Positions 1 through 64,000 of a DNA stretch of 64,000 nt are shown here, one piece after another. The notes below the pieces were generated by a model that saw only the letters and a list, made by a program, of their open reading frames with translations, made no database searches and was not told the origin of the DNA. This DNA comes from Candidatus Dormiibacterota bacterium (GTDB lineage: Bacteria; Chloroflexota; Dormibacteria; Aeolococcales; Aeolococcaceae). Position 1 is the first letter of the stretch, and each line of letters begins with the position of its first letter. A program made the translations under genes and the position numbers. Location of the stretch: assembly GCA_027365835.1 (NCBI GenBank), contig DAHXLU010000103.1:1260-65259 (forward strand), read 5' to 3'.

Positions 1-16
1 CGCTTCAGTATGGATG

Positions 17-1099
17 TCAGGCCACCGTGACGGCTGGGTCCAGGTAGACATCCTGTATGGCATTGAGCAATGCGACGCCTTCATTCATGGGGCGCTGGAA
101 AGCCTTTCTGCCGGAGATGAGGCCGCTGCCCCCGGCCCGCTTGTTGATGACTGCGGTTCGCACAGCTTCTGCCAGGTCCTTGGCACCAGATGCCGCTCCT
201 CCAGAGTTTATGAGTCCAGCCCGTCCCATGTAACAGTTGGCCACCTGGTACCGGGTCAGGTCGATTGGGTGGGGCGAGGTGAGTTTGGTGTAAACCCGCT
301 CGTCTGTCTTTCCAAACTTGAGTGCGGTATAGCCACCGTTGGTGGCTGGGAGCTTCTGCTTGATGATGTCCGCCTGAATGGTGACCCCAAGATGGTTCGC
401 CTGGCCGGTCAGGTCGGCAGCAACATGGTAGTCAGCCTCAGGCGTTGAGAACGCCGGGTTGCGCAGGTAGCACCAGAGAATGGTTGCCATGCCCAGCTCA
501 TGGGCTTCCTCGAACGCAGCTGACACCTCCCGGAGTTGCCTGGTAGATTCCTCTGATCCGAAATAGATGGTTGCCCCCACAGCGACTGCGCCAAGGTTCC
601 ATGCTTGCCTGGGCGTGCCAAACATCACCTGATCAAACCGGTTTGGATAGGTCAGCAGTTCGTTGTGGTTGAGCTTGCAGATAAACGGTATGCGATGTGC
701 GTACTTGCGGGACACGGAGCCAAGCACCCCGAGCGTCGAGGCAACGGCGTTGCAGCCTCCAGCCATTGCCAGTTCAACAATTTTCGCACCGTCGAAGTAT
801 TCTGGCTCTGGAGCAAATGATGCGCCCGCAGAATGTTCAATCCCCTGATCTACAGGCAGGATGGACAGGTAGCCGGTTCCTCCGAGCCGGCCGTGGCTGT
901 ACAGTGTCTGCAGACTGCGGAGAACCTGCGGGCTCCGGTCCGAGATAGCCCAGACCCGGTCTACAAAGTCAGGGCCAGGGAGGTGCAGCAGGCTGGCTGG
1001 GATGGTCGTGCACTTGTGTTCGAGTAATAGAGCCGCGTCCTTGCCGAGCAGCTCCTCAATGTGCCTGGTTTTGACCTCAGTGGCCGTTACTGGACTCAT
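17..1099 (-). CDS. fbaB: Class I (DhnA-type) fructose-bisphosphate aldolase
   Basis: 360 aa, collinear along its whole length with E. coli FbaB (e.g. [23 protein letters not shown] and [15 protein letters not shown] blocks) as recalled from memory. Confidence 0.9.
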
Positions 1100-1288
1100 T
1101 ATGTAACCTCACTCCTTCTGGGCAATCTTTTTCCAGCTGGTGTGCCTTATACCCTTGACCCTCATTGTCTCTCATTGCCCAGCCGGTCTGGCAGCGCTTC
1201 GGGCTATGGCATGCACAGCTCCTCCGGCAAGAATTGAGCCCGCCCCGGTGGCCCGCACCGTCCCAAGTCGGGTACCCTAGTTTCCTGT

Positions 1289-2656
1289 ATGGAAATTATG
1301 CAGATTACCGGTGGGATACCCCTGGAAGGCGTTGTGCGGGTTTCTGGCAGCAAGAACGCCGCACTTCCAACGATGGCGGCCGCTCTTCTCTCTGCAGATC
1401 CGGTCGAGTTGACCAATGTCCCCGACATTGACGACATTCCTGTCATGACCGAGATCCTGTCGCTCCTGGGTGCATCAGTAACCAGCAAGGGCCGTGCCGG
1501 GCTGCAAATCGTGGCGAAGGAGCTGGATTCGCGTCCCATTCCGGAGGAGCTGACGCGCCGGATACGGGGTTCGTTTCTGCTATTTGGGGCTCTGGTAGGA
1601 AGAACCGGGCACGCTCACATTGCCAAGCCAGGCGGGGATGATATCGGAATGAGAAGGGTCGAGCAGCATCTGGAGGGGTTGCGCCATATGGGCGCACAGG
1701 TGGAAGACACAGGGGATGCGTATGTGGCACATGCGCCCCATGGACTGCATGGGGCGCGCATCGACCTTGACATGCCAACTGTTACCGGAACAGAGAACCT
1801 CATGATGGCGGCAGCGCTGGCCGAAGGGGTCACCGTCATCACCAACGCTGCACGTGAACCGCACGTCGTGAACCTGGCAGAGTGCATCTGTTCGATGGGA
1901 TGCAGGGTCAGCGGCGCTGGCACGGGTGTGATTTTTATCGATGGAGTTGGCGGAAGGGGCGGCCGCAAGACCCTCCATGGCACCATTCATCCCGTCACGT
2001 CAGATTACATTGAGGCCGGTACCTACATGATGGCTGCAGCAGCAACAGGAGGTGATGTTACCTGTGCTGGTATCTCTCCTCCCGACGTGTACTCGCTCTC
2101 CAACAAGCTGCGGGCATCCGGTTGTGAGGTTACCGAGGGAACGTCCCATGTGCGGGTGAAAGGGAAGGTCAGCCGCGCGGTGGATGCAACCACCTGGCCC
2201 CATCCTGGTTTTGCCACTGACCTCCAGTCCCAGTACGTGGCACTCATGACCCAGGCGGAGGGGTTGTGCATGGTTTCCGAGGCTGTCTTTGAGAACCGCT
2301 TTCGCCATGTGGAAGAGCTGCGCCGGATGGGGGCTGATGTCAGGATTGAGGGCCGGAGCGTTGTGGTAAGTGGACCTTCCCACCTTGATGGCACCCGGGT
2401 GGAGATCAGTGATATAAGGAGTGGGGCCGCCCTTGTGATAGCAGCAATGTGTGCCGAGGGGACAACCAGCCTTACCCAGATTCAGCATCTGGATCGGGGA
2501 TACGAGGACCTGGACCAGAAGCTGGTCGCCCTTGGAGCCAGGCTGGCAAGAGTGTGTGAGCCTGCGCTGGTCGGCTCAGGGACTGAGCCAGGTGGTTCAG
2601 AGTCGGCCACAGGCGGTGGTCCGGGGTCCGTCCCTCCTGTAAGTGGTTATGAATAG
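1289..2656 (+). CDS. murA: UDP-N-acetylglucosamine 1-carboxyvinyltransferase
   Basis: N-terminus MEIMQITGG...VRVSGSKNAALP and overall MurA/EPSP-synthase-like architecture; about 455 aa with a short Gly/Pro-rich C-terminal tail. Confidence 0.88.
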   Translation: MEIMQITGGIPLEGVVRVSGSKNAALPTMAAALLSADPVELTNVPDIDDIPVMTEILSLLGASVTSKGRAGLQIVAKELDSRPIPEELTRRIRGSFLLFGALVGRTGHAHIAKPGGDDIGMRRVEQHLEGLRHMGAQVEDTGDAYVAHAPHGLHGARIDLDMPTVTGTENLMMAAALAEGVTVITNAAREPHVVNLAECICSMGCRVSGAGTGVIFIDGVGGRGGRKTLHGTIHPVTSDYIEAGTYMMAAAATGGDVTCAGISPPDVYSLSNKLRASGCEVTEGTSHVRVKGKVSRAVDATTWPHPGFATDLQSQYVALMTQAEGLCMVSEAVFENRFRHVEELRRMGADVRIEGRSVVVSGPSHLDGTRVEISDIRSGAALVIAAMCAEGTTSLTQIQHLDRGYEDLDQKLVALGARLARVCEPALVGSGTEPGGSESATGGGPGSVPPVSGYE

Positions 2657-2691
2657 GGCGCATGCGCTAGCCTCAAGCCAGGGAGGAGGCA

Positions 2692-3594
2692 GTGCTGGGG
2701 CGTAAGCTCGCCATAGACCTGACGCCGGGTCTGGTCCGGTACCAGGCAAGAGGCGACTCAAATTTTGGGGCTGAGCCTGCAGCAGTGGCAAGAGATCCGC
2801 AGACCGGGACGGTGCTGGCAGTGGGTGCAAGGGCGTTGCAGAACCCCTTTCCCAGCCTGTCATATCCCGTTGGGCAGGAAGCACAGGGGGATTTGTCATT
2901 GCTGGCCGCACTGGTCTCGCGGGTTGCTGCAAGGGGGTTGGGCCGTCAGTGGTTCTTTCGCCCCGACGTGATTGTGGTGGTGGATGCAGGAACTCCAGGC
3001 AGGCAGAGGGAGGCGATCCTTGATGCCCTTGCCTCTCTAGATGCCCATTCCATGTTTCTTATGGACCGTCCGGTGGCGGCCGCAATTGGGGCCGGTCGGC
3101 ACGTGAGCGGGAGTGATGGCGGGCTGGTGGCCGTCGTTGAGCCTCATGGGGTTGAGATGGGGCTGGTCGCACTGGACGGCCTTATGTGGGCGAGCTCTGT
3201 CACCTGGGCCCATGGCATGGCCGCTGTGCCTTCAACGGTCAGTCGCGACGACAGCACAGCGGCCCTGTCAGCACGGCTTGCCAGTGCGGGCGAGGCCTTC
3301 CTGGAGGCGGGGACCTTTGCGCCAGTTGCTGATGCCGCTGCGGTGGAGATCTACACCCAGGTGTGCGACATGGTGGTAGAAGGGCTGCGGGCACAGCGCA
3401 GGGGTACACGCAGCCTGCCGGTTGTCCTTTGCGGTGCTCTGGCAGCCGTCCCAGCCGTGGCCCGGGTCATTGGAGCCAGGGCAGGGGTACAGGTCACTGT
3501 TCCCCCCTTGCCAGCAGCTGCAGCATTGAGAGGGGCTCTGGCCATGCTGTCTGCCCGCGAGACCAGCAGGACCGAACTTCAGTACCTGAGGTAG
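2692..3594 (+). CDS. MreB/Mbl-family actin-like protein with degenerate nucleotide-binding motifs
   Basis: GTG start preceded by GGGAGGAGG. Aligns block-wise to MreB (LAIDLTPGLV vs IDLGTANT; RPDVIVVVDAG...DRPVAAAIGAG vs the connect motif; LVAVVEPHGVE vs DIGGGTTE). The phosphate-1 and phosphate-2 glycines are not conserved. Confidence 0.6.
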   Translation: MLGRKLAIDLTPGLVRYQARGDSNFGAEPAAVARDPQTGTVLAVGARALQNPFPSLSYPVGQEAQGDLSLLAALVSRVAARGLGRQWFFRPDVIVVVDAGTPGRQREAILDALASLDAHSMFLMDRPVAAAIGAGRHVSGSDGGLVAVVEPHGVEMGLVALDGLMWASSVTWAHGMAAVPSTVSRDDSTAALSARLASAGEAFLEAGTFAPVADAAAVEIYTQVCDMVVEGLRAQRRGTRSLPVVLCGALAAVPAVARVIGARAGVQVTVPPLPAAAALRGALAMLSARETSRTELQYLR

Positions 3595-3749
3595 CCAGGT
3601 ACCCGGCTGCAGGAGCAGGGTTGCTGCATGTATCTGGTTCTGGAGTGGTTCTGGCCGACGGAATAGGGCGATAATGAGGACGGTATGAATTCCTGCAACC
3701 TGGCTGTAGCGCATCGCTTGCCTGCCTCTGTGCCTGCTGTGCTCCGGGC

Positions 3750-4709
3750 ATGGGGACCAGCATGAATCTGGTTGTTTCATACCTTTCAACGTTCTGGTCC
3801 GGAGTGACCTGGAGAGATGCGATAGACATTATCGTTGTTGCGGCAGTCCTCTACCAGATTCTCAAACTTATCCGTGGCACCCAGGCCGTGCAACTTCTGG
3901 CAGGGCTGGCCATTCTTTTCGCCATGGATTTTTTCGCGCAGCAGCTACACTTGAGGCTGCTGGACTTTATTTTCAACAACGGCTCCCAGGCGATAGTGAT
4001 CGCTGTCGTCGTTCTCTTTCAGCCAGAGCTACGGCGAGCGCTGGATCAGATGGGACGCCTTGGGATGATCCGGCCCCTGGCCCACCATAACGTGGCACTG
4101 CAGCAGACGATTATCGGTGAGGTCTGTCAGATGGCATTTTTTCTGTCAGAACACCGGCAGGGGGCCCTGGTTGTGTTTCAGCGGGAAACCGGTCTGGAGG
4201 ATATTGCTACAACTGGGGTACACATTCATGCCGAGGTTTCCGCAGAGCTGTTGGAGACCATATTTCATACTGGATCGCCCCTGCATGACGGGGCAGTGAT
4301 AATCCATAGCGGGCAGATTCTGGCGGCTGGATGTGTGCTTCCCCTGGCTGAGGGTAGTACCAGGGGTGGAAGGCTCGGCACCCGCCATAGGGCTGCACTG
4401 GGCCTTACCACACGGGGGGACGCAATCGTGGTGATAGTCAGTGAGGAGACTGGAGCTGTGTCACTGGCGCTTGCCGGGAGGCTGCTTCGAAACCTGGACC
4501 AGGAGACTCTCCGCTCAGTCCTACTCTCAGAGTTGGGCGCGCAGGTGCATGGACCCCGCAGTCATGTGTTCCCGTTTGGCCATCAGGTGGCTGCGCCGGC
4601 GGTACGGAGGAAAACGGCTGTCTCAGGGGCGGGACCAGACACCCCTGTAGCTGCTCCTGTGGCAACTTCCTCCAAACCCACTCATGGACAGGAGGAAACT
4701 GATGCCTGA
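3750..4709 (+). CDS. cdaA: Diadenylate cyclase CdaA (DAC domain, membrane-anchored)
   Basis: N-terminal transmembrane helices followed by a DAC domain with the HDGAVII and TRHRAALGL motifs. Confidence 0.9.
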   Translation: MGTSMNLVVSYLSTFWSGVTWRDAIDIIVVAAVLYQILKLIRGTQAVQLLAGLAILFAMDFFAQQLHLRLLDFIFNNGSQAIVIAVVVLFQPELRRALDQMGRLGMIRPLAHHNVALQQTIIGEVCQMAFFLSEHRQGALVVFQRETGLEDIATTGVHIHAEVSAELLETIFHTGSPLHDGAVIIHSGQILAAGCVLPLAEGSTRGGRLGTRHRAALGLTTRGDAIVVIVSEETGAVSLALAGRLLRNLDQETLRSVLLSELGAQVHGPRSHVFPFGHQVAAPAVRRKTAVSGAGPDTPVAAPVATSSKPTHGQEETDA

Positions 4710-5751
4710 CATCATCGCCTCCAACTTTCGCCTGAAACTACTGGCAGTGGTGCTTACACTGGCCATGTGGGGCGCGGTCGCGTACAGTAGCAACCCTCCC
4801 GGGCTAATCACTGTTTCGGTTCCGGTCCCGCAGAGCCCCGCAAGCATCCCGTCGACATGGATCCTTATGGCTCCGGTGCTGCCCGTGCATGTTGAGGTGA
4901 CCGGTGCGCAAAGTGATCTGAACGGATTTCGCGTTTCCGACATAGTTGCTACAGCGGATTACGGTGCTATCCGGCATGCCGGAGTCCAGGAGATTCCTCT
5001 TTCACTGGTGAACTATGACAACGCGGTTCAGCTGTACCAGCCGCCCAAGGTAGTGCAGGTAGATGTTGAGCCCATGGGCTCCAAGCAGATTCCAGTAACA
5101 GTTGTCGTCGCGCAGCCTCCTCCTTCTGGGTTTCATGTGCAGACGGCTACCGCTTCCCCTGCCACCATCGTTATTAGCGGACCGAGTGGCCAGCTGAGCC
5201 GTGTAGTTGCCAGTGCTCCGGTGGTTTTGTCCAACCAGAAGGCAAACCTCGTGGAGGACGTTCCGGTACGGCTGACTATAGATGGGCGTCCGGTTGGGGA
5301 CATGTCAGAGAGCCCGCCTACGGTCCAGGTAACGGTAACCATCGTGTCTGCCAACACTACTCGTCTTTTAGGGGTCGTACCTTCCCTGGGTGGAACGCTG
5401 CGGGCAGGGCTGCAGCTACAGAGTATCTCACTGACTCCGGCAGCAGTGACAGTGTTTGGGCCGGAAACAATACTCAACGCCCTGACCAGCCTGTCCACCT
5501 CTCCAATAAACCTGTCGAGCCTTGCGGTTGGGAGCCAGAGGGCAAGCCTCTCCATCTCGCTCCCTGCTGGGGTTACCCTGGTCACGTCTACTGGCAGCCA
5601 GAGCAGCTCCGGGACAGTCATTGTCACTATCGTTGTCGGGCAGATAGTCGTGCCGGCAAGTCCTACTCCAACACCGGTTCCATCCCCGTCCCCTGTCTCC
5701 AGTCCTTCGCCAACAGCCGGGTCGGGGGCGGGCCCGACAGCGACCCCATGA
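4702..5751 (+). CDS. cdaR: CdaA regulatory protein CdaR (YbbR-like repeats)
   Basis: Start overlaps the cdaA stop (ATGCCTGA). N-terminal transmembrane helix followed by repetitive YbbR-like beta-rich segments and a Pro/Ser-rich tail. Position directly after cdaA is as expected. Confidence 0.75.
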   Translation: MPDIIASNFRLKLLAVVLTLAMWGAVAYSSNPPGLITVSVPVPQSPASIPSTWILMAPVLPVHVEVTGAQSDLNGFRVSDIVATADYGAIRHAGVQEIPLSLVNYDNAVQLYQPPKVVQVDVEPMGSKQIPVTVVVAQPPPSGFHVQTATASPATIVISGPSGQLSRVVASAPVVLSNQKANLVEDVPVRLTIDGRPVGDMSESPPTVQVTVTIVSANTTRLLGVVPSLGGTLRAGLQLQSISLTPAAVTVFGPETILNALTSLSTSPINLSSLAVGSQRASLSISLPAGVTLVTSTGSQSSSGTVIVTIVVGQIVVPASPTPTPVPSPSPVSSPSPTAGSGAGPTATP

Positions 5752-5848
5752 CCAGGCGCTCGCAGGTCCTGGCTTGCAGCCTGTTTACTCTCCAGTGTCG
5801 CCCGGGTATTGTTGTAACTGAACCTGTACGGAGGACGTTGTTTTAGCC

Positions 5849-7675
5849 ATGTGCGGCATTATTGGTTACGCGGGGGTGAATCCCGCTACTCCGATCCTGG
5901 TGGACAGCCTGCGCAGACTTGAATACCGCGGATATGATTCTGCTGGAATAGCTGTCCTGGGTGCGTATGGCGACCGGGCTACTGTTTTCAAGAGCGAGCG
6001 AAAGGTGGATGACCTGGCCCTGCGCCTCTCGGCCGAGGGGGTGCCCCTGGGCCACGTAGGGATAGGCCACACGCGCTGGGCCACCCATGGCAATCCAACA
6101 CTTGTCAACGCGCACCCACATACAGACTGCACTGGCAGGATCCACCTGATTCACAATGGCATTATTGAGAACTATGCCCCTCTGAAGGCTGGTCTCATGG
6201 CAGCTGGCCACCACTTTTCCAGCGATACGGATACTGAGGTTGTCGCACATCTAATTGAGGATAAATATGATGGAGATCTTTCGCTTGCTGTGCGCCTGGC
6301 TCTCAACGCCGTAAGTGGGACGTATGCACTTGTCGTTGTAGCTGAGGATCAGCCAGACGTCATCGTCGGGGCGCGCCTCAATTCGCCACTGGTGGTTGGA
6401 ACGAGTGGGGGAGATGTCTATATCAGCAGCGATCCGGCTGCCTTGATTCCATATACACGCGATATTTTCTATCTCGGGGAGGGGCAGATAGTAACCGGCA
6501 GCGAAGGGGGGATAACCGTGACCACGCTCGAGGGAGAGGTGGTAAAGCCTTTGTTTACGCGGGTGGAATGGGATGCAGAGCAGGCTGAAAAAGGGGGTTT
6601 CCCCCACTTTTTTCTGAAGGAGATTTACGATCAGCCTGAGTCGGCGGTCAACTGCATGAGAGGGCGGGTAGCAGCAGACGGAGGGATCACCCTGGAGTCC
6701 ATTGACGGGATGCCAGAGGTTACCACTGCGACTATCATCGCCTGCGGAACTGCAAGATACGCTGGAATGGTTGGCAGGCTTGCCCTGGAACGGCTTGCCG
6801 GCATTCGTACTGATGTTGTCGAGTCCAGTGAGTTTCGCTACTGCGAACCTGTAATACAGAAAGGGCATCTGGTGGTAGCCATCTCGCAGTCAGGCGAAAC
6901 TGCAGACACGCTGGCAGCGGCCAGGGAGGCGCGCTCGCGGGGAGCATACGTGATTGCAGTGACCAATGTACAGGGGAGTGCGCTTACCCGGATTGCAGAT
7001 TCAGTGCTGTACATGCAGGCGGGCCCAGAAATATCGGTAGCTGCAACCAAGACCTTTGTGACGCAACTGCTTTGTGTAATCATGCTCGCAGCTGCGCTCG
7101 GGAGGATGACCGGAGCCATTACTGAGGAGCAGATCCATATTCTCGGTTCTGAGATGCTCGAGCTGCCAGACCGGATGACGAGGACGCTTGAGCTGCAGCC
7201 TGCGGTGGTCAAGATTGTAGGCAGGTATGCCCACCTTCGCCAGGCAATCTTTATCGGGCGGGACGTCAATGTGGCAGTTGCCCTGGAAGGGGCACTCAAG
7301 TTGAAGGAACTGGCCTATGTGTATGCAGAAGGGTATCCTGCGGGAGAGTTGAAGCATGGCCCGATAGCATTGCTGGAGGCATCTGTGCTGGTGATAGCGC
7401 TGGCGACCCAGTCATCCGTACTGCCAAAGCTGGTATCCAACGTTTCTGAATGCAGGGTCAGGAATGCCCCTGTAATGGGAATAGTTACTGAGGGTCACAA
7501 TCCGTTCTCTCCTGGAGAGCTGGATGAAGTGCTGGAAGTACCTTTTTGTAGTGAATTGCTGGCTCCAGTGATCAACGTCATCCCGTTGCAGCTTTTCGCC
7601 TACCATACTGCCGTGGCGCGCGGGTGCAATGTTGACCAGCCGCGAAATCTGGCAAAGTCGGTAACGGTAGAGTAG
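5849..7675 (+). CDS. glmS: Glutamine--fructose-6-phosphate aminotransferase
   Basis: Starts MCGIIGY (Ntn glutaminase Cys2); two SIS domains; 608 aa. Confidence 0.95.
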   Translation: MCGIIGYAGVNPATPILVDSLRRLEYRGYDSAGIAVLGAYGDRATVFKSERKVDDLALRLSAEGVPLGHVGIGHTRWATHGNPTLVNAHPHTDCTGRIHLIHNGIIENYAPLKAGLMAAGHHFSSDTDTEVVAHLIEDKYDGDLSLAVRLALNAVSGTYALVVVAEDQPDVIVGARLNSPLVVGTSGGDVYISSDPAALIPYTRDIFYLGEGQIVTGSEGGITVTTLEGEVVKPLFTRVEWDAEQAEKGGFPHFFLKEIYDQPESAVNCMRGRVAADGGITLESIDGMPEVTTATIIACGTARYAGMVGRLALERLAGIRTDVVESSEFRYCEPVIQKGHLVVAISQSGETADTLAAAREARSRGAYVIAVTNVQGSALTRIADSVLYMQAGPEISVAATKTFVTQLLCVIMLAAALGRMTGAITEEQIHILGSEMLELPDRMTRTLELQPAVVKIVGRYAHLRQAIFIGRDVNVAVALEGALKLKELAYVYAEGYPAGELKHGPIALLEASVLVIALATQSSVLPKLVSNVSECRVRNAPVMGIVTEGHNPFSPGELDEVLEVPFCSELLAPVINVIPLQLFAYHTAVARGCNVDQPRNLAKSVTVE

Positions 7676-9024
7676 TGGAGGTCACGTACCCCCCATTCCT
7701 AGGCGTCGATGTTGTTTCAATCGACAGGGTTGCGCGACTGGCAGCAGGCAAGCGCTTCTGTGAGCGGATTTTTACGGATCTCGAACTAACAGAAGCTAAC
7801 GGGCGCAGTGAGCGGCTGGCAGCAGCGTTTGCTGTCAAAGAGGCAGTGCGCAAGGTGTATGGATCTGCGGGTGTGTCGCCGCTCCCTGCCTTCTCGTCAA
7901 TCGAACTACGACATGGTGTCAGGGGTGCTCCATATGTACATGTGGATGGAGCGCCTGTAGGGTGCTCGTTATCCATCAGCCATGAGCAGGGCCTTGCAGT
8001 TGCAGTCGTGGCCATGGTGTCGGCCGGCCTGTACAACCAGACAGCTACGCTGCTCGACGTGAGTCTGGGTCCGCAACGCGAATTGGCGGCGGGTAAGGCG
8101 GTTATGTCCTGCAGTCTGCCCGCGAGGCCGCTTGATGGGCATAAGGGAACCTTTGGAACCGTCCTGGTGATCGGTGGGAGTCGCGGTCTGTCGGGAGCCC
8201 CCTATCTGGCTGCGATGGGTGCTGCGCGCACTGGAGCTGGGATGGTGCGGCTTATGGTTCCGCAGGATATCTATCCAGTGGTAGCTGGAAAATGCGCTGA
8301 GGTTATGGTCTACCCATTGCCTTCAGGAAGCGATGGTCAAGTAGGGGAAGGGGCCCTCCGGGCAGTGGAAGAACAGATGCAAGGCATCAGTGCGGTTGTA
8401 ATCGGTCCTGGGCTCGGAACCGGATTGCCTGCAATGAGAATGCTGGCGCAGCTACTGGAGCAGTGCCATGTTCCAGTAGTGGTCGATGCTGATGCACTGA
8501 ACCTTGTAGCAAGGCACGGCCTTTCCTTTGGGGGTGGTGTGGGTGTCAGGATAGCGACACCACACCCTGGGGAGATGGCAAGACTGTTGGGCAGGACGGT
8601 TGCGGATGTTCAGTCGGACCGGATTGGCGTTGCTACGGGATGTGCCGCTGAGCACGGGATTGTGGTTGTTCTCAAGGGAAGCGGCACTGTGGTGTCGAGC
8701 CCAGACGCGGAAGTGTGGGTGGGCCCAAAGGGAGTGGTGTCACTGGCAACAGCTGGCAGCGGGGACGTGCTGGCTGGGGTCCTGGGTGCCCTGGTGGCGG
8801 CGAAAGATTACGAGGCTGGACGCGTCGCCGGGGGCGTTGCGCTGCATGCTGTTGCTGGCATGCTTGCCCAGCAGGGGCACGGTATCGCCGGGGTGCTGGC
8901 GTCAGACCTTCTTGATGTCCTGCCAGCAGCTCAGGAGCTGTTGCGGGCCCGTCTGAGTCGCCAGGTGGATATGTCAGGGAATGGTACAGGAGGCTCCACG
9001 CCTTCCCGGGGGGGCCGGAGTTGA
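7675..9024 (+). CDS. Fusion of holo-ACP synthase (AcpS) with ADP-dependent NAD(P)H-hydrate dehydratase (YjeF C-terminal domain)
   Basis: N-terminal ~120 aa is an AcpS/4'-phosphopantetheinyl transferase (FLGVDVVSIDRV..., SLSISHEQGLAVAVV). The C-terminal ~300 aa is a YjeF_C carbohydrate-kinase-like domain (GHKGTFGTVLVIGGSRGLSGAPYLAAMGA...). GTG start overlaps the glmS stop. Confidence 0.8.
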   Translation: MEVTYPPFLGVDVVSIDRVARLAAGKRFCERIFTDLELTEANGRSERLAAAFAVKEAVRKVYGSAGVSPLPAFSSIELRHGVRGAPYVHVDGAPVGCSLSISHEQGLAVAVVAMVSAGLYNQTATLLDVSLGPQRELAAGKAVMSCSLPARPLDGHKGTFGTVLVIGGSRGLSGAPYLAAMGAARTGAGMVRLMVPQDIYPVVAGKCAEVMVYPLPSGSDGQVGEGALRAVEEQMQGISAVVIGPGLGTGLPAMRMLAQLLEQCHVPVVVDADALNLVARHGLSFGGGVGVRIATPHPGEMARLLGRTVADVQSDRIGVATGCAAEHGIVVVLKGSGTVVSSPDAEVWVGPKGVVSLATAGSGDVLAGVLGALVAAKDYEAGRVAGGVALHAVAGMLAQQGHGIAGVLASDLLDVLPAAQELLRARLSRQVDMSGNGTGGSTPSRGGRS

Positions 9025-9071
9025 GGCCCCTGCTCTCGGGGACCCCCTATCAGGGTGGGGCCACAGCTCCT

Positions 9072-10220
9072 ATGGCTGGAGCGGGCTACCGGTCACACCG
9101 CGGGAATGGTGGCTCTGGTTTGACGGACAACAAGATTGCTGAAATCGACACCGCCGCACTGCGCCACAATTTTCACCAGATCCACTCTCGCCTCAAAAGC
9201 GGTACGGCGGTGATGGCCATGGTCAAGGCGAACGCGTACGGTCATGGCATCGAAACCGTAAGGCCATGTCTGGAGTCCGCTGGAGTACAGTTTTTTGGCG
9301 TTTCTTCTTCCCAGGAGGCGCTGGAGTTGCGGGCCCTTGGCTGTCGTAGCCGTGTAGTTGTTGTGGGGGGGACTGTAGTTTCTGACTGGCCCCTCCTGGC
9401 CGCCCAGCATGTTGAGGTTGCAGTTCATAATCCCGAGCAGCTCTCGGCATTGCTTGGCTGGCAAGATTCCGTGGCGGAATCCTTTCGGGTGCATATCAAG
9501 TTTGACACTGGGATGAACCGCATTGGGCTGCCAGCACGGGACGCGCCAATGGTGCTGCAGAAACTGTCTGATGCTGGCTGTTCGGAGAGGGTGGCTGGCG
9601 TTTTCACACATTTTGCCGATGCCGACAACGCTGGCTCAGACTTTACGAGACGGCAGCATACAGGATTTGTGCCGGCCGTTGCTGCCGCACGCAAACTCAC
9701 TCCCTCAGCACTCCTTCATTGCTGTAATACGGCAGCCACCCTGCTCTATCCGGAATTTCATCATGACATGGTGCGGCCGGGCCTGGGTTTGTACGGATAT
9801 GGCCCAGAAGGAGTCTGTGATCTGCGTCCGGTTATGACTGTGCGGGCCATGGTAACCCAGGTTAAGAAAGTTGCTGCTGGCGAGTTTGTAGGCTACGGCT
9901 GTACCTACCAGGCACGGGAGGACAAAAAGGTTGCGACTGTGTGCGTGGGATACGCAGACGGCGTGCACAGGCTCCAGGGCAATCGGGGCGCTGTTGTGCT
10001 CGCTGGCGTCCGCTGTCCGATCATCGGCGCGGTGAGTATGGATCAGATAACAGTTGACTGCAGCAGGGCTGATGCCGTACATGTGGGGCAGTGGGCGACG
10101 CTGGTGGGGGAGGGTCTCTGGGCAGAAGAGGTCGCGCGGGCATCGGACACAATCAGTTATGAGGTCTTGACCTCGGTGTCTGCACGCGTCAGGCGGGTCG
10201 TGCCAGGCACCGCAGTTTGA
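9072..10220 (+). CDS. alr: Alanine racemase
   Basis: MAMVKANAYGHG PLP-lysine motif and full-length Alr architecture. Start uncertain: the ORF is open from a TTG at 9021 that overlaps the upstream stop. Confidence 0.88.
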   Translation: MAGAGYRSHRGNGGSGLTDNKIAEIDTAALRHNFHQIHSRLKSGTAVMAMVKANAYGHGIETVRPCLESAGVQFFGVSSSQEALELRALGCRSRVVVVGGTVVSDWPLLAAQHVEVAVHNPEQLSALLGWQDSVAESFRVHIKFDTGMNRIGLPARDAPMVLQKLSDAGCSERVAGVFTHFADADNAGSDFTRRQHTGFVPAVAAARKLTPSALLHCCNTAATLLYPEFHHDMVRPGLGLYGYGPEGVCDLRPVMTVRAMVTQVKKVAAGEFVGYGCTYQAREDKKVATVCVGYADGVHRLQGNRGAVVLAGVRCPIIGAVSMDQITVDCSRADAVHVGQWATLVGEGLWAEEVARASDTISYEVLTSVSARVRRVVPGTAV

Positions 10221-10331
10221 CCCTTGCTGCCACGCTGTCCTGTACGGCTCTCTTCCCACCAAAGGTGCACAGGTGCCATGCCAGGATAAGCAGGTGTCTG
10301 GCCACCACATGTCAGCTCAATCGGCATTCCA

Positions 10332-11690
10332 GTGAACCCTGCTGAGCCGCCAAGGCGCTGGTTTGGTCTAACCGCATCGATTGCTGTACTGCTTGGCGTA
10401 GCTGTCTTGATGCGCGCCAGCCAGAATATGGCGCAAACCACTTTTCCCCTGGTTGGCGGAGATTTGCTCCATATGTCGACAACTGGTGTCGGGATTCTTG
10501 CCGCTGGTAGTGCAGCAGTTGCTGTTGTGTCAATGGTTATGTTTGCGTCGCAGCTCCAGCGCAGACAGCTGCTGGGGGCGCTTCTTGTTGCACTCCTGCT
10601 TATGGGTATTTCCTTGCTTCTCATCGGTGCCTCGCACTCAGTGCTGGTTCTGGCAGTGGCCGTCTTGCTGCTTGGGCTTGCTTCTGGAATTGTGGGACCA
10701 ACATTGTTGACCACAGTCGGGAGTCTGAAGGACCAGGACCCTGTGAAGGACGTGCGGGATCAGCCTATAGCGTTGCTTAGCGTTGCCCTAAGCACTGGAT
10801 TGGCTATTGGACCATTTGCGGAGATGTCTCTCCTGGTTGGCACTGGTGGAAGCATCCGTTATGTATTCAGCTGGTTTGCACTGGGCCCGCTCGTGGCAGC
10901 ATTGCTCGTAGCTGTCGTTATGGCAAGAAGATCCACCTGGTACCGCATCCGCAGGGGTGCTAGCCTTGCAGGGCACATAAGCGAGGCGCTTCCCCTGACG
11001 CCAGACGGGATAGCAACCGGTGTGCTGGGGCCTATTCAGGAAGACGGTGCAGGAGAGCGAAAGCCGGAAGGGAGGCATGACTCGCGGGTGTCTTTTGCAA
11101 GCGCCCTGCATGATCGCGGGTTCCAGCTTGCGCTTCTGGGTCAGTTGATCTACGCGGCGCCGTTTTCTGCAGTCATTGTGTTTGGAGCTCTTTTCGAACG
11201 CCATGGATACGGGATGACTGTCGCTCAGGTACAGGTAGCTTTTGGGCTGTTTTTTGTTGCGTCGTTTGCTGTCCGCCTCGCGCTTGCCTCCCGGTCGCAG
11301 ATCCGCCACAAGGTTGGATGGCTGAAGGTCGCGGCGCTGACCACAATAGCTGGGCTTGTGCTCCTGGCCTCTGGGCACAGTGGAGTACAACTGATGGTTG
11401 CCATGGCAGTTCTGGGCATACCGCACGGGCTTACCTTTCCCTTGGCGATGGCCCTGGTCGCTGAGCGCCGCGGGCACAGGGAACTCGCTTCACTCAATGC
11501 CCACATCTATGCAGTTTTGCAGGTGGTGAGCATGGCGCTCCCTCCGCTGCTGGGTGCCACTATTGCTGCAGCTGGGTTCAGGGTAGCCTTCCTCCTCCTG
11601 ATCCTTCCTGTTGTTGTATGTGGTGGAATGTTGCAGTGGCGTGCCGGGCCCAGAGGGTCTGCCCCTCTGCCTCCACTCGTCAATTGCTGA
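10332..11690 (+). CDS. Polytopic membrane protein, probably an MFS-type transporter
   Basis: About 12 predicted hydrophobic helices over 452 aa. No clear MFS signature motif seen; start is GTG. Confidence 0.45.
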   Translation: MNPAEPPRRWFGLTASIAVLLGVAVLMRASQNMAQTTFPLVGGDLLHMSTTGVGILAAGSAAVAVVSMVMFASQLQRRQLLGALLVALLLMGISLLLIGASHSVLVLAVAVLLLGLASGIVGPTLLTTVGSLKDQDPVKDVRDQPIALLSVALSTGLAIGPFAEMSLLVGTGGSIRYVFSWFALGPLVAALLVAVVMARRSTWYRIRRGASLAGHISEALPLTPDGIATGVLGPIQEDGAGERKPEGRHDSRVSFASALHDRGFQLALLGQLIYAAPFSAVIVFGALFERHGYGMTVAQVQVAFGLFFVASFAVRLALASRSQIRHKVGWLKVAALTTIAGLVLLASGHSGVQLMVAMAVLGIPHGLTFPLAMALVAERRGHRELASLNAHIYAVLQVVSMALPPLLGATIAAAGFRVAFLLLILPVVVCGGMLQWRAGPRGSAPLPPLVNC

Positions 11691-12109
11691 GGTTGACATG
11701 ACAGGGCAGCTGGCCCGGTCCAGCAACCCTACAGACTTGCCGAGAATGGCATTTTCTGGCGTTGGGGTCTGTGAGTTGGGTTGGAGGTGCAGTAGACGGC
11801 TCCTGATGGTAGCCAGGCCCGCGTCTACACGGCCCGTTCCGGTGTGCGCAGTGTCAGGTTTGTAGAACTTTTGGAGGCAGGGCTGCTGTACGGCTCGCGC
11901 TGGAACAAGGGGATAGCTGGCGACGAGGCGTTGTACTTGCCTTGATTCCCTCGCGTTGCAAGCTGGAGAAATCCCAGAGCGAAACCGGCAGCTCATCTCG
12001 TGCCGGGCCGGAGAGCAGATGATGAGACCATTGGGCGTGCATGCCCTGGGCAGTGGATGGGGACTCACCTCCTGAGGGTGCTGCCAACCGTACGGCAGGT
12101 GCGTGTACC

Positions 12110-12604
12110 ATGGGCCCCATGCGACCGCTGACAGTGTCCATCAACGTCTCCAGGGGGCGCGAGGCCGTGTACGATTACCTCGATCTCATGACCCACCATG
12201 AGCTGTTCACTGATCACATGATGCGGAAGTGGCGCTATCACGGACCCGAGCGTGGGGTTGGGGCGAAGGCCAGTGTCGAGGTGACGCTCGGCGGTCATTC
12301 GGAGCAGGTGGAGATTGAGGTAATCGAGACCGAAGCTCCTGCGAGGAGTGTCGAGCGCACTATCGGTGCTGGCGGCCGCCGCGTTTCCACTGGCACTTAC
12401 ACACTGGTCATTTTGCCTGGCGGCGGCACCTGCGTGACTTTCGAGTACGCATGGCGCGAGGCCCCATGGAACGAACGGCTCGCCGCACCGATGATACGCG
12501 TAATAATGCGCCGTGCTCTTGAGCGGGCAATGGAGCGCCTGGCGGAGCAGCTCGATGCTCCCGAGCGCACTGATCCAGGGGCGCCAATCAAGGTGCAGGG
12601 CTGA
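12110..12604 (+). CDS. SRPBCC (START/Bet v1-like polyketide-cyclase fold) family protein
   Basis: About 165 aa from an internal ATG. Composition and length fit the SRPBCC family. The upstream ORF extension is Cys/Pro-rich junk. Confidence 0.5.
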   Translation: MGPMRPLTVSINVSRGREAVYDYLDLMTHHELFTDHMMRKWRYHGPERGVGAKASVEVTLGGHSEQVEIEVIETEAPARSVERTIGAGGRRVSTGTYTLVILPGGGTCVTFEYAWREAPWNERLAAPMIRVIMRRALERAMERLAEQLDAPERTDPGAPIKVQG

Positions 12605-12941
12605 CATGGGCCATTGCGCAACTTAATCGCGCTGTCACGACGGTGCTGGTGCAGCTCGCTGGAAAAGGGCAGAGCAGGACCCCTCTCTGGGCCGCATCTT
12701 GCCGGATTGCGCACGACGTGAGGCAGTGGCATCGTCTCGCCGTGAGGCATGGACATGGCCAGTAGATACAAGGATGGTCATGGCCCAAGCTCCAGGGTAG
12801 GGGACAAGAGAAACAAGACCGGGACGTTGAGGCGAAGGAGCGTTTGACCGTGTCGCCTTAGGTCGCCAGACTCACTGCCGGCGCGAGAGGGCACAGCATT
12901 CAGAACCGGCGGATAAACCCATGCCAGATCGCCCCGCGTAA

Positions 12942-13433
12942 CTATCCGTGCTCTGATAGACCATGCGCCACACCGGTGACCGTCCCGGAATCGTCGGTCA
13001 CATAGGTGCCCTTGGAGAGGTCGAGGATCACCAGGCTGTTGCCGAAGGGGTCCTGGACAACGGCAACACGACCAACCGGGATGTCGACTGGCTCGGCGAC
13101 CACCTGGCCCCCATGGGTGCAGAACATCTCAACGGCATCTGCGGTAGACTGCACCCTCCAATTGGGCTCGTATTGTTCCTGGGTGCTCAGCACGAGCTCT
13201 GTGGCAGAGCCTGGAAGTTCGAGGCCCGCCTGGCCGATCTCGTCGTTGCGCCAGCGCAAACGGTGCCCAAGGGCGTCCCTGTAGAACGCAAGCCCGGCAT
13301 CAATGTCTGGCACACGAACGGTCACTGCGTCTACGGAGTCAAGCAGGGGCATCATCCGCCCAGTATACATAGGTGCGATTTTTGATTTAACCTGTAGTTC
13401 TTCCGCTGCCTCGACCGGCACTGAGGGCAGCAC
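12942..13433 (-). CDS. VOC (glyoxalase/bleomycin-resistance) family protein
   Basis: Roughly 130-160 aa single VOC-like domain (TVRVPDIDAGLAFYRDALGHRL...VVQDPFGNSLVI). Start uncertain. Confidence 0.6.
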   Translation of the reverse strand: MLPSVPVEAAEELQVKSKIAPMYTGRMMPLLDSVDAVTVRVPDIDAGLAFYRDALGHRLRWRNDEIGQAGLELPGSATELVLSTQEQYEPNWRVQSTADAVEMFCTHGGQVVAEPVDIPVGRVAVVQDPFGNSLVILDLSKGTYVTDDSGTVTGVAHGLSEHG

Positions 13434-13635
13434 GGCGCCACCATCGGAGATGGGGTCTAGACGTAGTTGTGTGGAAGCGTCACTGCCACTGCAATGCAGG
13501 GGGTGGGAGGGGCTGTTGTTACCGATCTTGCAGAGTGTCTCTGGTGTGAGCCATCTGACCCTACCGCCCCAACTGCCCTGCTGCTGGGATACGGGCGATG
13601 CAGGCGCAACAGCAGCTTTCCTGTGCTGTCACAAT

Positions 13636-14148
13636 ATGGGGATGGTTGACCTTACGCTCCTCGCCGACTTGCGCAACGCCGTGCAGCCTTTTGTGGTTGA
13701 GACCAGTAGTGCGCAGGAGACCCAGGAGGTAGGTGCCCGCCTTGCCAGCGTGCTGGGGGCTGGGGACCTGCTGGCACTGAATGGTGAGCTGGGTGCTGGC
13801 AAGACTACCTTTGTCAGGGGGCTTGTCGCCGGGATGGACGCAAGGACGGATGTCGTGCGGAGCCCCACATTTGTCCTGCACCACCGCTACGCCAGCGGCC
13901 GGGTCGTGGTGCACCACCTGGATTGCTACCGGCTGGGAGATGGGGCAGACCTGTCCCTCCTTGATCTGGACTGGCTCCTTTCGACTGGAATTGTTGTCGT
14001 GGAGTGGGGGAGTTACGCGGACCTGGCCCGCTTCCGCCCTGTGCAGGTCGAGTTCGACACCATTGATGATTCCAGGCGGAGACTCGTCATCACCCCGCCC
14101 CGAGCAAATACACTGTCCCCTGGGAACCGCAGGGAGGGAAGCAGATGA
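13636..14148 (+). CDS. tsaE: tRNA t6A37 biosynthesis ATPase TsaE
   Basis: 170 aa from an internal ATG. Walker A NGELGAGKTTFVRG and a conserved C-terminal region. The upstream part of the listed ORF is not TsaE-like. Confidence 0.85.
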   Translation: MGMVDLTLLADLRNAVQPFVVETSSAQETQEVGARLASVLGAGDLLALNGELGAGKTTFVRGLVAGMDARTDVVRSPTFVLHHRYASGRVVVHHLDCYRLGDGADLSLLDLDWLLSTGIVVVEWGSYADLARFRPVQVEFDTIDDSRRRLVITPPRANTLSPGNRREGSR

Positions 14149-14948
14149 TACTGGCGCTGGATGGATCTTCGGGCGGCGCAACTCTGGTACTGCTTGCGAC
14201 CGAAAGCGGGGATGTTGTTGATTTTGCGCTGACTTATGGTACCGGGGAGCTTGCCTCCAGGTGCGCAGCTATGGTAGATGGCAAACCGGTTACCGCAGTG
14301 GGTGCTGTGTGCGGCCCAGGTACATACACGGGCACACGGATCGCCATCGCGGCAGCAACTGGTTTTGCCAGCGCAACCGGGATTCCGGTATTTGGAGTTT
14401 CGAGCATGGATGTCGCGGTCGCGTGTCTGGAGCTCGCAGGCATGGAAGAAGGGAAGGACGCTCGTACGGGTAGCACGAGTAGCACGGGTAGCACGGGGGA
14501 GTTGCCTCATGTTTGCCCTCCAGACGGGATCACAAAGGCTGCGTCTGCCAGCGTGGGACAGGTGGCACTGGCGGTGCGGGAAGCAGGCCGGGACCGTTTT
14601 TTTGTGGGACTGGTGAGTGAGCCTGGGATGGGAACGATCGCATGTGATCGCATCCATCTGCTCTCGACCGATATGCTCGGGCAGTGGCAGGGTCCCATGG
14701 CTGGAGACTTTGGGCAGGATGGGTGGCATGGGAAAAAGGCAGCGTCCCTTGCACGGGCTGCCGCCAGGGCCCACGCAGATGAGGGTTTTTTCCGCCTTCC
14801 CGTAGTGCAGCAATTCGGCCCAACCAAGCCTGATTCCCTTGCAGCCGTTCTGGCAAGCCATAACTCTGCCCCTGAGACGGCAAATCCGGCGGTCGGGCGT
14901 GCAGTTGCCCTGGGGAGCGCCAGGGACCAGGATGGTGGAGGATCTTGA
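14145..14948 (+). CDS. tsaB: tRNA t6A37 biosynthesis protein TsaB (inactive Kae1 paralog)
   Basis: MILALDGSSGG...YTGTRIAIAAA YeaZ-like N-terminus. ATGA overlap with tsaE. Confidence 0.85.
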   Translation: MILALDGSSGGATLVLLATESGDVVDFALTYGTGELASRCAAMVDGKPVTAVGAVCGPGTYTGTRIAIAAATGFASATGIPVFGVSSMDVAVACLELAGMEEGKDARTGSTSSTGSTGELPHVCPPDGITKAASASVGQVALAVREAGRDRFFVGLVSEPGMGTIACDRIHLLSTDMLGQWQGPMAGDFGQDGWHGKKAASLARAAARAHADEGFFRLPVVQQFGPTKPDSLAAVLASHNSAPETANPAVGRAVALGSARDQDGGGS

Positions 14949-15508
14949 TGCAGGTTGTACCGCGCATCGCCCTGGACAGTCTTGCTGAGGCTGATGTTCC
15001 TGAAATCCAGCAGATTGAGCAGGAGATTTTTACAGCACCCTGGCCACGTAACGCCTATTACAATGAATTGCGCCACAATCGGCGCGCAACTTACCTTGTG
15101 TTGCGTGCCCCAGGGATGATAGTTGCGTATGGCGGCATCTGGCAGGTTGGCTTCGAGGCCCATGTGACCACAGTTGGAGTGCGCGCATCTGAGCAGCGCA
15201 AGGGGTACGGCAGGGCGATATTTGCTGCTTTGGTGGAGAGGGCTCTGTCTCTGGGCTGCCACTGGGTTACGCTGGAGGTTCGGCCCTCCAACACCGGCGC
15301 GATTCAGCTTTATGAGGAGTTCGGATTCAAGATTGTTGGACGGCGGCGTGGTTACTATGCAGACAACGGCGAGGACGCAATTGTGATGTGGAGCGACAAT
15401 CTGTCGGCGCCGGGTTTTCAGGAGCGGTTCGCCTCACAGCGCGCCCTCGTAGATACAATACTGACCCGGCAGACCGGGCAAGGGTCATCTGGGGATGGGC
15501 AATCGTGA
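14948..15508 (+). CDS. rimI: Ribosomal-protein-alanine N-acetyltransferase
   Basis: GNAT fold (QRKGYGRAIFAALVERA...LEVRPSNTGAIQLYEEFGF) in the conserved tsaB-rimI-tsaD position. TGATG overlap with tsaB. Confidence 0.85.
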   Translation: MQVVPRIALDSLAEADVPEIQQIEQEIFTAPWPRNAYYNELRHNRRATYLVLRAPGMIVAYGGIWQVGFEAHVTTVGVRASEQRKGYGRAIFAALVERALSLGCHWVTLEVRPSNTGAIQLYEEFGFKIVGRRRGYYADNGEDAIVMWSDNLSAPGFQERFASQRALVDTILTRQTGQGSSGDGQS

Positions 15509-16521
15509 CGACACTTCTTGCCCTTGAGTCTTCGTGTGATGAAACTGCTGCTGCAGTCCTGCGTGACGGGCGGGAACTGGTCTGCTCCCATGTGTCGTCC
15601 CAGATTGCCATCCATGCAAAGACTGGTGGCGTGATCCCTGAGATAGCAGCGCGGGCGCACGTTGAAGCCATGCCGGTCGTGGTCGGCGAAGCGCTCAAAA
15701 GCCTTTCAGGAGGATGGGATGAAATAGATGCCATTGCAGTTACACGTGGGCCAGGACTGGTCGGCTGTCTGCTGGTTGGAACTGCGTATGCGCAGATGGC
15801 GGCGGTAGCACGCAAGGTGCCTGTTGTGGGCGTGTCGCATCTGGCAGGCCATGTCTACAGTGCCTGGTTATCGGATACTGGTCTTGAGCCACCCTATCTG
15901 GCACTGCTTGTCAGTGGTGGACACAGCGAGTGCGTGTTGCTGCGCGAGCATGGCGCTGCAGAAGAGCTTCTGGCAACCAGGGATGACGCTGCAGGGGAGG
16001 CGTATGACAAGGTGGCACGGCTGCTGGGACTGCCGTATCCGGGTGGGCCTGTACTGGACAAGCTGGCTCGGGAGGGCGATCCAGCAAGATTTTCACTTCC
16101 TTCGACCAGCCTCTCTGATTCATTGTCGTTTTCCGGCCTGAAGACGGCAGTTCGATACCTGGTTCGCGACCTGCCCGTTACCGCCTATCTGGAGGATGGG
16201 AGTCTGGATAGACAGGTGCAGGCGGATATAGCCGCAGCTTTCCAGGCTCGCGTAATTGCCCAGCTTACAGGCGCGCTTGAGCGTGCACAGGAGAGAACCC
16301 GCGCACAGCAGATCGCACTTGTGGGCGGCGTCGCCGCAAATTCGGGACTGAGGGCAGCAGTCCTGGAGCGTTTCTCTGGCCTGAAAGTGGTTATTCCACC
16401 CATGGCACTCTGTACCGACAACGCGGCAATGATTGGGGCGGCAGGCTGGAACCGCATTCAGACGTCCGGGTATGACCGGGATGGGTTTGATGCTGACCCG
16501 GGCCTGCGTCTCTTTGCCTGA
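15505..16521 (+). CDS. tsaD: tRNA N6-adenosine threonylcarbamoyltransferase
   Basis: GTG start overlapping the rimI stop (GTGA). LALESSCDETAAAV...HVEAMP...GVSHLAGH Kae1/Gcp motifs. Confidence 0.9.
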   Translation: MTTLLALESSCDETAAAVLRDGRELVCSHVSSQIAIHAKTGGVIPEIAARAHVEAMPVVVGEALKSLSGGWDEIDAIAVTRGPGLVGCLLVGTAYAQMAAVARKVPVVGVSHLAGHVYSAWLSDTGLEPPYLALLVSGGHSECVLLREHGAAEELLATRDDAAGEAYDKVARLLGLPYPGGPVLDKLAREGDPARFSLPSTSLSDSLSFSGLKTAVRYLVRDLPVTAYLEDGSLDRQVQADIAAAFQARVIAQLTGALERAQERTRAQQIALVGGVAANSGLRAAVLERFSGLKVVIPPMALCTDNAAMIGAAGWNRIQTSGYDRDGFDADPGLRLFA

Positions 16522-16742
16522 CTAAAGGCGGAGCAAAGGAGTGGGGAGGGTGCAGTGCCACACCCGCCGTCCTGTTCTCCTCGATCCTGCCACGAGGGAA
16601 GCCAGGCAATTTTCACCGTCTGCTTGTGTAACGCATCGGTGACAATGCGAGGCGTTAACCCGATTGTCCGCCCGCTGTCCGCCCAAGCTGCCTACCGTCG
16701 TAGGCATGCAGGTGCGAAGCCTGCCGCAGAGGTGAGTGGTCT

Positions 16743-17750
16743 GTGGAACAACAGGCGGTATTTGCCGATCGGAGCCGGGAAACTGCACCAGCCAGCCTGA
16801 CCGAGTTGTACAGCCGGTCGGCGGCCGCTGCAGCAGCCATCTTTGGCGCCACCAGCCACCGGGTAGATGTGGTCGATGACGGTGACCTTGAGATGGATTT
16901 CGCCCGCGCAGAATCCGATTTTTCCTTGCTCTCCCATGGGCGCCTGAGGATTCACAGGTCGGTAGCAGAGCAGCTGGAACGCTTCGTCCGGGGGGATTAC
17001 AGCACCATGGAGCCCGGAAGGGTGGACGCGGAGATGGCGGCGCTGGCGGGAGTCAAGGCTGCAGTTCTAACCCTTTTCAAGGAAGAAATCCGGGCGCTTG
17101 GGCCAGCCGATCCGGGGCTGATGAGGGCTGAGTGGGATGCCTACTGGAAACTTCCATATGTGCAGGGATTCAGTGAGGGAGTAAGAGAGGTTGCAGCACA
17201 GCTATTCCTGGACCGGTTTGTCCGTGAGCTGCAGCTTGACCGGCGCGATTGCCGTCTGCTGAACGTGAATCCACCGGATGTAGACCGCTGCTTTAGACGC
17301 TACAGTGAAGCAGCCCGTGCAGCCATAGGCGAAGTGGCAGACATTACAGGCGCTGATTTCGATGAAGAAGTGCGCTCCCTGGTGCGGGATGGCCAGGGTG
17401 AGCTGGCTATGCGCAGGATGTGTCTGCGCAGGGTACAGTCAGAGCCGGCCCTTTCTGGTGGCCGGTCTTCCATGGAGCTGTTTGTCCGGGTGCGGGAGGC
17501 AAACGAGAAAGTGCAGGGCCTGTTTTCCGGCGTCCAGAAGGAATGGGCACATGCAGATCCAGGGTACGCCCTGTCTGGCGAGCGCTATCGCCCACCGGTG
17601 GCCCGTCCAGAGGGTGCTCTGGCCCCGGTCCTGCGCAGGGTATCCGTACGCTTTTCCGACAGGAATCTTTCGGGGAAGGCGGTTCCACTGCTGCGTCCCC
17701 TGAGCCAGGCGCGTGCTGCAAGCCTTGATCCCTTCGGGGGCATCCAGTAG
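16743..17750 (+). CDS. Hypothetical protein (335 aa), unassigned
   Basis: Long ORF with GTG start on the same strand between tsaD and groES. Alpha-helical, Arg/Ala/Glu-rich composition; no recognisable motif. Confidence 0.45.
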   Translation: MEQQAVFADRSRETAPASLTELYSRSAAAAAAIFGATSHRVDVVDDGDLEMDFARAESDFSLLSHGRLRIHRSVAEQLERFVRGDYSTMEPGRVDAEMAALAGVKAAVLTLFKEEIRALGPADPGLMRAEWDAYWKLPYVQGFSEGVREVAAQLFLDRFVRELQLDRRDCRLLNVNPPDVDRCFRRYSEAARAAIGEVADITGADFDEEVRSLVRDGQGELAMRRMCLRRVQSEPALSGGRSSMELFVRVREANEKVQGLFSGVQKEWAHADPGYALSGERYRPPVARPEGALAPVLRRVSVRFSDRNLSGKAVPLLRPLSQARAASLDPFGGIQ

Positions 17751-17826
17751 GCGACCCGGACCAACGGTGCAGCGGATGTGCGGTTTAGTTGCAACAAAAC
17801 TGAATGGGTGGGTGTAGAGTTTTCCT

Positions 17827-18039
17827 ATGAGTGATATTGCTGCCCAGGCCCGACGGATCGCTGGCAGGTTGTTGCCAACCGAGAGAAGGGTGGACCCGCC
17901 TCATCTTGCCGACGTGGAGCAGGCCCTAAAGGAGCTCCGTGAGCTGACCCCTATGGATGCCTTTGACGAGGTGGCTCTCCATGAGGCGGGTGAGACAGTG
18001 CTCAGATTGCGCGAAGCTGCCCGCTTTTCAAGGCACTAG
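17827..18039 (+). CDS. Small hypothetical protein (70 aa)
   Basis: Short ORF in the tsaD-groES interval on the coding strand. No motif recognised. Confidence 0.25.
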   Translation: MSDIAAQARRIAGRLLPTERRVDPPHLADVEQALKELRELTPMDAFDEVALHEAGETVLRLREAARFSRH

Positions 18040-18243
18040 CCTAGCGATCTTCCGCGCCTGTAGCAGGCTCCTTCCAGCAGAGTGGCGGCCAGAGCATGGA
18101 AGCGACTGCGCCGGGTTGGCCAGGAGTCAGGATGAGTCTCTATCCCGCCAGCCTGGAGCTGTTTGGGGGGCTCCGGTTGCCAGTGCTTCCTCTGCCGGGA
18201 CTTGCCTTCTGGACTTGCCGTTCCGGGGCCAAGTCAGGTAAAG

Positions 18244-18270
18244 TTAGCAGTCGTACACGTTGAGTGCTAA
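18244..18270 (+). promoter_or_regulatory. CIRCE operator (HrcA binding site) upstream of groES
   Basis: TTAGCAGTC-N9-GAGTGCTAA matches the consensus TTAGCACTC-N9-GAGTGCTAA with one mismatch. Followed by GAGGAGG and the groES GTG start. Confidence 0.85.
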
Positions 18271-18295
18271 AGATAGTGATTTCGAGGAGGATACT

Positions 18296-18598
18296 GTGGC
18301 TGTAAACATTGTGCCATTGGCTGACCGGATCGTAATTCGTCCCCTGGAGAGGGAGGAGATGACCAAGAGTGGGATCGTGCTGCCTGATACCGCGAGCGAG
18401 AAGCCCCAGGAAGGCAAGGTAGAGGCAGTTGGAAAGGGCCGGTTCAACGACCAGACCGGAAACAGGATCACCCCGGACGTAAAGGTGGGCGACAGGGTCG
18501 TCTATGCCAAGTATGCTGGCAGTGAGGTAAAGATCGACGATGTCGAGTATCTGATCCTTTCGGAAAAGGATGTGCTGGCAGTTCTTAGTTCCAACTGA
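18296..18598 (+). CDS. groES: Co-chaperonin GroES
   Basis: GTG start 5 nt after GAGGAGG. VAVNIVPLADRIVIR...VGDRVVYAKYAG. The listed TTG start at 18260 lies inside CIRCE. Confidence 0.92.
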   Translation: MAVNIVPLADRIVIRPLEREEMTKSGIVLPDTASEKPQEGKVEAVGKGRFNDQTGNRITPDVKVGDRVVYAKYAGSEVKIDDVEYLILSEKDVLAVLSSN

Positions 18599-18618
18599 GC
18601 CTGTCCCATGCAGTTCGC

Positions 18619-18646
18619 AAGGCCGGTCATCCGGCCTTGTTTTTTG
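18619..18646 (+). terminator. Intrinsic terminator/attenuator between groES and groEL
   Basis: AAGGCCGG-TCAT-CCGGCCTT hairpin followed by GTTTTTTG. Confidence 0.6.
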
Positions 18647-18687
18647 TCTGGAGCATGCGGCGACTGGCAGTCAACAGGTTGATTTAG

Positions 18688-20403
<1,716 letters not shown>

Positions 20404-20417
20404 GAGGCCCTCCAGCC

Positions 20418-21254
20418 TTGAGCAGATTGCGTATTGCGGTTGCCCAGTACAGTCCGGTGCTGGGTGACCGCGGCGCGAATCTGGCATTGGCCATAAAACA
20501 TGTGGGCCTTGCCCACGATGCAGGTGCGGAGCTGCTCGTACTACCTGAGCTGGCGAGCAGTGGCTATGTCTTTGAGTCTTCTGCGGAAGCGAAAAACATG
20601 TCGCAGAAGGCAGATGGTGAATTTGGATCCAGCCTTTCTGCTGCAGCCGGCGCGGGGCTTACTGTTGTTGCAGGTTTTGCTGAAGAGCGTGAAGGTATCC
20701 TGTTTAATTCCGCCATGGTTGTGGATGAAAGCGGTGTGCGCGCTGTCTACCGGAAGGTGCACCTGTTTTTTAATGAAAAAAGATGGTTCCAGCCTGGAAC
20801 ACAACTTCTGACCGTGGCATTTCCATGGGGAACCCTGGGGCTGGCCATCTGTTACGACCTCTGGTTCCCTGAGGTGGTGCGTACGCTGGCGCTTGCAGGC
20901 GCGACAGTTATTGCAGTCCCAAATAACTGGGTCAGTTCCTTCAAGCGCACGGTCTTTGACGAACAGGGCTGGTGTCAGGCCAACCATATTGCGCTCGCGA
21001 CCGCAGCACAGAATGCAGTAGCGCTGGCATGCAGCGACCGGGTTGGAGAAGAGCGGGGTACGAGGTTTCTTGGCTGTTCATGTGTCGTGGGTCCAGACGG
21101 CTGGCTCCTGGCTGGCCCAGCATCCCAGGCGGATGACGCGCTGCTGGTGGCTGACCTCGATACTGGGGCGGCTGCCGCTGCCCGTGCGCGCACGCCTCTC
21201 AATGACCTGCATGGGGATAGGGCACCACTTGCATATCACGTGGAACGGGTCTGA
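20418..21254 (+). CDS. Carbon-nitrogen hydrolase (nitrilase superfamily) protein
   Basis: RIAVAQ...LVLPELASSGY...LAICYDLWFPE contains the Glu-Lys-Cys catalytic triad context. TTG start 9 nt after GGAGG. Confidence 0.8.
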   Translation: MSRLRIAVAQYSPVLGDRGANLALAIKHVGLAHDAGAELLVLPELASSGYVFESSAEAKNMSQKADGEFGSSLSAAAGAGLTVVAGFAEEREGILFNSAMVVDESGVRAVYRKVHLFFNEKRWFQPGTQLLTVAFPWGTLGLAICYDLWFPEVVRTLALAGATVIAVPNNWVSSFKRTVFDEQGWCQANHIALATAAQNAVALACSDRVGEERGTRFLGCSCVVGPDGWLLAGPASQADDALLVADLDTGAAAAARARTPLNDLHGDRAPLAYHVERV

Positions 21255-21505
21255 TCTGAAACCGGCAATCTCCCGCTGGCTGGAGCCCGGGTCTGCGACC
21301 GCCCGTGCCGGTTGCCGGGAGGTGCGCCAGGCTTTCTGTTTCCCGCGTGAGCACTGATAAAGGCGTTTTTTTCGTTTATCCGCCCTCTCCACGGAGTGCC
21401 CGGAGTGCCCCTCGAGTAACTGGCGGGCCCGGTTCCTCTTCGGGAAGAGGATTCCCAGACCCTGTAGAATTAGGGTGTGTTGATGGCGTTGGCTTTGAGG
21501 TTGTG

Positions 21506-23731
21506 ATGGACGCGGTTACTGGCGATGCTCCCGGGCACGCACTGAATCCGCAGCAGCAGGCCGCCGTGGATGCACCGGATGGCCCCCTTCTTATCTTTGC
21601 AGGGGCTGGGTCCGGCAAGACGCGTGTACTTACCCAGAGGATAGCCAGAATTATCCGGCAAGGGGTGCCACCCAGTTCGGTGTGTGCCGTAACCTTTACC
21701 AACAAGGCCGCAAGGGAGATGCGTGAGCGGCTTGAGCAGCTTGTCGGCAGCGGCGTTGCTGGTATGTGGCTAGGTACGTTTCACTCAATAGGGGTGCGCA
21801 TACTACGCCAGAGCGGCGAGCTTATTGGGATAGACCCCAGTTTTAGCATCTACGACGAGGCAGACCGTCTGGCAGCGGTGCGCTCGGTGATGAATGATGT
21901 CCGGGTTGACACCAAACGGTTCCCTGCAGCAGTCCTGGTGCACGCGATAAGCGCGGCAAAAAACGAGTTGCTCGACGCGCGCCAGTACAGTGATATCGCG
22001 CATGACTACTTTGAGAACGAGGTTGCGCGTGTGTTTTTTGGGTATGAGAGCGAGCTTGGGCGTGCCAATGCACTGGACTTTGATGACCTTGTGGCCAGGA
22101 CAGTGCTGTTGCTGGAGACGCAGGAGTCGGCGCGTACATATTACCAGCAGCGGTTTACCCATCTGTTTGTCGATGAGTACCAGGACACCAATCGCGCACA
22201 GTACCGGATGGTTCGGGCTATGGCGGCTGGTCATGGCAATCTGACTGTTGTTGGCGATGACGATCAGTCAATTTATGGCTGGCGCGGTGCTGATATACGC
22301 AATATCCTGGAGTTTGAGAGAGACTATCCCAGCGCTCGCAAGATCACCCTTGAACAGAACTACCGGTCCACGCAGACAATTCTGGATGCAGCCCACCATG
22401 TCATACGGCATAATTCCGACCGCGCGGAGAAGCGTCTATGGACAGATGCTGGAGAGGGCTCCCGGATTGTGGTGCTTTCTGCGTACGACGAGCAGGACGA
22501 AGCCGGACAGGTCTGCACCAGGATAGAAGAACTGGTGGGCGAAGGGGCAAGACTTGCAGATTGCGCGGTCCTTTACCGTACCAATGCCCAGTCGCGTGCC
22601 TTTGAGGACACCTTCATAAGGCGTGGGGTGCCATACCGCCTTGTGGGAGGCGTTCGCTTTTATCAGCGCAAGGAGGTGCGGGACATACTGGCGTATTTGC
22701 GTCTGCTGATCAACCCCAGGGATACGGCCTCATTCGAACGGGTGGTCAATGTGCCCCGCCGCAAGATTGGTGACAAGAGCCTTTCCATCCTCGGGCAGGA
22801 GGCGGCGCGTCACGGGCTGGCGCCATTTGAGGCATTGCTCAAAGGTATTGACGTACCGGATCTTTCCCGAAGCGCAAGAACTGCGCTGACAGGCTTTTCC
22901 CAGCTGATGCAGGGGCTTGGGGAGCGGGCCCGAACTGAGCCTGCATCGCGGGTAGTGGCGGAAGTGATCCAGGCTAGTGGCTATCGCGCCATGCTGCTGG
23001 ATGGTACCCCGGAGGGCGAGGACAGGGTCGCCAACCTGGATGAGCTCATTGGTTTTGCAAGCGAGTATTCGGATGAGCAGCCGCCAGAGGGCTTGATGCA
23101 TTTTCTGGAGCAGGTCGCTCTGGTAAGCGACGTAGACGGTTATGACGAGACCGGCTCCGGTGTGACCCTGATCACACTTCATCAGGTGAAGGGGCTTGAG
23201 TTTTCCAATGTTTTTCTTACCGGCATGGAGGAGAGATTGCTCCCACATGCCAGAGCGATGGAGGATGGTGACGGAGGCATAGAGGAAGAGCGGCGGCTTG
23301 CCTATGTCGGTATCACCAGAGCCAGGACGAGACTCTATCTGTCCCACGCAGCGCGGCGCCACCTGTATGGTACCCAGCAGATAGCCGAGCCGTCCCGCTT
23401 TCTCAAGGATATTCCGCAAGAGCTGCTTGTCACCTCTTCACGGCGCAGCTCCTATGGCTACGGTGCCATATATCCATCAACCTCAACCGAGCCTGGTTCC
23501 ATGCCTGGGCGCGAGCCTCCACCCAGTCGGCGGGTGCCAGCAGCACAACAGTTCTGGGAGGGCATGCGTGCGGTCCACCCCAAGTTCGGGGAGGGAACCG
23601 TTCTGCGTAGCACGATGACCAGGACAGGGGAAGAGGTGGTGATCAATTTTGACAGCGCCGGCGTGAAGATCTTTGCCGTAGAAGACGCAGCGCTCTCTGT
23701 GTTGCCGGGCGCTCCACCATTGCCCGGGTGA
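21506..23731 (+). CDS. pcrA: ATP-dependent DNA helicase PcrA/UvrD
   Basis: Motif I AGAGSGKTRVLTQRIA, the DEYQDTN motif and a PcrA-type C-terminal Tudor-like extension. Start chosen at the internal ATG. Confidence 0.9.
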   Translation: MDAVTGDAPGHALNPQQQAAVDAPDGPLLIFAGAGSGKTRVLTQRIARIIRQGVPPSSVCAVTFTNKAAREMRERLEQLVGSGVAGMWLGTFHSIGVRILRQSGELIGIDPSFSIYDEADRLAAVRSVMNDVRVDTKRFPAAVLVHAISAAKNELLDARQYSDIAHDYFENEVARVFFGYESELGRANALDFDDLVARTVLLLETQESARTYYQQRFTHLFVDEYQDTNRAQYRMVRAMAAGHGNLTVVGDDDQSIYGWRGADIRNILEFERDYPSARKITLEQNYRSTQTILDAAHHVIRHNSDRAEKRLWTDAGEGSRIVVLSAYDEQDEAGQVCTRIEELVGEGARLADCAVLYRTNAQSRAFEDTFIRRGVPYRLVGGVRFYQRKEVRDILAYLRLLINPRDTASFERVVNVPRRKIGDKSLSILGQEAARHGLAPFEALLKGIDVPDLSRSARTALTGFSQLMQGLGERARTEPASRVVAEVIQASGYRAMLLDGTPEGEDRVANLDELIGFASEYSDEQPPEGLMHFLEQVALVSDVDGYDETGSGVTLITLHQVKGLEFSNVFLTGMEERLLPHARAMEDGDGGIEEERRLAYVGITRARTRLYLSHAARRHLYGTQQIAEPSRFLKDIPQELLVTSSRRSSYGYGAIYPSTSTEPGSMPGREPPPSRRVPAAQQFWEGMRAVHPKFGEGTVLRSTMTRTGEEVVINFDSAGVKIFAVEDAALSVLPGAPPLPG

Positions 23732-25824
23732 GGCGGGAAAGTGGGACGCTAGTGAGGCCGGCAGATCTGGCAGGTGATGAAGCTGGCCGACGGGCAGCTT
23801 TCCTGCGCAAGGAGCTGGCGCGCCATGCGGAGCTTTACTATGTCGAGAACCGCCCCGAGATAACTGATGCTGAGTATGACGCGCTTTTCCGGGAGCTTCT
23901 GGAACTCGAGCGACGCAATCCGGCGCTTGCCTTCGAGGCATCCCCAACCACGCAGGTGGGAGGTGAGCCCGCCCCTGGGTTTCGGAAAGTGCGGCACCAC
24001 ACCCCCATGCTCTCCCTTGGCAATGCTTTTACAAGGGATGAGGTTGTGGCCTTCATCCGCAAGGCCGAGGCAGAGGTTGCAGACACGGGAGGTTATGTCT
24101 GCGAGCTCAAGATTGATGGGCTTGCTGTTTCCCTCCGGTTCCAGAAGGGCAAGTATGTTCAGGGGGCTACCCGGGGCAACGGGGTGGAGGGCGAGGATGT
24201 AACTGTCAATCTGGCCAGGGTGCATGGCATCCCGCATGAGATCGATATGACCCTTTTTCCATGGCTGTCTGGACGGGCTGGCATTGTTGGGGAAGACCAG
24301 GGGTTTGATCTTGAGGTAAGGGGGGAGTGCTACCTGCCCCGCTCTGCGTTTCGCAGCCTCAACCAGCTGATGGAGGATGAGGGGAAAAGCAGTTATGCCA
24401 ACCCGAGGAACGCCGCAGCCGGAAGCCTGAGGCAGCTGGATCCCGCGGTTACTGCATCCCGGGGCCTTGCAACATTCATGTACCAGATGGACCCAGCGCC
24501 AGCAGGTGGTAGCCAGCAGGAAGTACTGGACCTGCTTGCGCGCGCTGGATTTGCCGTTAATCCACACTGTCGACACGTGGCTTCAGCGGAGGAGGTGATG
24601 GAGTTCCTGGATGAGTGGGAAGAGCGCAGGCACAATCTGGATTACGACACCGATGGGGTGGTGATAAAGGTTGCGTCAATCCCAGCCCAGGCTGAACTGG
24701 GTATGGTGTCCCGGGCTCCGCGGTGGGCGATTGCCTTCAAGTTTCCCCCCGAAGAGGAGGAGACGACCATCGAGGGGATTGAGGTCAGTGTTGGCAGGAC
24801 AGGCGTGCTTACACCTGTAGCGCAGCTTTCACCCGTCCGTGTCGCAGGATCTGTGATCCGGCGCTGTACCCTCCATAACGAGGATGAGATAGCAAGGAAG
24901 GACATCCGGATAGGTGACAGGGTGGTGCTGCACAAGGCTGGTGACGTCATCCCTGAGGTGGTGCGGGTTGTCCTGGAGAAGAGAAGTGTGGAGAGTGCAC
25001 CCTGGACCTTCCCGCCGGACTGCCCGGCCTGCGGAGTACAGGCAGTCCGGCTGGCAGGCGAGGTGGCGCGGCGCTGCGTAAATCCCCTCTGTCCGGCACA
25101 GCTACGGGCCAGGCTGGCACACTTTGTATCAAGACAGGGGTTCGATATCCATGGGCTCGGGGCCTCCCTGGTCGAGCAACTCGTAGAACAGCGCCTCGTT
25201 CTGGCGCCCCAGGAGATATTCATGCTCTCGCGGGAGGGTTTGCTGACACTCAGGGGTCTTGGCGAAAAATCGGCAGACAACCTTCTGGCCGCGATAGCTG
25301 CGCGCCGCACTGTCCCGCTCAATCGCTACCTTTTCTCTCTGGGAATACCACACGTTGGTGTTGAGATGGCGGCCCAGCTGGCAGGGCACTTTGGCTCGCT
25401 GGAGTCAGTACTTGCAGCGACCGTGGATGAGCTGCAGGCGATAGCAGGAGTTGGCCCAGTGGTTGCGCAGGATGTGCACGCATGGCTGCATTCGGAGGGG
25501 GCGTCAACGGTAATTGCGGGTTTGTCCCAGGCTGGAGTTGCCATAGAGGGGCATGCGACAGTTGTGGGCCCGCTTACTGGGCAGACATGGGTCTTTACCG
25601 GAACACTTGAGGCGATGGGAAGGGCAGAAGCGCAGCAGCTGGTTACCGCTCTTGGAGGAAAGTGCAGTTCAACCGTCACAGCCAAGGTAAGTGTTGTCGT
25701 GGTTGGCGCGAACCCAGGAGCCAAGGCAGACAAGGCAGCCAGGCTGGGGGTGCAGGTTCTCGATGAGGAGGCTTTTCTCTTCATGATGCGGAAAATCGGG
25801 CAACTTCCAGCCCAGCAGCCATAG
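23728..25824 (+). CDS. ligA: NAD-dependent DNA ligase
   Basis: KIDGLAVSL adenylation motif, OB fold, Zn-finger CPACG...C, HhH and BRCT domains. GTGA overlap with pcrA. Confidence 0.92.
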   Translation: MRRESGTLVRPADLAGDEAGRRAAFLRKELARHAELYYVENRPEITDAEYDALFRELLELERRNPALAFEASPTTQVGGEPAPGFRKVRHHTPMLSLGNAFTRDEVVAFIRKAEAEVADTGGYVCELKIDGLAVSLRFQKGKYVQGATRGNGVEGEDVTVNLARVHGIPHEIDMTLFPWLSGRAGIVGEDQGFDLEVRGECYLPRSAFRSLNQLMEDEGKSSYANPRNAAAGSLRQLDPAVTASRGLATFMYQMDPAPAGGSQQEVLDLLARAGFAVNPHCRHVASAEEVMEFLDEWEERRHNLDYDTDGVVIKVASIPAQAELGMVSRAPRWAIAFKFPPEEEETTIEGIEVSVGRTGVLTPVAQLSPVRVAGSVIRRCTLHNEDEIARKDIRIGDRVVLHKAGDVIPEVVRVVLEKRSVESAPWTFPPDCPACGVQAVRLAGEVARRCVNPLCPAQLRARLAHFVSRQGFDIHGLGASLVEQLVEQRLVLAPQEIFMLSREGLLTLRGLGEKSADNLLAAIAARRTVPLNRYLFSLGIPHVGVEMAAQLAGHFGSLESVLAATVDELQAIAGVGPVVAQDVHAWLHSEGASTVIAGLSQAGVAIEGHATVVGPLTGQTWVFTGTLEAMGRAEAQQLVTALGGKCSSTVTAKVSVVVVGANPGAKADKAARLGVQVLDEEAFLFMMRKIGQLPAQQP

Positions 25825-26098
25825 CTGCATGACCTGTCAATAGGGCGTGCGGTTGCCACCTGCCCGGGAAGTGCCTGGCGGCCGGAAAAAAGACATGGTC
25901 TCCTATACTAGGAGCTGGCGATGACATCTGCTGCTGGCTGCCGGATGTCATCTGCCCCGCGACAGATAGCGGCAGCCCTGCGGTTTTAGCCGCAATAACC
26001 GGGAGTTTTATGATCTGCACGAGCGGTACCTGCAACTTGACCTGTCGGGAGATGGTCGACCCCGGCAAGACAGGTCCAGGCCGGAATGGGGGCAGCCG

Positions 26099-27601
26099 AT
26101 GACGGCACAGTCGTCGCTGGTGGACCGGGTGGGGGTCCATGACAGCCACCGGCCGCAACATACAGACGGTGGTACCGGGCACTCCCACTATGGGCTGGCA
26201 CTTGCTGTGGTGGTCTGCGGGGTACTCATTGCCGCTGTCGATACGACGATCGTCGTTTTGGCGCTGCCAAAGATTGAGGCAGACCTGCACGTAAACGTCA
26301 CTGACGTGGTCTGGGTGATACTTAGCTATCTGCTGGTGGTGACGGTTCTCTCAACCCAGGTGGGCAGGCTTGGGGACATGTTTGGCAGGGTCCGCATGTA
26401 CCAGACAGGCTTTGCCATCTTTGTGGCAGGGTCGCTTCTTTGTGGGCTAGCCAGTAACGAGCTAACGATGATACTGTTCCGCATCCTGCAAGGCATCGGC
26501 GGAGCGCTGATAAGTGCCAACAGTGGCGCAGTCATTGCAGATATAGTGCCGGTCGAGCGGCGCGGTCGCGCCTACGGGTTCAATGCCATAGGCTGGAATC
26601 TAGGTGCCATTCTTGGGATCCTGCTTGGCGGGGCCATCACCACATTTACTACGTGGCGCTGGATATTTTTCATCAATGTGCCAATTGGCCTTCTGGCGCT
26701 TGGGGTATCCCTGAAAGTCTTGCACAGTACCGCCGAGCGACGCAGTCACAGGGTGGACTGGGCGGGTACTGTGACGTTGAGCCTGGGCCTCTTCTGCATT
26801 CTCTGGGCGGCAACCCAGTTTGCAACCAATCCCTTCGACCTTCAGATAGGAGCACTCTTCCTGGCTGGCTTGGTGCTGCTGGCCGGTTTTGCCGTTATGG
26901 AGACCAGGCACCCCGAGCCGCTTGTTTCCATGAGTCTGTTTCGCATCCCTACCATGCTCCCAGCCCTGTCGGCGGCATTTCTGCAGAGTCTGGCCAATTT
27001 TGCGGTCCTCTTTCTCGTAATCATGTATCTCCAGGGAGTAAGGCAGCTCACTCCCCTCAATGCATCAATCCTGCTGGTGCCGGGTTATCTTATGGGTGCT
27101 GTGGTCGGACCATTCGCCGGCAGGCTTTCTGACCGGGTTGGGGCAGTCTTTCCTGCTACGTTCGGTCTGGTGGTTCAGGCTGTGGCGCTTTTTATCTATG
27201 CCCAGCTCGGCACTTCGACCTGGCTTGGGCTGATTGTCGTAGCAAGCGTGGTAAACGGCATAGGGTCTGGATGCTTTTTCCCATCCAACAATGCTGCTGT
27301 CATGAAGGCGTCTCCGGGGCGGTCCTTCGGGGTGGCGTCGGGCATGCTGCGCACGTTTGCCAATGTGGGCATGGTGTTTTCCTTTGCGATGGCACTGGTG
27401 GTCGCAGCTCACGCGATACCGCGTTTTATTGCTTTTCGAATATTTGTCGGGAGCGAGTCTCTCTCCCATTCGCTGGCCTCATCCTTTGCCACTGGCCTGC
27501 ATTCGGCGTTTTATGCGTCCATGGTGGTAATGCTGCTGGCTGCCGTGATGTCGGCAGTGCGCAGACGAACTGCCCGGGCCAGGACGGATGCAGTCAGCTA
27601 A
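26099..27601 (+). CDS. MFS transporter, DHA2 (14-TMS drug:H+ antiporter) family
   Basis: 500 aa, about 14 predicted helices, with the GRLGDMFGR motif between TM2 and TM3. Confidence 0.8.
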   Translation: MTAQSSLVDRVGVHDSHRPQHTDGGTGHSHYGLALAVVVCGVLIAAVDTTIVVLALPKIEADLHVNVTDVVWVILSYLLVVTVLSTQVGRLGDMFGRVRMYQTGFAIFVAGSLLCGLASNELTMILFRILQGIGGALISANSGAVIADIVPVERRGRAYGFNAIGWNLGAILGILLGGAITTFTTWRWIFFINVPIGLLALGVSLKVLHSTAERRSHRVDWAGTVTLSLGLFCILWAATQFATNPFDLQIGALFLAGLVLLAGFAVMETRHPEPLVSMSLFRIPTMLPALSAAFLQSLANFAVLFLVIMYLQGVRQLTPLNASILLVPGYLMGAVVGPFAGRLSDRVGAVFPATFGLVVQAVALFIYAQLGTSTWLGLIVVASVVNGIGSGCFFPSNNAAVMKASPGRSFGVASGMLRTFANVGMVFSFAMALVVAAHAIPRFIAFRIFVGSESLSHSLASSFATGLHSAFYASMVVMLLAAVMSAVRRRTARARTDAVS

Positions 27602-27668
27602 GTAAAACTGCGTGTCCACTGACTTTCTACCGGTTGGGCACTGGCCGACCGGCCCGGGGTGTCCCTGG

Positions 27669-28553
27669 TCAGGTATCGCTGGGCAGTCCGAGATCTATTT
27701 TTGCCTGCTGGTCCAGGACCAGCTGCTCTGCCGCAAGATTCTCTTCAAGGTGCTGCAGCGAGGACGTGCCTGGAATGATAGCTGTGTTACTGGATACATC
27801 GAGCAGCCATGCCAGGGCAACCTGGGCCGGGGTTACACCAAGGCGCGCTGCAGTAGTGGTTACGGAGGGAGCTGTGAGTACCGGGTTGACCGTGGAAAAG
27901 CCCGACCCCAAGGGAAAGAACGGCACAAAGGTGATTGACTCCGCTTCGCATCGTCGCACCACCTCCAGGGACTTCCGGTCGATGATATTGAACGGGTTCT
28001 GGACACAGACCACCTCTGTGATCTTCAGCGCAGCTTCAAGCAGCGCGCTGCCGATGTTGCTAAGGCCGATGCCACCAACGATGCCCTCCTGCTTTAGCTC
28101 TGCCAGGGCGCCAATCTGATCCACGAAGAGTTGCTCATCCACTGATTTGCCGGCCGGCAGATCGGGTAGCCGCAGGTTGACGGCCGCAAGATAGTCAGTA
28201 TGCAGTGTGGTCAGGTTCTCAAGCACACCAACACGCAGTTCGCTGGGCGAGCTGGCGGGCAGCCATGCGCCCTGGGAGTTGCGCTTTGCCCCAACCTTGC
28301 TGATAAGTATCAGGTCGTCCGGGTAGGGGTGGAGTGCCTCGTGGATAAGCTCATTGACGACTGCTGGGCCGTAGTACTGTGCGGTGTCGATATGGTTGAC
28401 GCCGCGGTCTACGGCAGAACGCAATACCGCAAGCGCTTCAGTCCTGTCCTTCGGGGGACCAAATGCTCCAGGCCCTGCCAGCTGCATGGCGCCATATCCC
28501 ATCCGTCGGACAGTGTGCTTTCCAATCCGGATTTCATCGCGGTCATCGGCCAT
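27669..28553 (-). CDS. Aldo/keto reductase
   Basis: MADDRDEIRIGKHTVRRMGYGAMQL...IDTAQYYGP. Start chosen at the internal ATG because the 20-aa upstream extension is atypical. Confidence 0.8.
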   Translation of the reverse strand: MADDRDEIRIGKHTVRRMGYGAMQLAGPGAFGPPKDRTEALAVLRSAVDRGVNHIDTAQYYGPAVVNELIHEALHPYPDDLILISKVGAKRNSQGAWLPASSPSELRVGVLENLTTLHTDYLAAVNLRLPDLPAGKSVDEQLFVDQIGALAELKQEGIVGGIGLSNIGSALLEAALKITEVVCVQNPFNIIDRKSLEVVRRCEAESITFVPFFPLGSGFSTVNPVLTAPSVTTTAARLGVTPAQVALAWLLDVSSNTAIIPGTSSLQHLEENLAAEQLVLDQQAKIDLGLPSDT

Positions 28554-28651
28554 TTTTCCAGTGTACCGGACAGTGCCGAAAGGGGGGCGGCTCTTACAGC
28601 GGATGAGATACATGGTGGGACACCGGATCCCGACCCGCCAGGGCAGATTCG

Positions 28652-30175
28652 CTAATATCCGGGGAAGTAATCGGTCCTGATCCTTGCCCGGGGAACATGG
28701 AGCTCTCTCAGGCTGCGCTTCATGGCAGAAACCATCGGGGGCGATCCAGAGACATAGAAAATGCGCTCACGGTAATCGGGCACTTCTGCTGCTATCGCCT
28801 GTGCCGTAATGAAACCATACCGATAGCGCGGATCTCTTGCTTCTGTTTTTTCATGGGTCAGGAACGGAACGATGGATAGGCCGATTGCCTGCCTAGCCTC
28901 TTCAAACAGTCTCATGTAGCTCAGGCGCTCCTTCCGGTACTCGGAGTAGAGCAGAACTATGTCTCTTTTCTCCTTGCGGTCCATGAGGCTTTTGATCATG
29001 CTACGGAAAGGAGTTATTCCAACACCGCCCGCGATGAATACCAGTCGGGCCGAGGGATCCTTCGGCATAATGAAGTCGCCCCCAAGCTGCGATGCCGATA
29101 ATGCTGCAGCCTTTCCATGCTGCGATAGTGTCATAAGCTCCCGTTTGAAGCTGCTCGCCCTGGCGGGTATTATGAGGCCGAGTCGAAGGGTATCTTCGGT
29201 GGGGGCTGAGGCTATGGTGAAGTATCGGCGCACGCCGCGGCTGTCTGGATGCATGTGGGGGAGGGTCCACTCCATATACTGGCCAGGTTCAAAGGCTACC
29301 CGGCGGTCCACTGTAAAGACCAGGTCCGCCAGGTCTGGTCCGCTGGTTGTATGCCGGTTTCTAAGGACTGCGTTTATGCGTATCCTGGGGCTAACCAGGT
29401 AGGCATAGGCATTTCCGGCTACCAGTGCAAGTTCTGGGGTGAGAAAGATGGTTCCCAGATGCACCTGGGGTGGAAAGAGCATCCCGACCAGGCCTGCATA
29501 TATTCCCTGTTGCCGCAGCCGGGCTGGCAGGGTCATAGGCTCTGTCAGCATCACAGCGGCTAGAAAAAAGAGCGGAGACTGGATGAAGAGGCCCGTAAGG
29601 TCGCGTGCGAGCACTCCCGACTGCAGGCCGAGAACGACAGTTACGGCTGTTGCGGTCACGAGAAAGGTCGAGACTAGCGTCCAGCGCTGCAGTTTGGTGA
29701 CCACCACTATGCCCCCGGCAAGCACAAAGGGAAGCATCGCTGCACTACCTACCCACCAGCTTGCAGCCTGTCCCGCCAGAAGGGCAGTAAGAACTACCCC
29801 CATAGCGGCTGGGTTGAATACATGCACTTTATTAACTGCCAGCAAGTACTTTGTGGCGGTGGCAAGGACACTTGCGGCGACCAGAAACTCTGCAGTGGGG
29901 ACTGTTATTGCTGGAGTAATGATCAGGCTGAGAATGAGCGCAGTTATGATGGAGGATTCGGGGTTGGTGTGTGCTTCAAATGCCCAGGCAAACGCGCGGT
30001 TGGTGCCAATGCACGTGGCAAGCAGGATGGCGACTGAAAACAGGAGTGGGAGGATACCAAATTGCACCCGCCCGAATGCCGCCCAGAGAGCGCCTGCACC
30101 ATCCAGTGCGATCAGGTAGTAGAGCACAACGCGATACATCGTCAGCCCGCCGAGAAGCTGGTAGAGGCGTGTCAC
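28652..30175 (-). CDS. Fusion of an RnfD/NqrB-like membrane domain with a ferredoxin-NAD(P) reductase-like FAD/NAD(P)H domain
   Basis: N-terminal ~265 aa polytopic domain carrying VFNPAAMGVVL (cf. NPFNPAMIGYVVL in RsxD, as recalled) and MLTEPMT (cf. ILTDPVT), but no SGAT motif. C-terminal FNR fold with RRYFTIAS (FAD) and FIAGGVGITPFRSM (NAD(P)H). GTG start overlaps the apbE stop. Confidence 0.7.
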   Translation of the reverse strand: MTRLYQLLGGLTMYRVVLYYLIALDGAGALWAAFGRVQFGILPLLFSVAILLATCIGTNRAFAWAFEAHTNPESSIITALILSLIITPAITVPTAEFLVAASVLATATKYLLAVNKVHVFNPAAMGVVLTALLAGQAASWWVGSAAMLPFVLAGGIVVVTKLQRWTLVSTFLVTATAVTVVLGLQSGVLARDLTGLFIQSPLFFLAAVMLTEPMTLPARLRQQGIYAGLVGMLFPPQVHLGTIFLTPELALVAGNAYAYLVSPRIRINAVLRNRHTTSGPDLADLVFTVDRRVAFEPGQYMEWTLPHMHPDSRGVRRYFTIASAPTEDTLRLGLIIPARASSFKRELMTLSQHGKAAALSASQLGGDFIMPKDPSARLVFIAGGVGITPFRSMIKSLMDRKEKRDIVLLYSEYRKERLSYMRLFEEARQAIGLSIVPFLTHEKTEARDPRYRYGFITAQAIAAEVPDYRERIFYVSGSPPMVSAMKRSLRELHVPRARIRTDYFPGY

Positions 30176-30918
30176 CGGATTACGTACTTCAGGAAGTGGT
30201 CAGTGTAGGTAGCCCGTCCATTTGCTTCGATCATGTAGCCTTCAAAGCCCCCGAGGTCCTGGACAAAGTTGATTCCATTTAGCCCCATGGCAAACGCCGC
30301 AGTTGCAAACCGGTCTGCCTCGTAGGCATCTGGGCCGATGACTGTCAGGCTCACTACGCCATCGATGGTCGAGCCTGGCTTTAGGGGGTTGTAGACATGC
30401 TGCCCGCGCAGGTATGTTCCTGAAGTTGCCACGCCCATGCCGGTGACTGCCAGCACTTTTACGATCGTATCTGTATCAAATGGGTTGCGAATGCCCACGC
30501 TCCACGGTTCGCCCGCAGCATTTTTTCCATGGGCCTCAATGTCTCCACCGGCTTCGACATAGTAGTTTATGAAGCCATCCCTTCCGATACGGTCGGCACA
30601 GTTGTGGATTGCCCACCCCTTCACTAGCCCCGAGGGGTCGATAGTCCCGTTGCGCCACGCATCAAAGTAGCCGGCTGTGGCTCTTTTTGTCTCTTCGCAC
30701 AGCCGCACCACCTCATGCATCTCACTACTCCATTGTGTTGGGGGGCGGCCTGCGTTCACCTGGCAAACCTCGCTTGACGGCTTGAACGGACTGAACCGGT
30801 CATCCACCTGTTGCAGGTAGCGCAGTGCATTGTCAACGACAGTGTCGCCCGCCTTCTCATCCACAACCTCAATTGTTATGGGCATGCCCATGACGATGGC
30901 GCTCTTGCGTGCTGACAT
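30172..30918 (-). CDS. apbE: FAD:protein FMN transferase (ApbE/Ftp), no signal peptide
   Basis: Core ApbE motifs begin at residue ~10 (VMGMPITIEVVDE) and run to the C-terminal Mg-site region. Starts 2 nt after the FMN_bind gene stop. Confidence 0.85.
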   Translation of the reverse strand: MSARKSAIVMGMPITIEVVDEKAGDTVVDNALRYLQQVDDRFSPFKPSSEVCQVNAGRPPTQWSSEMHEVVRLCEETKRATAGYFDAWRNGTIDPSGLVKGWAIHNCADRIGRDGFINYYVEAGGDIEAHGKNAAGEPWSVGIRNPFDTDTIVKVLAVTGMGVATSGTYLRGQHVYNPLKPGSTIDGVVSLTVIGPDAYEADRFATAAFAMGLNGINFVQDLGGFEGYMIEANGRATYTDHFLKYVIR

Positions 30919-30920
30919 GG

Positions 30921-31478
30921 CTAGGCTTTTGCGAGCGCCTGGGCGAGCGACTGGATGAACCCCTCGCTGGTCGCTGTCGCTCCTGTGATGATATTGACCT
31001 GTGCTGACTGGGCCTGGATTGCTTCCTGTTGCAGGTACGGAAGTGCCTGCTGGCTCACGTAGGCAGAGTACTGGTGTGCGTTAGGGTATTGCAGCACCTG
31101 GACGCTGGTGAGCTTGCCATTGGCAATGGTGGCCCGCACCTGGACGTTGCCAAAGTAGACAAAGGTTGACGGCCCGGTGTAGGTGCCATCCCGATACTGG
31201 CTGGCAGAGGTGGGGGCTGGGGTTGCCGTCGTAGCTGCCGGGGTGGAGGCTGCGCCTGGACTGGCTGGAGGGGCAGCCTCTGAACTGGCAGCAGTAGCAG
31301 GAGGCGCACCTGGTGGTGTGCCAGGCGCAGAAGGAGAGGCTGACCTTTGCGACCTGCTTCCTGCTGGGGGGAGCAGTGCAACGGTCCCTGGGGCGGGGCT
31401 GGTCCTCATCTCGTAGCTGTATAGGCCAAGACCAGCAAGCACCAGTGCTGCAAGTGCTCCCTGTTTTGTGTTCCACAT
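30921..31478 (-). CDS. NqrC/RnfG-like FMN-binding domain protein (predicted ApbE substrate)
   Basis: ATG at 31478 preceded by GGAGAAAG. N-terminal hydrophobic segment, Pro/Ala/Ser/Thr linker, then an FMN_bind domain with the flavinylation motif IITGATATSEG. The long upstream ORF extension (to 31997) lacks coding character. Confidence 0.75.
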   Translation of the reverse strand: MWNTKQGALAALVLAGLGLYSYEMRTSPAPGTVALLPPAGSRSQRSASPSAPGTPPGAPPATAASSEAAPPASPGAASTPAATTATPAPTSASQYRDGTYTGPSTFVYFGNVQVRATIANGKLTSVQVLQYPNAHQYSAYVSQQALPYLQQEAIQAQSAQVNIITGATATSEGFIQSLAQALAKA

Positions 31479-31779
31479 GTGGGCTTTCTCCAGTTGAAGT
31501 GGTTGACCATCACAGGTGCGCTTTGCGCCTGGCGCACACCCCCGGCAATCATTGGGGTGATTATCCTGTCTACAACCTTTCGGTCGGGTTACCGGGAGAG
31601 CGGGTGGATCTGGCTGGGTGGGGCGAGTTCTGGTTTTGCTTCCTGCCTGTCTGTCCATGCGGTCTCTGCGGAGGTATTCATTGCTGGTGCGCGGTGTCAG
31701 GGCAACAGTGATCCAGGGGGCGGGTGCCCAGCAGCGCCTGGGAAGTGTGCCGTTATCCTGCGGCTGGGCTGCAGGGTGG

Positions 31780-33507
31780 CTACTCTGGTGGACCAAAAAG
31801 CGCACCCGACCATGCAGGCAGCTGCATGATCCTGGAGCCATCCTTCGTTTTGTTACGTTCCACTGCTGTGCTGGTTGTGAGCATTGGTCTGCCATGCGAC
31901 GGGCAGTCCGCATCCAGATCCCCCAGGTTGAGGACGACTGTGAAAGCACCCCGGCGCCATCCCCAGGTGCTCTTTTCCGGCAACTCTGCGTAACCACTCT
32001 CCCGGAGGTCGGTGTGGCTTCTGCGGAGCGCTATCAGCTTGCGCGTGAAGTTGAGGGTTGAGTCGGCATCTTTTTTTTGATCGGCTACATTGCGCTCCAG
32101 CGTTCCGAATGGGAGCCACGGAGTTACGGTAGGCGCCGTAAATCCAGCACCGGGCTCTGAATTCCACGGCATGGGAGTCCTTGAGGGATCCCTGCCAATA
32201 GTGTTTCCCTGGTGAGGGACCATGGTGTCGCGCTTTTGTGAAAGGGTTATGCGGGTGTCCTCCATTCCCAGCTCGTCGCCATAGTAGATGACAGGAACGC
32301 CTGGAAGCAGCAGCAGGAGCATGAGGATGCACCTGATCCTGTCCTCTTCACCGCCACCCCACCTGGTAGTAAAGCGCGACTTGTCATGGTTGGAAACAGT
32401 CCAGGTCGCTGTCGCACCAGGTGGCAGGAGAGCAAAGGTCTCCCTTGTTATGGAGCGCAGGACCGAAGGGTCGAATGGTGCATCCAGAAATGCTGCATTG
32501 AGGGTAAGGTGCAGTTCGGGGGCGTCTTCCGTGCCGTAGAAGGGGACCATGCGCGATGGATCGGTGACATAGGTTTCTCCATAGAGGAGCGGGGATGACT
32601 GGTACTCATCGGCAAGCCTGCGCCAGTGACGGTGAATTTCATGCACCTCGGGCTGTTCTCCGTTGTACAGGGGCCGCTGTCCACGTTCTACCCAGTCTTT
32701 TGGGTCAAGCGGCTGCGCGGGAGGGTTGTTCCTGAGCTTTGCGTCCTTGACAATCCCATGGGCCACATCTATCCGGAATCCGGCGATGTGCCGGTCCAGC
32801 CAGAAACGTAGGATCTCATCAAAGGCAGTTTTTACCTCTGGGTTCCACCAGTTGAGGTCGGGCTGGCAGGGGAGAAAGTTGTGCAGGTACCATTCGCCGC
32901 TCTTTTCATCCAGGGTCCAGGCTGGATCTACCGTTGCAGAGAGCCAGTTGTTGGGAGGGCCCCCATCGCGCCCTGCCGCAAAGACGTACCAGTCCCGGTG
33001 TCTCGCAGTACGCGAGCTTAAGGCGTCCGTAAACCAGGGATGACTGGAGCTTGTGTGGTTGGGCACCAGATCCAGCAGCACATGGATCCCGCGCTTGCCG
33101 GCTGCTTCCACCAGCCTGTCCATGTCATCCAGGGTCCCAAAGTCCGGATGCACGCCGGTGTAGTCCGACACGTCATACCCCCAGTCACCGTTGGGAGACG
33201 GCATGGTCGGATTGAGCCAGATCCCATCTATCCCGAGCCATGCGAGGTAATCCAGATGCTGGGTAATCCCCGGCAGGTCCCCGTATCCATCATGGTTGGA
33301 GTCGGCAAATGAGCGTGGGTAGATCTGGTAGAGCACAGCATTCTTCCACCACGGAGCAGGCGCTGCGCGAGGATGCGTTGGGTTGGCAACTGCGGGGGGC
33401 ACTTTCAAGGAAAGGATAGACCATACGCCCCTATGGGATTGGTGGCGTGCTTTCTGGCCAGGCGGGTGCCCTGGAAACCGCCTGGCGGATGGGGCAAAGG
33501 GCCCCAA
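31780..33507 (-). CDS. GH13 alpha-glucosidase / oligo-1,6-glucosidase-like
   Basis: WWKNAVLYQIYPRSF, GIDGIWLNP, RIDVAHGI, EVH...ET motifs of the alpha-amylase catalytic domain. Start uncertain (TTG at 33507 or GTG at 33402). Confidence 0.85.
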   Translation of the reverse strand: MGPFAPSARRFPGHPPGQKARHQSHRGVWSILSLKVPPAVANPTHPRAAPAPWWKNAVLYQIYPRSFADSNHDGYGDLPGITQHLDYLAWLGIDGIWLNPTMPSPNGDWGYDVSDYTGVHPDFGTLDDMDRLVEAAGKRGIHVLLDLVPNHTSSSHPWFTDALSSRTARHRDWYVFAAGRDGGPPNNWLSATVDPAWTLDEKSGEWYLHNFLPCQPDLNWWNPEVKTAFDEILRFWLDRHIAGFRIDVAHGIVKDAKLRNNPPAQPLDPKDWVERGQRPLYNGEQPEVHEIHRHWRRLADEYQSSPLLYGETYVTDPSRMVPFYGTEDAPELHLTLNAAFLDAPFDPSVLRSITRETFALLPPGATATWTVSNHDKSRFTTRWGGGEEDRIRCILMLLLLLPGVPVIYYGDELGMEDTRITLSQKRDTMVPHQGNTIGRDPSRTPMPWNSEPGAGFTAPTVTPWLPFGTLERNVADQKKDADSTLNFTRKLIALRRSHTDLRESGYAELPEKSTWGWRRGAFTVVLNLGDLDADCPSHGRPMLTTSTAVERNKTKDGSRIMQLPAWSGALFGPPE

Positions 33508-33552
33508 AAACCTCCCTGCTGGTTCCCGGTAGGACTGCTGCCGGGGCGGGCA

Positions 33553-35001
33553 ATGGCTCGATTAGCCAAGATACTGGAACAGGTCCGTCATCCTTCCGTT
33601 ACACACTTGTGGGTGATTCGCCACAAAGGGGCCTGGTTCATGATATTGTCCCTAGTAATGTCCGTCTGTGTGCGGGCTGGGCTGGATGATCAGGAGAGGA
33701 CTATGGCCATAGATACTGACGGAGTTGTCGTCCCACCGTTGCTAGATATGGAGATCGGTGAGGGTGAAGAGGTGTCTGCGCCGACACGGCAGATCATGCC
33801 GCCAAGACCTTCTGGTCTTGGGCTATTTGCAACATGGCCATCTCTTGCCAGAGACTATCGCCAGACGGAAGAGGGCGCTGTGGCCCTGTTCCCGGATGAT
33901 TCAGTCGAGCTTGAGGGCAGGGTTGGGCCGCGGGAGGTTTCCGGTGCGGTTATTCCCTCCCCTGTGGGTGTAGTGCCACCTTCCACGGCCTCGTCTGGCC
34001 AGGGATCCATGTGGCCAGCTCCTGGGCAACGCCTGGCAGCAACCCAAAAAGAGGGCGGTAGTGGCCTGGGGCTCTCTGACGCCATGGTCAGGGACTTTGC
34101 TCCTGGTGCGTCGGTGCGCTACCGGCAGGGAGCTCCTGCCGGGTGGAGAGGGCTCGTCTGGCGAGCGACAATGGGCCATGTGGTGGTTCCGGAGTCTGCA
34201 CGCGCCAGGCGGTCCGCCGAGCGGCTCACCAGGATACAGACGCCAGTAGCAGCATGTGCCAAGATCGCCTTTGCATCGGGAAAGGGAGGGGTGGGTAAAA
34301 CCACCGCAACACTTCTCTGCGGAACGGCTCTTTCCCTCCTGCGGGGCGACCGGATTGTTGCCATGGATGCTAACCCGGATGCCGGATCACTGGGATGGAG
34401 GGTGGACCGCCGCACAGACAGTACGCTTTCTGATCTTCTGCGTGATGCAGATACGATAAGCCGGTACGGGGATGTGCGCTCTTATATGAGTCAGTCTGAC
34501 TCCCGGCTGGAGGTGCTTGCCTCTGCGAATAACCCCTCGATCTCGATGGCCATGGGTGACGGTGAGTACCGGAGGGCGGTGGAGATAATAGAGCAGTACT
34601 ACAGCATGCTGCTCATGGATCTGGGTACTGGCCTTGTGGACGGAGGCACCCAGGCTATCCTGGGCCTGGCATCGCAGGTAGTGGTCATAACTTCTCCGAG
34701 TGTGGACTCTGGACGGATTGCTGATTTCACCCTGGATTTTATTGAAAAGCGAGATCCAGAAAAGGCGCGTGCTGCAATCGTTGTAATCAACAATGTACGC
34801 AAGGACAGCGCTATTGATGTAGATGCACTGGATGCGCACTTTGCAAGCCGCGCTGCTGCAGTTGTGAGGGTCCCTTGGGATGCCCATCTTTCTGCCGGGG
34901 ATATTCCCCGCTGGGAGCTGCTGCAGCCCCAGACGCGGGAAGCGTATCTGGATCTGGCGGCCCTGGTAGCCGCTGCCGCTGGCACCGGGGCTCCTGGCTG
35001 A
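33553..35001 (+). CDS. MinD/ParA-superfamily P-loop ATPase (CpaE/Ssd-like) with a long N-terminal extension
   Basis: Deviant Walker A IAFASGKGGVGKTT at about residue 250, Walker B LLMDLGTG, and a C-terminal CpaE/TadZ-like region. The N-terminal ~230 aa are low-complexity and unassigned. Start uncertain. Confidence 0.65.
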   Translation: MARLAKILEQVRHPSVTHLWVIRHKGAWFMILSLVMSVCVRAGLDDQERTMAIDTDGVVVPPLLDMEIGEGEEVSAPTRQIMPPRPSGLGLFATWPSLARDYRQTEEGAVALFPDDSVELEGRVGPREVSGAVIPSPVGVVPPSTASSGQGSMWPAPGQRLAATQKEGGSGLGLSDAMVRDFAPGASVRYRQGAPAGWRGLVWRATMGHVVVPESARARRSAERLTRIQTPVAACAKIAFASGKGGVGKTTATLLCGTALSLLRGDRIVAMDANPDAGSLGWRVDRRTDSTLSDLLRDADTISRYGDVRSYMSQSDSRLEVLASANNPSISMAMGDGEYRRAVEIIEQYYSMLLMDLGTGLVDGGTQAILGLASQVVVITSPSVDSGRIADFTLDFIEKRDPEKARAAIVVINNVRKDSAIDVDALDAHFASRAAAVVRVPWDAHLSAGDIPRWELLQPQTREAYLDLAALVAAAAGTGAPG

Positions 35002-35065
35002 ATCGGATATTATCGGTGGGGTGACAGGAGAGCCCGACACCAATGCCAGGACGGATGTCGCCATA

Positions 35066-35953
35066 ATGGTTTCTGGTCTCATAAAGCGGTATGGTGCCGT
35101 GGCTGCGGTGGATGGCCTCGATTTTTCCATAGAGGCAGGAAAGCTCACATCCATCCTTGGGGCCAACGGGGCGGGAAAGACAACAACCCTTGAGATTATG
35201 GAGGGGCTCCGCACTGCGGACGCAGGGGAGATTCGGATCCTGGGGATGACTCCGAAGGAGGCCCGCTCCATTACCGGTGTGCAGCTGCAGGAAGGGACAC
35301 TATATGAGGATCTGTCCTGCCTCGAGACGCTGCGCTTCTTTGGGCGCATGTACGGCTGTATGGTGGATGGGGCAGGTCTTCTCTCCATGGTCGGACTGGA
35401 GCAGAAGGGACATCTGCGCGCGAACCAGCTCTCAGGTGGGCAGAAGCGACGGCTGCAGATGGCAATAGCGCTGGTCAACGATCCAGAGGTGGTGATTCTC
35501 GATGAACCAACCACGGGCCTTGATCCAGTTACCAGGCGGGAAACATGGAACCTGATATCACGGCTCAAGGAGGATGGACGCACGGTGGTGCTCACCACCC
35601 ATTACATTGATGAGGCCGAAGCGCTGTCTGACTGGGTAATCATTGTGGACAGGGGCAAGGTGGTTACCCAGGGAACGCCAGCGTCGCTTGTGCGGGCGGG
35701 AGGCAATACAGCGCACGTTGAGCTGGACGTACGGGACCCTGCCATGGTGCAGCGACTGGTGTCGCTTGCATCTGGAAGACAGGAGGGGGATCGCTTTGTT
35801 GCAGATACTGCGGATCCAGCGGGCATGGTACGCACCCTGGCAGAGCTGGTCCCTCCTGAGATAATGGCCAGCCTCCGGATCCGCTCCCGCTCCCTTGAGG
35901 ATGTGTTTCTCGAGACAGCTGGCTATCAGCTGGAGGCACAGGTCCCTGAATGA
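35066..35953 (+). CDS. ABC transporter ATP-binding protein (ABC-2/DrrA-like)
   Basis: Walker A GANGAGKTT, signature LSGGQKRRLQMAIAL, Walker B VVILDEPTTGLD. An alternative GTG start at 35021 is possible. Confidence 0.88.
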   Translation: MVSGLIKRYGAVAAVDGLDFSIEAGKLTSILGANGAGKTTTLEIMEGLRTADAGEIRILGMTPKEARSITGVQLQEGTLYEDLSCLETLRFFGRMYGCMVDGAGLLSMVGLEQKGHLRANQLSGGQKRRLQMAIALVNDPEVVILDEPTTGLDPVTRRETWNLISRLKEDGRTVVLTTHYIDEAEALSDWVIIVDRGKVVTQGTPASLVRAGGNTAHVELDVRDPAMVQRLVSLASGRQEGDRFVADTADPAGMVRTLAELVPPEIMASLRIRSRSLEDVFLETAGYQLEAQVPE

Positions 35954-37173
35954 GTGCGCCCGTACTCTCCCAGATGGTCTCGAAAGGAACAGTTAAATGG
36001 GGCAGGAGTCTTTTCGATGTGTGGAAGGTCCAGCTGCTCCGTTTGTTCCGCAATCGCCAGGTATTTGTCTTCAATCTCCTGGTCCCACTCATGATGATCC
36101 TTATCTTTGGTGCCCTCTTCCAGGGGAAGCCCACAAAGGTGGCAGTGTCGGTGCCAGCTTCCCTTCGGCAACTGGTAGGTCACGACCTTCCTGGTAGCTC
36201 TTTTGTCGTTGTGAACGCGACGCCATCACAGGCACGGCTGGATGTGCAGAACGGCACTGCAGAATGGGGGCTTGTGATACTCGGGGCAGCCCCTCATGGG
36301 CAGGTGGGAGGGGTCAGCCAGGGCAGTGCCGTCTCTCCGGTGCAGGGACTGTCTCTTCCTGGCGCAGATAGCGCGCTCTCCACTCCGGTTGTAGCCACGA
36401 TATATCTCCAGTCTGGCAATACAACAGCCAATGGCGCATTCCAGGCAGAGGCAGGAGCTGTAGTTGCGGGCCTGAACCAGCAGCTTTCAGGCCATCCTCC
36501 AGTCGTGCTCAGCCATGTAGACAACCTCCAGGTGGCCGGTTCCGCAGTCCGGTCCGAAAGTTATGTCAGTTTCCTTACCCCTGGTGTTATTGCCTACGCC
36601 ATAACAACAGCGGGCATGCTTTCTGCCGGCATGCAGCTTGTAAACGACCGGGAGCGTGGGGCATTGCGACGGATCCGGGCGACGCCAGTCCGTCTTTCGG
36701 CATTTCTGGGTGGAATTGTCGCCGCCCAGCTGGTGCTCATCATCATCCAGACTGTGATCCTCTTTGCCTCTGCCTATCTTTTCTATGGTGTAGCTGTCCA
36801 GGGTTCACTGCTGGTTCTGGGACTGGTCTGTCTCGCAGGCGCGTTCTGCTTTCTTGCGACCGGTTTTCTGCTGGTCTCGGTATCCAAGGGACCACAGGCA
36901 GCAATTACCATGGCTAACCTCTTTACCCTGCCGCAGCTTTTTATTGCTGGCATTTTCTATCCGCTCTCGTCAGCGCCAGACTGGCTGCAGCATCTGGCTG
37001 TTGTAATGCCTCTCCGGTATTTCAGCGAGGCGTTGCGGTCGGTAGCTGCTGATGGCCTGGGATTAGGCGCCATCTGGGGGGATTTGCTGTTCCTCTTGCT
37101 GTTCGGGTGCGTTGCGGCTGTGCTCGCGCTGCGAACCTTTGCGTTTGAGCCAAGAGGCGGTGCCGCGGCATAA
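35950..37173 (+). CDS. ABC-2 family transporter permease
   Basis: ATGA overlap with the ATPase gene. N-terminal transmembrane helix, a large extracytoplasmic loop, and a C-terminal 5-TM ABC-2 domain. Confidence 0.8.
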   Translation: MSAPVLSQMVSKGTVKWGRSLFDVWKVQLLRLFRNRQVFVFNLLVPLMMILIFGALFQGKPTKVAVSVPASLRQLVGHDLPGSSFVVVNATPSQARLDVQNGTAEWGLVILGAAPHGQVGGVSQGSAVSPVQGLSLPGADSALSTPVVATIYLQSGNTTANGAFQAEAGAVVAGLNQQLSGHPPVVLSHVDNLQVAGSAVRSESYVSFLTPGVIAYAITTAGMLSAGMQLVNDRERGALRRIRATPVRLSAFLGGIVAAQLVLIIIQTVILFASAYLFYGVAVQGSLLVLGLVCLAGAFCFLATGFLLVSVSKGPQAAITMANLFTLPQLFIAGIFYPLSSAPDWLQHLAVVMPLRYFSEALRSVAADGLGLGAIWGDLLFLLLFGCVAAVLALRTFAFEPRGGAAA

Positions 37174-37331
37174 GGGCCAGGGACGCTTTCATGTCGCTCA
37201 GTGAGGGCCTGGAGCACAGCATGGCACTCTTCCATGCCTGCCCAGTTTTACGACCCCGCGATATGCTGTTCTACATGGAAAAAGTGTTGGGTAGTTCATT
37301 TATGGACTTTCCACAGGAAGGCTGAGCCGGG

Positions 37332-39302
37332 TTGACCAGAGAGGCGCCCAGGGGAGCGGCGGTCCTGCTTGAGGACCGGGAGTTGCTTCGTGCCCGCCTG
37401 AAAGCCCTCCCTCTCAGTCCAGGGGTCTATCTCTTTTCAGACCGGGCAGGGACGGTCATCTATGTCGGGAAGGCAGGCAAGCTTAGAAACAGGGTCTCCT
37501 CATATTTCTCCGGGATTGACAGCCATACGCCCAAGACCAGAAGGCTGGTGGAAAATGCTGCCAACTTTGAGGTTATAAGCTGTGCCAGCGATGAAGAAGC
37601 ACTGCTGCTGGAGGCGGTGCTTATCAAGCGGCACCGGCCCCGCTACAACGTCTCTCTGCGTGATGACAAGAACTATCTGTATCTGCGGGTGCCGCGCCCG
37701 GTGGAGGGAACCGGTCGAAATGCTGACCTGTATCCCCGCCCAGGCTTTGTGCGCAAGGTAGGTAGTGATGGCGCCAACTATTTTGGCCCTTACGCAAGCT
37801 CAAGGGCGCTGCGTGATGCTGTTGGGGTTTTGCGGACAGTGGTGCCGTTTCGTGCATGTAGTGATGAGATGTTTGCACGGGGCAGGGTTTGCCTGGATTT
37901 CCATATAAAGCGGTGCGCTGGCCCATGTGAGGGCCTCATAACGGCACAGGACTACAGCCTGCTGCTATCCCAGGTTGAGACGTTCCTGACCGGAGACACG
38001 GCAGGTGTCGCCCAGGCGCTTCGGAGCGCGATGGATGCTGCTGCCGAACGCATGGACTATGAGAGTGCAGCACGGCTTCGGGATCGGCTGCACGCAGTAG
38101 AGTCGATCCGGGAGCGCCAGGTCGTCATCAGGGGACGTACCCGCAATGAGGATGTGCTGGGGGTAGCGTTTGATGGTGAGCGGGCAATTGGAAGTGTCCT
38201 GGTGGTCCGGGCTGGCAGGGTGATAGGAGCGGAAACCTATCATCTCCAGGGCGATGCAAATACGCTGGCTGAGGAGTGGCTTGCAGGATTTTTTGACCAG
38301 TATTATGCCAATGCCCAGCAGCTCCCGGATCTGGTCGCACTGCCCTGTCGCCTCCCTGAGATGGATGCGGCGCGGACTGCTCTGGAGTTGCGCTCGGGCC
38401 ACCGGGTCGAGCTGCGCTGTGCCCGGAGAGGTGTGCTCGCAGGGCTGCTGGCACGCGCCCACGAAACTGCGACAGCGGCTCTCTCCCAGCGCCGCGTCGA
38501 AGACGATTTTGATGCAGAGCGCAGCAGGGAGCTGCTCGTCGGCCTCCAGCGCGCCCTACGGTTGCCCAGGCTCCCCAGGCGCATAGAGTGCTATGACATC
38601 TCCAACACCATGGGTACCCATTCGGTGGCATCCATGGTGGTTTTTGTGGATGCGCGGCCAGCCGCCAGACTGTATCGCCAGTTCTCAATCCGGTCGGTAC
38701 GCGGCCCAGATGATTTTGCTTCCATGGCAGAGGCAATCCGGAGGCGCTTTTCCAGGCTTGGCACGGTGGCGCGGATGGACGGGGCGTCCGGGACGGGGGA
38801 GCAGGGAGCTGAGCCGCCGACAGTCCCACCGACCAGTTCGCCATCCAGGTCATCCCAGAGGGTGGACCCGAGTTTTTCTGCGTTCCCTGATCTTCTGCTG
38901 ATAGACGGTGGAAAGGGACAGGTATCTGCAGTTGTGAAAGCTCTGGATGAGGCTGGGATAAGCGTTCCGGTAGTGGGACTTGCGAAACGGAATGAGGAGT
39001 TGTACCCCGCCCATGCCACAAGACCGATTATCCTAGGAAAGGACGACCCAGTGCTTTTTCTGGTGCAGCGGATTCGTGATGAGGCGCACCGGTTTGCCAT
39101 CACAAGGCATCGTGCCAGGCGTGAGAAAGTAGCGACCGGATCCAGACTCGACCAGCTGCCCGGTGTGGGGCCAGTCAGGAAGAAGGCGTTGATCCGGGAA
39201 TTTGGGAGTCTGGAAGGAGTACGGAGGGCAACGGTGGATGAGATAGCAAGGGTAGCGGGATTCTCCAGGGTGTCTGCCATCCGGCTCAAGGAGGTGCTGT
39301 GA
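37332..39302 (+). CDS. uvrC: Excinuclease ABC subunit C
   Basis: GIY-YIG motif GVYLFSDRAGTVIYVGKAGKLRNRVSSYF, UvrBC domain, RNase H-like domain and a C-terminal (HhH)2 domain. Confidence 0.93.
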   Translation: MTREAPRGAAVLLEDRELLRARLKALPLSPGVYLFSDRAGTVIYVGKAGKLRNRVSSYFSGIDSHTPKTRRLVENAANFEVISCASDEEALLLEAVLIKRHRPRYNVSLRDDKNYLYLRVPRPVEGTGRNADLYPRPGFVRKVGSDGANYFGPYASSRALRDAVGVLRTVVPFRACSDEMFARGRVCLDFHIKRCAGPCEGLITAQDYSLLLSQVETFLTGDTAGVAQALRSAMDAAAERMDYESAARLRDRLHAVESIRERQVVIRGRTRNEDVLGVAFDGERAIGSVLVVRAGRVIGAETYHLQGDANTLAEEWLAGFFDQYYANAQQLPDLVALPCRLPEMDAARTALELRSGHRVELRCARRGVLAGLLARAHETATAALSQRRVEDDFDAERSRELLVGLQRALRLPRLPRRIECYDISNTMGTHSVASMVVFVDARPAARLYRQFSIRSVRGPDDFASMAEAIRRRFSRLGTVARMDGASGTGEQGAEPPTVPPTSSPSRSSQRVDPSFSAFPDLLLIDGGKGQVSAVVKALDEAGISVPVVGLAKRNEELYPAHATRPIILGKDDPVLFLVQRIRDEAHRFAITRHRARREKVATGSRLDQLPGVGPVRKKALIREFGSLEGVRRATVDEIARVAGFSRVSAIRLKEVL

Positions 39303-39814
39303 CATCCAAAGGTGATGGGGCCTTCGCGACTCCCGCAAGCGTGGGCTCCTCTCCTGAGGCATCACACCTGGACAAGGCTCCCCCGAGGCGCAAGCGCGAT
39401 ACCCACAGGTTGTGGTTGCCTCCGGATGCTCCTCCATGCACTATTACGGCTTTTGGCTTCAGCTTTGGGATTCCGCCAGATGTGAACTGGGTTATGGACA
39501 TGCGTTTTATCGCAAATCCCTACTGGGTTGAAGAACTTAGGGGGCTTAGTGGCAGGGAGCCTGCAGTGCGCGATTACATCGTCTCCCAGCCTGCCGCGCA
39601 ACAGTTCCTGGATCTGGCTACCGAACTTCTGGTTCTGGCATGGACATCCCAGCGGTTCCCCCTGAAACAGATCAATCTGGGGCTGGGCTGTACCGGCGGG
39701 CGCCATCGCTCAGTGGTGATGGCTGAAGCGCTAAGTGAGCGGCTGATAGAGGTGGGAGCCAATGTCACTGTGGTCCTGCGGGATGTTGACCGTCCTGATC
39801 CCCGGTGGCATTAG
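39299..39814 (+). CDS. RapZ/YvcJ C-terminal domain-only protein (N-terminal P-loop domain absent)
   Basis: GTG start overlapping the uvrC stop. FGFSFGIPPDVNWVMDMRFIANPYW...LGCTGGRHRSV aligns, from memory, to the C-terminal half of RapZ. No Walker A motif anywhere in the ORF. Confidence 0.7.
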   Translation: MTSKGDGAFATPASVGSSPEASHLDKAPPRRKRDTHRLWLPPDAPPCTITAFGFSFGIPPDVNWVMDMRFIANPYWVEELRGLSGREPAVRDYIVSQPAAQQFLDLATELLVLAWTSQRFPLKQINLGLGCTGGRHRSVVMAEALSERLIEVGANVTVVLRDVDRPDPRWH

Positions 39815-40182
39815 GGGCTCCACTGTACTGGGGGGACCCGGTAGCCTGGGGCCTGTTATTGTGCGCGTATGCGCGCCCGTGGCCCGAACTGGTGCAGTTG
39901 CCATAACCGCAGGCAAGAAGCCAGGACAGAAGGCTGTCGGATTGCTGTGCAAAGCTGCCGGTCCGGAGGTCTACGTGCGGCGTATACGGAAGGAGAGGCT
40001 TTCCTGAAGCGCTGACTGGCTTGGCACTATCGTTTCCAGCACAAGCGTCGCTTGCGTCAAAGTCCCTGGTTTATGAGACCAATTTTGACCAATATTGAAC
40101 CTTTTTGCTGTTTTTCACTACTAATAGATAGAGGGATCTGTTCTGCCCTCGGACGTGAAGGAACACATGGGGAGTATTGGGC

Positions 40183-40476
40183 ATGGCTGATCCCATATGG
40201 GTACATCTGCTGGGTGGCGTGGGCATGCCAGCGCCTCATGAGGACGTGTGGGCTGTTGCAGTACAGGAGACGATCCCTGCCTACGCCATGATGGGCCCCC
40301 CTGGCCTTCCTGGCGGCCAGCAACTGCAAGAGCCAAAGTGTGCCATTTACTATGTCGATGCCGCGACAGGTCACACAGTCAATGTCGAATATCGTGCCGC
40401 CTCTTCCTGGCCGGCCTGGTTTGGGGCTGCGCCAGCGTTGTCAATCGTCAGGCAGGTAGTGCGAAGAAGGGGATAG
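40183..40476 (+). CDS. Small hypothetical protein (97 aa)
   Basis: ATG 8 nt after GGGGAG, immediately downstream of an AT-rich promoter-like island. No motif recognised. Confidence 0.3.
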   Translation: MADPIWVHLLGGVGMPAPHEDVWAVAVQETIPAYAMMGPPGLPGGQQLQEPKCAIYYVDAATGHTVNVEYRAASSWPAWFGAAPALSIVRQVVRRRG

Positions 40477-40511
40477 CAATATGGCTGAAGAGAATAGAAA
40501 GGGTGGATGGC

Positions 40512-41228
40512 ATGATGATTACCAGTAGGCGAGTCTACTGGGCGCTCGTGGCAATTGCGGTGGTCGGTGCGTCGGTGGGTATTGTTTGTGCTGCTACTAA
40601 GTCCTCGCGACCTGCTTTGCCAGCAGCGACACCTACTCCGTCGGCCAGGGTCTCACCTTTCCCTTCAGCCTCCCCATCCCCATCCCCATCAGTGTCAGCA
40701 TCGCCCATGGCAGTGGGTGCGCTCCCAACCTGTACCGCATCAGATCTTGTGCTTACGCCGGGGAGCCCCTATCTTGGTGTGGATGCGAATACTACGCTGT
40801 CAGAGGCATACGTGTTGAAAAACGTAAGCGCCAAGGCATGTAGCATGGCTGGTTATCCAGTGTTTACACCAGTGTTTACATATGTAGCTACGACCGGAGC
40901 CGTGGAGTCGGGTGTAACCTATAACCCTCAGGGGCCCAATCAAAATGGTAATGCGCCACCTATCGTGGTACCTACCACCAGGGTTCTGGTTCCGGCGGAT
41001 GGATTTGTGGCATTTGGGACTGTGATAAACCCAATTGAATGCAGCGTTGACGCTCCTGATGTCCGCCCTGAAATCTCATGGAGGGGCTCTTTGGGGCAGG
41101 TCGCATTGCCGGGAACCCAGGCGACAGCATGTGCGGTTCAAATACTCCCCTTTGCCGATCCCGCTACGATGTATGCCGCTGCGGAGGTGGTGGTACACAG
41201 GGGGCCTGCTCTCCCTGTAAATCCATAG
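40512..41228 (+). CDS. Secreted/membrane-anchored DUF4232-like protein
   Basis: Tandem ATG after a GAAAGGG ribosome-binding-site-like stretch. N-terminal transmembrane/signal helix, a Pro/Ser/Ala linker, then a C...SDL...G....L.N.S...C.M.GYP pattern typical of DUF4232. Confidence 0.6.
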   Translation: MMITSRRVYWALVAIAVVGASVGIVCAATKSSRPALPAATPTPSARVSPFPSASPSPSPSVSASPMAVGALPTCTASDLVLTPGSPYLGVDANTTLSEAYVLKNVSAKACSMAGYPVFTPVFTYVATTGAVESGVTYNPQGPNQNGNAPPIVVPTTRVLVPADGFVAFGTVINPIECSVDAPDVRPEISWRGSLGQVALPGTQATACAVQILPFADPATMYAAAEVVVHRGPALPVNP

Positions 41229-41427
41229 TCTGGGTACTGGTGTTATCAGCAGGGTGGTGGTATTCCTATTTGCAGAGTGGTCATTTGTGTATTGGGCACC
41301 GACGCTTGCTGCCTTCATGGGGGTGCTTGGTTTACTTGGTGGACTTACGGTGGTAGTGAGTGGTGCCAGCAGTGGACAGGCGATCTCTTGTTCCCTATCC
41401 CCTACCTGATGCCGATGTGGGCGCTGG

Positions 41428-42120
41428 TTATTGGTTCGGCACGAGCGACACACCGTTCACGGGATGCACCTCCTTCGCATTCCCTGTCGCGGACGATCCG
41501 TACGGCGTAAAACCATTCGCCAGAGGACTGACCGACCACGCCTGACGACCGCAGTCAACTAGACCAAGCCCAATGCTGAAGGAGTACGCATGAGATGAGC
41601 CAGGAAGAACAATGCGTACGTTGCCATAAGAGAGTGGGTGCGGTGGACTCTTGACCGAAGCCGGTGTCTGGCCTGGCCCAAGTTGGCAACTGAACATATC
41701 GACCAGAAACGAGGCCGTGCCACCTGGAGACAAAATCGCGACTGTGCCATGGTTGCCTGCTGGCAGCTCAGTAAACACGTATGGATACCCAGCCGGCGTC
41801 GTCCTTGTTACCGTGATTTGTGGAACACCGCTCAAATAGCAGGTCGCAGATCCGTTGTTGGTCACGACGTACCAACCCGGGAAACTACCAGCTCCAGCTG
41901 CACCGCTTTGATCGTATCCGAGGGAAAGGCTCCGGGCGCGGCACCTGGCATCCGCTGGAATCGGCGTGGCGCTGCTTGAAACAGATAGCTGCCGCTCCGG
42001 AGTGACACCGCGGCCCAAACTATCCACCCGCGCGACCCCGAACGCCACTACGGCTAATGCCACTGCTCCCCCGACAGCAATGGCCATCCTGCCCGTCGAC
42101 ACTCGGCCCAGTCTTTTCAT
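41428..42120 (-). CDS. Secreted DUF4232-like protein (paralog, convergent)
   Basis: Signal/transmembrane helix followed by a C...L...GAAG...V.N.GS..C.L.G.P pattern. Confidence 0.6.
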   Translation of the reverse strand: MKRLGRVSTGRMAIAVGGAVALAVVAFGVARVDSLGRGVTPERQLSVSSSATPIPADARCRARSLSLGYDQSGAAGAGSFPGWYVVTNNGSATCYLSGVPQITVTRTTPAGYPYVFTELPAGNHGTVAILSPGGTASFLVDMFSCQLGPGQTPASVKSPPHPLSYGNVRIVLPGSSHAYSFSIGLGLVDCGRQAWSVSPLANGFTPYGSSATGNAKEVHPVNGVSLVPNQ

Positions 42121-42459
42121 CCTGGCTATCTCCTCTCGCTATTGGCTAACTGCCCATCATCGGAAAAGGTTCTGTCATCCTTCGATCTCCTTTCTTGGGA
42201 TCCAGTCTGACTGGATTTCGGCTGGAGCAGAGCAACGACCAATGGCACCGGTGGGCTTGTGGACTTGAGCTCCAGATACTTTCGGCAATCCCCGGGGCGG
42301 ATCCCTGCTGCGCCTGTCCCTGGATGATTCCAGGCTGTCAGGCGGTCCGTGTATCTTGCTGCGCGCTTACTCATTCTCGACCCATAGTGGGGGCTGGTTC
42401 CGGAAGGGTTCTGGGAGGGGTGGACCCATCCCAGACAGCAGGGACCCGGAGGAGGGTAG

Positions 42460-44737
<2,278 letters not shown>

Positions 44738-44741
<4 letters not shown>

Positions 44742-45529
44742 CCACGGCTTATCGTCGCCCGTTGCTTGCGGGCAACTGGAAGATGAATCTGAACAGGCTG
44801 GATGCAGTTGAGCTGGTTTCTTCCCTTATGCCATCACTTGCGGAGGGGGGCTGCGACGTTCTCCTGTTGCCCCCATTTGTGCATCTCTTTCCGCTCAGTC
44901 GGCTGCTCGCAGGCACCTCCATACAGCTTGGCGCCCAGAATGTTTATTTCGAGCCTGCCGGAGCGTTTACCGGAGAGGTGTCAGCACCTATGCTGCAGGA
45001 AACGTGTGGCGCTGTTCTGGTGGGCCATTCCGAACGCAGGACAATCTTTGGTGAGACTGATGAGGTTGTGGCGAGGAAATTGCGGGCGGTACTTTCCAGC
45101 GGGATGAGCGCTGTACTTGCCGTTGGAGAATCCGGTGAAATTCGCGACAGCGGCATGAGTGCCTCCCATGTTCTCATGCAGACCGATGCAGCCCTGGGCG
45201 GGCTGGACCAGGAGCAGCTGTCAAGGTGTGTGATTGCATATGAGCCGATCTGGGCGATAGGTACGGGAAAGTCAGCAACTCAGGCCGAAGTTGGCGAGAT
45301 GGTGACTGCTTTGCGACAGCATCTTGTTGGTAGCATCGGAGCTGATGCTGAAGCACGCCTGCGGATTCTCTATGGGGGTAGTGTCACTCCCGCCAACGCA
45401 GCTGGGCTCTTTGCCATCCCGGGTGTGGACGGAGCACTGGTCGGAGGTGCATCCCTGGATGCTGATGGTTTTACAGCTATTTATCATGCGCTTTGTGCCA
45501 GCACTGCCCAGGCAGATGGGGGCCAGTAG
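44738..45529 (+). CDS. tpiA: Triosephosphate isomerase
   Basis: GTGA overlap with pgk. AGNWKMN, VGHSERR and AYEPIWAIGTG motifs. Confidence 0.93.
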
Positions 45530-45530
45530 C

Positions 45531-47072
45531 ATGGGGGGAGCAGCCAGACGGCCGGTGACCCTTCTTATCCTTGATGGATTTGGGATTGCCCCTGCATCTG
45601 AAGGCAATGCGGTAGCGCTGGCGAAGACTCCTGTCTGGGACCGGCTTTGGCGAAGGTTCCCTCACGCAGAGCTGGCAGCAAGTGGAGAGGCGGTGGGGTT
45701 GCCTGCTGGGCAGCAGGGCAATTCTGAGGTTGGACATCTGACCATTGGGGCTGGCAGGGTAGTCCTGCAGGCGCTACCACGGATCAGCCGGGCGGTGGAG
45801 ACTGGGGAACTTTACAGCAATCCGGTTCTTGCGCCAGCACTGGAGCAGCTGGCGGAGCGCGGCGGGACACTGCATCTGGTGGGCCTGATCTCGCCGGGCG
45901 GGGTGCATAGTCACCAGGCACATGGGGTAGCTGTGACCCATATGGCTGCCCGGATGGGAGTGGCAAAAATTCGTGTTCATGCCATAACGGATGGTCGCGA
46001 TGAACCAGCAGAAAGCGGTGCCCAGTTCCTGGAGCAGTTTTGCGCTGCGATGGCACCGCGGGCCGTCATATCAACGCTTGGGGGGCGGTACTGGGGGATG
46101 GACCGGGACAAGCGCTGGGACAGGGTAGAGCGGTGGTGCCGCGTCATGATTGGGCGGGAGGGCACTGTGGTAGCAGACCCGGTCCAGCACCTGCGCCAGC
46201 AGTATGCACTTGGCATTACTGATGAATTTGTGGAGCCGGTTCTGGTCGGTGCGGATGATGGTGACGCCCGGTCCCCATGGCAGGAGCGGGATCTGGTGGT
46301 CTGTTTCAACTTTCGGCCCGACCGGATGCGCCAGCTGGTCCATGTGCTGGTGGATGAGAACTTTGACAGCTTTAACCTGTCCTTTGAGAGGCCGGCTGTC
46401 GTCACATTCACCGAGTATGAGGACAACCTGCCCGTTCAGGTTGCATTCCCCTCAAGCCCGGTGCGACATACCCTTGTAGAGGAGATCTCCGCAGCCGGCA
46501 TGCAGCAGTTTCATGTTGCAGAGACTGAAAAGTATGCGCACGTGACGTACTTCCTGAACGGAGGGGCTGAGGAGCCGGTTCCTGGCGAGACGCGTGTGCT
46601 GATCCCCTCATCGCGGGTAGCCACGTATGATCTTGCCCCAGAGATGTCAGCTGACGGCATCACTGAGACTCTCCTGGAGGCTATCTCTCAGGGGAAGTAC
46701 CAGTTTCTGGTTGCCAATTTTGCCAACCCTGACATGGTTGGGCATACGGGAAAGCTCGCAGAGACCATCCGTGCAGTGGAGGTGGTAGACGCCTGCCTTG
46801 GCCGTATCCAGGCAGCTGTGGAAAAGGCCGGTGGTGTCCTTGTTATTACAGCAGACCACGGCAACGCCGAGCACATGCTGGGCCCGGAGGGGGAGCCCGT
46901 GACATCCCATACCACCAATCCGGTTCCTCTTGTCATAGCAGGAGCAGGGGAGACGGGGGTCGAGGCAGCAGAGCTCTCTGAGGTTGCCCCTCTTGTGTTG
47001 CAGCTGCTGGAGCTGCCAGTTCCAGAGGAGATGCTCGGTGCCCGGGAGGAGACGGCAGCCAGGTCGACCTGA
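45531..47072 (+). CDS. gpmI: 2,3-bisphosphoglycerate-independent phosphoglycerate mutase
   Basis: ATG 2 nt after the tpiA stop. LLILDGFG, HLVGLISPGGVHS and ITADHGNAE motifs. Confidence 0.9.
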   Translation: MGGAARRPVTLLILDGFGIAPASEGNAVALAKTPVWDRLWRRFPHAELAASGEAVGLPAGQQGNSEVGHLTIGAGRVVLQALPRISRAVETGELYSNPVLAPALEQLAERGGTLHLVGLISPGGVHSHQAHGVAVTHMAARMGVAKIRVHAITDGRDEPAESGAQFLEQFCAAMAPRAVISTLGGRYWGMDRDKRWDRVERWCRVMIGREGTVVADPVQHLRQQYALGITDEFVEPVLVGADDGDARSPWQERDLVVCFNFRPDRMRQLVHVLVDENFDSFNLSFERPAVVTFTEYEDNLPVQVAFPSSPVRHTLVEEISAAGMQQFHVAETEKYAHVTYFLNGGAEEPVPGETRVLIPSSRVATYDLAPEMSADGITETLLEAISQGKYQFLVANFANPDMVGHTGKLAETIRAVEVVDACLGRIQAAVEKAGGVLVITADHGNAEHMLGPEGEPVTSHTTNPVPLVIAGAGETGVEAAELSEVAPLVLQLLELPVPEEMLGAREETAARST

Positions 47073-47229
47073 ACCCGGGGCCTGCGCACAGCTGACCTGG
47101 CTTCGCAGAGGGTTGCCATCCTTCCTCCCGGAAGTAGATGGAGGATGAGGGGAAAGCGCACCGGCTGGCGCTGATCCTGCCCGTTGCCTACGGTGGAGAC
47201 GGGCTATTTCTCTGTATACTGCAGTAGAG

Positions 47230-47463
47230 ATGAAGAATGTCATCCCTTTTCTCCAGATAGTTGCGGCCGTACTGCTTATTTTGAGCGTGTTGCTGCAGAC
47301 CCCCAAAGCCATGGGCCTTGGTGGAACGATAGGTGGTGGAAGTGACACCATGGGTGGCTACAGGCGGAGGAGGGGCTTTGAGAAGAAGCTACTGGTAGCC
47401 TCCTTTATACTGCTTGGTTTTTTTGTTCTCCTGTCGATCCTTTCACAGGCTGTTGGGGGTTGA
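47230..47463 (+). CDS. secG: Preprotein translocase subunit SecG
   Basis: 77 aa with two transmembrane helices and the central GLGGTIGGGS glycine-rich loop. Confidence 0.85.
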   Translation: MKNVIPFLQIVAAVLLILSVLLQTPKAMGLGGTIGGGSDTMGGYRRRRGFEKKLLVASFILLGFFVLLSILSQAVGG

Positions 47464-47517
47464 CGGGTTGCCTTTGATCTGGAGACAGCTCGCGGGCTGA
47501 TACAGCTCCCAATCCTG

Positions 47518-47604
47518 GCCGGGGTGGTGAAACTGGTAGACACGCAGCGTTCAGGGCGCTGTAGGCGTAAGCCTGTAAGGGTTCGATTCCCTTCCCCGGC
47601 ACCA
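47518..47604 (+). tRNA. tRNA-Leu (anticodon CAG), CCA encoded
   Basis: GCCGGGG acceptor stem, D-arm TGGTAGACACG, anticodon loop TTCAGGG, long variable arm, T-arm GGTTCGATTCC, 3' CACCA. Confidence 0.85.
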
Positions 47605-47705
47605 GTGGGAGATCTGAACCTCTGCTCGAAAAGTGGCTGAACCACGCAGAAGTGGCACCCCTGTTAACGAGCGTGGCGGAGCGTATGCGATTTTTCGGGG
47701 GTCAG

Positions 47706-47728
47706 ACAGGAATGCCTTCCTGTTTTTA
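47706..47728 (+). terminator. Intrinsic terminator after secG/tRNA-Leu
   Basis: ACAGGAA-TGCC-TTCCTGT hairpin followed by TTTTTA. Confidence 0.6.
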
Positions 47729-48241
47729 GGGCGCACTTGCCAGAATGAGACAGTCGACAGATGCACGTGCACCCCAGATCCCCTGCGGGAATCTGGGCTC
47801 TGGAGGAGTACTCGAACCCGGTGGAGCCAGGCGACAAGCCTGACACGGTATGGACAACTGGTGGGTTCCCCTCATTGCTCCAGACTCCAGCAGTGGTGGC
47901 CCGCACCTGGACGCACCAGTCTCATCCGGAGTGAGATTGAGACCGCATAGGGCCAGCTGGCAGTGGCCTAAATCGACAACGTGTTGCCCTGCTGCGTACA
48001 GTTGCAGCAGGGGTAGCGTTCAGGTTGGCGTGGGAGGTTCGCCAGCAGAAGGAAGTGGATCTTGTGGCACTGTTGTGTCAGACTCATTGGCATCTGGTCT
48101 CGGGTCCGGCGGTGTTGCAACTCAGCCTGGGACGCGCTGCAGTTTCGAAAAATTGTATGGAGGAGTTGGGTGGACGCACCAGCCAGGATTGAATATCGGG
48201 CACCGGTTGCACCCCCAGCATCTATAGCGTTGTTTTCGTTT

Positions 48242-48643
48242 ATGTTCCTGAGCGGTCTGTTCGGGTTGATCCTAAGCCTTGTACAAGGCGGACCCTGGCT
48301 GTTCATGCTGTTGTGGATTGCCATCGTGGGTGGTTGTGCCTTTATGTTCCTCGCAGTCAACAGCCACGCGGTCGTCATTGATGACGGCATGTTCTCCTGG
48401 TGGACGGCCTTTAGTCATGGGGTTCTGCCGATGTCCGATCTAGAGAAAGTGGTTGGCTGGTGGGGCGGACAGTTACATGTGTTTGAGTTTAGGGGAGGCA
48501 AGCGGGTTCGAGTTGGGGTGATGCAGGGCTACGTCGCGTTCGTTGAACAGGTACAGGATGCCTATCCATCGTTGCTTTTTCCTCCGTTGACATACGCTCG
48601 ATTTGTGGATCACATGCGGGTGGGGCCAAGGGGCAGATGGTGA
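48242..48643 (+). CDS. Small membrane protein with a PH-like C-terminal domain (hypothetical)
   Basis: Two transmembrane helices (FMFLSGLFGLIL..., WLFMLLWIAIVGG), then a ~90-aa soluble domain. The upstream part of the listed ORF is Cys/Arg-rich junk, so the start is uncertain. Confidence 0.4.
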   Translation: MFLSGLFGLILSLVQGGPWLFMLLWIAIVGGCAFMFLAVNSHAVVIDDGMFSWWTAFSHGVLPMSDLEKVVGWWGGQLHVFEFRGGKRVRVGVMQGYVAFVEQVQDAYPSLLFPPLTYARFVDHMRVGPRGRW

Positions 48644-48961
48644 TGATAGTCATGCGCAAGGTGGAGCTGGTTGGTTGAGGACAATGCTTTGTGATCTCAC
48701 GTCAAGAGTGCAGACTGCCGGGCGAGCGCCTCTGGGCTCGCCTGCGGTAAGGCACCGAATGGAGGGACCGCTTCTTCTGCACTGATGGGCTACCTGACCA
48801 TTGACCATGAGCTCGCTGTAGAGCGTAATGGAGCTGAACCGGAGGCGATCAACCAGGGGATCCCGGAGCCGAAGGCTGTTGCGGGCACATCACAGGGTAG
48901 TTTGAGCCTGCCTGCCGGAGAATGATGCTGATGGCAGGTCCAGTGTGGCTGGGAGACGATG

Positions 48962-50152
48962 TCAGTCCGGAGTCTGCAGTGTGTAGACGGCAGCCGCGAG
49001 CCCGACAACAACGCTGGGCAGAAGCGCTACCGGGGTAGCCTGGTTAATGTTGCCGCCCCGGCCAAAAAGGACAAGGACGTAGTAGAGGATTGTGTCCAGG
49101 ACAGTGAAGGAAACGATCCAGGCAGCGGCTCCGCGCAGCAGTCGTGCCCGTATGGTCCTTGCCCTCATAATCCTGGTGGGGTAGCTTGCTGGCATTCTGA
49201 AGGTGAAACAGGAAACTGGGAGTGGTGTCACTGGCTTCACCCCGCGAGGCTGCAACGCACTTGCGCCAGATGCTGGGGCTTGCGGTTGCTGCGACAGAAG
49301 CCCTGTGGGGGAGAAAGAGGGCGGCAGCCATGGAGGAGTTGCTGGCGCTGCCGGAGTGGCCCCTGCCGCGCTGGATGGAGTAGCACCCTGCCCTTCCTCA
49401 GCTGCCCCCTGTAGCACCTGGAGGCCGAGGAGTAGATGGGTATGTCGGCCCACTGTCGCTACAACACTTTCTGCACCAGTCAGCGGGCTCACCAGGCTCT
49501 TGTCCCCGATGAGGATGCCGTAGCTGCCGATCCTGGCACCCAGGAAAACGCCCAGGCGGCTGTACAGCAGAATCGGGCTGTGCCAGAATTCATCTGCCGT
49601 AAAGTAGGTTGGTGCGGTGAGGCTCCCGGTTATCACCTGGCACGAGCGCGCCCTTTGCTCCCGGTAGCACTGTACAGGCAGTAGTGCTGCTACCGCCGCG
49701 AGCAGGCCGCCAACTGCAATTCCTAGCGGACTTGGTGCCTGCGCTGCCATTCGCAGTGTGACGACAATCAGGGCAACGCAAACTACCGTGCCCATAAGTA
49801 TGTACTGGGTAAGGTGGTTGCTCTGGTGGCTAGCCAGCACCCCCCTGGAATTTTCCTGCAACACTGGATGCTGGGGGGCGACAGCGACAAGTGCACTGAG
49901 GGCCATTCCTGCAGGAGAGGAAAGATTGGCCGGACTGGTTTGGTCGAATGCGGGGGGCGGTCCGGACGCCGCCGGTGGCTGGGGCTGGGGCTGGGGCTGG
50001 GGCTGGGGCTGGGGCTGGGGCTGGGGCTGGGGCTGGGGCTGGGGCTGGGGCTGGGGCACCTCGCCAGCTGGATCCTTCGTTGTCACGCCACTCCTGCAGC
50101 GCGTGCCCCGGCTAGTCCGGACAGCGGGGCTGGGAGCAGGGGTGTGTGCCAT
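48962..50152 (-). CDS. Membrane protein with an N-terminal (PQ)13 repeat (hypothetical)
   Basis: Longest ORF in the interval, 40 nt downstream of and co-directional with the MarP-like gene. (PQ)13 encoded by (GGCTGG)13, a Pro-rich linker, then several transmembrane helices. Plus-strand alternatives are Trp/Cys/Arg-rich junk. Confidence 0.45.
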   Translation of the reverse strand: MAHTPAPSPAVRTSRGTRCRSGVTTKDPAGEVPQPQPQPQPQPQPQPQPQPQPQPQPQPPAASGPPPAFDQTSPANLSSPAGMALSALVAVAPQHPVLQENSRGVLASHQSNHLTQYILMGTVVCVALIVVTLRMAAQAPSPLGIAVGGLLAAVAALLPVQCYREQRARSCQVITGSLTAPTYFTADEFWHSPILLYSRLGVFLGARIGSYGILIGDKSLVSPLTGAESVVATVGRHTHLLLGLQVLQGAAEEGQGATPSSAAGATPAAPATPPWLPPSFSPTGLLSQQPQAPASGASALQPRGVKPVTPLPVSCFTFRMPASYPTRIMRARTIRARLLRGAAAWIVSFTVLDTILYYVLVLFGRGGNINQATPVALLPSVVVGLAAAVYTLQTPD

Positions 50153-50191
50153 GCCAGGGAGCAGGCCGTTTCCATGGACATGTAAACCACC

Positions 50192-51382
50192 CTATCCATT
50201 GGCACAGCTTTGGGTGCTGACTGCTGTTGTGCTCCCAAGGCCAGCATGGATGTCGGGCTCTATCTGACCGACACTCAGCGCGTATCCCTCGTTGGGATAG
50301 ATCGTGCTTGCAGCAAATACCATTCCGATCACAGCTCCATTATCTGCTACCAGTGGACCGCCAGAGTTGCCAGGAATCACCCTGGCCGCTATGGCTTCAA
50401 TCTCCCGGGTGACCAGGGCATTCCCATAAATGTCCCAGCCTTCAGCTTCCTCGCTACCCCGTACTGCTGCAGGTACGACCTGCTCCACCCCGCCCCCAGG
50501 ATAGCCGATTACAGCGCCAGTGGTTCCCCTGGAGGGCAGGACTGTCTGTACCGGCAGAGCCGGAGACGAAAGCCCTGGCACATAGAGCACCGCTACATCG
50601 ACCTTGGGGTCAAAGAAGACGACGGTAGCCGGGTAGTCTCCGTTTTCAGGCCCAAACACCATCACATTGGCACCGCCTGCGACAACGTGGGCATTGGTGA
50701 CTATGTAGTGGGGGGCAGCAGGCCAGCCGGAGCCTGATTCGATCCCGCCACATCCCCGTGCAACCACCTTGACTGTCAGGCCCGCATCGCGGATGATCCC
50801 TTTTGTGTTGGCGCTCGCCGGGATCTGTACGGGTGGCAGAAACTTCTGGTAGATCGTGGCGAATGGGTCAGGAAAGCTGTTTCCCTGCAGGACGGAACTG
50901 ACCGATCCCAGAAAGCCAGGTGGGCGCGGCGCCAGGTGGTCCAGCCAGGTTTCGATTGTGGAGCCCCGGATCTGCCGGTCCAGCGCCGGGATTGGGCTGC
51001 CGACAAAGATCAGCCCGAGATACCAGCAGAAGGCAAGGGTGGCCAGGCCCGCCAGCAGGCTCCCCCCAGCAGAATCAGTGGTGATCCATCTTGCCCTTGA
51101 GCGGATGGTAGCCGAGCGCAGAGTGAAGCCGATCGTGGTGCCGATGCCCTCGACGATGAGGATGCAGCCCAGGAATACACCGCTCCCGATAAATGCCCGG
51201 GCGCTGTTGTTGCCGTGGGATAGTGCTGTTGCCAGCGGTGGGGCTACCAGGGCTCCAAGGACTGTACCAGCTACGATACCCGCCACCGAGAGCCCCACCC
51301 AGGTCATGCCACGCTGGTATCCGGCAAAGGCGCAGAGCGCGACCACGATCAGGATGATGATATCGAGTATGTCCATAGGCAC
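50192..51382 (-). CDS. MarP-like membrane serine protease (CvpA domain fused to trypsin-like S1 domain)
   Basis: N-terminal 4-TM CvpA domain, then an S1 protease with the IVTNAHVV (His), Asp and GNSGGPL (Ser) triad motifs. Confidence 0.85.
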   Translation of the reverse strand: MPMDILDIIILIVVALCAFAGYQRGMTWVGLSVAGIVAGTVLGALVAPPLATALSHGNNSARAFIGSGVFLGCILIVEGIGTTIGFTLRSATIRSRARWITTDSAGGSLLAGLATLAFCWYLGLIFVGSPIPALDRQIRGSTIETWLDHLAPRPPGFLGSVSSVLQGNSFPDPFATIYQKFLPPVQIPASANTKGIIRDAGLTVKVVARGCGGIESGSGWPAAPHYIVTNAHVVAGGANVMVFGPENGDYPATVVFFDPKVDVAVLYVPGLSSPALPVQTVLPSRGTTGAVIGYPGGGVEQVVPAAVRGSEEAEGWDIYGNALVTREIEAIAARVIPGNSGGPLVADNGAVIGMVFAASTIYPNEGYALSVGQIEPDIHAGLGSTTAVSTQSCANG

Positions 51383-51472
51383 TTAAATAGTCTGAATGGT
51401 GAACCGTGCTTAGCCACTGTTTGGTTACCCGATGCTGCGGGAAGGGGTGGTCGCAGTGGCTTGCACTAGACA

Positions 51473-52028
51473 GTGTGGGGTATGGCAAGCAGTTCTGCCC
51501 ACTACCTTTTTCTCCGTGCGGTGAATGTGGGCAAGCGCCGGGTGCCCATGGACTTGCTCCGTGAGCACTTTTCAAGGGCTGGTCTTGGCACTGTAACCAC
51601 TCATCTCCAGACCGGCAATGTAATGCTTGAAAATTGCCCCGTCCCCGTGCAGCGACTGGAGAGCACATGCGAAACCATTCTGGCAGAACAGTTTGGGTTC
51701 CCTGTCCCGGTCGATGTCCGGACGGCTGCAGAGCTTTCCCATATCGTCCTTGAATCGGGTCCTGTAGTTCCCCTGGATTCTGCCGACAGCCTGTATGTCC
51801 CGTTTTTCAGGAACTCCCATTCCCACTGCTGAACCGTTTCCCCGCCTGCCGGATGGACCCATAAGGGTGGTTGCCATCCTTGGGAAAAGCGTACTCACAC
51901 AGACCTCACCGATCCCCAAGGGCACGTCATTTCCCAATCCGTTCCTTGAGCGTATCTGGCGGGCAGAGGCAACCTCCCGCAATATCCGTGTTATAGCAGC
52001 CTTGCTGGCCAAGGCTGGAGAGCATTGA
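51473..52028 (+). pseudogene. DUF1697 family gene interrupted by a frameshift
   Basis: 51473..51832 encodes the DUF1697 N-terminal signature (YLFLRAVNVGKRRVPM...QTGNVM). 51795..52028 in another frame encodes the C-terminal part (...ERIWRAEATSRNIRVIAALLAKAGE). Confidence 0.6.
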
Positions 52029-52106
52029 TAACCGGATGGGGAGTCCCGGGTTTTCTGGTGAGGCCTTTGCGCATACCTGACTGCTAGCTGTTCTGGAGGC
52101 AGCATA

Positions 52107-52118
52107 GGGGGGGGGGGG
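52107..52118. repeat. G12 homopolymer tract
   Basis: Twelve consecutive G in an intergenic position, 2 nt upstream of an ATG opening a 42-codon ORF. Confidence 0.9.
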
Positions 52119-52208
52119 CGATGCCAGAACGCGATGTTCCGTCCGGATCCGACCGAGGTCCCGCAGCTGCGCAAGGTGAGCCCCAGATCCTGTGGCCAAG
52201 CCGACTGG

Positions 52209-53222
52209 CTACCAACCGCTCGGGATATACGGCGGGACCACGAGTGTGACTGCGTACATTCCATCCCTAAGGACACGATAGTCTATGTCTGTCCACCCCT
52301 TGGTATTGACACTCTGACAGGGGTTTGTCGATGGACTGACTACGCCTGGAAGGTTTAGGATAAGCTGCTCCCTTGAGGGAAAGGAGACCCGGCCAGCCCA
52401 TGTATTCTCCCACCAGATCGCCCTGTGGTTCCACAGGATCGCATGGGGTCCTCCGGATCCCAAGGCAAAGCACGCCCGCACCGGTGGTCCCCATCCGTTG
52501 CCGTTGAGACGGGACGTGAACCAAGCAGTGATGGATTTTGCGTTGGCAGTGGAGTACCAAACTGTTCTCAGTTGAGGGTTCGACTCTGGGAGGGTTGTGA
52601 ATGTCACTGTGTCGCGCACTGACCCGGGATATGTGAGGCGTGCCTCGGGGTTGGCAGAAAGGGTTGCGGGGTCTACGGTGTTGGTGGTTATCCGCGTAAA
52701 CGTAGCGGCAAGTGCAACAAGCACCAACCCCGTGGCTGTGAACGTCACCAGCTGAAATTTCTTCGGAACCGACGCAGAGAAAGGAAAAACTGCCAAGCCC
52801 AGTATCCCTGCCAGCAATACTTCCCAAAGCCCAGTGACTAGGCCTATGATCAGCAGAGCGGTCCCGGTAAGGATGGCAAGGCGGACGCTCCGGTAACCCG
52901 AAAGCGTCTGTCCAACCAGATCGGCACCTCCAGACACAGAGGCGACTGCCAAGCCCAAGACTCCAACCAGCCCTAGTTGGGGCGGGCCGATCGTTGAACT
53001 GGCAACGACCATGAGGAGCGCGCAAGACGCAATGGCGCCTATAGCGGTCACTCGGTACCACGGGATGGGTCGGCCTTCCAAATCGCCGGCGCGATACACA
53101 GAGGCGCCTGCCAGACCAAGTATTCCAGTGAGGACAAGCTCTGGCGAGGCAGCCGTTACACCAATAAAGAATAGTGTACAAGCCACAGTGGCGGCGATAC
53201 CGGCCGCTAGGTATCCCCTCAT
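52209..53222 (-). CDS. Membrane protein with a conserved C-terminal extracytoplasmic domain (paralog 1, hypothetical)
   Basis: MRGYLAAGIAA... with 5-6 transmembrane helices, then a ~150-aa domain sharing ARLTYPGS.RD, TVW.S.A..K.ITAWFTS.L.G.GWG.P..AC, WAG.V.FP, NPC and YAVTLVV with the neighbouring gene. Confidence 0.6.
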   Translation of the reverse strand: MRGYLAAGIAATVACTLFFIGVTAASPELVLTGILGLAGASVYRAGDLEGRPIPWYRVTAIGAIASCALLMVVASSTIGPPQLGLVGVLGLAVASVSGGADLVGQTLSGYRSVRLAILTGTALLIIGLVTGLWEVLLAGILGLAVFPFSASVPKKFQLVTFTATGLVLVALAATFTRITTNTVDPATLSANPEARLTYPGSVRDTVTFTTLPESNPQLRTVWYSTANAKSITAWFTSRLNGNGWGPPVRACFALGSGGPHAILWNHRAIWWENTWAGRVSFPSREQLILNLPGVVSPSTNPCQSVNTKGWTDIDYRVLRDGMYAVTLVVPPYIPSGW

Positions 53223-53418
53223 CGCCCCCCACCTCCAATTCGCTCCCCGTGCGGTTCATGGTGGGTCGCGCAGGGGAAGTTGGCAGATTCGAGAGTTGTG
53301 GAATCCGCTGTACCCAGTGGGTCGAAGGTAGGTCGCACTCGTGTACATGGGATGCTGTAGGTCTTCAATGCGGTGGTGCGTAAGTCGCGCAGGGGGGTGA
53401 GCTGTGGGGAAGTAATGA

Positions 53419-54087
53419 TCATGACCGGACCACGAGTGTGACGGCATATGTTCCAGCCTGCCCAGAATAAGGTGTCGCCGCATGGTATGGCCACCCCAGC
53501 TGAATTTCGCAAGGGTTAAGCTGGCTTGCTGCGTCAGGCAGCATCAGGACAACATCTTCAGTGGCTGGGAAGGTGACAGGGCCAGCCCATGTCTGGTCTG
53601 TCCAAGGTCGGTTGCGCTGCCACACGATGGTAGAGTGCGTTTCAGGCTCTGAACATGCCAGGATGGGTCGCCCCCAACCCTGACCCTGGAGATGCGATGT
53701 GAACCAGGCAGTGATGGTCTTGGTATCAGCAGAGGAGCGCCAAACAGTCGTTTGTCGTGGGTAGCTCAGGAAAGAGCTGTCATAGGACACGGCATCCCGG
53801 GTTGATCCAGGATAGGTAAGTCTTGCATCAGGACTCGAAGCGAGGCTGGCGGCATCAGCAGAGTTGGTACCCGTGCGCGTAATAAAAGCGGCAAATGCCA
53901 CAAATGCAAGCCCTATTACTGCGATCGCTGCGAGCGTGAATCTGGCAGGGAGGTACGCGGACACAGACAAAACTACCAGGCCCAGGATTCCGATGATCGA
54001 CAGTTCCAACTGGCCGGTAATCCACCCAATAAGAAAGAGGACGCTGCCAGCAATGGCGGCAACGCTGGCCGCCTTGTACCTCCTCAT
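53419..54087 (-). CDS. Membrane protein, paralog 2 of the 52209..53222 gene (hypothetical)
   Basis: Start MRRYKAASVAA parallels MRGYLAAGIAA of paralog 1. Three transmembrane helices and the same C-terminal domain motifs. The ORF track extension up to 54252 overlaps the tRNA-Pro region and is rejected. Confidence 0.6.
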   Translation of the reverse strand: MRRYKAASVAAIAGSVLFLIGWITGQLELSIIGILGLVVLSVSAYLPARFTLAAIAVIGLAFVAFAAFITRTGTNSADAASLASSPDARLTYPGSTRDAVSYDSSFLSYPRQTTVWRSSADTKTITAWFTSHLQGQGWGRPILACSEPETHSTIVWQRNRPWTDQTWAGPVTFPATEDVVLMLPDAASQLNPCEIQLGWPYHAATPYSGQAGTYAVTLVVRS

Positions 54088-54258
54088 CGCGCATTCCTCC
54101 CTATCTGCTTCCCATGCGGTTGAGTATGACAGGGGAGTCTGGCAGCCCGGAGAAGGGCGCAACGAGAACTGCCGGTCGCAGAGACCCTGGGTACCTGGCA
54201 GGCACAGCGGCTGGTGTAAGTCTCCACTGCACGCCTGCTTCAACCAGTGCATGAAAAG

Positions 54259-54332
54259 TCGGGGCGGCGAGATTCGAACTCACGACCCCCTGCTCCCAAA
54301 GCAGGTGCGCTACCGGGCTGCGCCACGCCCCG
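54259..54332 (-). tRNA. tRNA-Pro (anticodon TGG)
   Basis: Minus-strand CGGGGCG acceptor, D-arm GCGCAGCCCGGTAGCGC, anticodon stem-loop CCTGC-TTTGGGA-GCAGG, T-arm GTGAG-TTCGAAT-CTCGC, discriminator A. CCA not encoded. Confidence 0.8.
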
Positions 54333-54682
54333 ACGCCTGGTAGGACAATGCCGTCCTGACCATAGTCAAGTGTATCCCGGTAGAGCCTGGTTTGGTGTGA
54401 TCCAGGAGAGCTATCTGCAAGGGGCAGCGGAAGAGCTTTTTGGTCTTCGGGCGGGGCGGACTGCAGCACACTTCGGTTAGGATGGAGCCGGCTGGGTCCT
54501 GGGCTCCCTCACCAGTGCGCCTGCTCCTGGATGCACGAGGCAACTCCATTGCTGGGGCGAGTGCGGGCGTGGGAAGTGCAGGTGGCCTGTCGCGTGCTGG
54601 GCCGGGATGGAAGATGTCCGGCATGGCAACCATGGTTTGCCCAACTTGAGCCGGGGTTGACAACAGTGGAGGTGCAGTCACT

Positions 54683-55336
54683 ATGGAGACAGTGGGAAAT
54701 GCAGGGGAGCAGGGTGGGGTGTCTGTCATCCGCCATCCGCTGATCCAGAACGCCCTTGCGGTGCTGCGGAATGTGGATACACCAACTGAATCGTTCCGGC
54801 GCCATGCCCGCCTGCTAACCATGATCCTTGCCTTCCATGTGCTGGAGGACCTGCCGGTGCGACCGGTCACGGTCCAGACCCCCCTGGAGCAGGTTACAGG
54901 TGAGGTTGTCGATGCCAATGTCATATTCATTCCGGTGCTTAGGGCTGGTCTTGCGATGCTGGATGCCATGAGTGACATGGTCCCTGGCAGCAAGGTGGGC
55001 TTTGTTGGCCTGGAACGCAACGAGGAAACATTCATAGCAAGAAGCTATTACCAGAAACTGCCCTCCCATCTGGCAGGTGCTGAAGTGGTTATCCTCGACC
55101 CGATGCTGGCGACAGGAGGGTCTGCACTTGCGACAATTCAGCTGCTCAAGGAGCAGAGTGCCACCAGCATTCGCCTTGCGTGCGTGATTGCTGCGCCGGA
55201 GGGAATAGCTAACCTGCGGGAGAAACATCCAGATGTTCCAATTTTTGCAGCAACGGTCGACCGGGAGCTGAACAGCCGCAGGTATATCCTTCCGGGTATT
55301 GGGGATTTTGGAGATCGCTATTTTGGCACTGAGTAG
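54683..55336 (+). CDS. upp: Uracil phosphoribosyltransferase
   Basis: IRHPLIQ...ILDPMLATGGS (PRPP-binding) ...YILPGIGDFGDRYFGT C-terminus. Start may be slightly downstream. Confidence 0.9.
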   Translation: METVGNAGEQGGVSVIRHPLIQNALAVLRNVDTPTESFRRHARLLTMILAFHVLEDLPVRPVTVQTPLEQVTGEVVDANVIFIPVLRAGLAMLDAMSDMVPGSKVGFVGLERNEETFIARSYYQKLPSHLAGAEVVILDPMLATGGSALATIQLLKEQSATSIRLACVIAAPEGIANLREKHPDVPIFAATVDRELNSRRYILPGIGDFGDRYFGTE

Positions 55337-55415
55337 GAAGCAGCTGGGCAGATAACCGGCACTTCGGAAAGCAGTGTGGTGTAATGGTTGAGAGGAGCAG
55401 GAGTTTGGCTGACGC

Positions 55416-56876
55416 TTAGGGCTGCACTCTGGGAGCAAGCTCTGCCCGGATGCGGACTATGTCACTTTTTCTTATTGCGCCAGTCACTACGACTGCTGCC
55501 AGGTAGGCAATACTCCCGAGCACTGCAGCAAGGATAGGAGCTCCCTGCAGTGGAAACATTACAGCCGCCATCACCGCTCCACTTGTGAGCAGCGGCAACG
55601 TCAGGCGAACAAGGTTAAGGTCGCCCAGCTTGCGCCCGATGAGCCACAATCCGAGCACACAAAGGAGTACCTCGGTGATCACAGTCGCCCAGGATGCTGC
55701 CAGATATCCGTCGCCGGTTCGGGTGACACTGATCAGCAGCAGGTTGAATGCAATATTTGCCACCACACTTATAGCCATGAGCCACGCAAAGAGTCTCTGG
55801 CTGTTGATGGCTCCCAGTGTAAACATGAAAGAGTTTGCAATGAAAATAAAGGCAATGGATATTCCCAGTATCCGAAGGCTGGGAGTGGCGGGAGGGAGGG
55901 CGCGGGTGATGCCGATAATGGAGGGTGCGAGCATCCAGGTTCCTATAGCTACCGGGATGCCGAGCCCTGCAAGGAGCCTGTAGGAGAGCTGGTAGATATC
56001 TGCTACCTGCTTTACTCCTTCCTTCCGGAAAGCTCTCGCCATCCTGGGAAAGATGGCGTTCATTGCTGCCTGGGGAACGAATGAGATGCCATCGATAAAC
56101 CGGTACGCAGCATTGTACGAACCTACCTGGTAGTATCCGCGCATTCCCTTCAGAATCACCACGTCTATCTTGAAGTAGATGGTGTTCAGCAGTACAGCCA
56201 GGGCGAAAGGGGCCCCGCTCCGTATGAGCTTGCCTGATGCAGCCATGTCCCAGCGGATTCGGATCGGCGCGTAGCGGAAGTGGGAAAGCAGACCTGCGTA
56301 GATGATCGTTACCGAGTAGCTTGCAACGTATGCCCAGATAAATACTGCAAGCGGAGCATGGGTGAGCGCTGCGTGGATCGTGATCCCAAGGAGAACGACT
56401 GTTTCCATCGCTATAGCCAGCGCTTCGAATCGCAGCTCCCCAAAAACATAGAACGGCGCCCGGAACAGGTTTGAGACGGCCGTTGCCATGAGCAGCAGGT
56501 AGACGGGGATGGCCAGGAAAAGCAGAGTTGGGGTAAAGAGCCACATCAGGCCCAGAAGGACCAGGCCGGCCAGGAGCGCCAGGGGGATTTTTGCTCCGAG
56601 CACGATGGCGAGATACTCTCCCAGCCTGTCCCGCTCTCTTGAGGCTTCTCTCGTGTAGATGACCTGCAGCCCAATATCTCCAGCAACAGAGGCCAGCTGA
56701 CTGAGGACGATCAGGGTGGCATACTCTCCGTAGCGGGTCTCTCCCAGGCTGTTTTGCGCGATGATCACGACCGCAAGCACCAGTATCTGTCGCACGGCTC
56801 TCGTGGTTATCAGGAGCCCGGTGTTTAGCGCCGGCCGGCTGGATCCCTCCCTGCCGGCGGTCCGGGGGGCTGTCAT
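55416..56876 (-). CDS. MOP-superfamily polysaccharide/oligosaccharide flippase (Wzx/MurJ-like)
   Basis: About 14 predicted helices over 485 aa, typical of the polysaccharide_biosynth/MATE-like fold. Start uncertain: the ORF is open to 56963. Confidence 0.65.
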   Translation of the reverse strand: MTAPRTAGREGSSRPALNTGLLITTRAVRQILVLAVVIIAQNSLGETRYGEYATLIVLSQLASVAGDIGLQVIYTREASRERDRLGEYLAIVLGAKIPLALLAGLVLLGLMWLFTPTLLFLAIPVYLLLMATAVSNLFRAPFYVFGELRFEALAIAMETVVLLGITIHAALTHAPLAVFIWAYVASYSVTIIYAGLLSHFRYAPIRIRWDMAASGKLIRSGAPFALAVLLNTIYFKIDVVILKGMRGYYQVGSYNAAYRFIDGISFVPQAAMNAIFPRMARAFRKEGVKQVADIYQLSYRLLAGLGIPVAIGTWMLAPSIIGITRALPPATPSLRILGISIAFIFIANSFMFTLGAINSQRLFAWLMAISVVANIAFNLLLISVTRTGDGYLAASWATVITEVLLCVLGLWLIGRKLGDLNLVRLTLPLLTSGAVMAAVMFPLQGAPILAAVLGSIAYLAAVVVTGAIRKSDIVRIRAELAPRVQP

Positions 56877-56999
56877 GAGGGAGTAACGCCAGCTTTGCGT
56901 GAACCTGGGCAGAGGCGGACAGCCCTGGCTGGATTTTGTGTGGCTGTGATGCAGATCACCCAATTCTGCTCATGGACTGCGGTAATATTGAGATTCACT

Positions 57000-57701
57000 A
57001 TGTCGATGTTACGAGAGGATCAGGCTCCAGAGGTCGGTGGCGTTTCCGCCTGCATCTTTGATTTTGGCGGCGTCATGACGGTGCGGGACGACCGGCATTC
57101 CTCCCTGCCTCCCGAGCTTGCATCCCTGGTTGCCTTTTATCAGCAGGAGTTTGCGGACTGGTACCACATTCCAACTGTTGAGCATGATATCCACAGGGTT
57201 GAGGTGGGGGAGATATCACTGGACGACTATTTCGAGGGGTTGTGCCAAAGGCACGCAGAGGCTGGCAATCCACTGATCCCGACCCCTGTTGCCCGCGCAA
57301 CGGTGTTTGCCGGATTTGATCCATGCCTGGAGATGGTGGCGCTGGTGGGCCAGCTTCGGCAGAGTGGCTACCGGACTGCCCTGCTCACCAATGTCGGGCA
57401 TGAGGCGCCCCCGCTCTGGAGAAGGGTCCTTGGGGATCACGTGGACAGGATTTTTGACACCGTCGTGGATTCATCCGCTGTTGGTGTGCGCAAGCCTGAT
57501 CCACGTGCCTACCTGGTCGCCACCAGTCGGCTGGGTGTTGAGCCGAAGGAGTGTCTTTTTGTGGACGATCTCCCGTGCAACCTTGCCGCAGCAGCCGGTC
57601 TTGGGATGAAGACTTTTCACTGCACCGATTCAAGGCGGGCTGCTGCCACTCTTGGAGCAGCATTTGCTGGTGCCACCGCAAGGCGGCTGGTGACGTGCTA
57701 G
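57000..57701 (+). CDS. HAD-superfamily hydrolase
   Basis: Motif I CIFDFGGVMT, motif II LTN and motif IV FVDDLPCN. Confidence 0.75.
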   Translation: MSMLREDQAPEVGGVSACIFDFGGVMTVRDDRHSSLPPELASLVAFYQQEFADWYHIPTVEHDIHRVEVGEISLDDYFEGLCQRHAEAGNPLIPTPVARATVFAGFDPCLEMVALVGQLRQSGYRTALLTNVGHEAPPLWRRVLGDHVDRIFDTVVDSSAVGVRKPDPRAYLVATSRLGVEPKECLFVDDLPCNLAAAAGLGMKTFHCTDSRRAAATLGAAFAGATARRLVTC

Positions 57702-57766
57702 CAGTGCTGGCCGGTGGCCTCCGGGATGTCTGAAAGCTAGCTCATTTTTGCGACTGTTCCGCCCAG

Positions 57767-58591
57767 ATGAATCCTGCTGGCCAGCCGTACTACATGCTTT
57801 CTGCAGAAGGGCATTATGTGCCAACTATCCATACGCAGGGTCCCTGGTCGAAGGTTGACCAGCATGGTGGCCCGCCAATGGCGCTCCTGGCGCACGTCAT
57901 TGACCAGCAGATTCCCCTTGCTGGAAAATTTGCAACCCGTCTCTCTTTCGACATCCTGGGGCCAGTCAGGATTGAGCCCTTCGACATTGAGGTATCCATG
58001 GTTCGGGACGGTCGCAACATCTCCCTTCTGTCAGCCAGTCTTATGCAGGCTGGAAGGGTTGCGATGATGGCTTCGGTCTGGAGAGTGTCAGTTGAGGAGA
58101 ACGTTGTCGCGTATGGTGCCTCCACTGCGCCCAAAGACACGGTTGCCTTGCCACCGGCTCTCTCTCTGGACCCCGGGGGGCAACAGGGGGGTGGTGCGGA
58201 TGGGGGTATCAACACATTTGGCTATGGACAGGCAAGCGACTGGTTCTTTTCCTCGGGGTCCTTCCTGGAACCTGGTCCAGCACTGGTCTGGAACCGGGTG
58301 AGACGTCCGTTGCTCGGCGAGGAGTTTGCCACAGCTACGGAGAGGGCCCTCCTGCTGGCAGACGCAGGTAGCGGTGTTGGAGCAGCTTTGCCCTGGGACA
58401 AGTTCGCCTTCCCGAATGTGGACCTGACCATGCACATCTCCCGGCCCCCGAGAGGCGACTGGCTCGGTGTCGATGCCAGGACCTGGATTGGGGGAACCGG
58501 GTCAGGGATGGCAGTAAGCGCGCTCCTGGATGAGGAAGGCAGGTTTGGCACCGCCTGCCAGAGCCTGTTTGTAAGGAGGAGGCAGCGGTAG
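57767..58591 (+). CDS. Thioesterase-like superfamily protein (TesB-like double hotdog)
   Basis: GPWS...HGGPPMALLAHV N-terminal hotdog signature and a second hotdog-like half. 274 aa. Confidence 0.6.
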   Translation: MNPAGQPYYMLSAEGHYVPTIHTQGPWSKVDQHGGPPMALLAHVIDQQIPLAGKFATRLSFDILGPVRIEPFDIEVSMVRDGRNISLLSASLMQAGRVAMMASVWRVSVEENVVAYGASTAPKDTVALPPALSLDPGGQQGGGADGGINTFGYGQASDWFFSSGSFLEPGPALVWNRVRRPLLGEEFATATERALLLADAGSGVGAALPWDKFAFPNVDLTMHISRPPRGDWLGVDARTWIGGTGSGMAVSALLDEEGRFGTACQSLFVRRRQR

Positions 58592-58637
58592 GCTGTGCCG
58601 GCAGGGGGATTGGCCCCTGTGGCATAGTCTTGTATCC

Positions 58638-59018
58638 ATGGCACGGTTCTTCTCCCAGGTGGCGTCTCCTCTCTTTCTGCTGTTGCTGGTTCTGGGCCTG
58701 GTAGCAGGAGACGCACTGGCAGGGCATGGCAATCTGGGCCCAGTAGCTACGCAATTTACCTGGCTTCGGGATGGTATAGATGCGGTTGTCCTGCTGCTCT
58801 TTCTGGCAACCGGATTTGTCTTTTCCCGCAGGGTGGGCCGCATAGTCACCTTTGTTGTAGGGGTGGGCCTGTCAGCCCTGGGGCTGCTTGGGATAGCAGT
58901 CATCTTTGGGCACCTGAAATACAGTGGAGATATCAGGTTTCCACTGGGTATGGATATCTTTGACCTTGCGGTGGGAATACTGGCTGTCCTGGCTGCTGCG
59001 GGTACGATAGAGGAGTAA
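58638..59018 (+). CDS. Small membrane protein (hypothetical)
   Basis: 126 aa with four hydrophobic helices. Confidence 0.4.
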   Translation: MARFFSQVASPLFLLLLVLGLVAGDALAGHGNLGPVATQFTWLRDGIDAVVLLLFLATGFVFSRRVGRIVTFVVGVGLSALGLLGIAVIFGHLKYSGDIRFPLGMDIFDLAVGILAVLAAAGTIEE

Positions 59019-59121
59019 CAGTGCCCACGGCAGCATGGTGCTGGCCTGGCTCAGGAGCCGGGTCTGCTCCGGGTCTGCTCCGGGTCTTCAGCAGTGGCTT
59101 CTGACAGCTGTCCGAAGCGCG

Positions 59122-59421
59122 CTACTGGTCCTTTGTGTGATGGTGGCCGTTGCGGGAGCTGGGTTCATAGTCATGGCTCCTTCTGGCACGCTCCACCTGA
59201 CCCCGCACGGTCTCGACTGCGTCGCTTGCATTGTTTACGGCGTTGCGTGCGCGTGGGGCAATAAACTGGGCCGTCTTTCTGGCGGTTTTTACGGTCTTGC
59301 GGGTTGTTTCAAAAAGTGCCTGCATCTGGTCTCTTGTCTTTTCTCCCGGCTGTGGTGCAACTGCGATACCGATCACTGTTCCAACTACAACCCCATGGAA
59401 GATTCCTCTCAGGTAGCCCAT
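59122..59421 (-). CDS. YtxH/DUF948-like protein
   Basis: ATG preceded by AAGGAGGAG. MGYLRGIFHGVVVGTVIGIAVAPQPGEKTRDQ matches the YtxH N-terminal pattern. The overlapping plus-strand ORF is Cys-rich junk. Confidence 0.7.
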   Translation of the reverse strand: MGYLRGIFHGVVVGTVIGIAVAPQPGEKTRDQMQALFETTRKTVKTARKTAQFIAPRARNAVNNASDAVETVRGQVERARRSHDYEPSSRNGHHHTKDQ

Positions 59422-59506
59422 GTTGCTCCTCCTTGTCTTTCTGGCCTCGTGTTAACTTATCAGCCAAATTCAGCATCTGATAGTTCAATCATGGCACTCT
59501 TGGGGT

Positions 59507-59920
59507 ATGGAACTTCAGTTTGCCTTTCTGGCGGAGAGTGCTACAGTCCCACCTGACGGAAAGTTCTACGTTCTGGGCGGCGGCTTTTCTGCCGTAGCAC
59601 TTGCCAGCTTTCCGGCAAGGATAGGGTTTGCTGCGGTTTCGGGCTGGCGTGTAACTGGCAGCGATGCGGGCCAGCGGCACGAGCTTGAAGCACGCTTTGT
59701 GGATTCTGCGGGTGGTCTTGTGGTCCCAAAGGTGCCCATGCTCTTCCAGTTTCCCCCCGAGGCCCCGCCACCCGAGAGAGAAGTGATCGTCCCTGCGGTT
59801 ACTTTCTTTTCCCCCATGATTTCTGAAAAAGGGGGGTACCAGGTGCAGTACTGGTTTGGTGGAACCCAGGTCGGCTCAGTAGGGCTTTATATCGATGAAC
59901 AGCCAGCTGTGACCACGTAG
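59507..59920 (+). CDS. Hypothetical protein (137 aa)
   Basis: ORF with good codon character. No motif recognised. Confidence 0.4.
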   Translation: MELQFAFLAESATVPPDGKFYVLGGGFSAVALASFPARIGFAAVSGWRVTGSDAGQRHELEARFVDSAGGLVVPKVPMLFQFPPEAPPPEREVIVPAVTFFSPMISEKGGYQVQYWFGGTQVGSVGLYIDEQPAVTT

Positions 59921-60007
59921 CCTGTAGCAGCGCTCCCTGGGAATCCCTGCTCTTTAGGGGACCGGGTATCCTTTCCAACCCCCAGGCCAGGTCGCCGTAT
60001 GGACCCT

Positions 60008-60892
60008 CTAGCTGACGCCAGCTGCCTGTGGGGCTCGGGAGGAGCTGTATTCATAGAATCCCTTGCCGCTCTTTCTTCCCAGCTGTCCTGCTGCCACCAT
60101 CCTTTTCAGAAGCGGAGGAGGTGCATATTCTGGCTGTCCATATTCCTTGTGCAGGGCCTCGCACACCATGAGTGTGGTGTCCAGTCCAATGTAGTCCAGA
60201 AGCTCCATCGGTCCCATTGGGTGTCCACAGCCCAGCTTCATCCCGGTATCGATGTCCTCACGTGAGGCAAAGCCGGACTCAAACATCCGTATGGCGTTGG
60301 TGAGATAGGGCAGGAGAAGCAGGTTGACGATAAATCCACCACGGTCCTGGGCGATGATGGCTTCCTTTTCCAGCAGTTTTCCAAATGCCAGGGCGTCGTC
60401 CATGGTCTCCTGGCTTGTAACTATGCTGCGCACTACCTCGAGCAGCTTCATCACCGGGGCCGGGTTGAAAAAGTGGAGCCCAACGACCCGGTCTGGCCTG
60501 CTGGTTGCTGCTGCAATTTCAATCAGGGGAAGGGCAGATGTGTTGGAGGCAAGCAGTGCATGGGCTGGCACGATCCGGTCCAGTCTGGAAAATAGCTGGA
60601 CCTTCTGCTCCAGGTTCTCTACTACCGCCTCTACCACCACATCACATCTGGAGAACTGCTCCAGTTCCAGGGTGAATGAGATCCGCTCCAGGGTGCTTTC
60701 TGCCTCAGCCGCTGACAGCTTCCCGGCATCTTTTGCCCGGCCAAGACTTTTTTCGATCCTGCGTTTTCCTGCCTCTAGTGGAGCCTCACCGATATCAAAC
60801 ACAAGCGTGGAAAGGCCATGGCGGGCACATACCTCCGCGATGCCTGAACCCATGATGCCCGCACCCAGTACTCCTACGGTTTTAAACTGCAT
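60008..60892 (-). CDS. hbd: 3-hydroxybutyryl-CoA / 3-hydroxyacyl-CoA dehydrogenase
   Basis: NAD-binding VGVLGAGIMGSGIAEV and the characteristic 3HCDH N- and C-terminal domains. 294 aa. Confidence 0.88.
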   Translation of the reverse strand: MQFKTVGVLGAGIMGSGIAEVCARHGLSTLVFDIGEAPLEAGKRRIEKSLGRAKDAGKLSAAEAESTLERISFTLELEQFSRCDVVVEAVVENLEQKVQLFSRLDRIVPAHALLASNTSALPLIEIAAATSRPDRVVGLHFFNPAPVMKLLEVVRSIVTSQETMDDALAFGKLLEKEAIIAQDRGGFIVNLLLLPYLTNAIRMFESGFASREDIDTGMKLGCGHPMGPMELLDYIGLDTTLMVCEALHKEYGQPEYAPPPLLKRMVAAGQLGRKSGKGFYEYSSSRAPQAAGVS

Positions 60893-61022
60893 GATTTATC
60901 CTCCATCCACCTGCTGACTGTGAGGCTGTTCCAACGCCCTCGCCATGGTTTGAAGGCTGACGTGGGTGGCTCCAGTCCACGGGAGACCGCCTCTGCCAGC
61001 GCCTTGCCTATATCATGGCGTT

Positions 61023-61382
61023 ATGGGAAGGACGCTTGCACTCCTGTCTTCCGACCTGCTTATGGGCAGCCGTGTCGCTGCTGCCGCGGGCCGTTTTTCG
61101 GGGCGGATGGTTCCATTCGGGGAAAGGCTCGACGACACCGTCGTGGTCGTGGACCTCAACCCGATCCGTGGCAAGGATAGCGCAGACGAGATGCTTGATA
61201 TGATCCGGAAGATTCGCTCGAGAGAGCCCGAAGCAGTGGTCATTGGCTTTTGTGGCCACGACGAAAAGATGCTCCGGATCGCAGCGATGGAGGCGGGGGC
61301 TGACCAGGTGGTAACCAACGGTGGCCTGGCGGATGCGGTTGCAAGGCTGCTCAGTCAGGAGCCAGGGATGCCTTCCCAGTGA
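61023..61382 (+). CDS. Single-domain response-regulator receiver-like protein (atypical acidic pocket)
   Basis: LALLSSD...VVVVDLNP...VIGFCGHD...AAMEAGADQVV follows the REC fold. Has the phospho-acceptor-position Asp, but the N-terminal DD pair is replaced by SD. Start chosen at the internal ATG. Confidence 0.4.
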   Translation: MGRTLALLSSDLLMGSRVAAAAGRFSGRMVPFGERLDDTVVVVDLNPIRGKDSADEMLDMIRKIRSREPEAVVIGFCGHDEKMLRIAAMEAGADQVVTNGGLADAVARLLSQEPGMPSQ

Positions 61383-62536
61383 GTAGTGGTGCAGCTGGGC
61401 CGCTCCTGCTGGAAGAGCGCCGCTGGTTTCATGCCCATCCGTCTCTTTCCGGGGAGGAGGGGCCAGTTGCTGCGCAGATAGCCCACCTGCTCGCAGAGGC
61501 TGGCATTCGTGCGCGACTGGTCCTGGATGGAAGGGGGGTCATCGCGGAGCTGGAGGGTGGTATGCCCGGTCCACGTGTCATGTACCGGGCTGATATAGAC
61601 GCCCTGCCTGTCACAGAGGAGGGATCCTGGGAGTGGCGGTCGGTCGAGGAGGGCAGGATGCATGCCTGTGGTCATGACTGCCACATCGCCATCGCACTGG
61701 AGCTGGCACGCAGGCTGGCTGCCCAGCGTCCCTGGCCGGGGGCTGTCCGGTTCTGTTTCCAGCCAGGTGAGGAGACTGCCTCCGGAGCGCTTCCCATGAT
61801 TGAGGCAGGGGTGCTTGAACAGGTCGATTATGCCCTTGGCGTCCATGTCTGGTCGCTGCTGCAGGCTTGCCACATAGGGGTTGCTCCTGGCCCCCTCTTT
61901 GGGAGTGCGGACGAATTCTCCATAACTCTCCTGGGGCGGGGTGGACACGGTGGAATGCCGCACCTGTCAGTAGACCCGGTCCCGGTTGCAGCCCTGCTGA
62001 TTGTGGCGCTCCAGGGGCTCATCAGCCGGGAGACATCCCCTCTTGGAGTAGGGGTAATCACTATCGGGAAGATACAGGGTGGGTCAGCCAACAATGTAAT
62101 AGCTGATGCAGTAGAGCTTGCTGGCACGGTGCGTGCAATTACTCCAGGGGACCGGGAGCGACTGGTTGGCAGGGTCGAGGAGGTTGCACGTGCAATTGCA
62201 GCAACCTATGGTGCAACAGCGCACTTTGAGCGCAAGCATGGGACGCCTCCTGTCGTTTCAGACAATGCGGTCACCCAGGTGGTCGAGGAGGTTGCCAGCG
62301 CCATTCCCGGAGTAACTGTGGAGCGGGTACCGCCGGTGACAGTCGCCGATGACATGGCGTGCTATCTGGAGAAGGTGCCGGGCTGCTACTTTCTGGTTGG
62401 TGTGGGTCCAGAGGATCTTGCCACGGCAGTCCCGCACCATAGCGCCCGGTTCTTTGTGAATGAAGATGGGCTCCTGCCCGGAGTGGCCGTGGTGGAGGCT
62501 GCTGTGCGGCGCCTACTCGAGCAGGGTACCCGTTAG
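61379..62536 (+). CDS. M20D-family amidohydrolase (aminoacylase/hippurate hydrolase-like)
   Basis: WFHAHPSLSGEE, MHACGHD and metal-binding GGHGGMPH motifs. GTGA overlap with the upstream gene. Confidence 0.85.
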   Translation: MSSGAAGPLLLEERRWFHAHPSLSGEEGPVAAQIAHLLAEAGIRARLVLDGRGVIAELEGGMPGPRVMYRADIDALPVTEEGSWEWRSVEEGRMHACGHDCHIAIALELARRLAAQRPWPGAVRFCFQPGEETASGALPMIEAGVLEQVDYALGVHVWSLLQACHIGVAPGPLFGSADEFSITLLGRGGHGGMPHLSVDPVPVAALLIVALQGLISRETSPLGVGVITIGKIQGGSANNVIADAVELAGTVRAITPGDRERLVGRVEEVARAIAATYGATAHFERKHGTPPVVSDNAVTQVVEEVASAIPGVTVERVPPVTVADDMACYLEKVPGCYFLVGVGPEDLATAVPHHSARFFVNEDGLLPGVAVVEAAVRRLLEQGTR

Positions 62537-62733
62537 TGCTCACCCTGCTCCCTGCTGATTGCTGGTCCTGTGCTCCAGGAATGCCACTCTCCCTTGTCCT
62601 GAAAGGTAAATGTCCGGGACCGGCCCTGCCGGCACTGCAGTTGACAACCGGCTGGTCTGGAGAGGGCGGTAGCTTCGGGTGCCGACGGTGTTGAGCGTGC
62701 AGATATTGCAGATATCGCAGCGGAAGGAGAGAC

Positions 62734-63312
62734 ATGGACGGAAGTGACGCAGGAGAAAGCGGCACTCACTCTGGCAATGGGCAGGGAGAGCCGTCACCGA
62801 ACATGTCAACCCCAGGCGATCAGGATGTTCTGCCCGGCAGGCTTGCGTCGGCCTCTGCAACTGTCCTTGTAGAGGTGATGGAACTGCAGCACACCAACAA
62901 CTCTGGAAACGTCCACGGTGGGACTATCATGCGAATGGTGGATACCGCCGCAGGTCTGGCTGCCGCGCGTCATTGTCACGGGCGGGTAGTTACTGCAGCA
63001 ATCGATGAGATGAGTTTTCTGGCTCCCGCCCATGTGGGAGACCTGCTCACCATTTATGCTATGGTCAACGACGCCAACCGCACTTCGATGGAAGTGGGGG
63101 TGCGGGTGGAGGTGGAGCAGATCCCCTCTGGGGAGGTTAGGCATGTCTCCTCCGCGCATCTTATTTTTGTGGCGCTGGGAGAGGATGGGCGCCCCACCGC
63201 TGTTCCCCCTGTGATAGCTGTCTCTGAGGATGAGAAACGAAGGCAGGAGCACGCACGGATCCGCCGGGAGCAGCGGCTTCTGCGGCGCCGGTCGATAGAC
63301 AGGGTGCAGTAG
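62734..63312 (+). CDS. Acyl-CoA thioesterase (YciA-like hotdog)
   Basis: ATG after GGAAGGAGAG. LQHTNNSGNVHGGTIMRMVDTAAG and AAIDEMSFLAPAHVGD are typical of YciA/BFIT hotdog thioesterases. Confidence 0.85.
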   Translation: MDGSDAGESGTHSGNGQGEPSPNMSTPGDQDVLPGRLASASATVLVEVMELQHTNNSGNVHGGTIMRMVDTAAGLAAARHCHGRVVTAAIDEMSFLAPAHVGDLLTIYAMVNDANRTSMEVGVRVEVEQIPSGEVRHVSSAHLIFVALGEDGRPTAVPPVIAVSEDEKRRQEHARIRREQRLLRRRSIDRVQ

Positions 63313-63363
63313 CTGCACCGTGTGCATGGCCAGGGCACGGGGAAAATGGGATAATTGGCACTC

Positions 63364-64000
63364 ATGAGCAATGCAGGTGTCGTCGGAGATCCCAAACCCA
63401 GGATAGTAGCGGTCCGGGATGCAACTGCTCCCAGGTCTGTAAGGCGGCAATACGTTCGTTTTGCCTTCTACAAGGTGGCACAGGAGTGGCGCAAGCTCCC
63501 GGTAGAGGAGCGCAAGGAGCAGACCTCAGCTCTCTCGCGGCTGCTGGAAGAGACGGCACAGCGGGACGGCCAGGTCCTGCGGACCTTCTCTCTGGTAGGC
63601 ACAAGGGGGGATGCAGATTTTATGGTCTGGATGGTGAGCGATGAGATGGAAGGGCTGCACGAGTTTGCTGCTGCGGTCAACCGGCTCGATATCGCAGGTT
63701 ATCTCAGCATGCCTTATCACTACTTTTCCATGACCAAGAAGAGCAGATACGTTGAGGGCCATGAGCATCCCGGAGGAGAGGGTCACAGCAACCGGATGGT
63801 GATTCTTCCCACCGGCCGTAAATACCTCTTTGTTTATCCCTTTGTGAAGACCAGGGCATGGTATCGGCTACCCAGGGAAGCACGGCAGGCACAGATGACT
63901 GAGCACATTGCGATGGGCCACAGGTATCCAGGGGTGAAGATAAACACGACCTATTCCTTTGGGCTTGACGACCAGGAATTTGTGGTTGCCTTTGAGAGCG
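63364..64000 (+). CDS. hemQ: Coproheme decarboxylase HemQ/ChdC (chlorite dismutase family), 5' partial at window edge
   Basis: ATG at 63364, open to the window end. Family-typical stretches YVRFAFYKV...WRKL, DFMVWMVSD, YLFVYPFVKTRAWY and TYSFGLDDQEFVVAFE. Confidence 0.75.
   Translation, partial: MSNAGVVGDPKPRIVAVRDATAPRSVRRQYVRFAFYKVAQEWRKLPVEERKEQTSALSRLLEETAQRDGQVLRTFSLVGTRGDADFMVWMVSDEMEGLHEFAAAVNRLDIAGYLSMPYHYFSMTKKSRYVEGHEHPGGEGHSNRMVILPTGRKYLFVYPFVKTRAWYRLPREARQAQMTEHIAMGHRYPGVKINTTYSFGLDDQEFVVAFES

Follow-up and report, generated by a model that had tools for sequence, protein, structure and literature searches.

A divergent NQR/RNF-like flavinylation-associated locus with a signal-less ApbE in a Dormibacterota genome

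Organization and conservation of the locus

The window (the whole 64,000-nucleotide stretch of DNA analyzed here) carries three translationally coupled genes on its minus strand at positions 28652-31478. The first encodes an NqrC/RnfG-type FMN_bind subunit of 185 amino acids (30921..31478 including the stop codon), as indicated by the ORF, Pfam and an NCBI call of 185 amino acids. The second encodes an ApbE-type FAD:protein FMN transferase of 248 amino acids (30172..30918), identified by its ORF and Pfam. The third encodes a 507-amino acid fusion of an NqrB/RnfD-fold membrane domain and an NqrF-like FAD/NAD(P)H domain (28652-30175). The tight coupling claimed in the original prediction was confirmed by reading the junctions directly: a 2-nt gap separates the FMN_bind and ApbE genes (GCC TAG cc ATG), and the ApbE gene ends in CGG TGA, with the GTG start of the fusion overlapping the stop codon as GTGA.

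Gene starts were assigned individually. The FMN_bind ORF occupies 30921-31997 of the minus strand, and its likeliest true start is ATG 31478, which has a Shine-Dalgarno-like GGAGA motif 8 nt 5′ of it. Alignments of ApbE with its relatives begin at query residues 2-8 and the first strand of its AF2 model begins at residue 3, making ATG 30918 a better start than the Met10 called by NCBI. The same two observations place the beginning of the ApbE core near residue 3 rather than near residue 10, as had been proposed. Relatives of the fusion have about 12 residues N-terminal to a conserved TMYRL, which favors the 507-amino acid GTG start over NCBI's 495-amino acid call. We rejected the idea that the FMN_bind and ApbE genes are one split or frameshifted gene, since they lie in different frames and are separate proteins in essentially all relatives. 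Scans of 27400-32000 for promoters and terminators returned nothing exceeding shuffled expectation. An Rfam scan of the window found one tRNA only.

The three-gene module recurs in 76 of 81 loci and its gene order in about 75 of 80 species-level genomes of CPR, Chloroflexota and Dormibacterota; many of its hosts are Patescibacteria. The ApbE gene lies directly upstream of the fusion gene in 67 of 74 loci; all three loci that were sampled by way of ApbE are arranged as FMN_bind, ApbE, fusion. Family members fall into more than 4606 clusters when grouped at 90% identity, or into 278 at 50% identity when restricted to E<=1e-30, and they occur in at least 541 GTDB species. The window's fusion shares 62% identity with its nearest relative and about 50% with the bulk of the family; two Ktedonobacteria loci have the same gene order as the window and 46-47% identity. 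Across the 81 loci only the three genes are conserved: the module contains no NqrD/E (RnfA/E) or Fe-S subunits and no flavin exporter, and no conserved acceptor gene lies beside it. The neighboring aldo/keto reductase (27669-28613), GH13 amylase and MFS genes of the window were dismissed as parts of the system, being not kept beside the module in these loci. A two-component system was likewise rejected as a conserved regulator, since just about 8 of the 81 loci (roughly 10%) have one immediately upstream in the same orientation; such regulators are uninformative on the acceptor. Some relatives adjoin FUR or rhodanese genes.

The fusion protein and its flavinylated partner

The membrane domain of the fusion (residues 1-265; 29381..30175, minus strand) was previously assigned to the RnfD/NqrB family, and the lack of a significant RnfD/NqrB hit was named as evidence that would count against this. 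Taken literally, that is what Pfam returned: the N-terminal 276 amino acids have no match even at E<=10, PF03116 was not found, and the two closest relatives likewise lack it. The assignment nevertheless stands on structure and alignment. Between 244 and 247 residues superpose, which is nearly the whole NqrB/RnfD core, and hhalign matches both motifs common to RnfD/NqrB that had been pointed out in the sequence. FNPAAMG (residues 120-126; 29798..29818, minus strand) aligns to NPFNPAMIG of RsxD, with F120, N121, P122 and A124 unchanged throughout 117 relatives. LTEPMT (residues 210-215; 29531..29548, minus strand), corresponding to LTDPVT, aligns to FFILTDPVTAS of RsxD and also to ATDPVTSP of A. 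vinelandii RnfD; E212, P213 and T215 are invariant in relatives. An apparent correspondence between the WW motif of RnfD (residues 81-100) and ASWWVG, given by the first HMMER profile match, proved spurious by hhalign, the true correspondence running via FNPA.

The absence of SGAT from the fusion was also correctly predicted, and no [ST]GA[ST] motif of any kind is present. The alignment takes this further: RsxD residues ~143-225, including GISQATPLD, fall in a gap of the fusion. The NqrB/RnfD flavinylated loop, about 80 residues bearing the flavinylated Thr, is thus deleted and not just mutated. The searched text of PMC8238504 and PMC10979944 does not mention deletion versus substitution of this loop.

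The remainder of the fusion (residues 266-507 plus the stop codon; 28652..29380, minus strand) is an FNR/NqrF-type FAD- and NAD(P)H-binding domain. It matches Pfam NAD_binding_1 (PF00175, E 7.4e-13, residues 380-486), the part of the suggested HMM check that did succeed, and combines an FAD-binding β-barrel carrying Rx[YF][ST] with an NAD(P)-binding Rossmann fold carrying GGxGxxP, as expected of FNR-type proteins. The fusion has one Cys in total, C55. A single Cys means that no Fe-S cluster is possible; Fe-S and haem cofactors were ruled out for this reason, leaving flavins as the only plausible cofactors. In agreement with the original prediction, no NqrA/D/E or Fe-S parts were found among the surveyed genes of the window.

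These features also bear on whether the fusion might be an energy-coupled mini-pump, in which the passage of electrons outward across the NqrB/RnfD-fold domain would be linked to Na+ or H+ movement, conserving or consuming ion-motive force in the manner of NQR and RNF. Retention of nearly the whole NqrB/RnfD core would fit this, as would the invariant polar residues embedded in the membrane (E73, S74, K109, N121, E212, T215 and N255). However, NqrD/E (RnfA/E), which belong to the redox-driven translocation machinery of NQR and RNF, are absent from both the module and the surveyed window genes, and one-way outward electron flow would already be electrogenic, so that a pump is not needed. We regard such coupling as quite unlikely.

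The FMN_bind subunit was identified by Pfam (PF04205, E 2.4e-8, residues 109-182), and its nearest solved structure is the SaFMN3-D2 domain (8p2a, E 1.9e-12), for which flavinylation by ApbE has been demonstrated experimentally. The expected ApbE flavinylation motif is present as N-I-I-T-G-A-T (residues 162-168; 30975..30995, minus strand), with a phosphoester-linked FMN predicted at Thr168 (codon 30975-30977). In relatives the motif reads V-[DN]-x-[VI]-[ST]-G-A-[TS]-x-[TS]-S-x-[AG]-F, the Gly being conserved in 76 of 77, and the Ala and the Thr/Ser in all 77. The window's protein has Asn in place of the Asp of Dxx[ST]GA[ST], as do 22 of these relatives (Asp in 47, other residues in 8).

As noted earlier, the subunit has a single hydrophobic segment, a signal-anchor helix at residues 7-23 (GALAALVLAGLGLYSYE; 31410..31460, minus strand) preceded by MWNTK. 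Its topology had been called ambiguous, and this does not hold at the level of the family. The equivalent of the anchor in relatives is MKK and then a stretch of about 18 residues without charge; in 50 of 51 the N-terminal flank has a higher net charge than the C-terminal one, which predicts an N-in/C-out orientation. The export signal is thus deduced from hydrophobicity and charge. A Pro/Ala/Ser/Thr-rich linker (residues 27-95; 31194..31400, minus strand), 80% P/A/S/T in composition, joins the anchor to the FMN_bind domain. Linkers are shorter in relatives, whose proteins are mostly 150-200 amino acids long.

An ApbE without an export signal

The identification of the second gene as an ApbE flavin transferase was borne out by Pfam (PF02424, E 1.1e-38) and by an AF2 model with a pLDDT of 94.4. 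Foldseek searches with this model gave TM(query) values of 0.82-0.89 to FmnB, ApbE and Ftp structures; the closest fold is FmnB (TM(query) 0.87, E 8e-20), with V. cholerae ApbE at 0.85. The catalytic-core motifs (30301..30429, minus strand) are ATSGTY (residues 164-169), GQHVYNP (172-178, with His174) and EADRFAT (200-206, with Asp202 and Thr206), which align with ISTSGSY, HVIDP and EADGWDT of Salmonella ApbE. Residues T165, S166, G167, H174, D202 and T206 are invariant across 76 short ApbEs. Tyr60 of Ftp_Ec, an aromatic residue over the isoalloxazine ring, marks the FAD-binding/transferase type as opposed to the pyrophosphatase type. A weak local alignment and a shared STYK motif map it to position 45. 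At least 90% of the clade have Tyr there; the window's enzyme has Phe. Judging from its sequence, the enzyme is predicted to transfer FMN from FAD to Thr168 of its partner.

This ApbE has no signal peptide, as originally predicted, and none appears after start reassignment. A start-codon artefact was rejected: an in-frame stop lies immediately 5′ of the ORF, the TAG of the preceding gene is 2 nt upstream, and none of 74 related loci has a signal-like N-terminal extension (in 40 there is room for fewer than 18 residues upstream, and the extensions possible in the other 34 are not signal-like). The best 120 database relatives are all 234-256 amino acids long, and no signal peptide, lipobox or membrane segment was found on the cluster ApbE of any relative examined. 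A short, signal-less ApbE is therefore a family-wide trait. The searched text of Meheust et al. 2021 (PMC8238504) and Huang et al. 2024 (PMC10979944) makes no mention of the missing signal peptide. It does not fit with flavinylation of an extracytosolic substrate, and constitutes a testable inconsistency in the current model.

One way out of this inconsistency is an inward-facing arrangement, with the FMN_bind domain in the cytoplasm and flavinylated there. The module would then be a compact oxidoreductase of NAD(P)H with quinone or another membrane acceptor, retaining only the NqrF to flavin to NqrB logic. In Na+-NQR, electrons leave for quinone through NqrB, and the absence of an export signal from ApbE across the whole clade would be explained. 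There are also known cases of cytoplasmic ApbEs acting on FMN_bind domains that are themselves cytoplasmic: the Klebsiella pneumoniae enzyme has no signal peptide and flavinylates a soluble cytoplasmic fumarate reductase (reviewed in PMC12052999). Yet the positive flank preceding the anchor in 50 of 51 relatives predicts the opposite orientation, and the window's 69-residue linker is of a kind typical of exported, wall-spanning proteins. Patescibacteria, which make up many of the hosts, generally lack quinones. Moreover, the FMN_bind domain lies on the extracytosolic side in the published multimer model (PMC10979944). We consider an inward-facing FMN_bind domain unlikely.

Keeping the domain outside, we tentatively suggest that the signal-less ApbE works in the cytoplasm, drawing on cytosolic FAD to flavinylate the NqrC-like subunit before its domain is translocated or while this happens, or else that the enzyme gets to the outer face along some unrecognised route; either may well turn out to be wrong. 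If true, this would represent a new way of maturing an exported covalent flavoprotein, needing neither an exporter for FAD nor export of ApbE, and it could explain how genome-reduced Patescibacteria come to have an extracytosolic flavin redox center.

Predicted electron flow and comparison with known systems

Based on these observations and the published proposal, the locus is probably an NQR/RNF-like, flavinylation-associated transmembrane electron-transfer system with outward flow. The cytoplasmic FNR/NqrF-type domain, whose identity is clear, would oxidize NAD(P)H, its likely substrate, on FAD. Electrons would cross the membrane via the NqrB/RnfD-fold domain, presumably holding at least one non-covalent flavin, and pass to the FMN that ApbE is predicted to link covalently to the FMN_bind subunit at Thr168. 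Charge bias and the published AF-multimer of a relative lead to the prediction that an N-terminal helix anchors this subunit and that its domain lies on the outer side of the cytoplasmic membrane. The subunit interface is likewise modeled on that relative, which shares about 46-47% identity at class level. Electrons would finally reach an extracytosolic acceptor encoded outside the module. Flow would be one-way, making the module a functional, flavin-only analogue of NOX/ferric-reductase enzymes.

The lack of a conserved, dedicated acceptor gene leaves room for dioxygen as the physiological acceptor, whether in a flavin-based NADPH-oxidase analogue making extracellular H2O2 or superoxide or in O2 detoxification at the cell surface. 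This case is purely circumstantial, and the FUR and rhodanese neighbors of some relatives point to metal reduction instead, as do the VIT1 iron transporters that accompany six NQR/RNF-like clusters in the searched text of PMC8238504. Dioxygen therefore seems a very improbable acceptor.

This compact module (two structural genes and a maturase) is one of the few redox systems common to many Patescibacteria (CPR), Chloroflexota and Dormibacterota. It would be the simplest known flavin-only wiring of cytoplasmic NAD(P)H to the cell exterior, provided that the published model is correct, and would then be relevant to how organisms that lack classical respiratory chains balance their redox state, acquire iron or deal with oxidants.

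The closest known counterpart is the NQR/RNF-like system, already defined bioinformatically as flavinylation-associated in 2021 (Meheust et al., eLife, PMC8238504). The searched text of that paper gives as operational definition a PF03116 membrane domain with a C-terminal cytosolic PF00175, and requires ApbE and/or FMN_bind within five genes, at least one with a signal peptide or lipidation site. In the window, the fusion gene is immediately preceded by those for FMN_bind and ApbE, and FMN_bind has a signal-anchor-like segment. Both have an NqrB/RnfD-like domain fused to PF00175, an NqrC/RnfG-like FMN_bind subunit and an ApbE in the cluster; both have lost the NqrB/RnfD flavinylation site, and they occur in the same phyla. 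Loss of this Thr is described in the searched text of Huang et al. 2024 (PMC10979944), whose AF-multimer model of the Ktedonobacter racemifer complex places the FMN_bind domain of the NqrC-like subunit on the extracytosolic face and its covalent FMN site near the vacated NqrB/RnfD pocket. The window differs in having a membrane domain below Pfam detection and an unusually long P/A/S/T linker. Its host is apparently related to Dormibacterota, to which the LigA neighbors point with no more than 54-57% identity. Since it lacks PF03116, it would be missed under the literal Pfam definition, and as divergent members escape in this way, Pfam-based censuses such as that of 2021 (127 genomes, PMC8238504) undercount the family. 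The locus is therefore a divergent member of the published system. As originally stated, the fusion is not a characterized enzyme, and we found no experimental characterization of any module member in the literature; its architecture and proposed role are, however, not new, the same functional proposal appearing already in PMC8238504.

Na+-NQR (NqrA-F) and RNF (RnfA-E,G) share with the module the NqrF-type FAD/NAD domain, an FMN_bind domain with the ApbE motif, and the FNPA and LT[DE]P motifs. In contrast, the module has no NqrA/D/E or RnfA/B/C/E subunits, its fusion has no 2Fe-2S or other Fe-S center, and its NqrB/RnfD-fold domain has no covalent-FMN Thr, the S-G/Q-A-T loop being deleted. Its FMN_bind is a minimal domain of about 85 amino acids whose sequence resembles SaFMN3-D2 more than it does NqrC/RnfG, and its flow is predicted to be one-way where the NQR/RNF path is semicircular. 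The flavin-based EET of Listeria (Ndh2, EetA/B, PplA, FmnB) also has an ApbE-flavinylated, membrane-tethered, extracytosolic FMN_bind outer carrier in a monoderm-type envelope. It uses the quinone pool, the lipoprotein FmnB and an ECF transporter that exports FAD (as given in the searched text of PMC9973259), whereas the module would couple NAD(P)H directly via one polypeptide and has an ApbE without export signal. Canonical periplasmic ApbEs are lipoproteins, while the module's clade lacks an N-terminal signal peptide or lipobox and is about 70% of their size (TM(target) 0.64-0.71). It resembles the Klebsiella ApbE in the former respect; the Klebsiella substrate is cytoplasmic, whereas the adjacent substrate in the module is predicted to be exported. 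Finally, NOX/ferric reductases (FRE) have a six-helix di-haem membrane domain in place of an NqrB/RnfD fold with presumed flavin, and the likeness of the two membrane parts is one of analogy, not homology.

Gene boundaries and the two halves of the fusion protein

ORF calling placed three genes on the minus strand of the window: an FMN_bind gene with a maximal ORF at 30921-31997, an ApbE gene (248 aa) at 30172-30918 and, at 28652-30175, a gene for a 507-aa fusion of an NqrB/RnfD-fold membrane domain to an FNR/NqrF-type FAD/NAD(P)H domain. ATG 31478 is the most likely start of the FMN_bind gene and yields a protein of 185 aa: a GGAGA motif lies 8 nt 5′ of this codon, the end of the upstream amylase gene is at 31780, and the NCBI annotation of the identical contig DAHZFG010000015.1 (assembly GCA_027402615.1) has the same start. 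The 300-nt non-coding stretch from the stop of this GH13 amylase gene to the FMN_bind start (31479-31779) is likely the module's promoter region; a σ70 consensus scan of it gave no promoter match. Direct reading of the sequence confirmed the tight spacing first described for these genes. The FMN_bind/ApbE junction is TAG-cc-ATG, with a 2-nt gap, and the ApbE/fusion junction (CGGTGA) contains a GTGA overlap that sets the fusion's GTG start within the ApbE TGA stop. The NCBI starts are shorter for both the fusion (Met13, 495 aa) and ApbE (Met10, 239 aa). We favor the longer forms, since ~12 conserved-pattern residues precede TMYRL in relatives of the fusion, alignments of ApbE relatives begin at query residue 2-8, and the first β-strand of the ApbE AF2 model comprises residues 3-9.

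The C-terminal half of the fusion is an FNR-type FAD/NAD domain. It matches NAD_binding_1 (E 7e-13, residues 380-486), has NqrF as its top PDB sequence match (7qty, E 5e-14), carries RRYFT and GGVGITP motifs, and ends in a nearly invariant Tyr. The N-terminal 265 residues gave no Pfam match even at E≤10, an outcome that the original prediction, taken literally, counted as refuting; the RnfD/NqrB domain fails as a Pfam assignment but stands as a homology seen through relatives and profiles. PF03116 was matched by 15 of 18 full-length relatives (best E 1.6e-13), a 15-sequence profile matched A. vinelandii RnfD at E 5.7e-4, and hhalign against E. coli RsxD (NC_000913.3) gave 92.5% probability (E 5e-7, columns 16-268 against residues 18-346). 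On these sequence comparisons, homology of the membrane domain to NqrB/RnfD is solid. The FNPAAMG and LTEPMT signatures noticed earlier align with NPFNPAMIG and FFILTDPVT of RsxD. Since RsxD residues ~143-225, the loop with GISQATPLD and its flavinylated Thr, fall opposite a gap in the hhalign alignment, this alignment indicates that the flavinylated loop of NqrB/RnfD is deleted in the fusion, not just mutated. The fusion has a single Cys, so an Fe-S centre is impossible, in line with the proposed lack of an Fe-S domain, and Fe-S or haem ligands are absent. The proposed lack of NqrA, NqrD and NqrE agrees with our survey of window genes, among which no further Nqr/Rnf parts were found.

Membrane topology of the FMN_bind protein and the missing ApbE signal peptide

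The 185-aa protein matches Pfam FMN_bind (E 2.4e-8) and contains an N-I-I-T-G-A-T motif in which the predicted FMN-bearing Thr is residue 168. Across 77 relatives, the flavinylation motif retains Gly in 76 and both Ala and Thr/Ser in all 77. The closest solved structure by sequence is neither NqrC nor RnfG; it is the 89-aa SaFMN3-D2 (8p2a, E 1.9e-12), whose ApbE-attached FMN has been proven by experiment (PMC10339131). The N-terminus of the window protein consists of MWNTK, GALAALVLAGLGLYSY and EMR, and by itself it is as ambiguous in topology as first judged. The ambiguity does not extend to the relatives, which begin with MKK followed by ~18 uncharged residues. Their N flanks average 2.0 Lys/Arg and are almost free of acidic residues, and in 50 of 51 proteins the net charge is higher there than in the C flank. 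Based upon this charge excess and the positive-inside rule, we predict that the N-terminal segment is a signal anchor, with the FMN_bind domain outside (N-in/C-out). The linker of the window protein, with 69 residues of which 80% are Pro/Ala/Ser/Thr, is compatible with an exported, wall-spanning tether.

The 248-aa protein matches Pfam ApbE (E 1.1e-38), and its reported lack of a signal peptide proved true both in the window and clade-wide. In the window, an in-frame stop lies immediately 5′ of the ORF and the TAG of the preceding gene is 2 nt away. The possible upstream extension is under 18 residues in 40 of 74 ApbE relatives; it is longer in the other 34 and is not signal-like. In GC-rich genomes, this extension is an out-of-frame overlap with the FMN_bind gene and is typically Arg/Pro/Gly-rich. 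Among database relatives, the 120 best, whose gene calls come from several independent pipelines, all have lengths of 234-256 aa. The AF2 model (pLDDT 94.4) is folded from residue 3 on. Compared with FmnB, V. cholerae ApbE, P. stutzeri ApbE and T. pallidum Ftp, the model gave a TM(query) of 0.82-0.89 but a TM(target) of only 0.64-0.71, and the protein is therefore a complete but compact core.

His174, T165-S166-G167 and Asp202/Thr206 are invariant in the ApbE clade. At the position of Ftp_Ec Tyr60, at least 90% of the clade has Tyr, and the window protein has Phe; a transferase-type enzyme in which this Tyr is changed to Asn or Ala becomes an FAD pyrophosphatase (PMC4767422). Given the missing signal, the complete fold, the catalytic hallmarks and the aromatic residue at the Tyr60 position, ApbE appears to be an active FMN transferase retained in the cytoplasm. 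Known cytoplasmic ApbEs act on substrates in the same compartment (PMC12052999). The absence of a signal throughout the clade is a genuine inconsistency with an extracytosolic model. Flavinylation of the exported subunit in the cytoplasm is possible, if somewhat doubtful. An NAD(P)H:quinone-type enzyme that faces inward would square with a cytosolic ApbE but is at odds with both the FMN_bind charge bias and the host range, and we consider it unlikely.

Distribution, gene neighborhood and host

Relatives of the fusion form more than 4606 clusters at 90% identity, mostly ~505 aa in length and annotated PF00175 + PF03116, and the fusion occurs in at least 541 GTDB species representatives. The membrane domain alone, used as query, recovered 278 clusters at 50% identity (E≤1e-30); most are ~500 aa long, so the fusion is the rule. 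By record labels, the best 80 genomic loci include ~32 Patescibacteria, ~22 Chloroflexota (among them Dictyobacter and a Ktedonobacteraceae MAG), 2 Dormibacterota and 2 Actinomycetota, and the remainder are unclassified or labelled Gammaproteobacteria in third-party assemblies. Seven third-party MAG assemblies (loci L008, L009, L030, L035, L060, L072 and L079) carry the label "uncultured Gammaproteobacteria"; their modules resemble those of Patescibacteria, and the labels may be wrong.

All-against-all ORF clustering of 81 loci gave only three recurrent gene families, the fusion (81), ApbE (76) and FMN_bind (76). No other gene is kept beside the module in these loci, including the window's aldo/keto reductase, amylase and MFS genes. 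In 67 of 74 cases, ApbE is the gene immediately 5′ of the fusion and shares its strand, and the order FMN_bind, ApbE, fusion was found in all three independently sampled ApbE relatives. In the window, the aldo/keto reductase gene (27669-28613, minus strand; Pfam E 2e-46) follows the fusion gene after 38 nt, in the same orientation, and may therefore be co-transcribed with it; it is not beside the module in the other 80 loci. An OmpR-type response regulator and a histidine kinase are located 5′ of the module in ~10% of loci, directly upstream and on the same strand in ~8 of 81 (L086, 807-2488; L087, 736-2407). At L086, a FUR regulator and a rhodanese are encoded just downstream of the module (5285-5919 region). 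These neighbors may indicate metal- or redox-responsive control.

The remaining window is housekeeping (MurA, CdaA, GlmS, Alr, TsaE/B/D, GroEL, UvrD, LigA, UvrC, PGK, TPI and iPGM). The top named matches of LigA are all Candidatus Dormibacterota (54-57% identity), and a divergent relative of this phylum is the probable host. All 2-kb bins of window 1-64000 have a positive GC skew, and cumulative skew rises monotonically; most large genes are on the plus strand and the flavin module is on the opposite one. A 449-aa ORF (7675-9024, plus strand) joins an ACPS domain (4′-phosphopantetheinyl transferase, residues 9-111) to an NAD(P)H-hydrate dehydratase (Carb_kinase, 163-417), and in a 396-aa protein (50192-51382, minus strand) a membrane domain of the CvpA/Colicin-V-production type forms the N-terminal part of a fusion with a trypsin-like serine protease domain. 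The plus-strand ORF at 33373-35001 (maximally 542 aa; 432 aa in the NCBI version) has a CbiA/ParA-type ATPase domain only at residues 298-506, and its long N-terminal part lacks a Pfam match. For a 300-aa ORF (2692-3594, plus strand), the match to the MreB/Mbl profile covers just the profile's first half (positions 3-175 of 327, E 2e-14); the ORF may encode an actin-like protein that is truncated or divergent. No Pfam family (E≤1e-5) was found for five ORFs of 258-396 aa (16743-17750, 40248-41228, 42126-42902, 48962-50152 and 52209-53222).

Proposed electron route and relation to described systems

The module is a conserved, translationally coupled three-gene unit, and we think it probable that it forms an outward conduit from NAD(P)H to covalent FMN. 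The FAD of the cytoplasmic FNR domain would be reduced by NAD(P)H, electrons would cross the membrane via at least one non-covalent flavin of the NqrB/RnfD-fold domain, and the Thr168-linked FMN of the tethered subunit would take them up at the outer face. An ion-coupled mini-pump is a quite unlikely alternative to this outward conduit. From the covalent FMN, electrons would pass to an acceptor encoded outside the module, with Fe(III), free flavins, O2 and other redox proteins as candidates; the variant in which the conduit acts as a NOX-like oxygen reductase is very unlikely.

The fusion architecture is already published. In the searched text of Meheust et al. 2021 (PMC8238504), "NQR/RNF-like systems" are defined by the same fusion, with PF03116 joined to PF00175 and its gene located in a flavinylation cluster. 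The searched text of Huang et al. 2024 (PMC10979944) presents an AlphaFold-Multimer model of the two-subunit complex of Ktedonobacter racemifer, and reports that these systems do not conserve the flavinylation site of NqrB/RnfD and that the site flavinylated in the NqrC-like subunit adjoins what appears to be a non-covalent flavin site in the NqrB-like subunit. Neither searched text mentions the missing ApbE signal peptide, and a full-text literature search found no other treatment of, or experimental work on, NQR/RNF-like systems. The original observation is thus confirmed and its interpretation supported: the system is a divergent representative of a kind defined by bioinformatics. To the published descriptions, this analysis adds a member that fails the Pfam definition yet is detected, evidence for deletion of the flavinylated loop, a larger census in which just three genes are conserved, and an ApbE that is signal-less throughout its clade, which is the best experimental lead.
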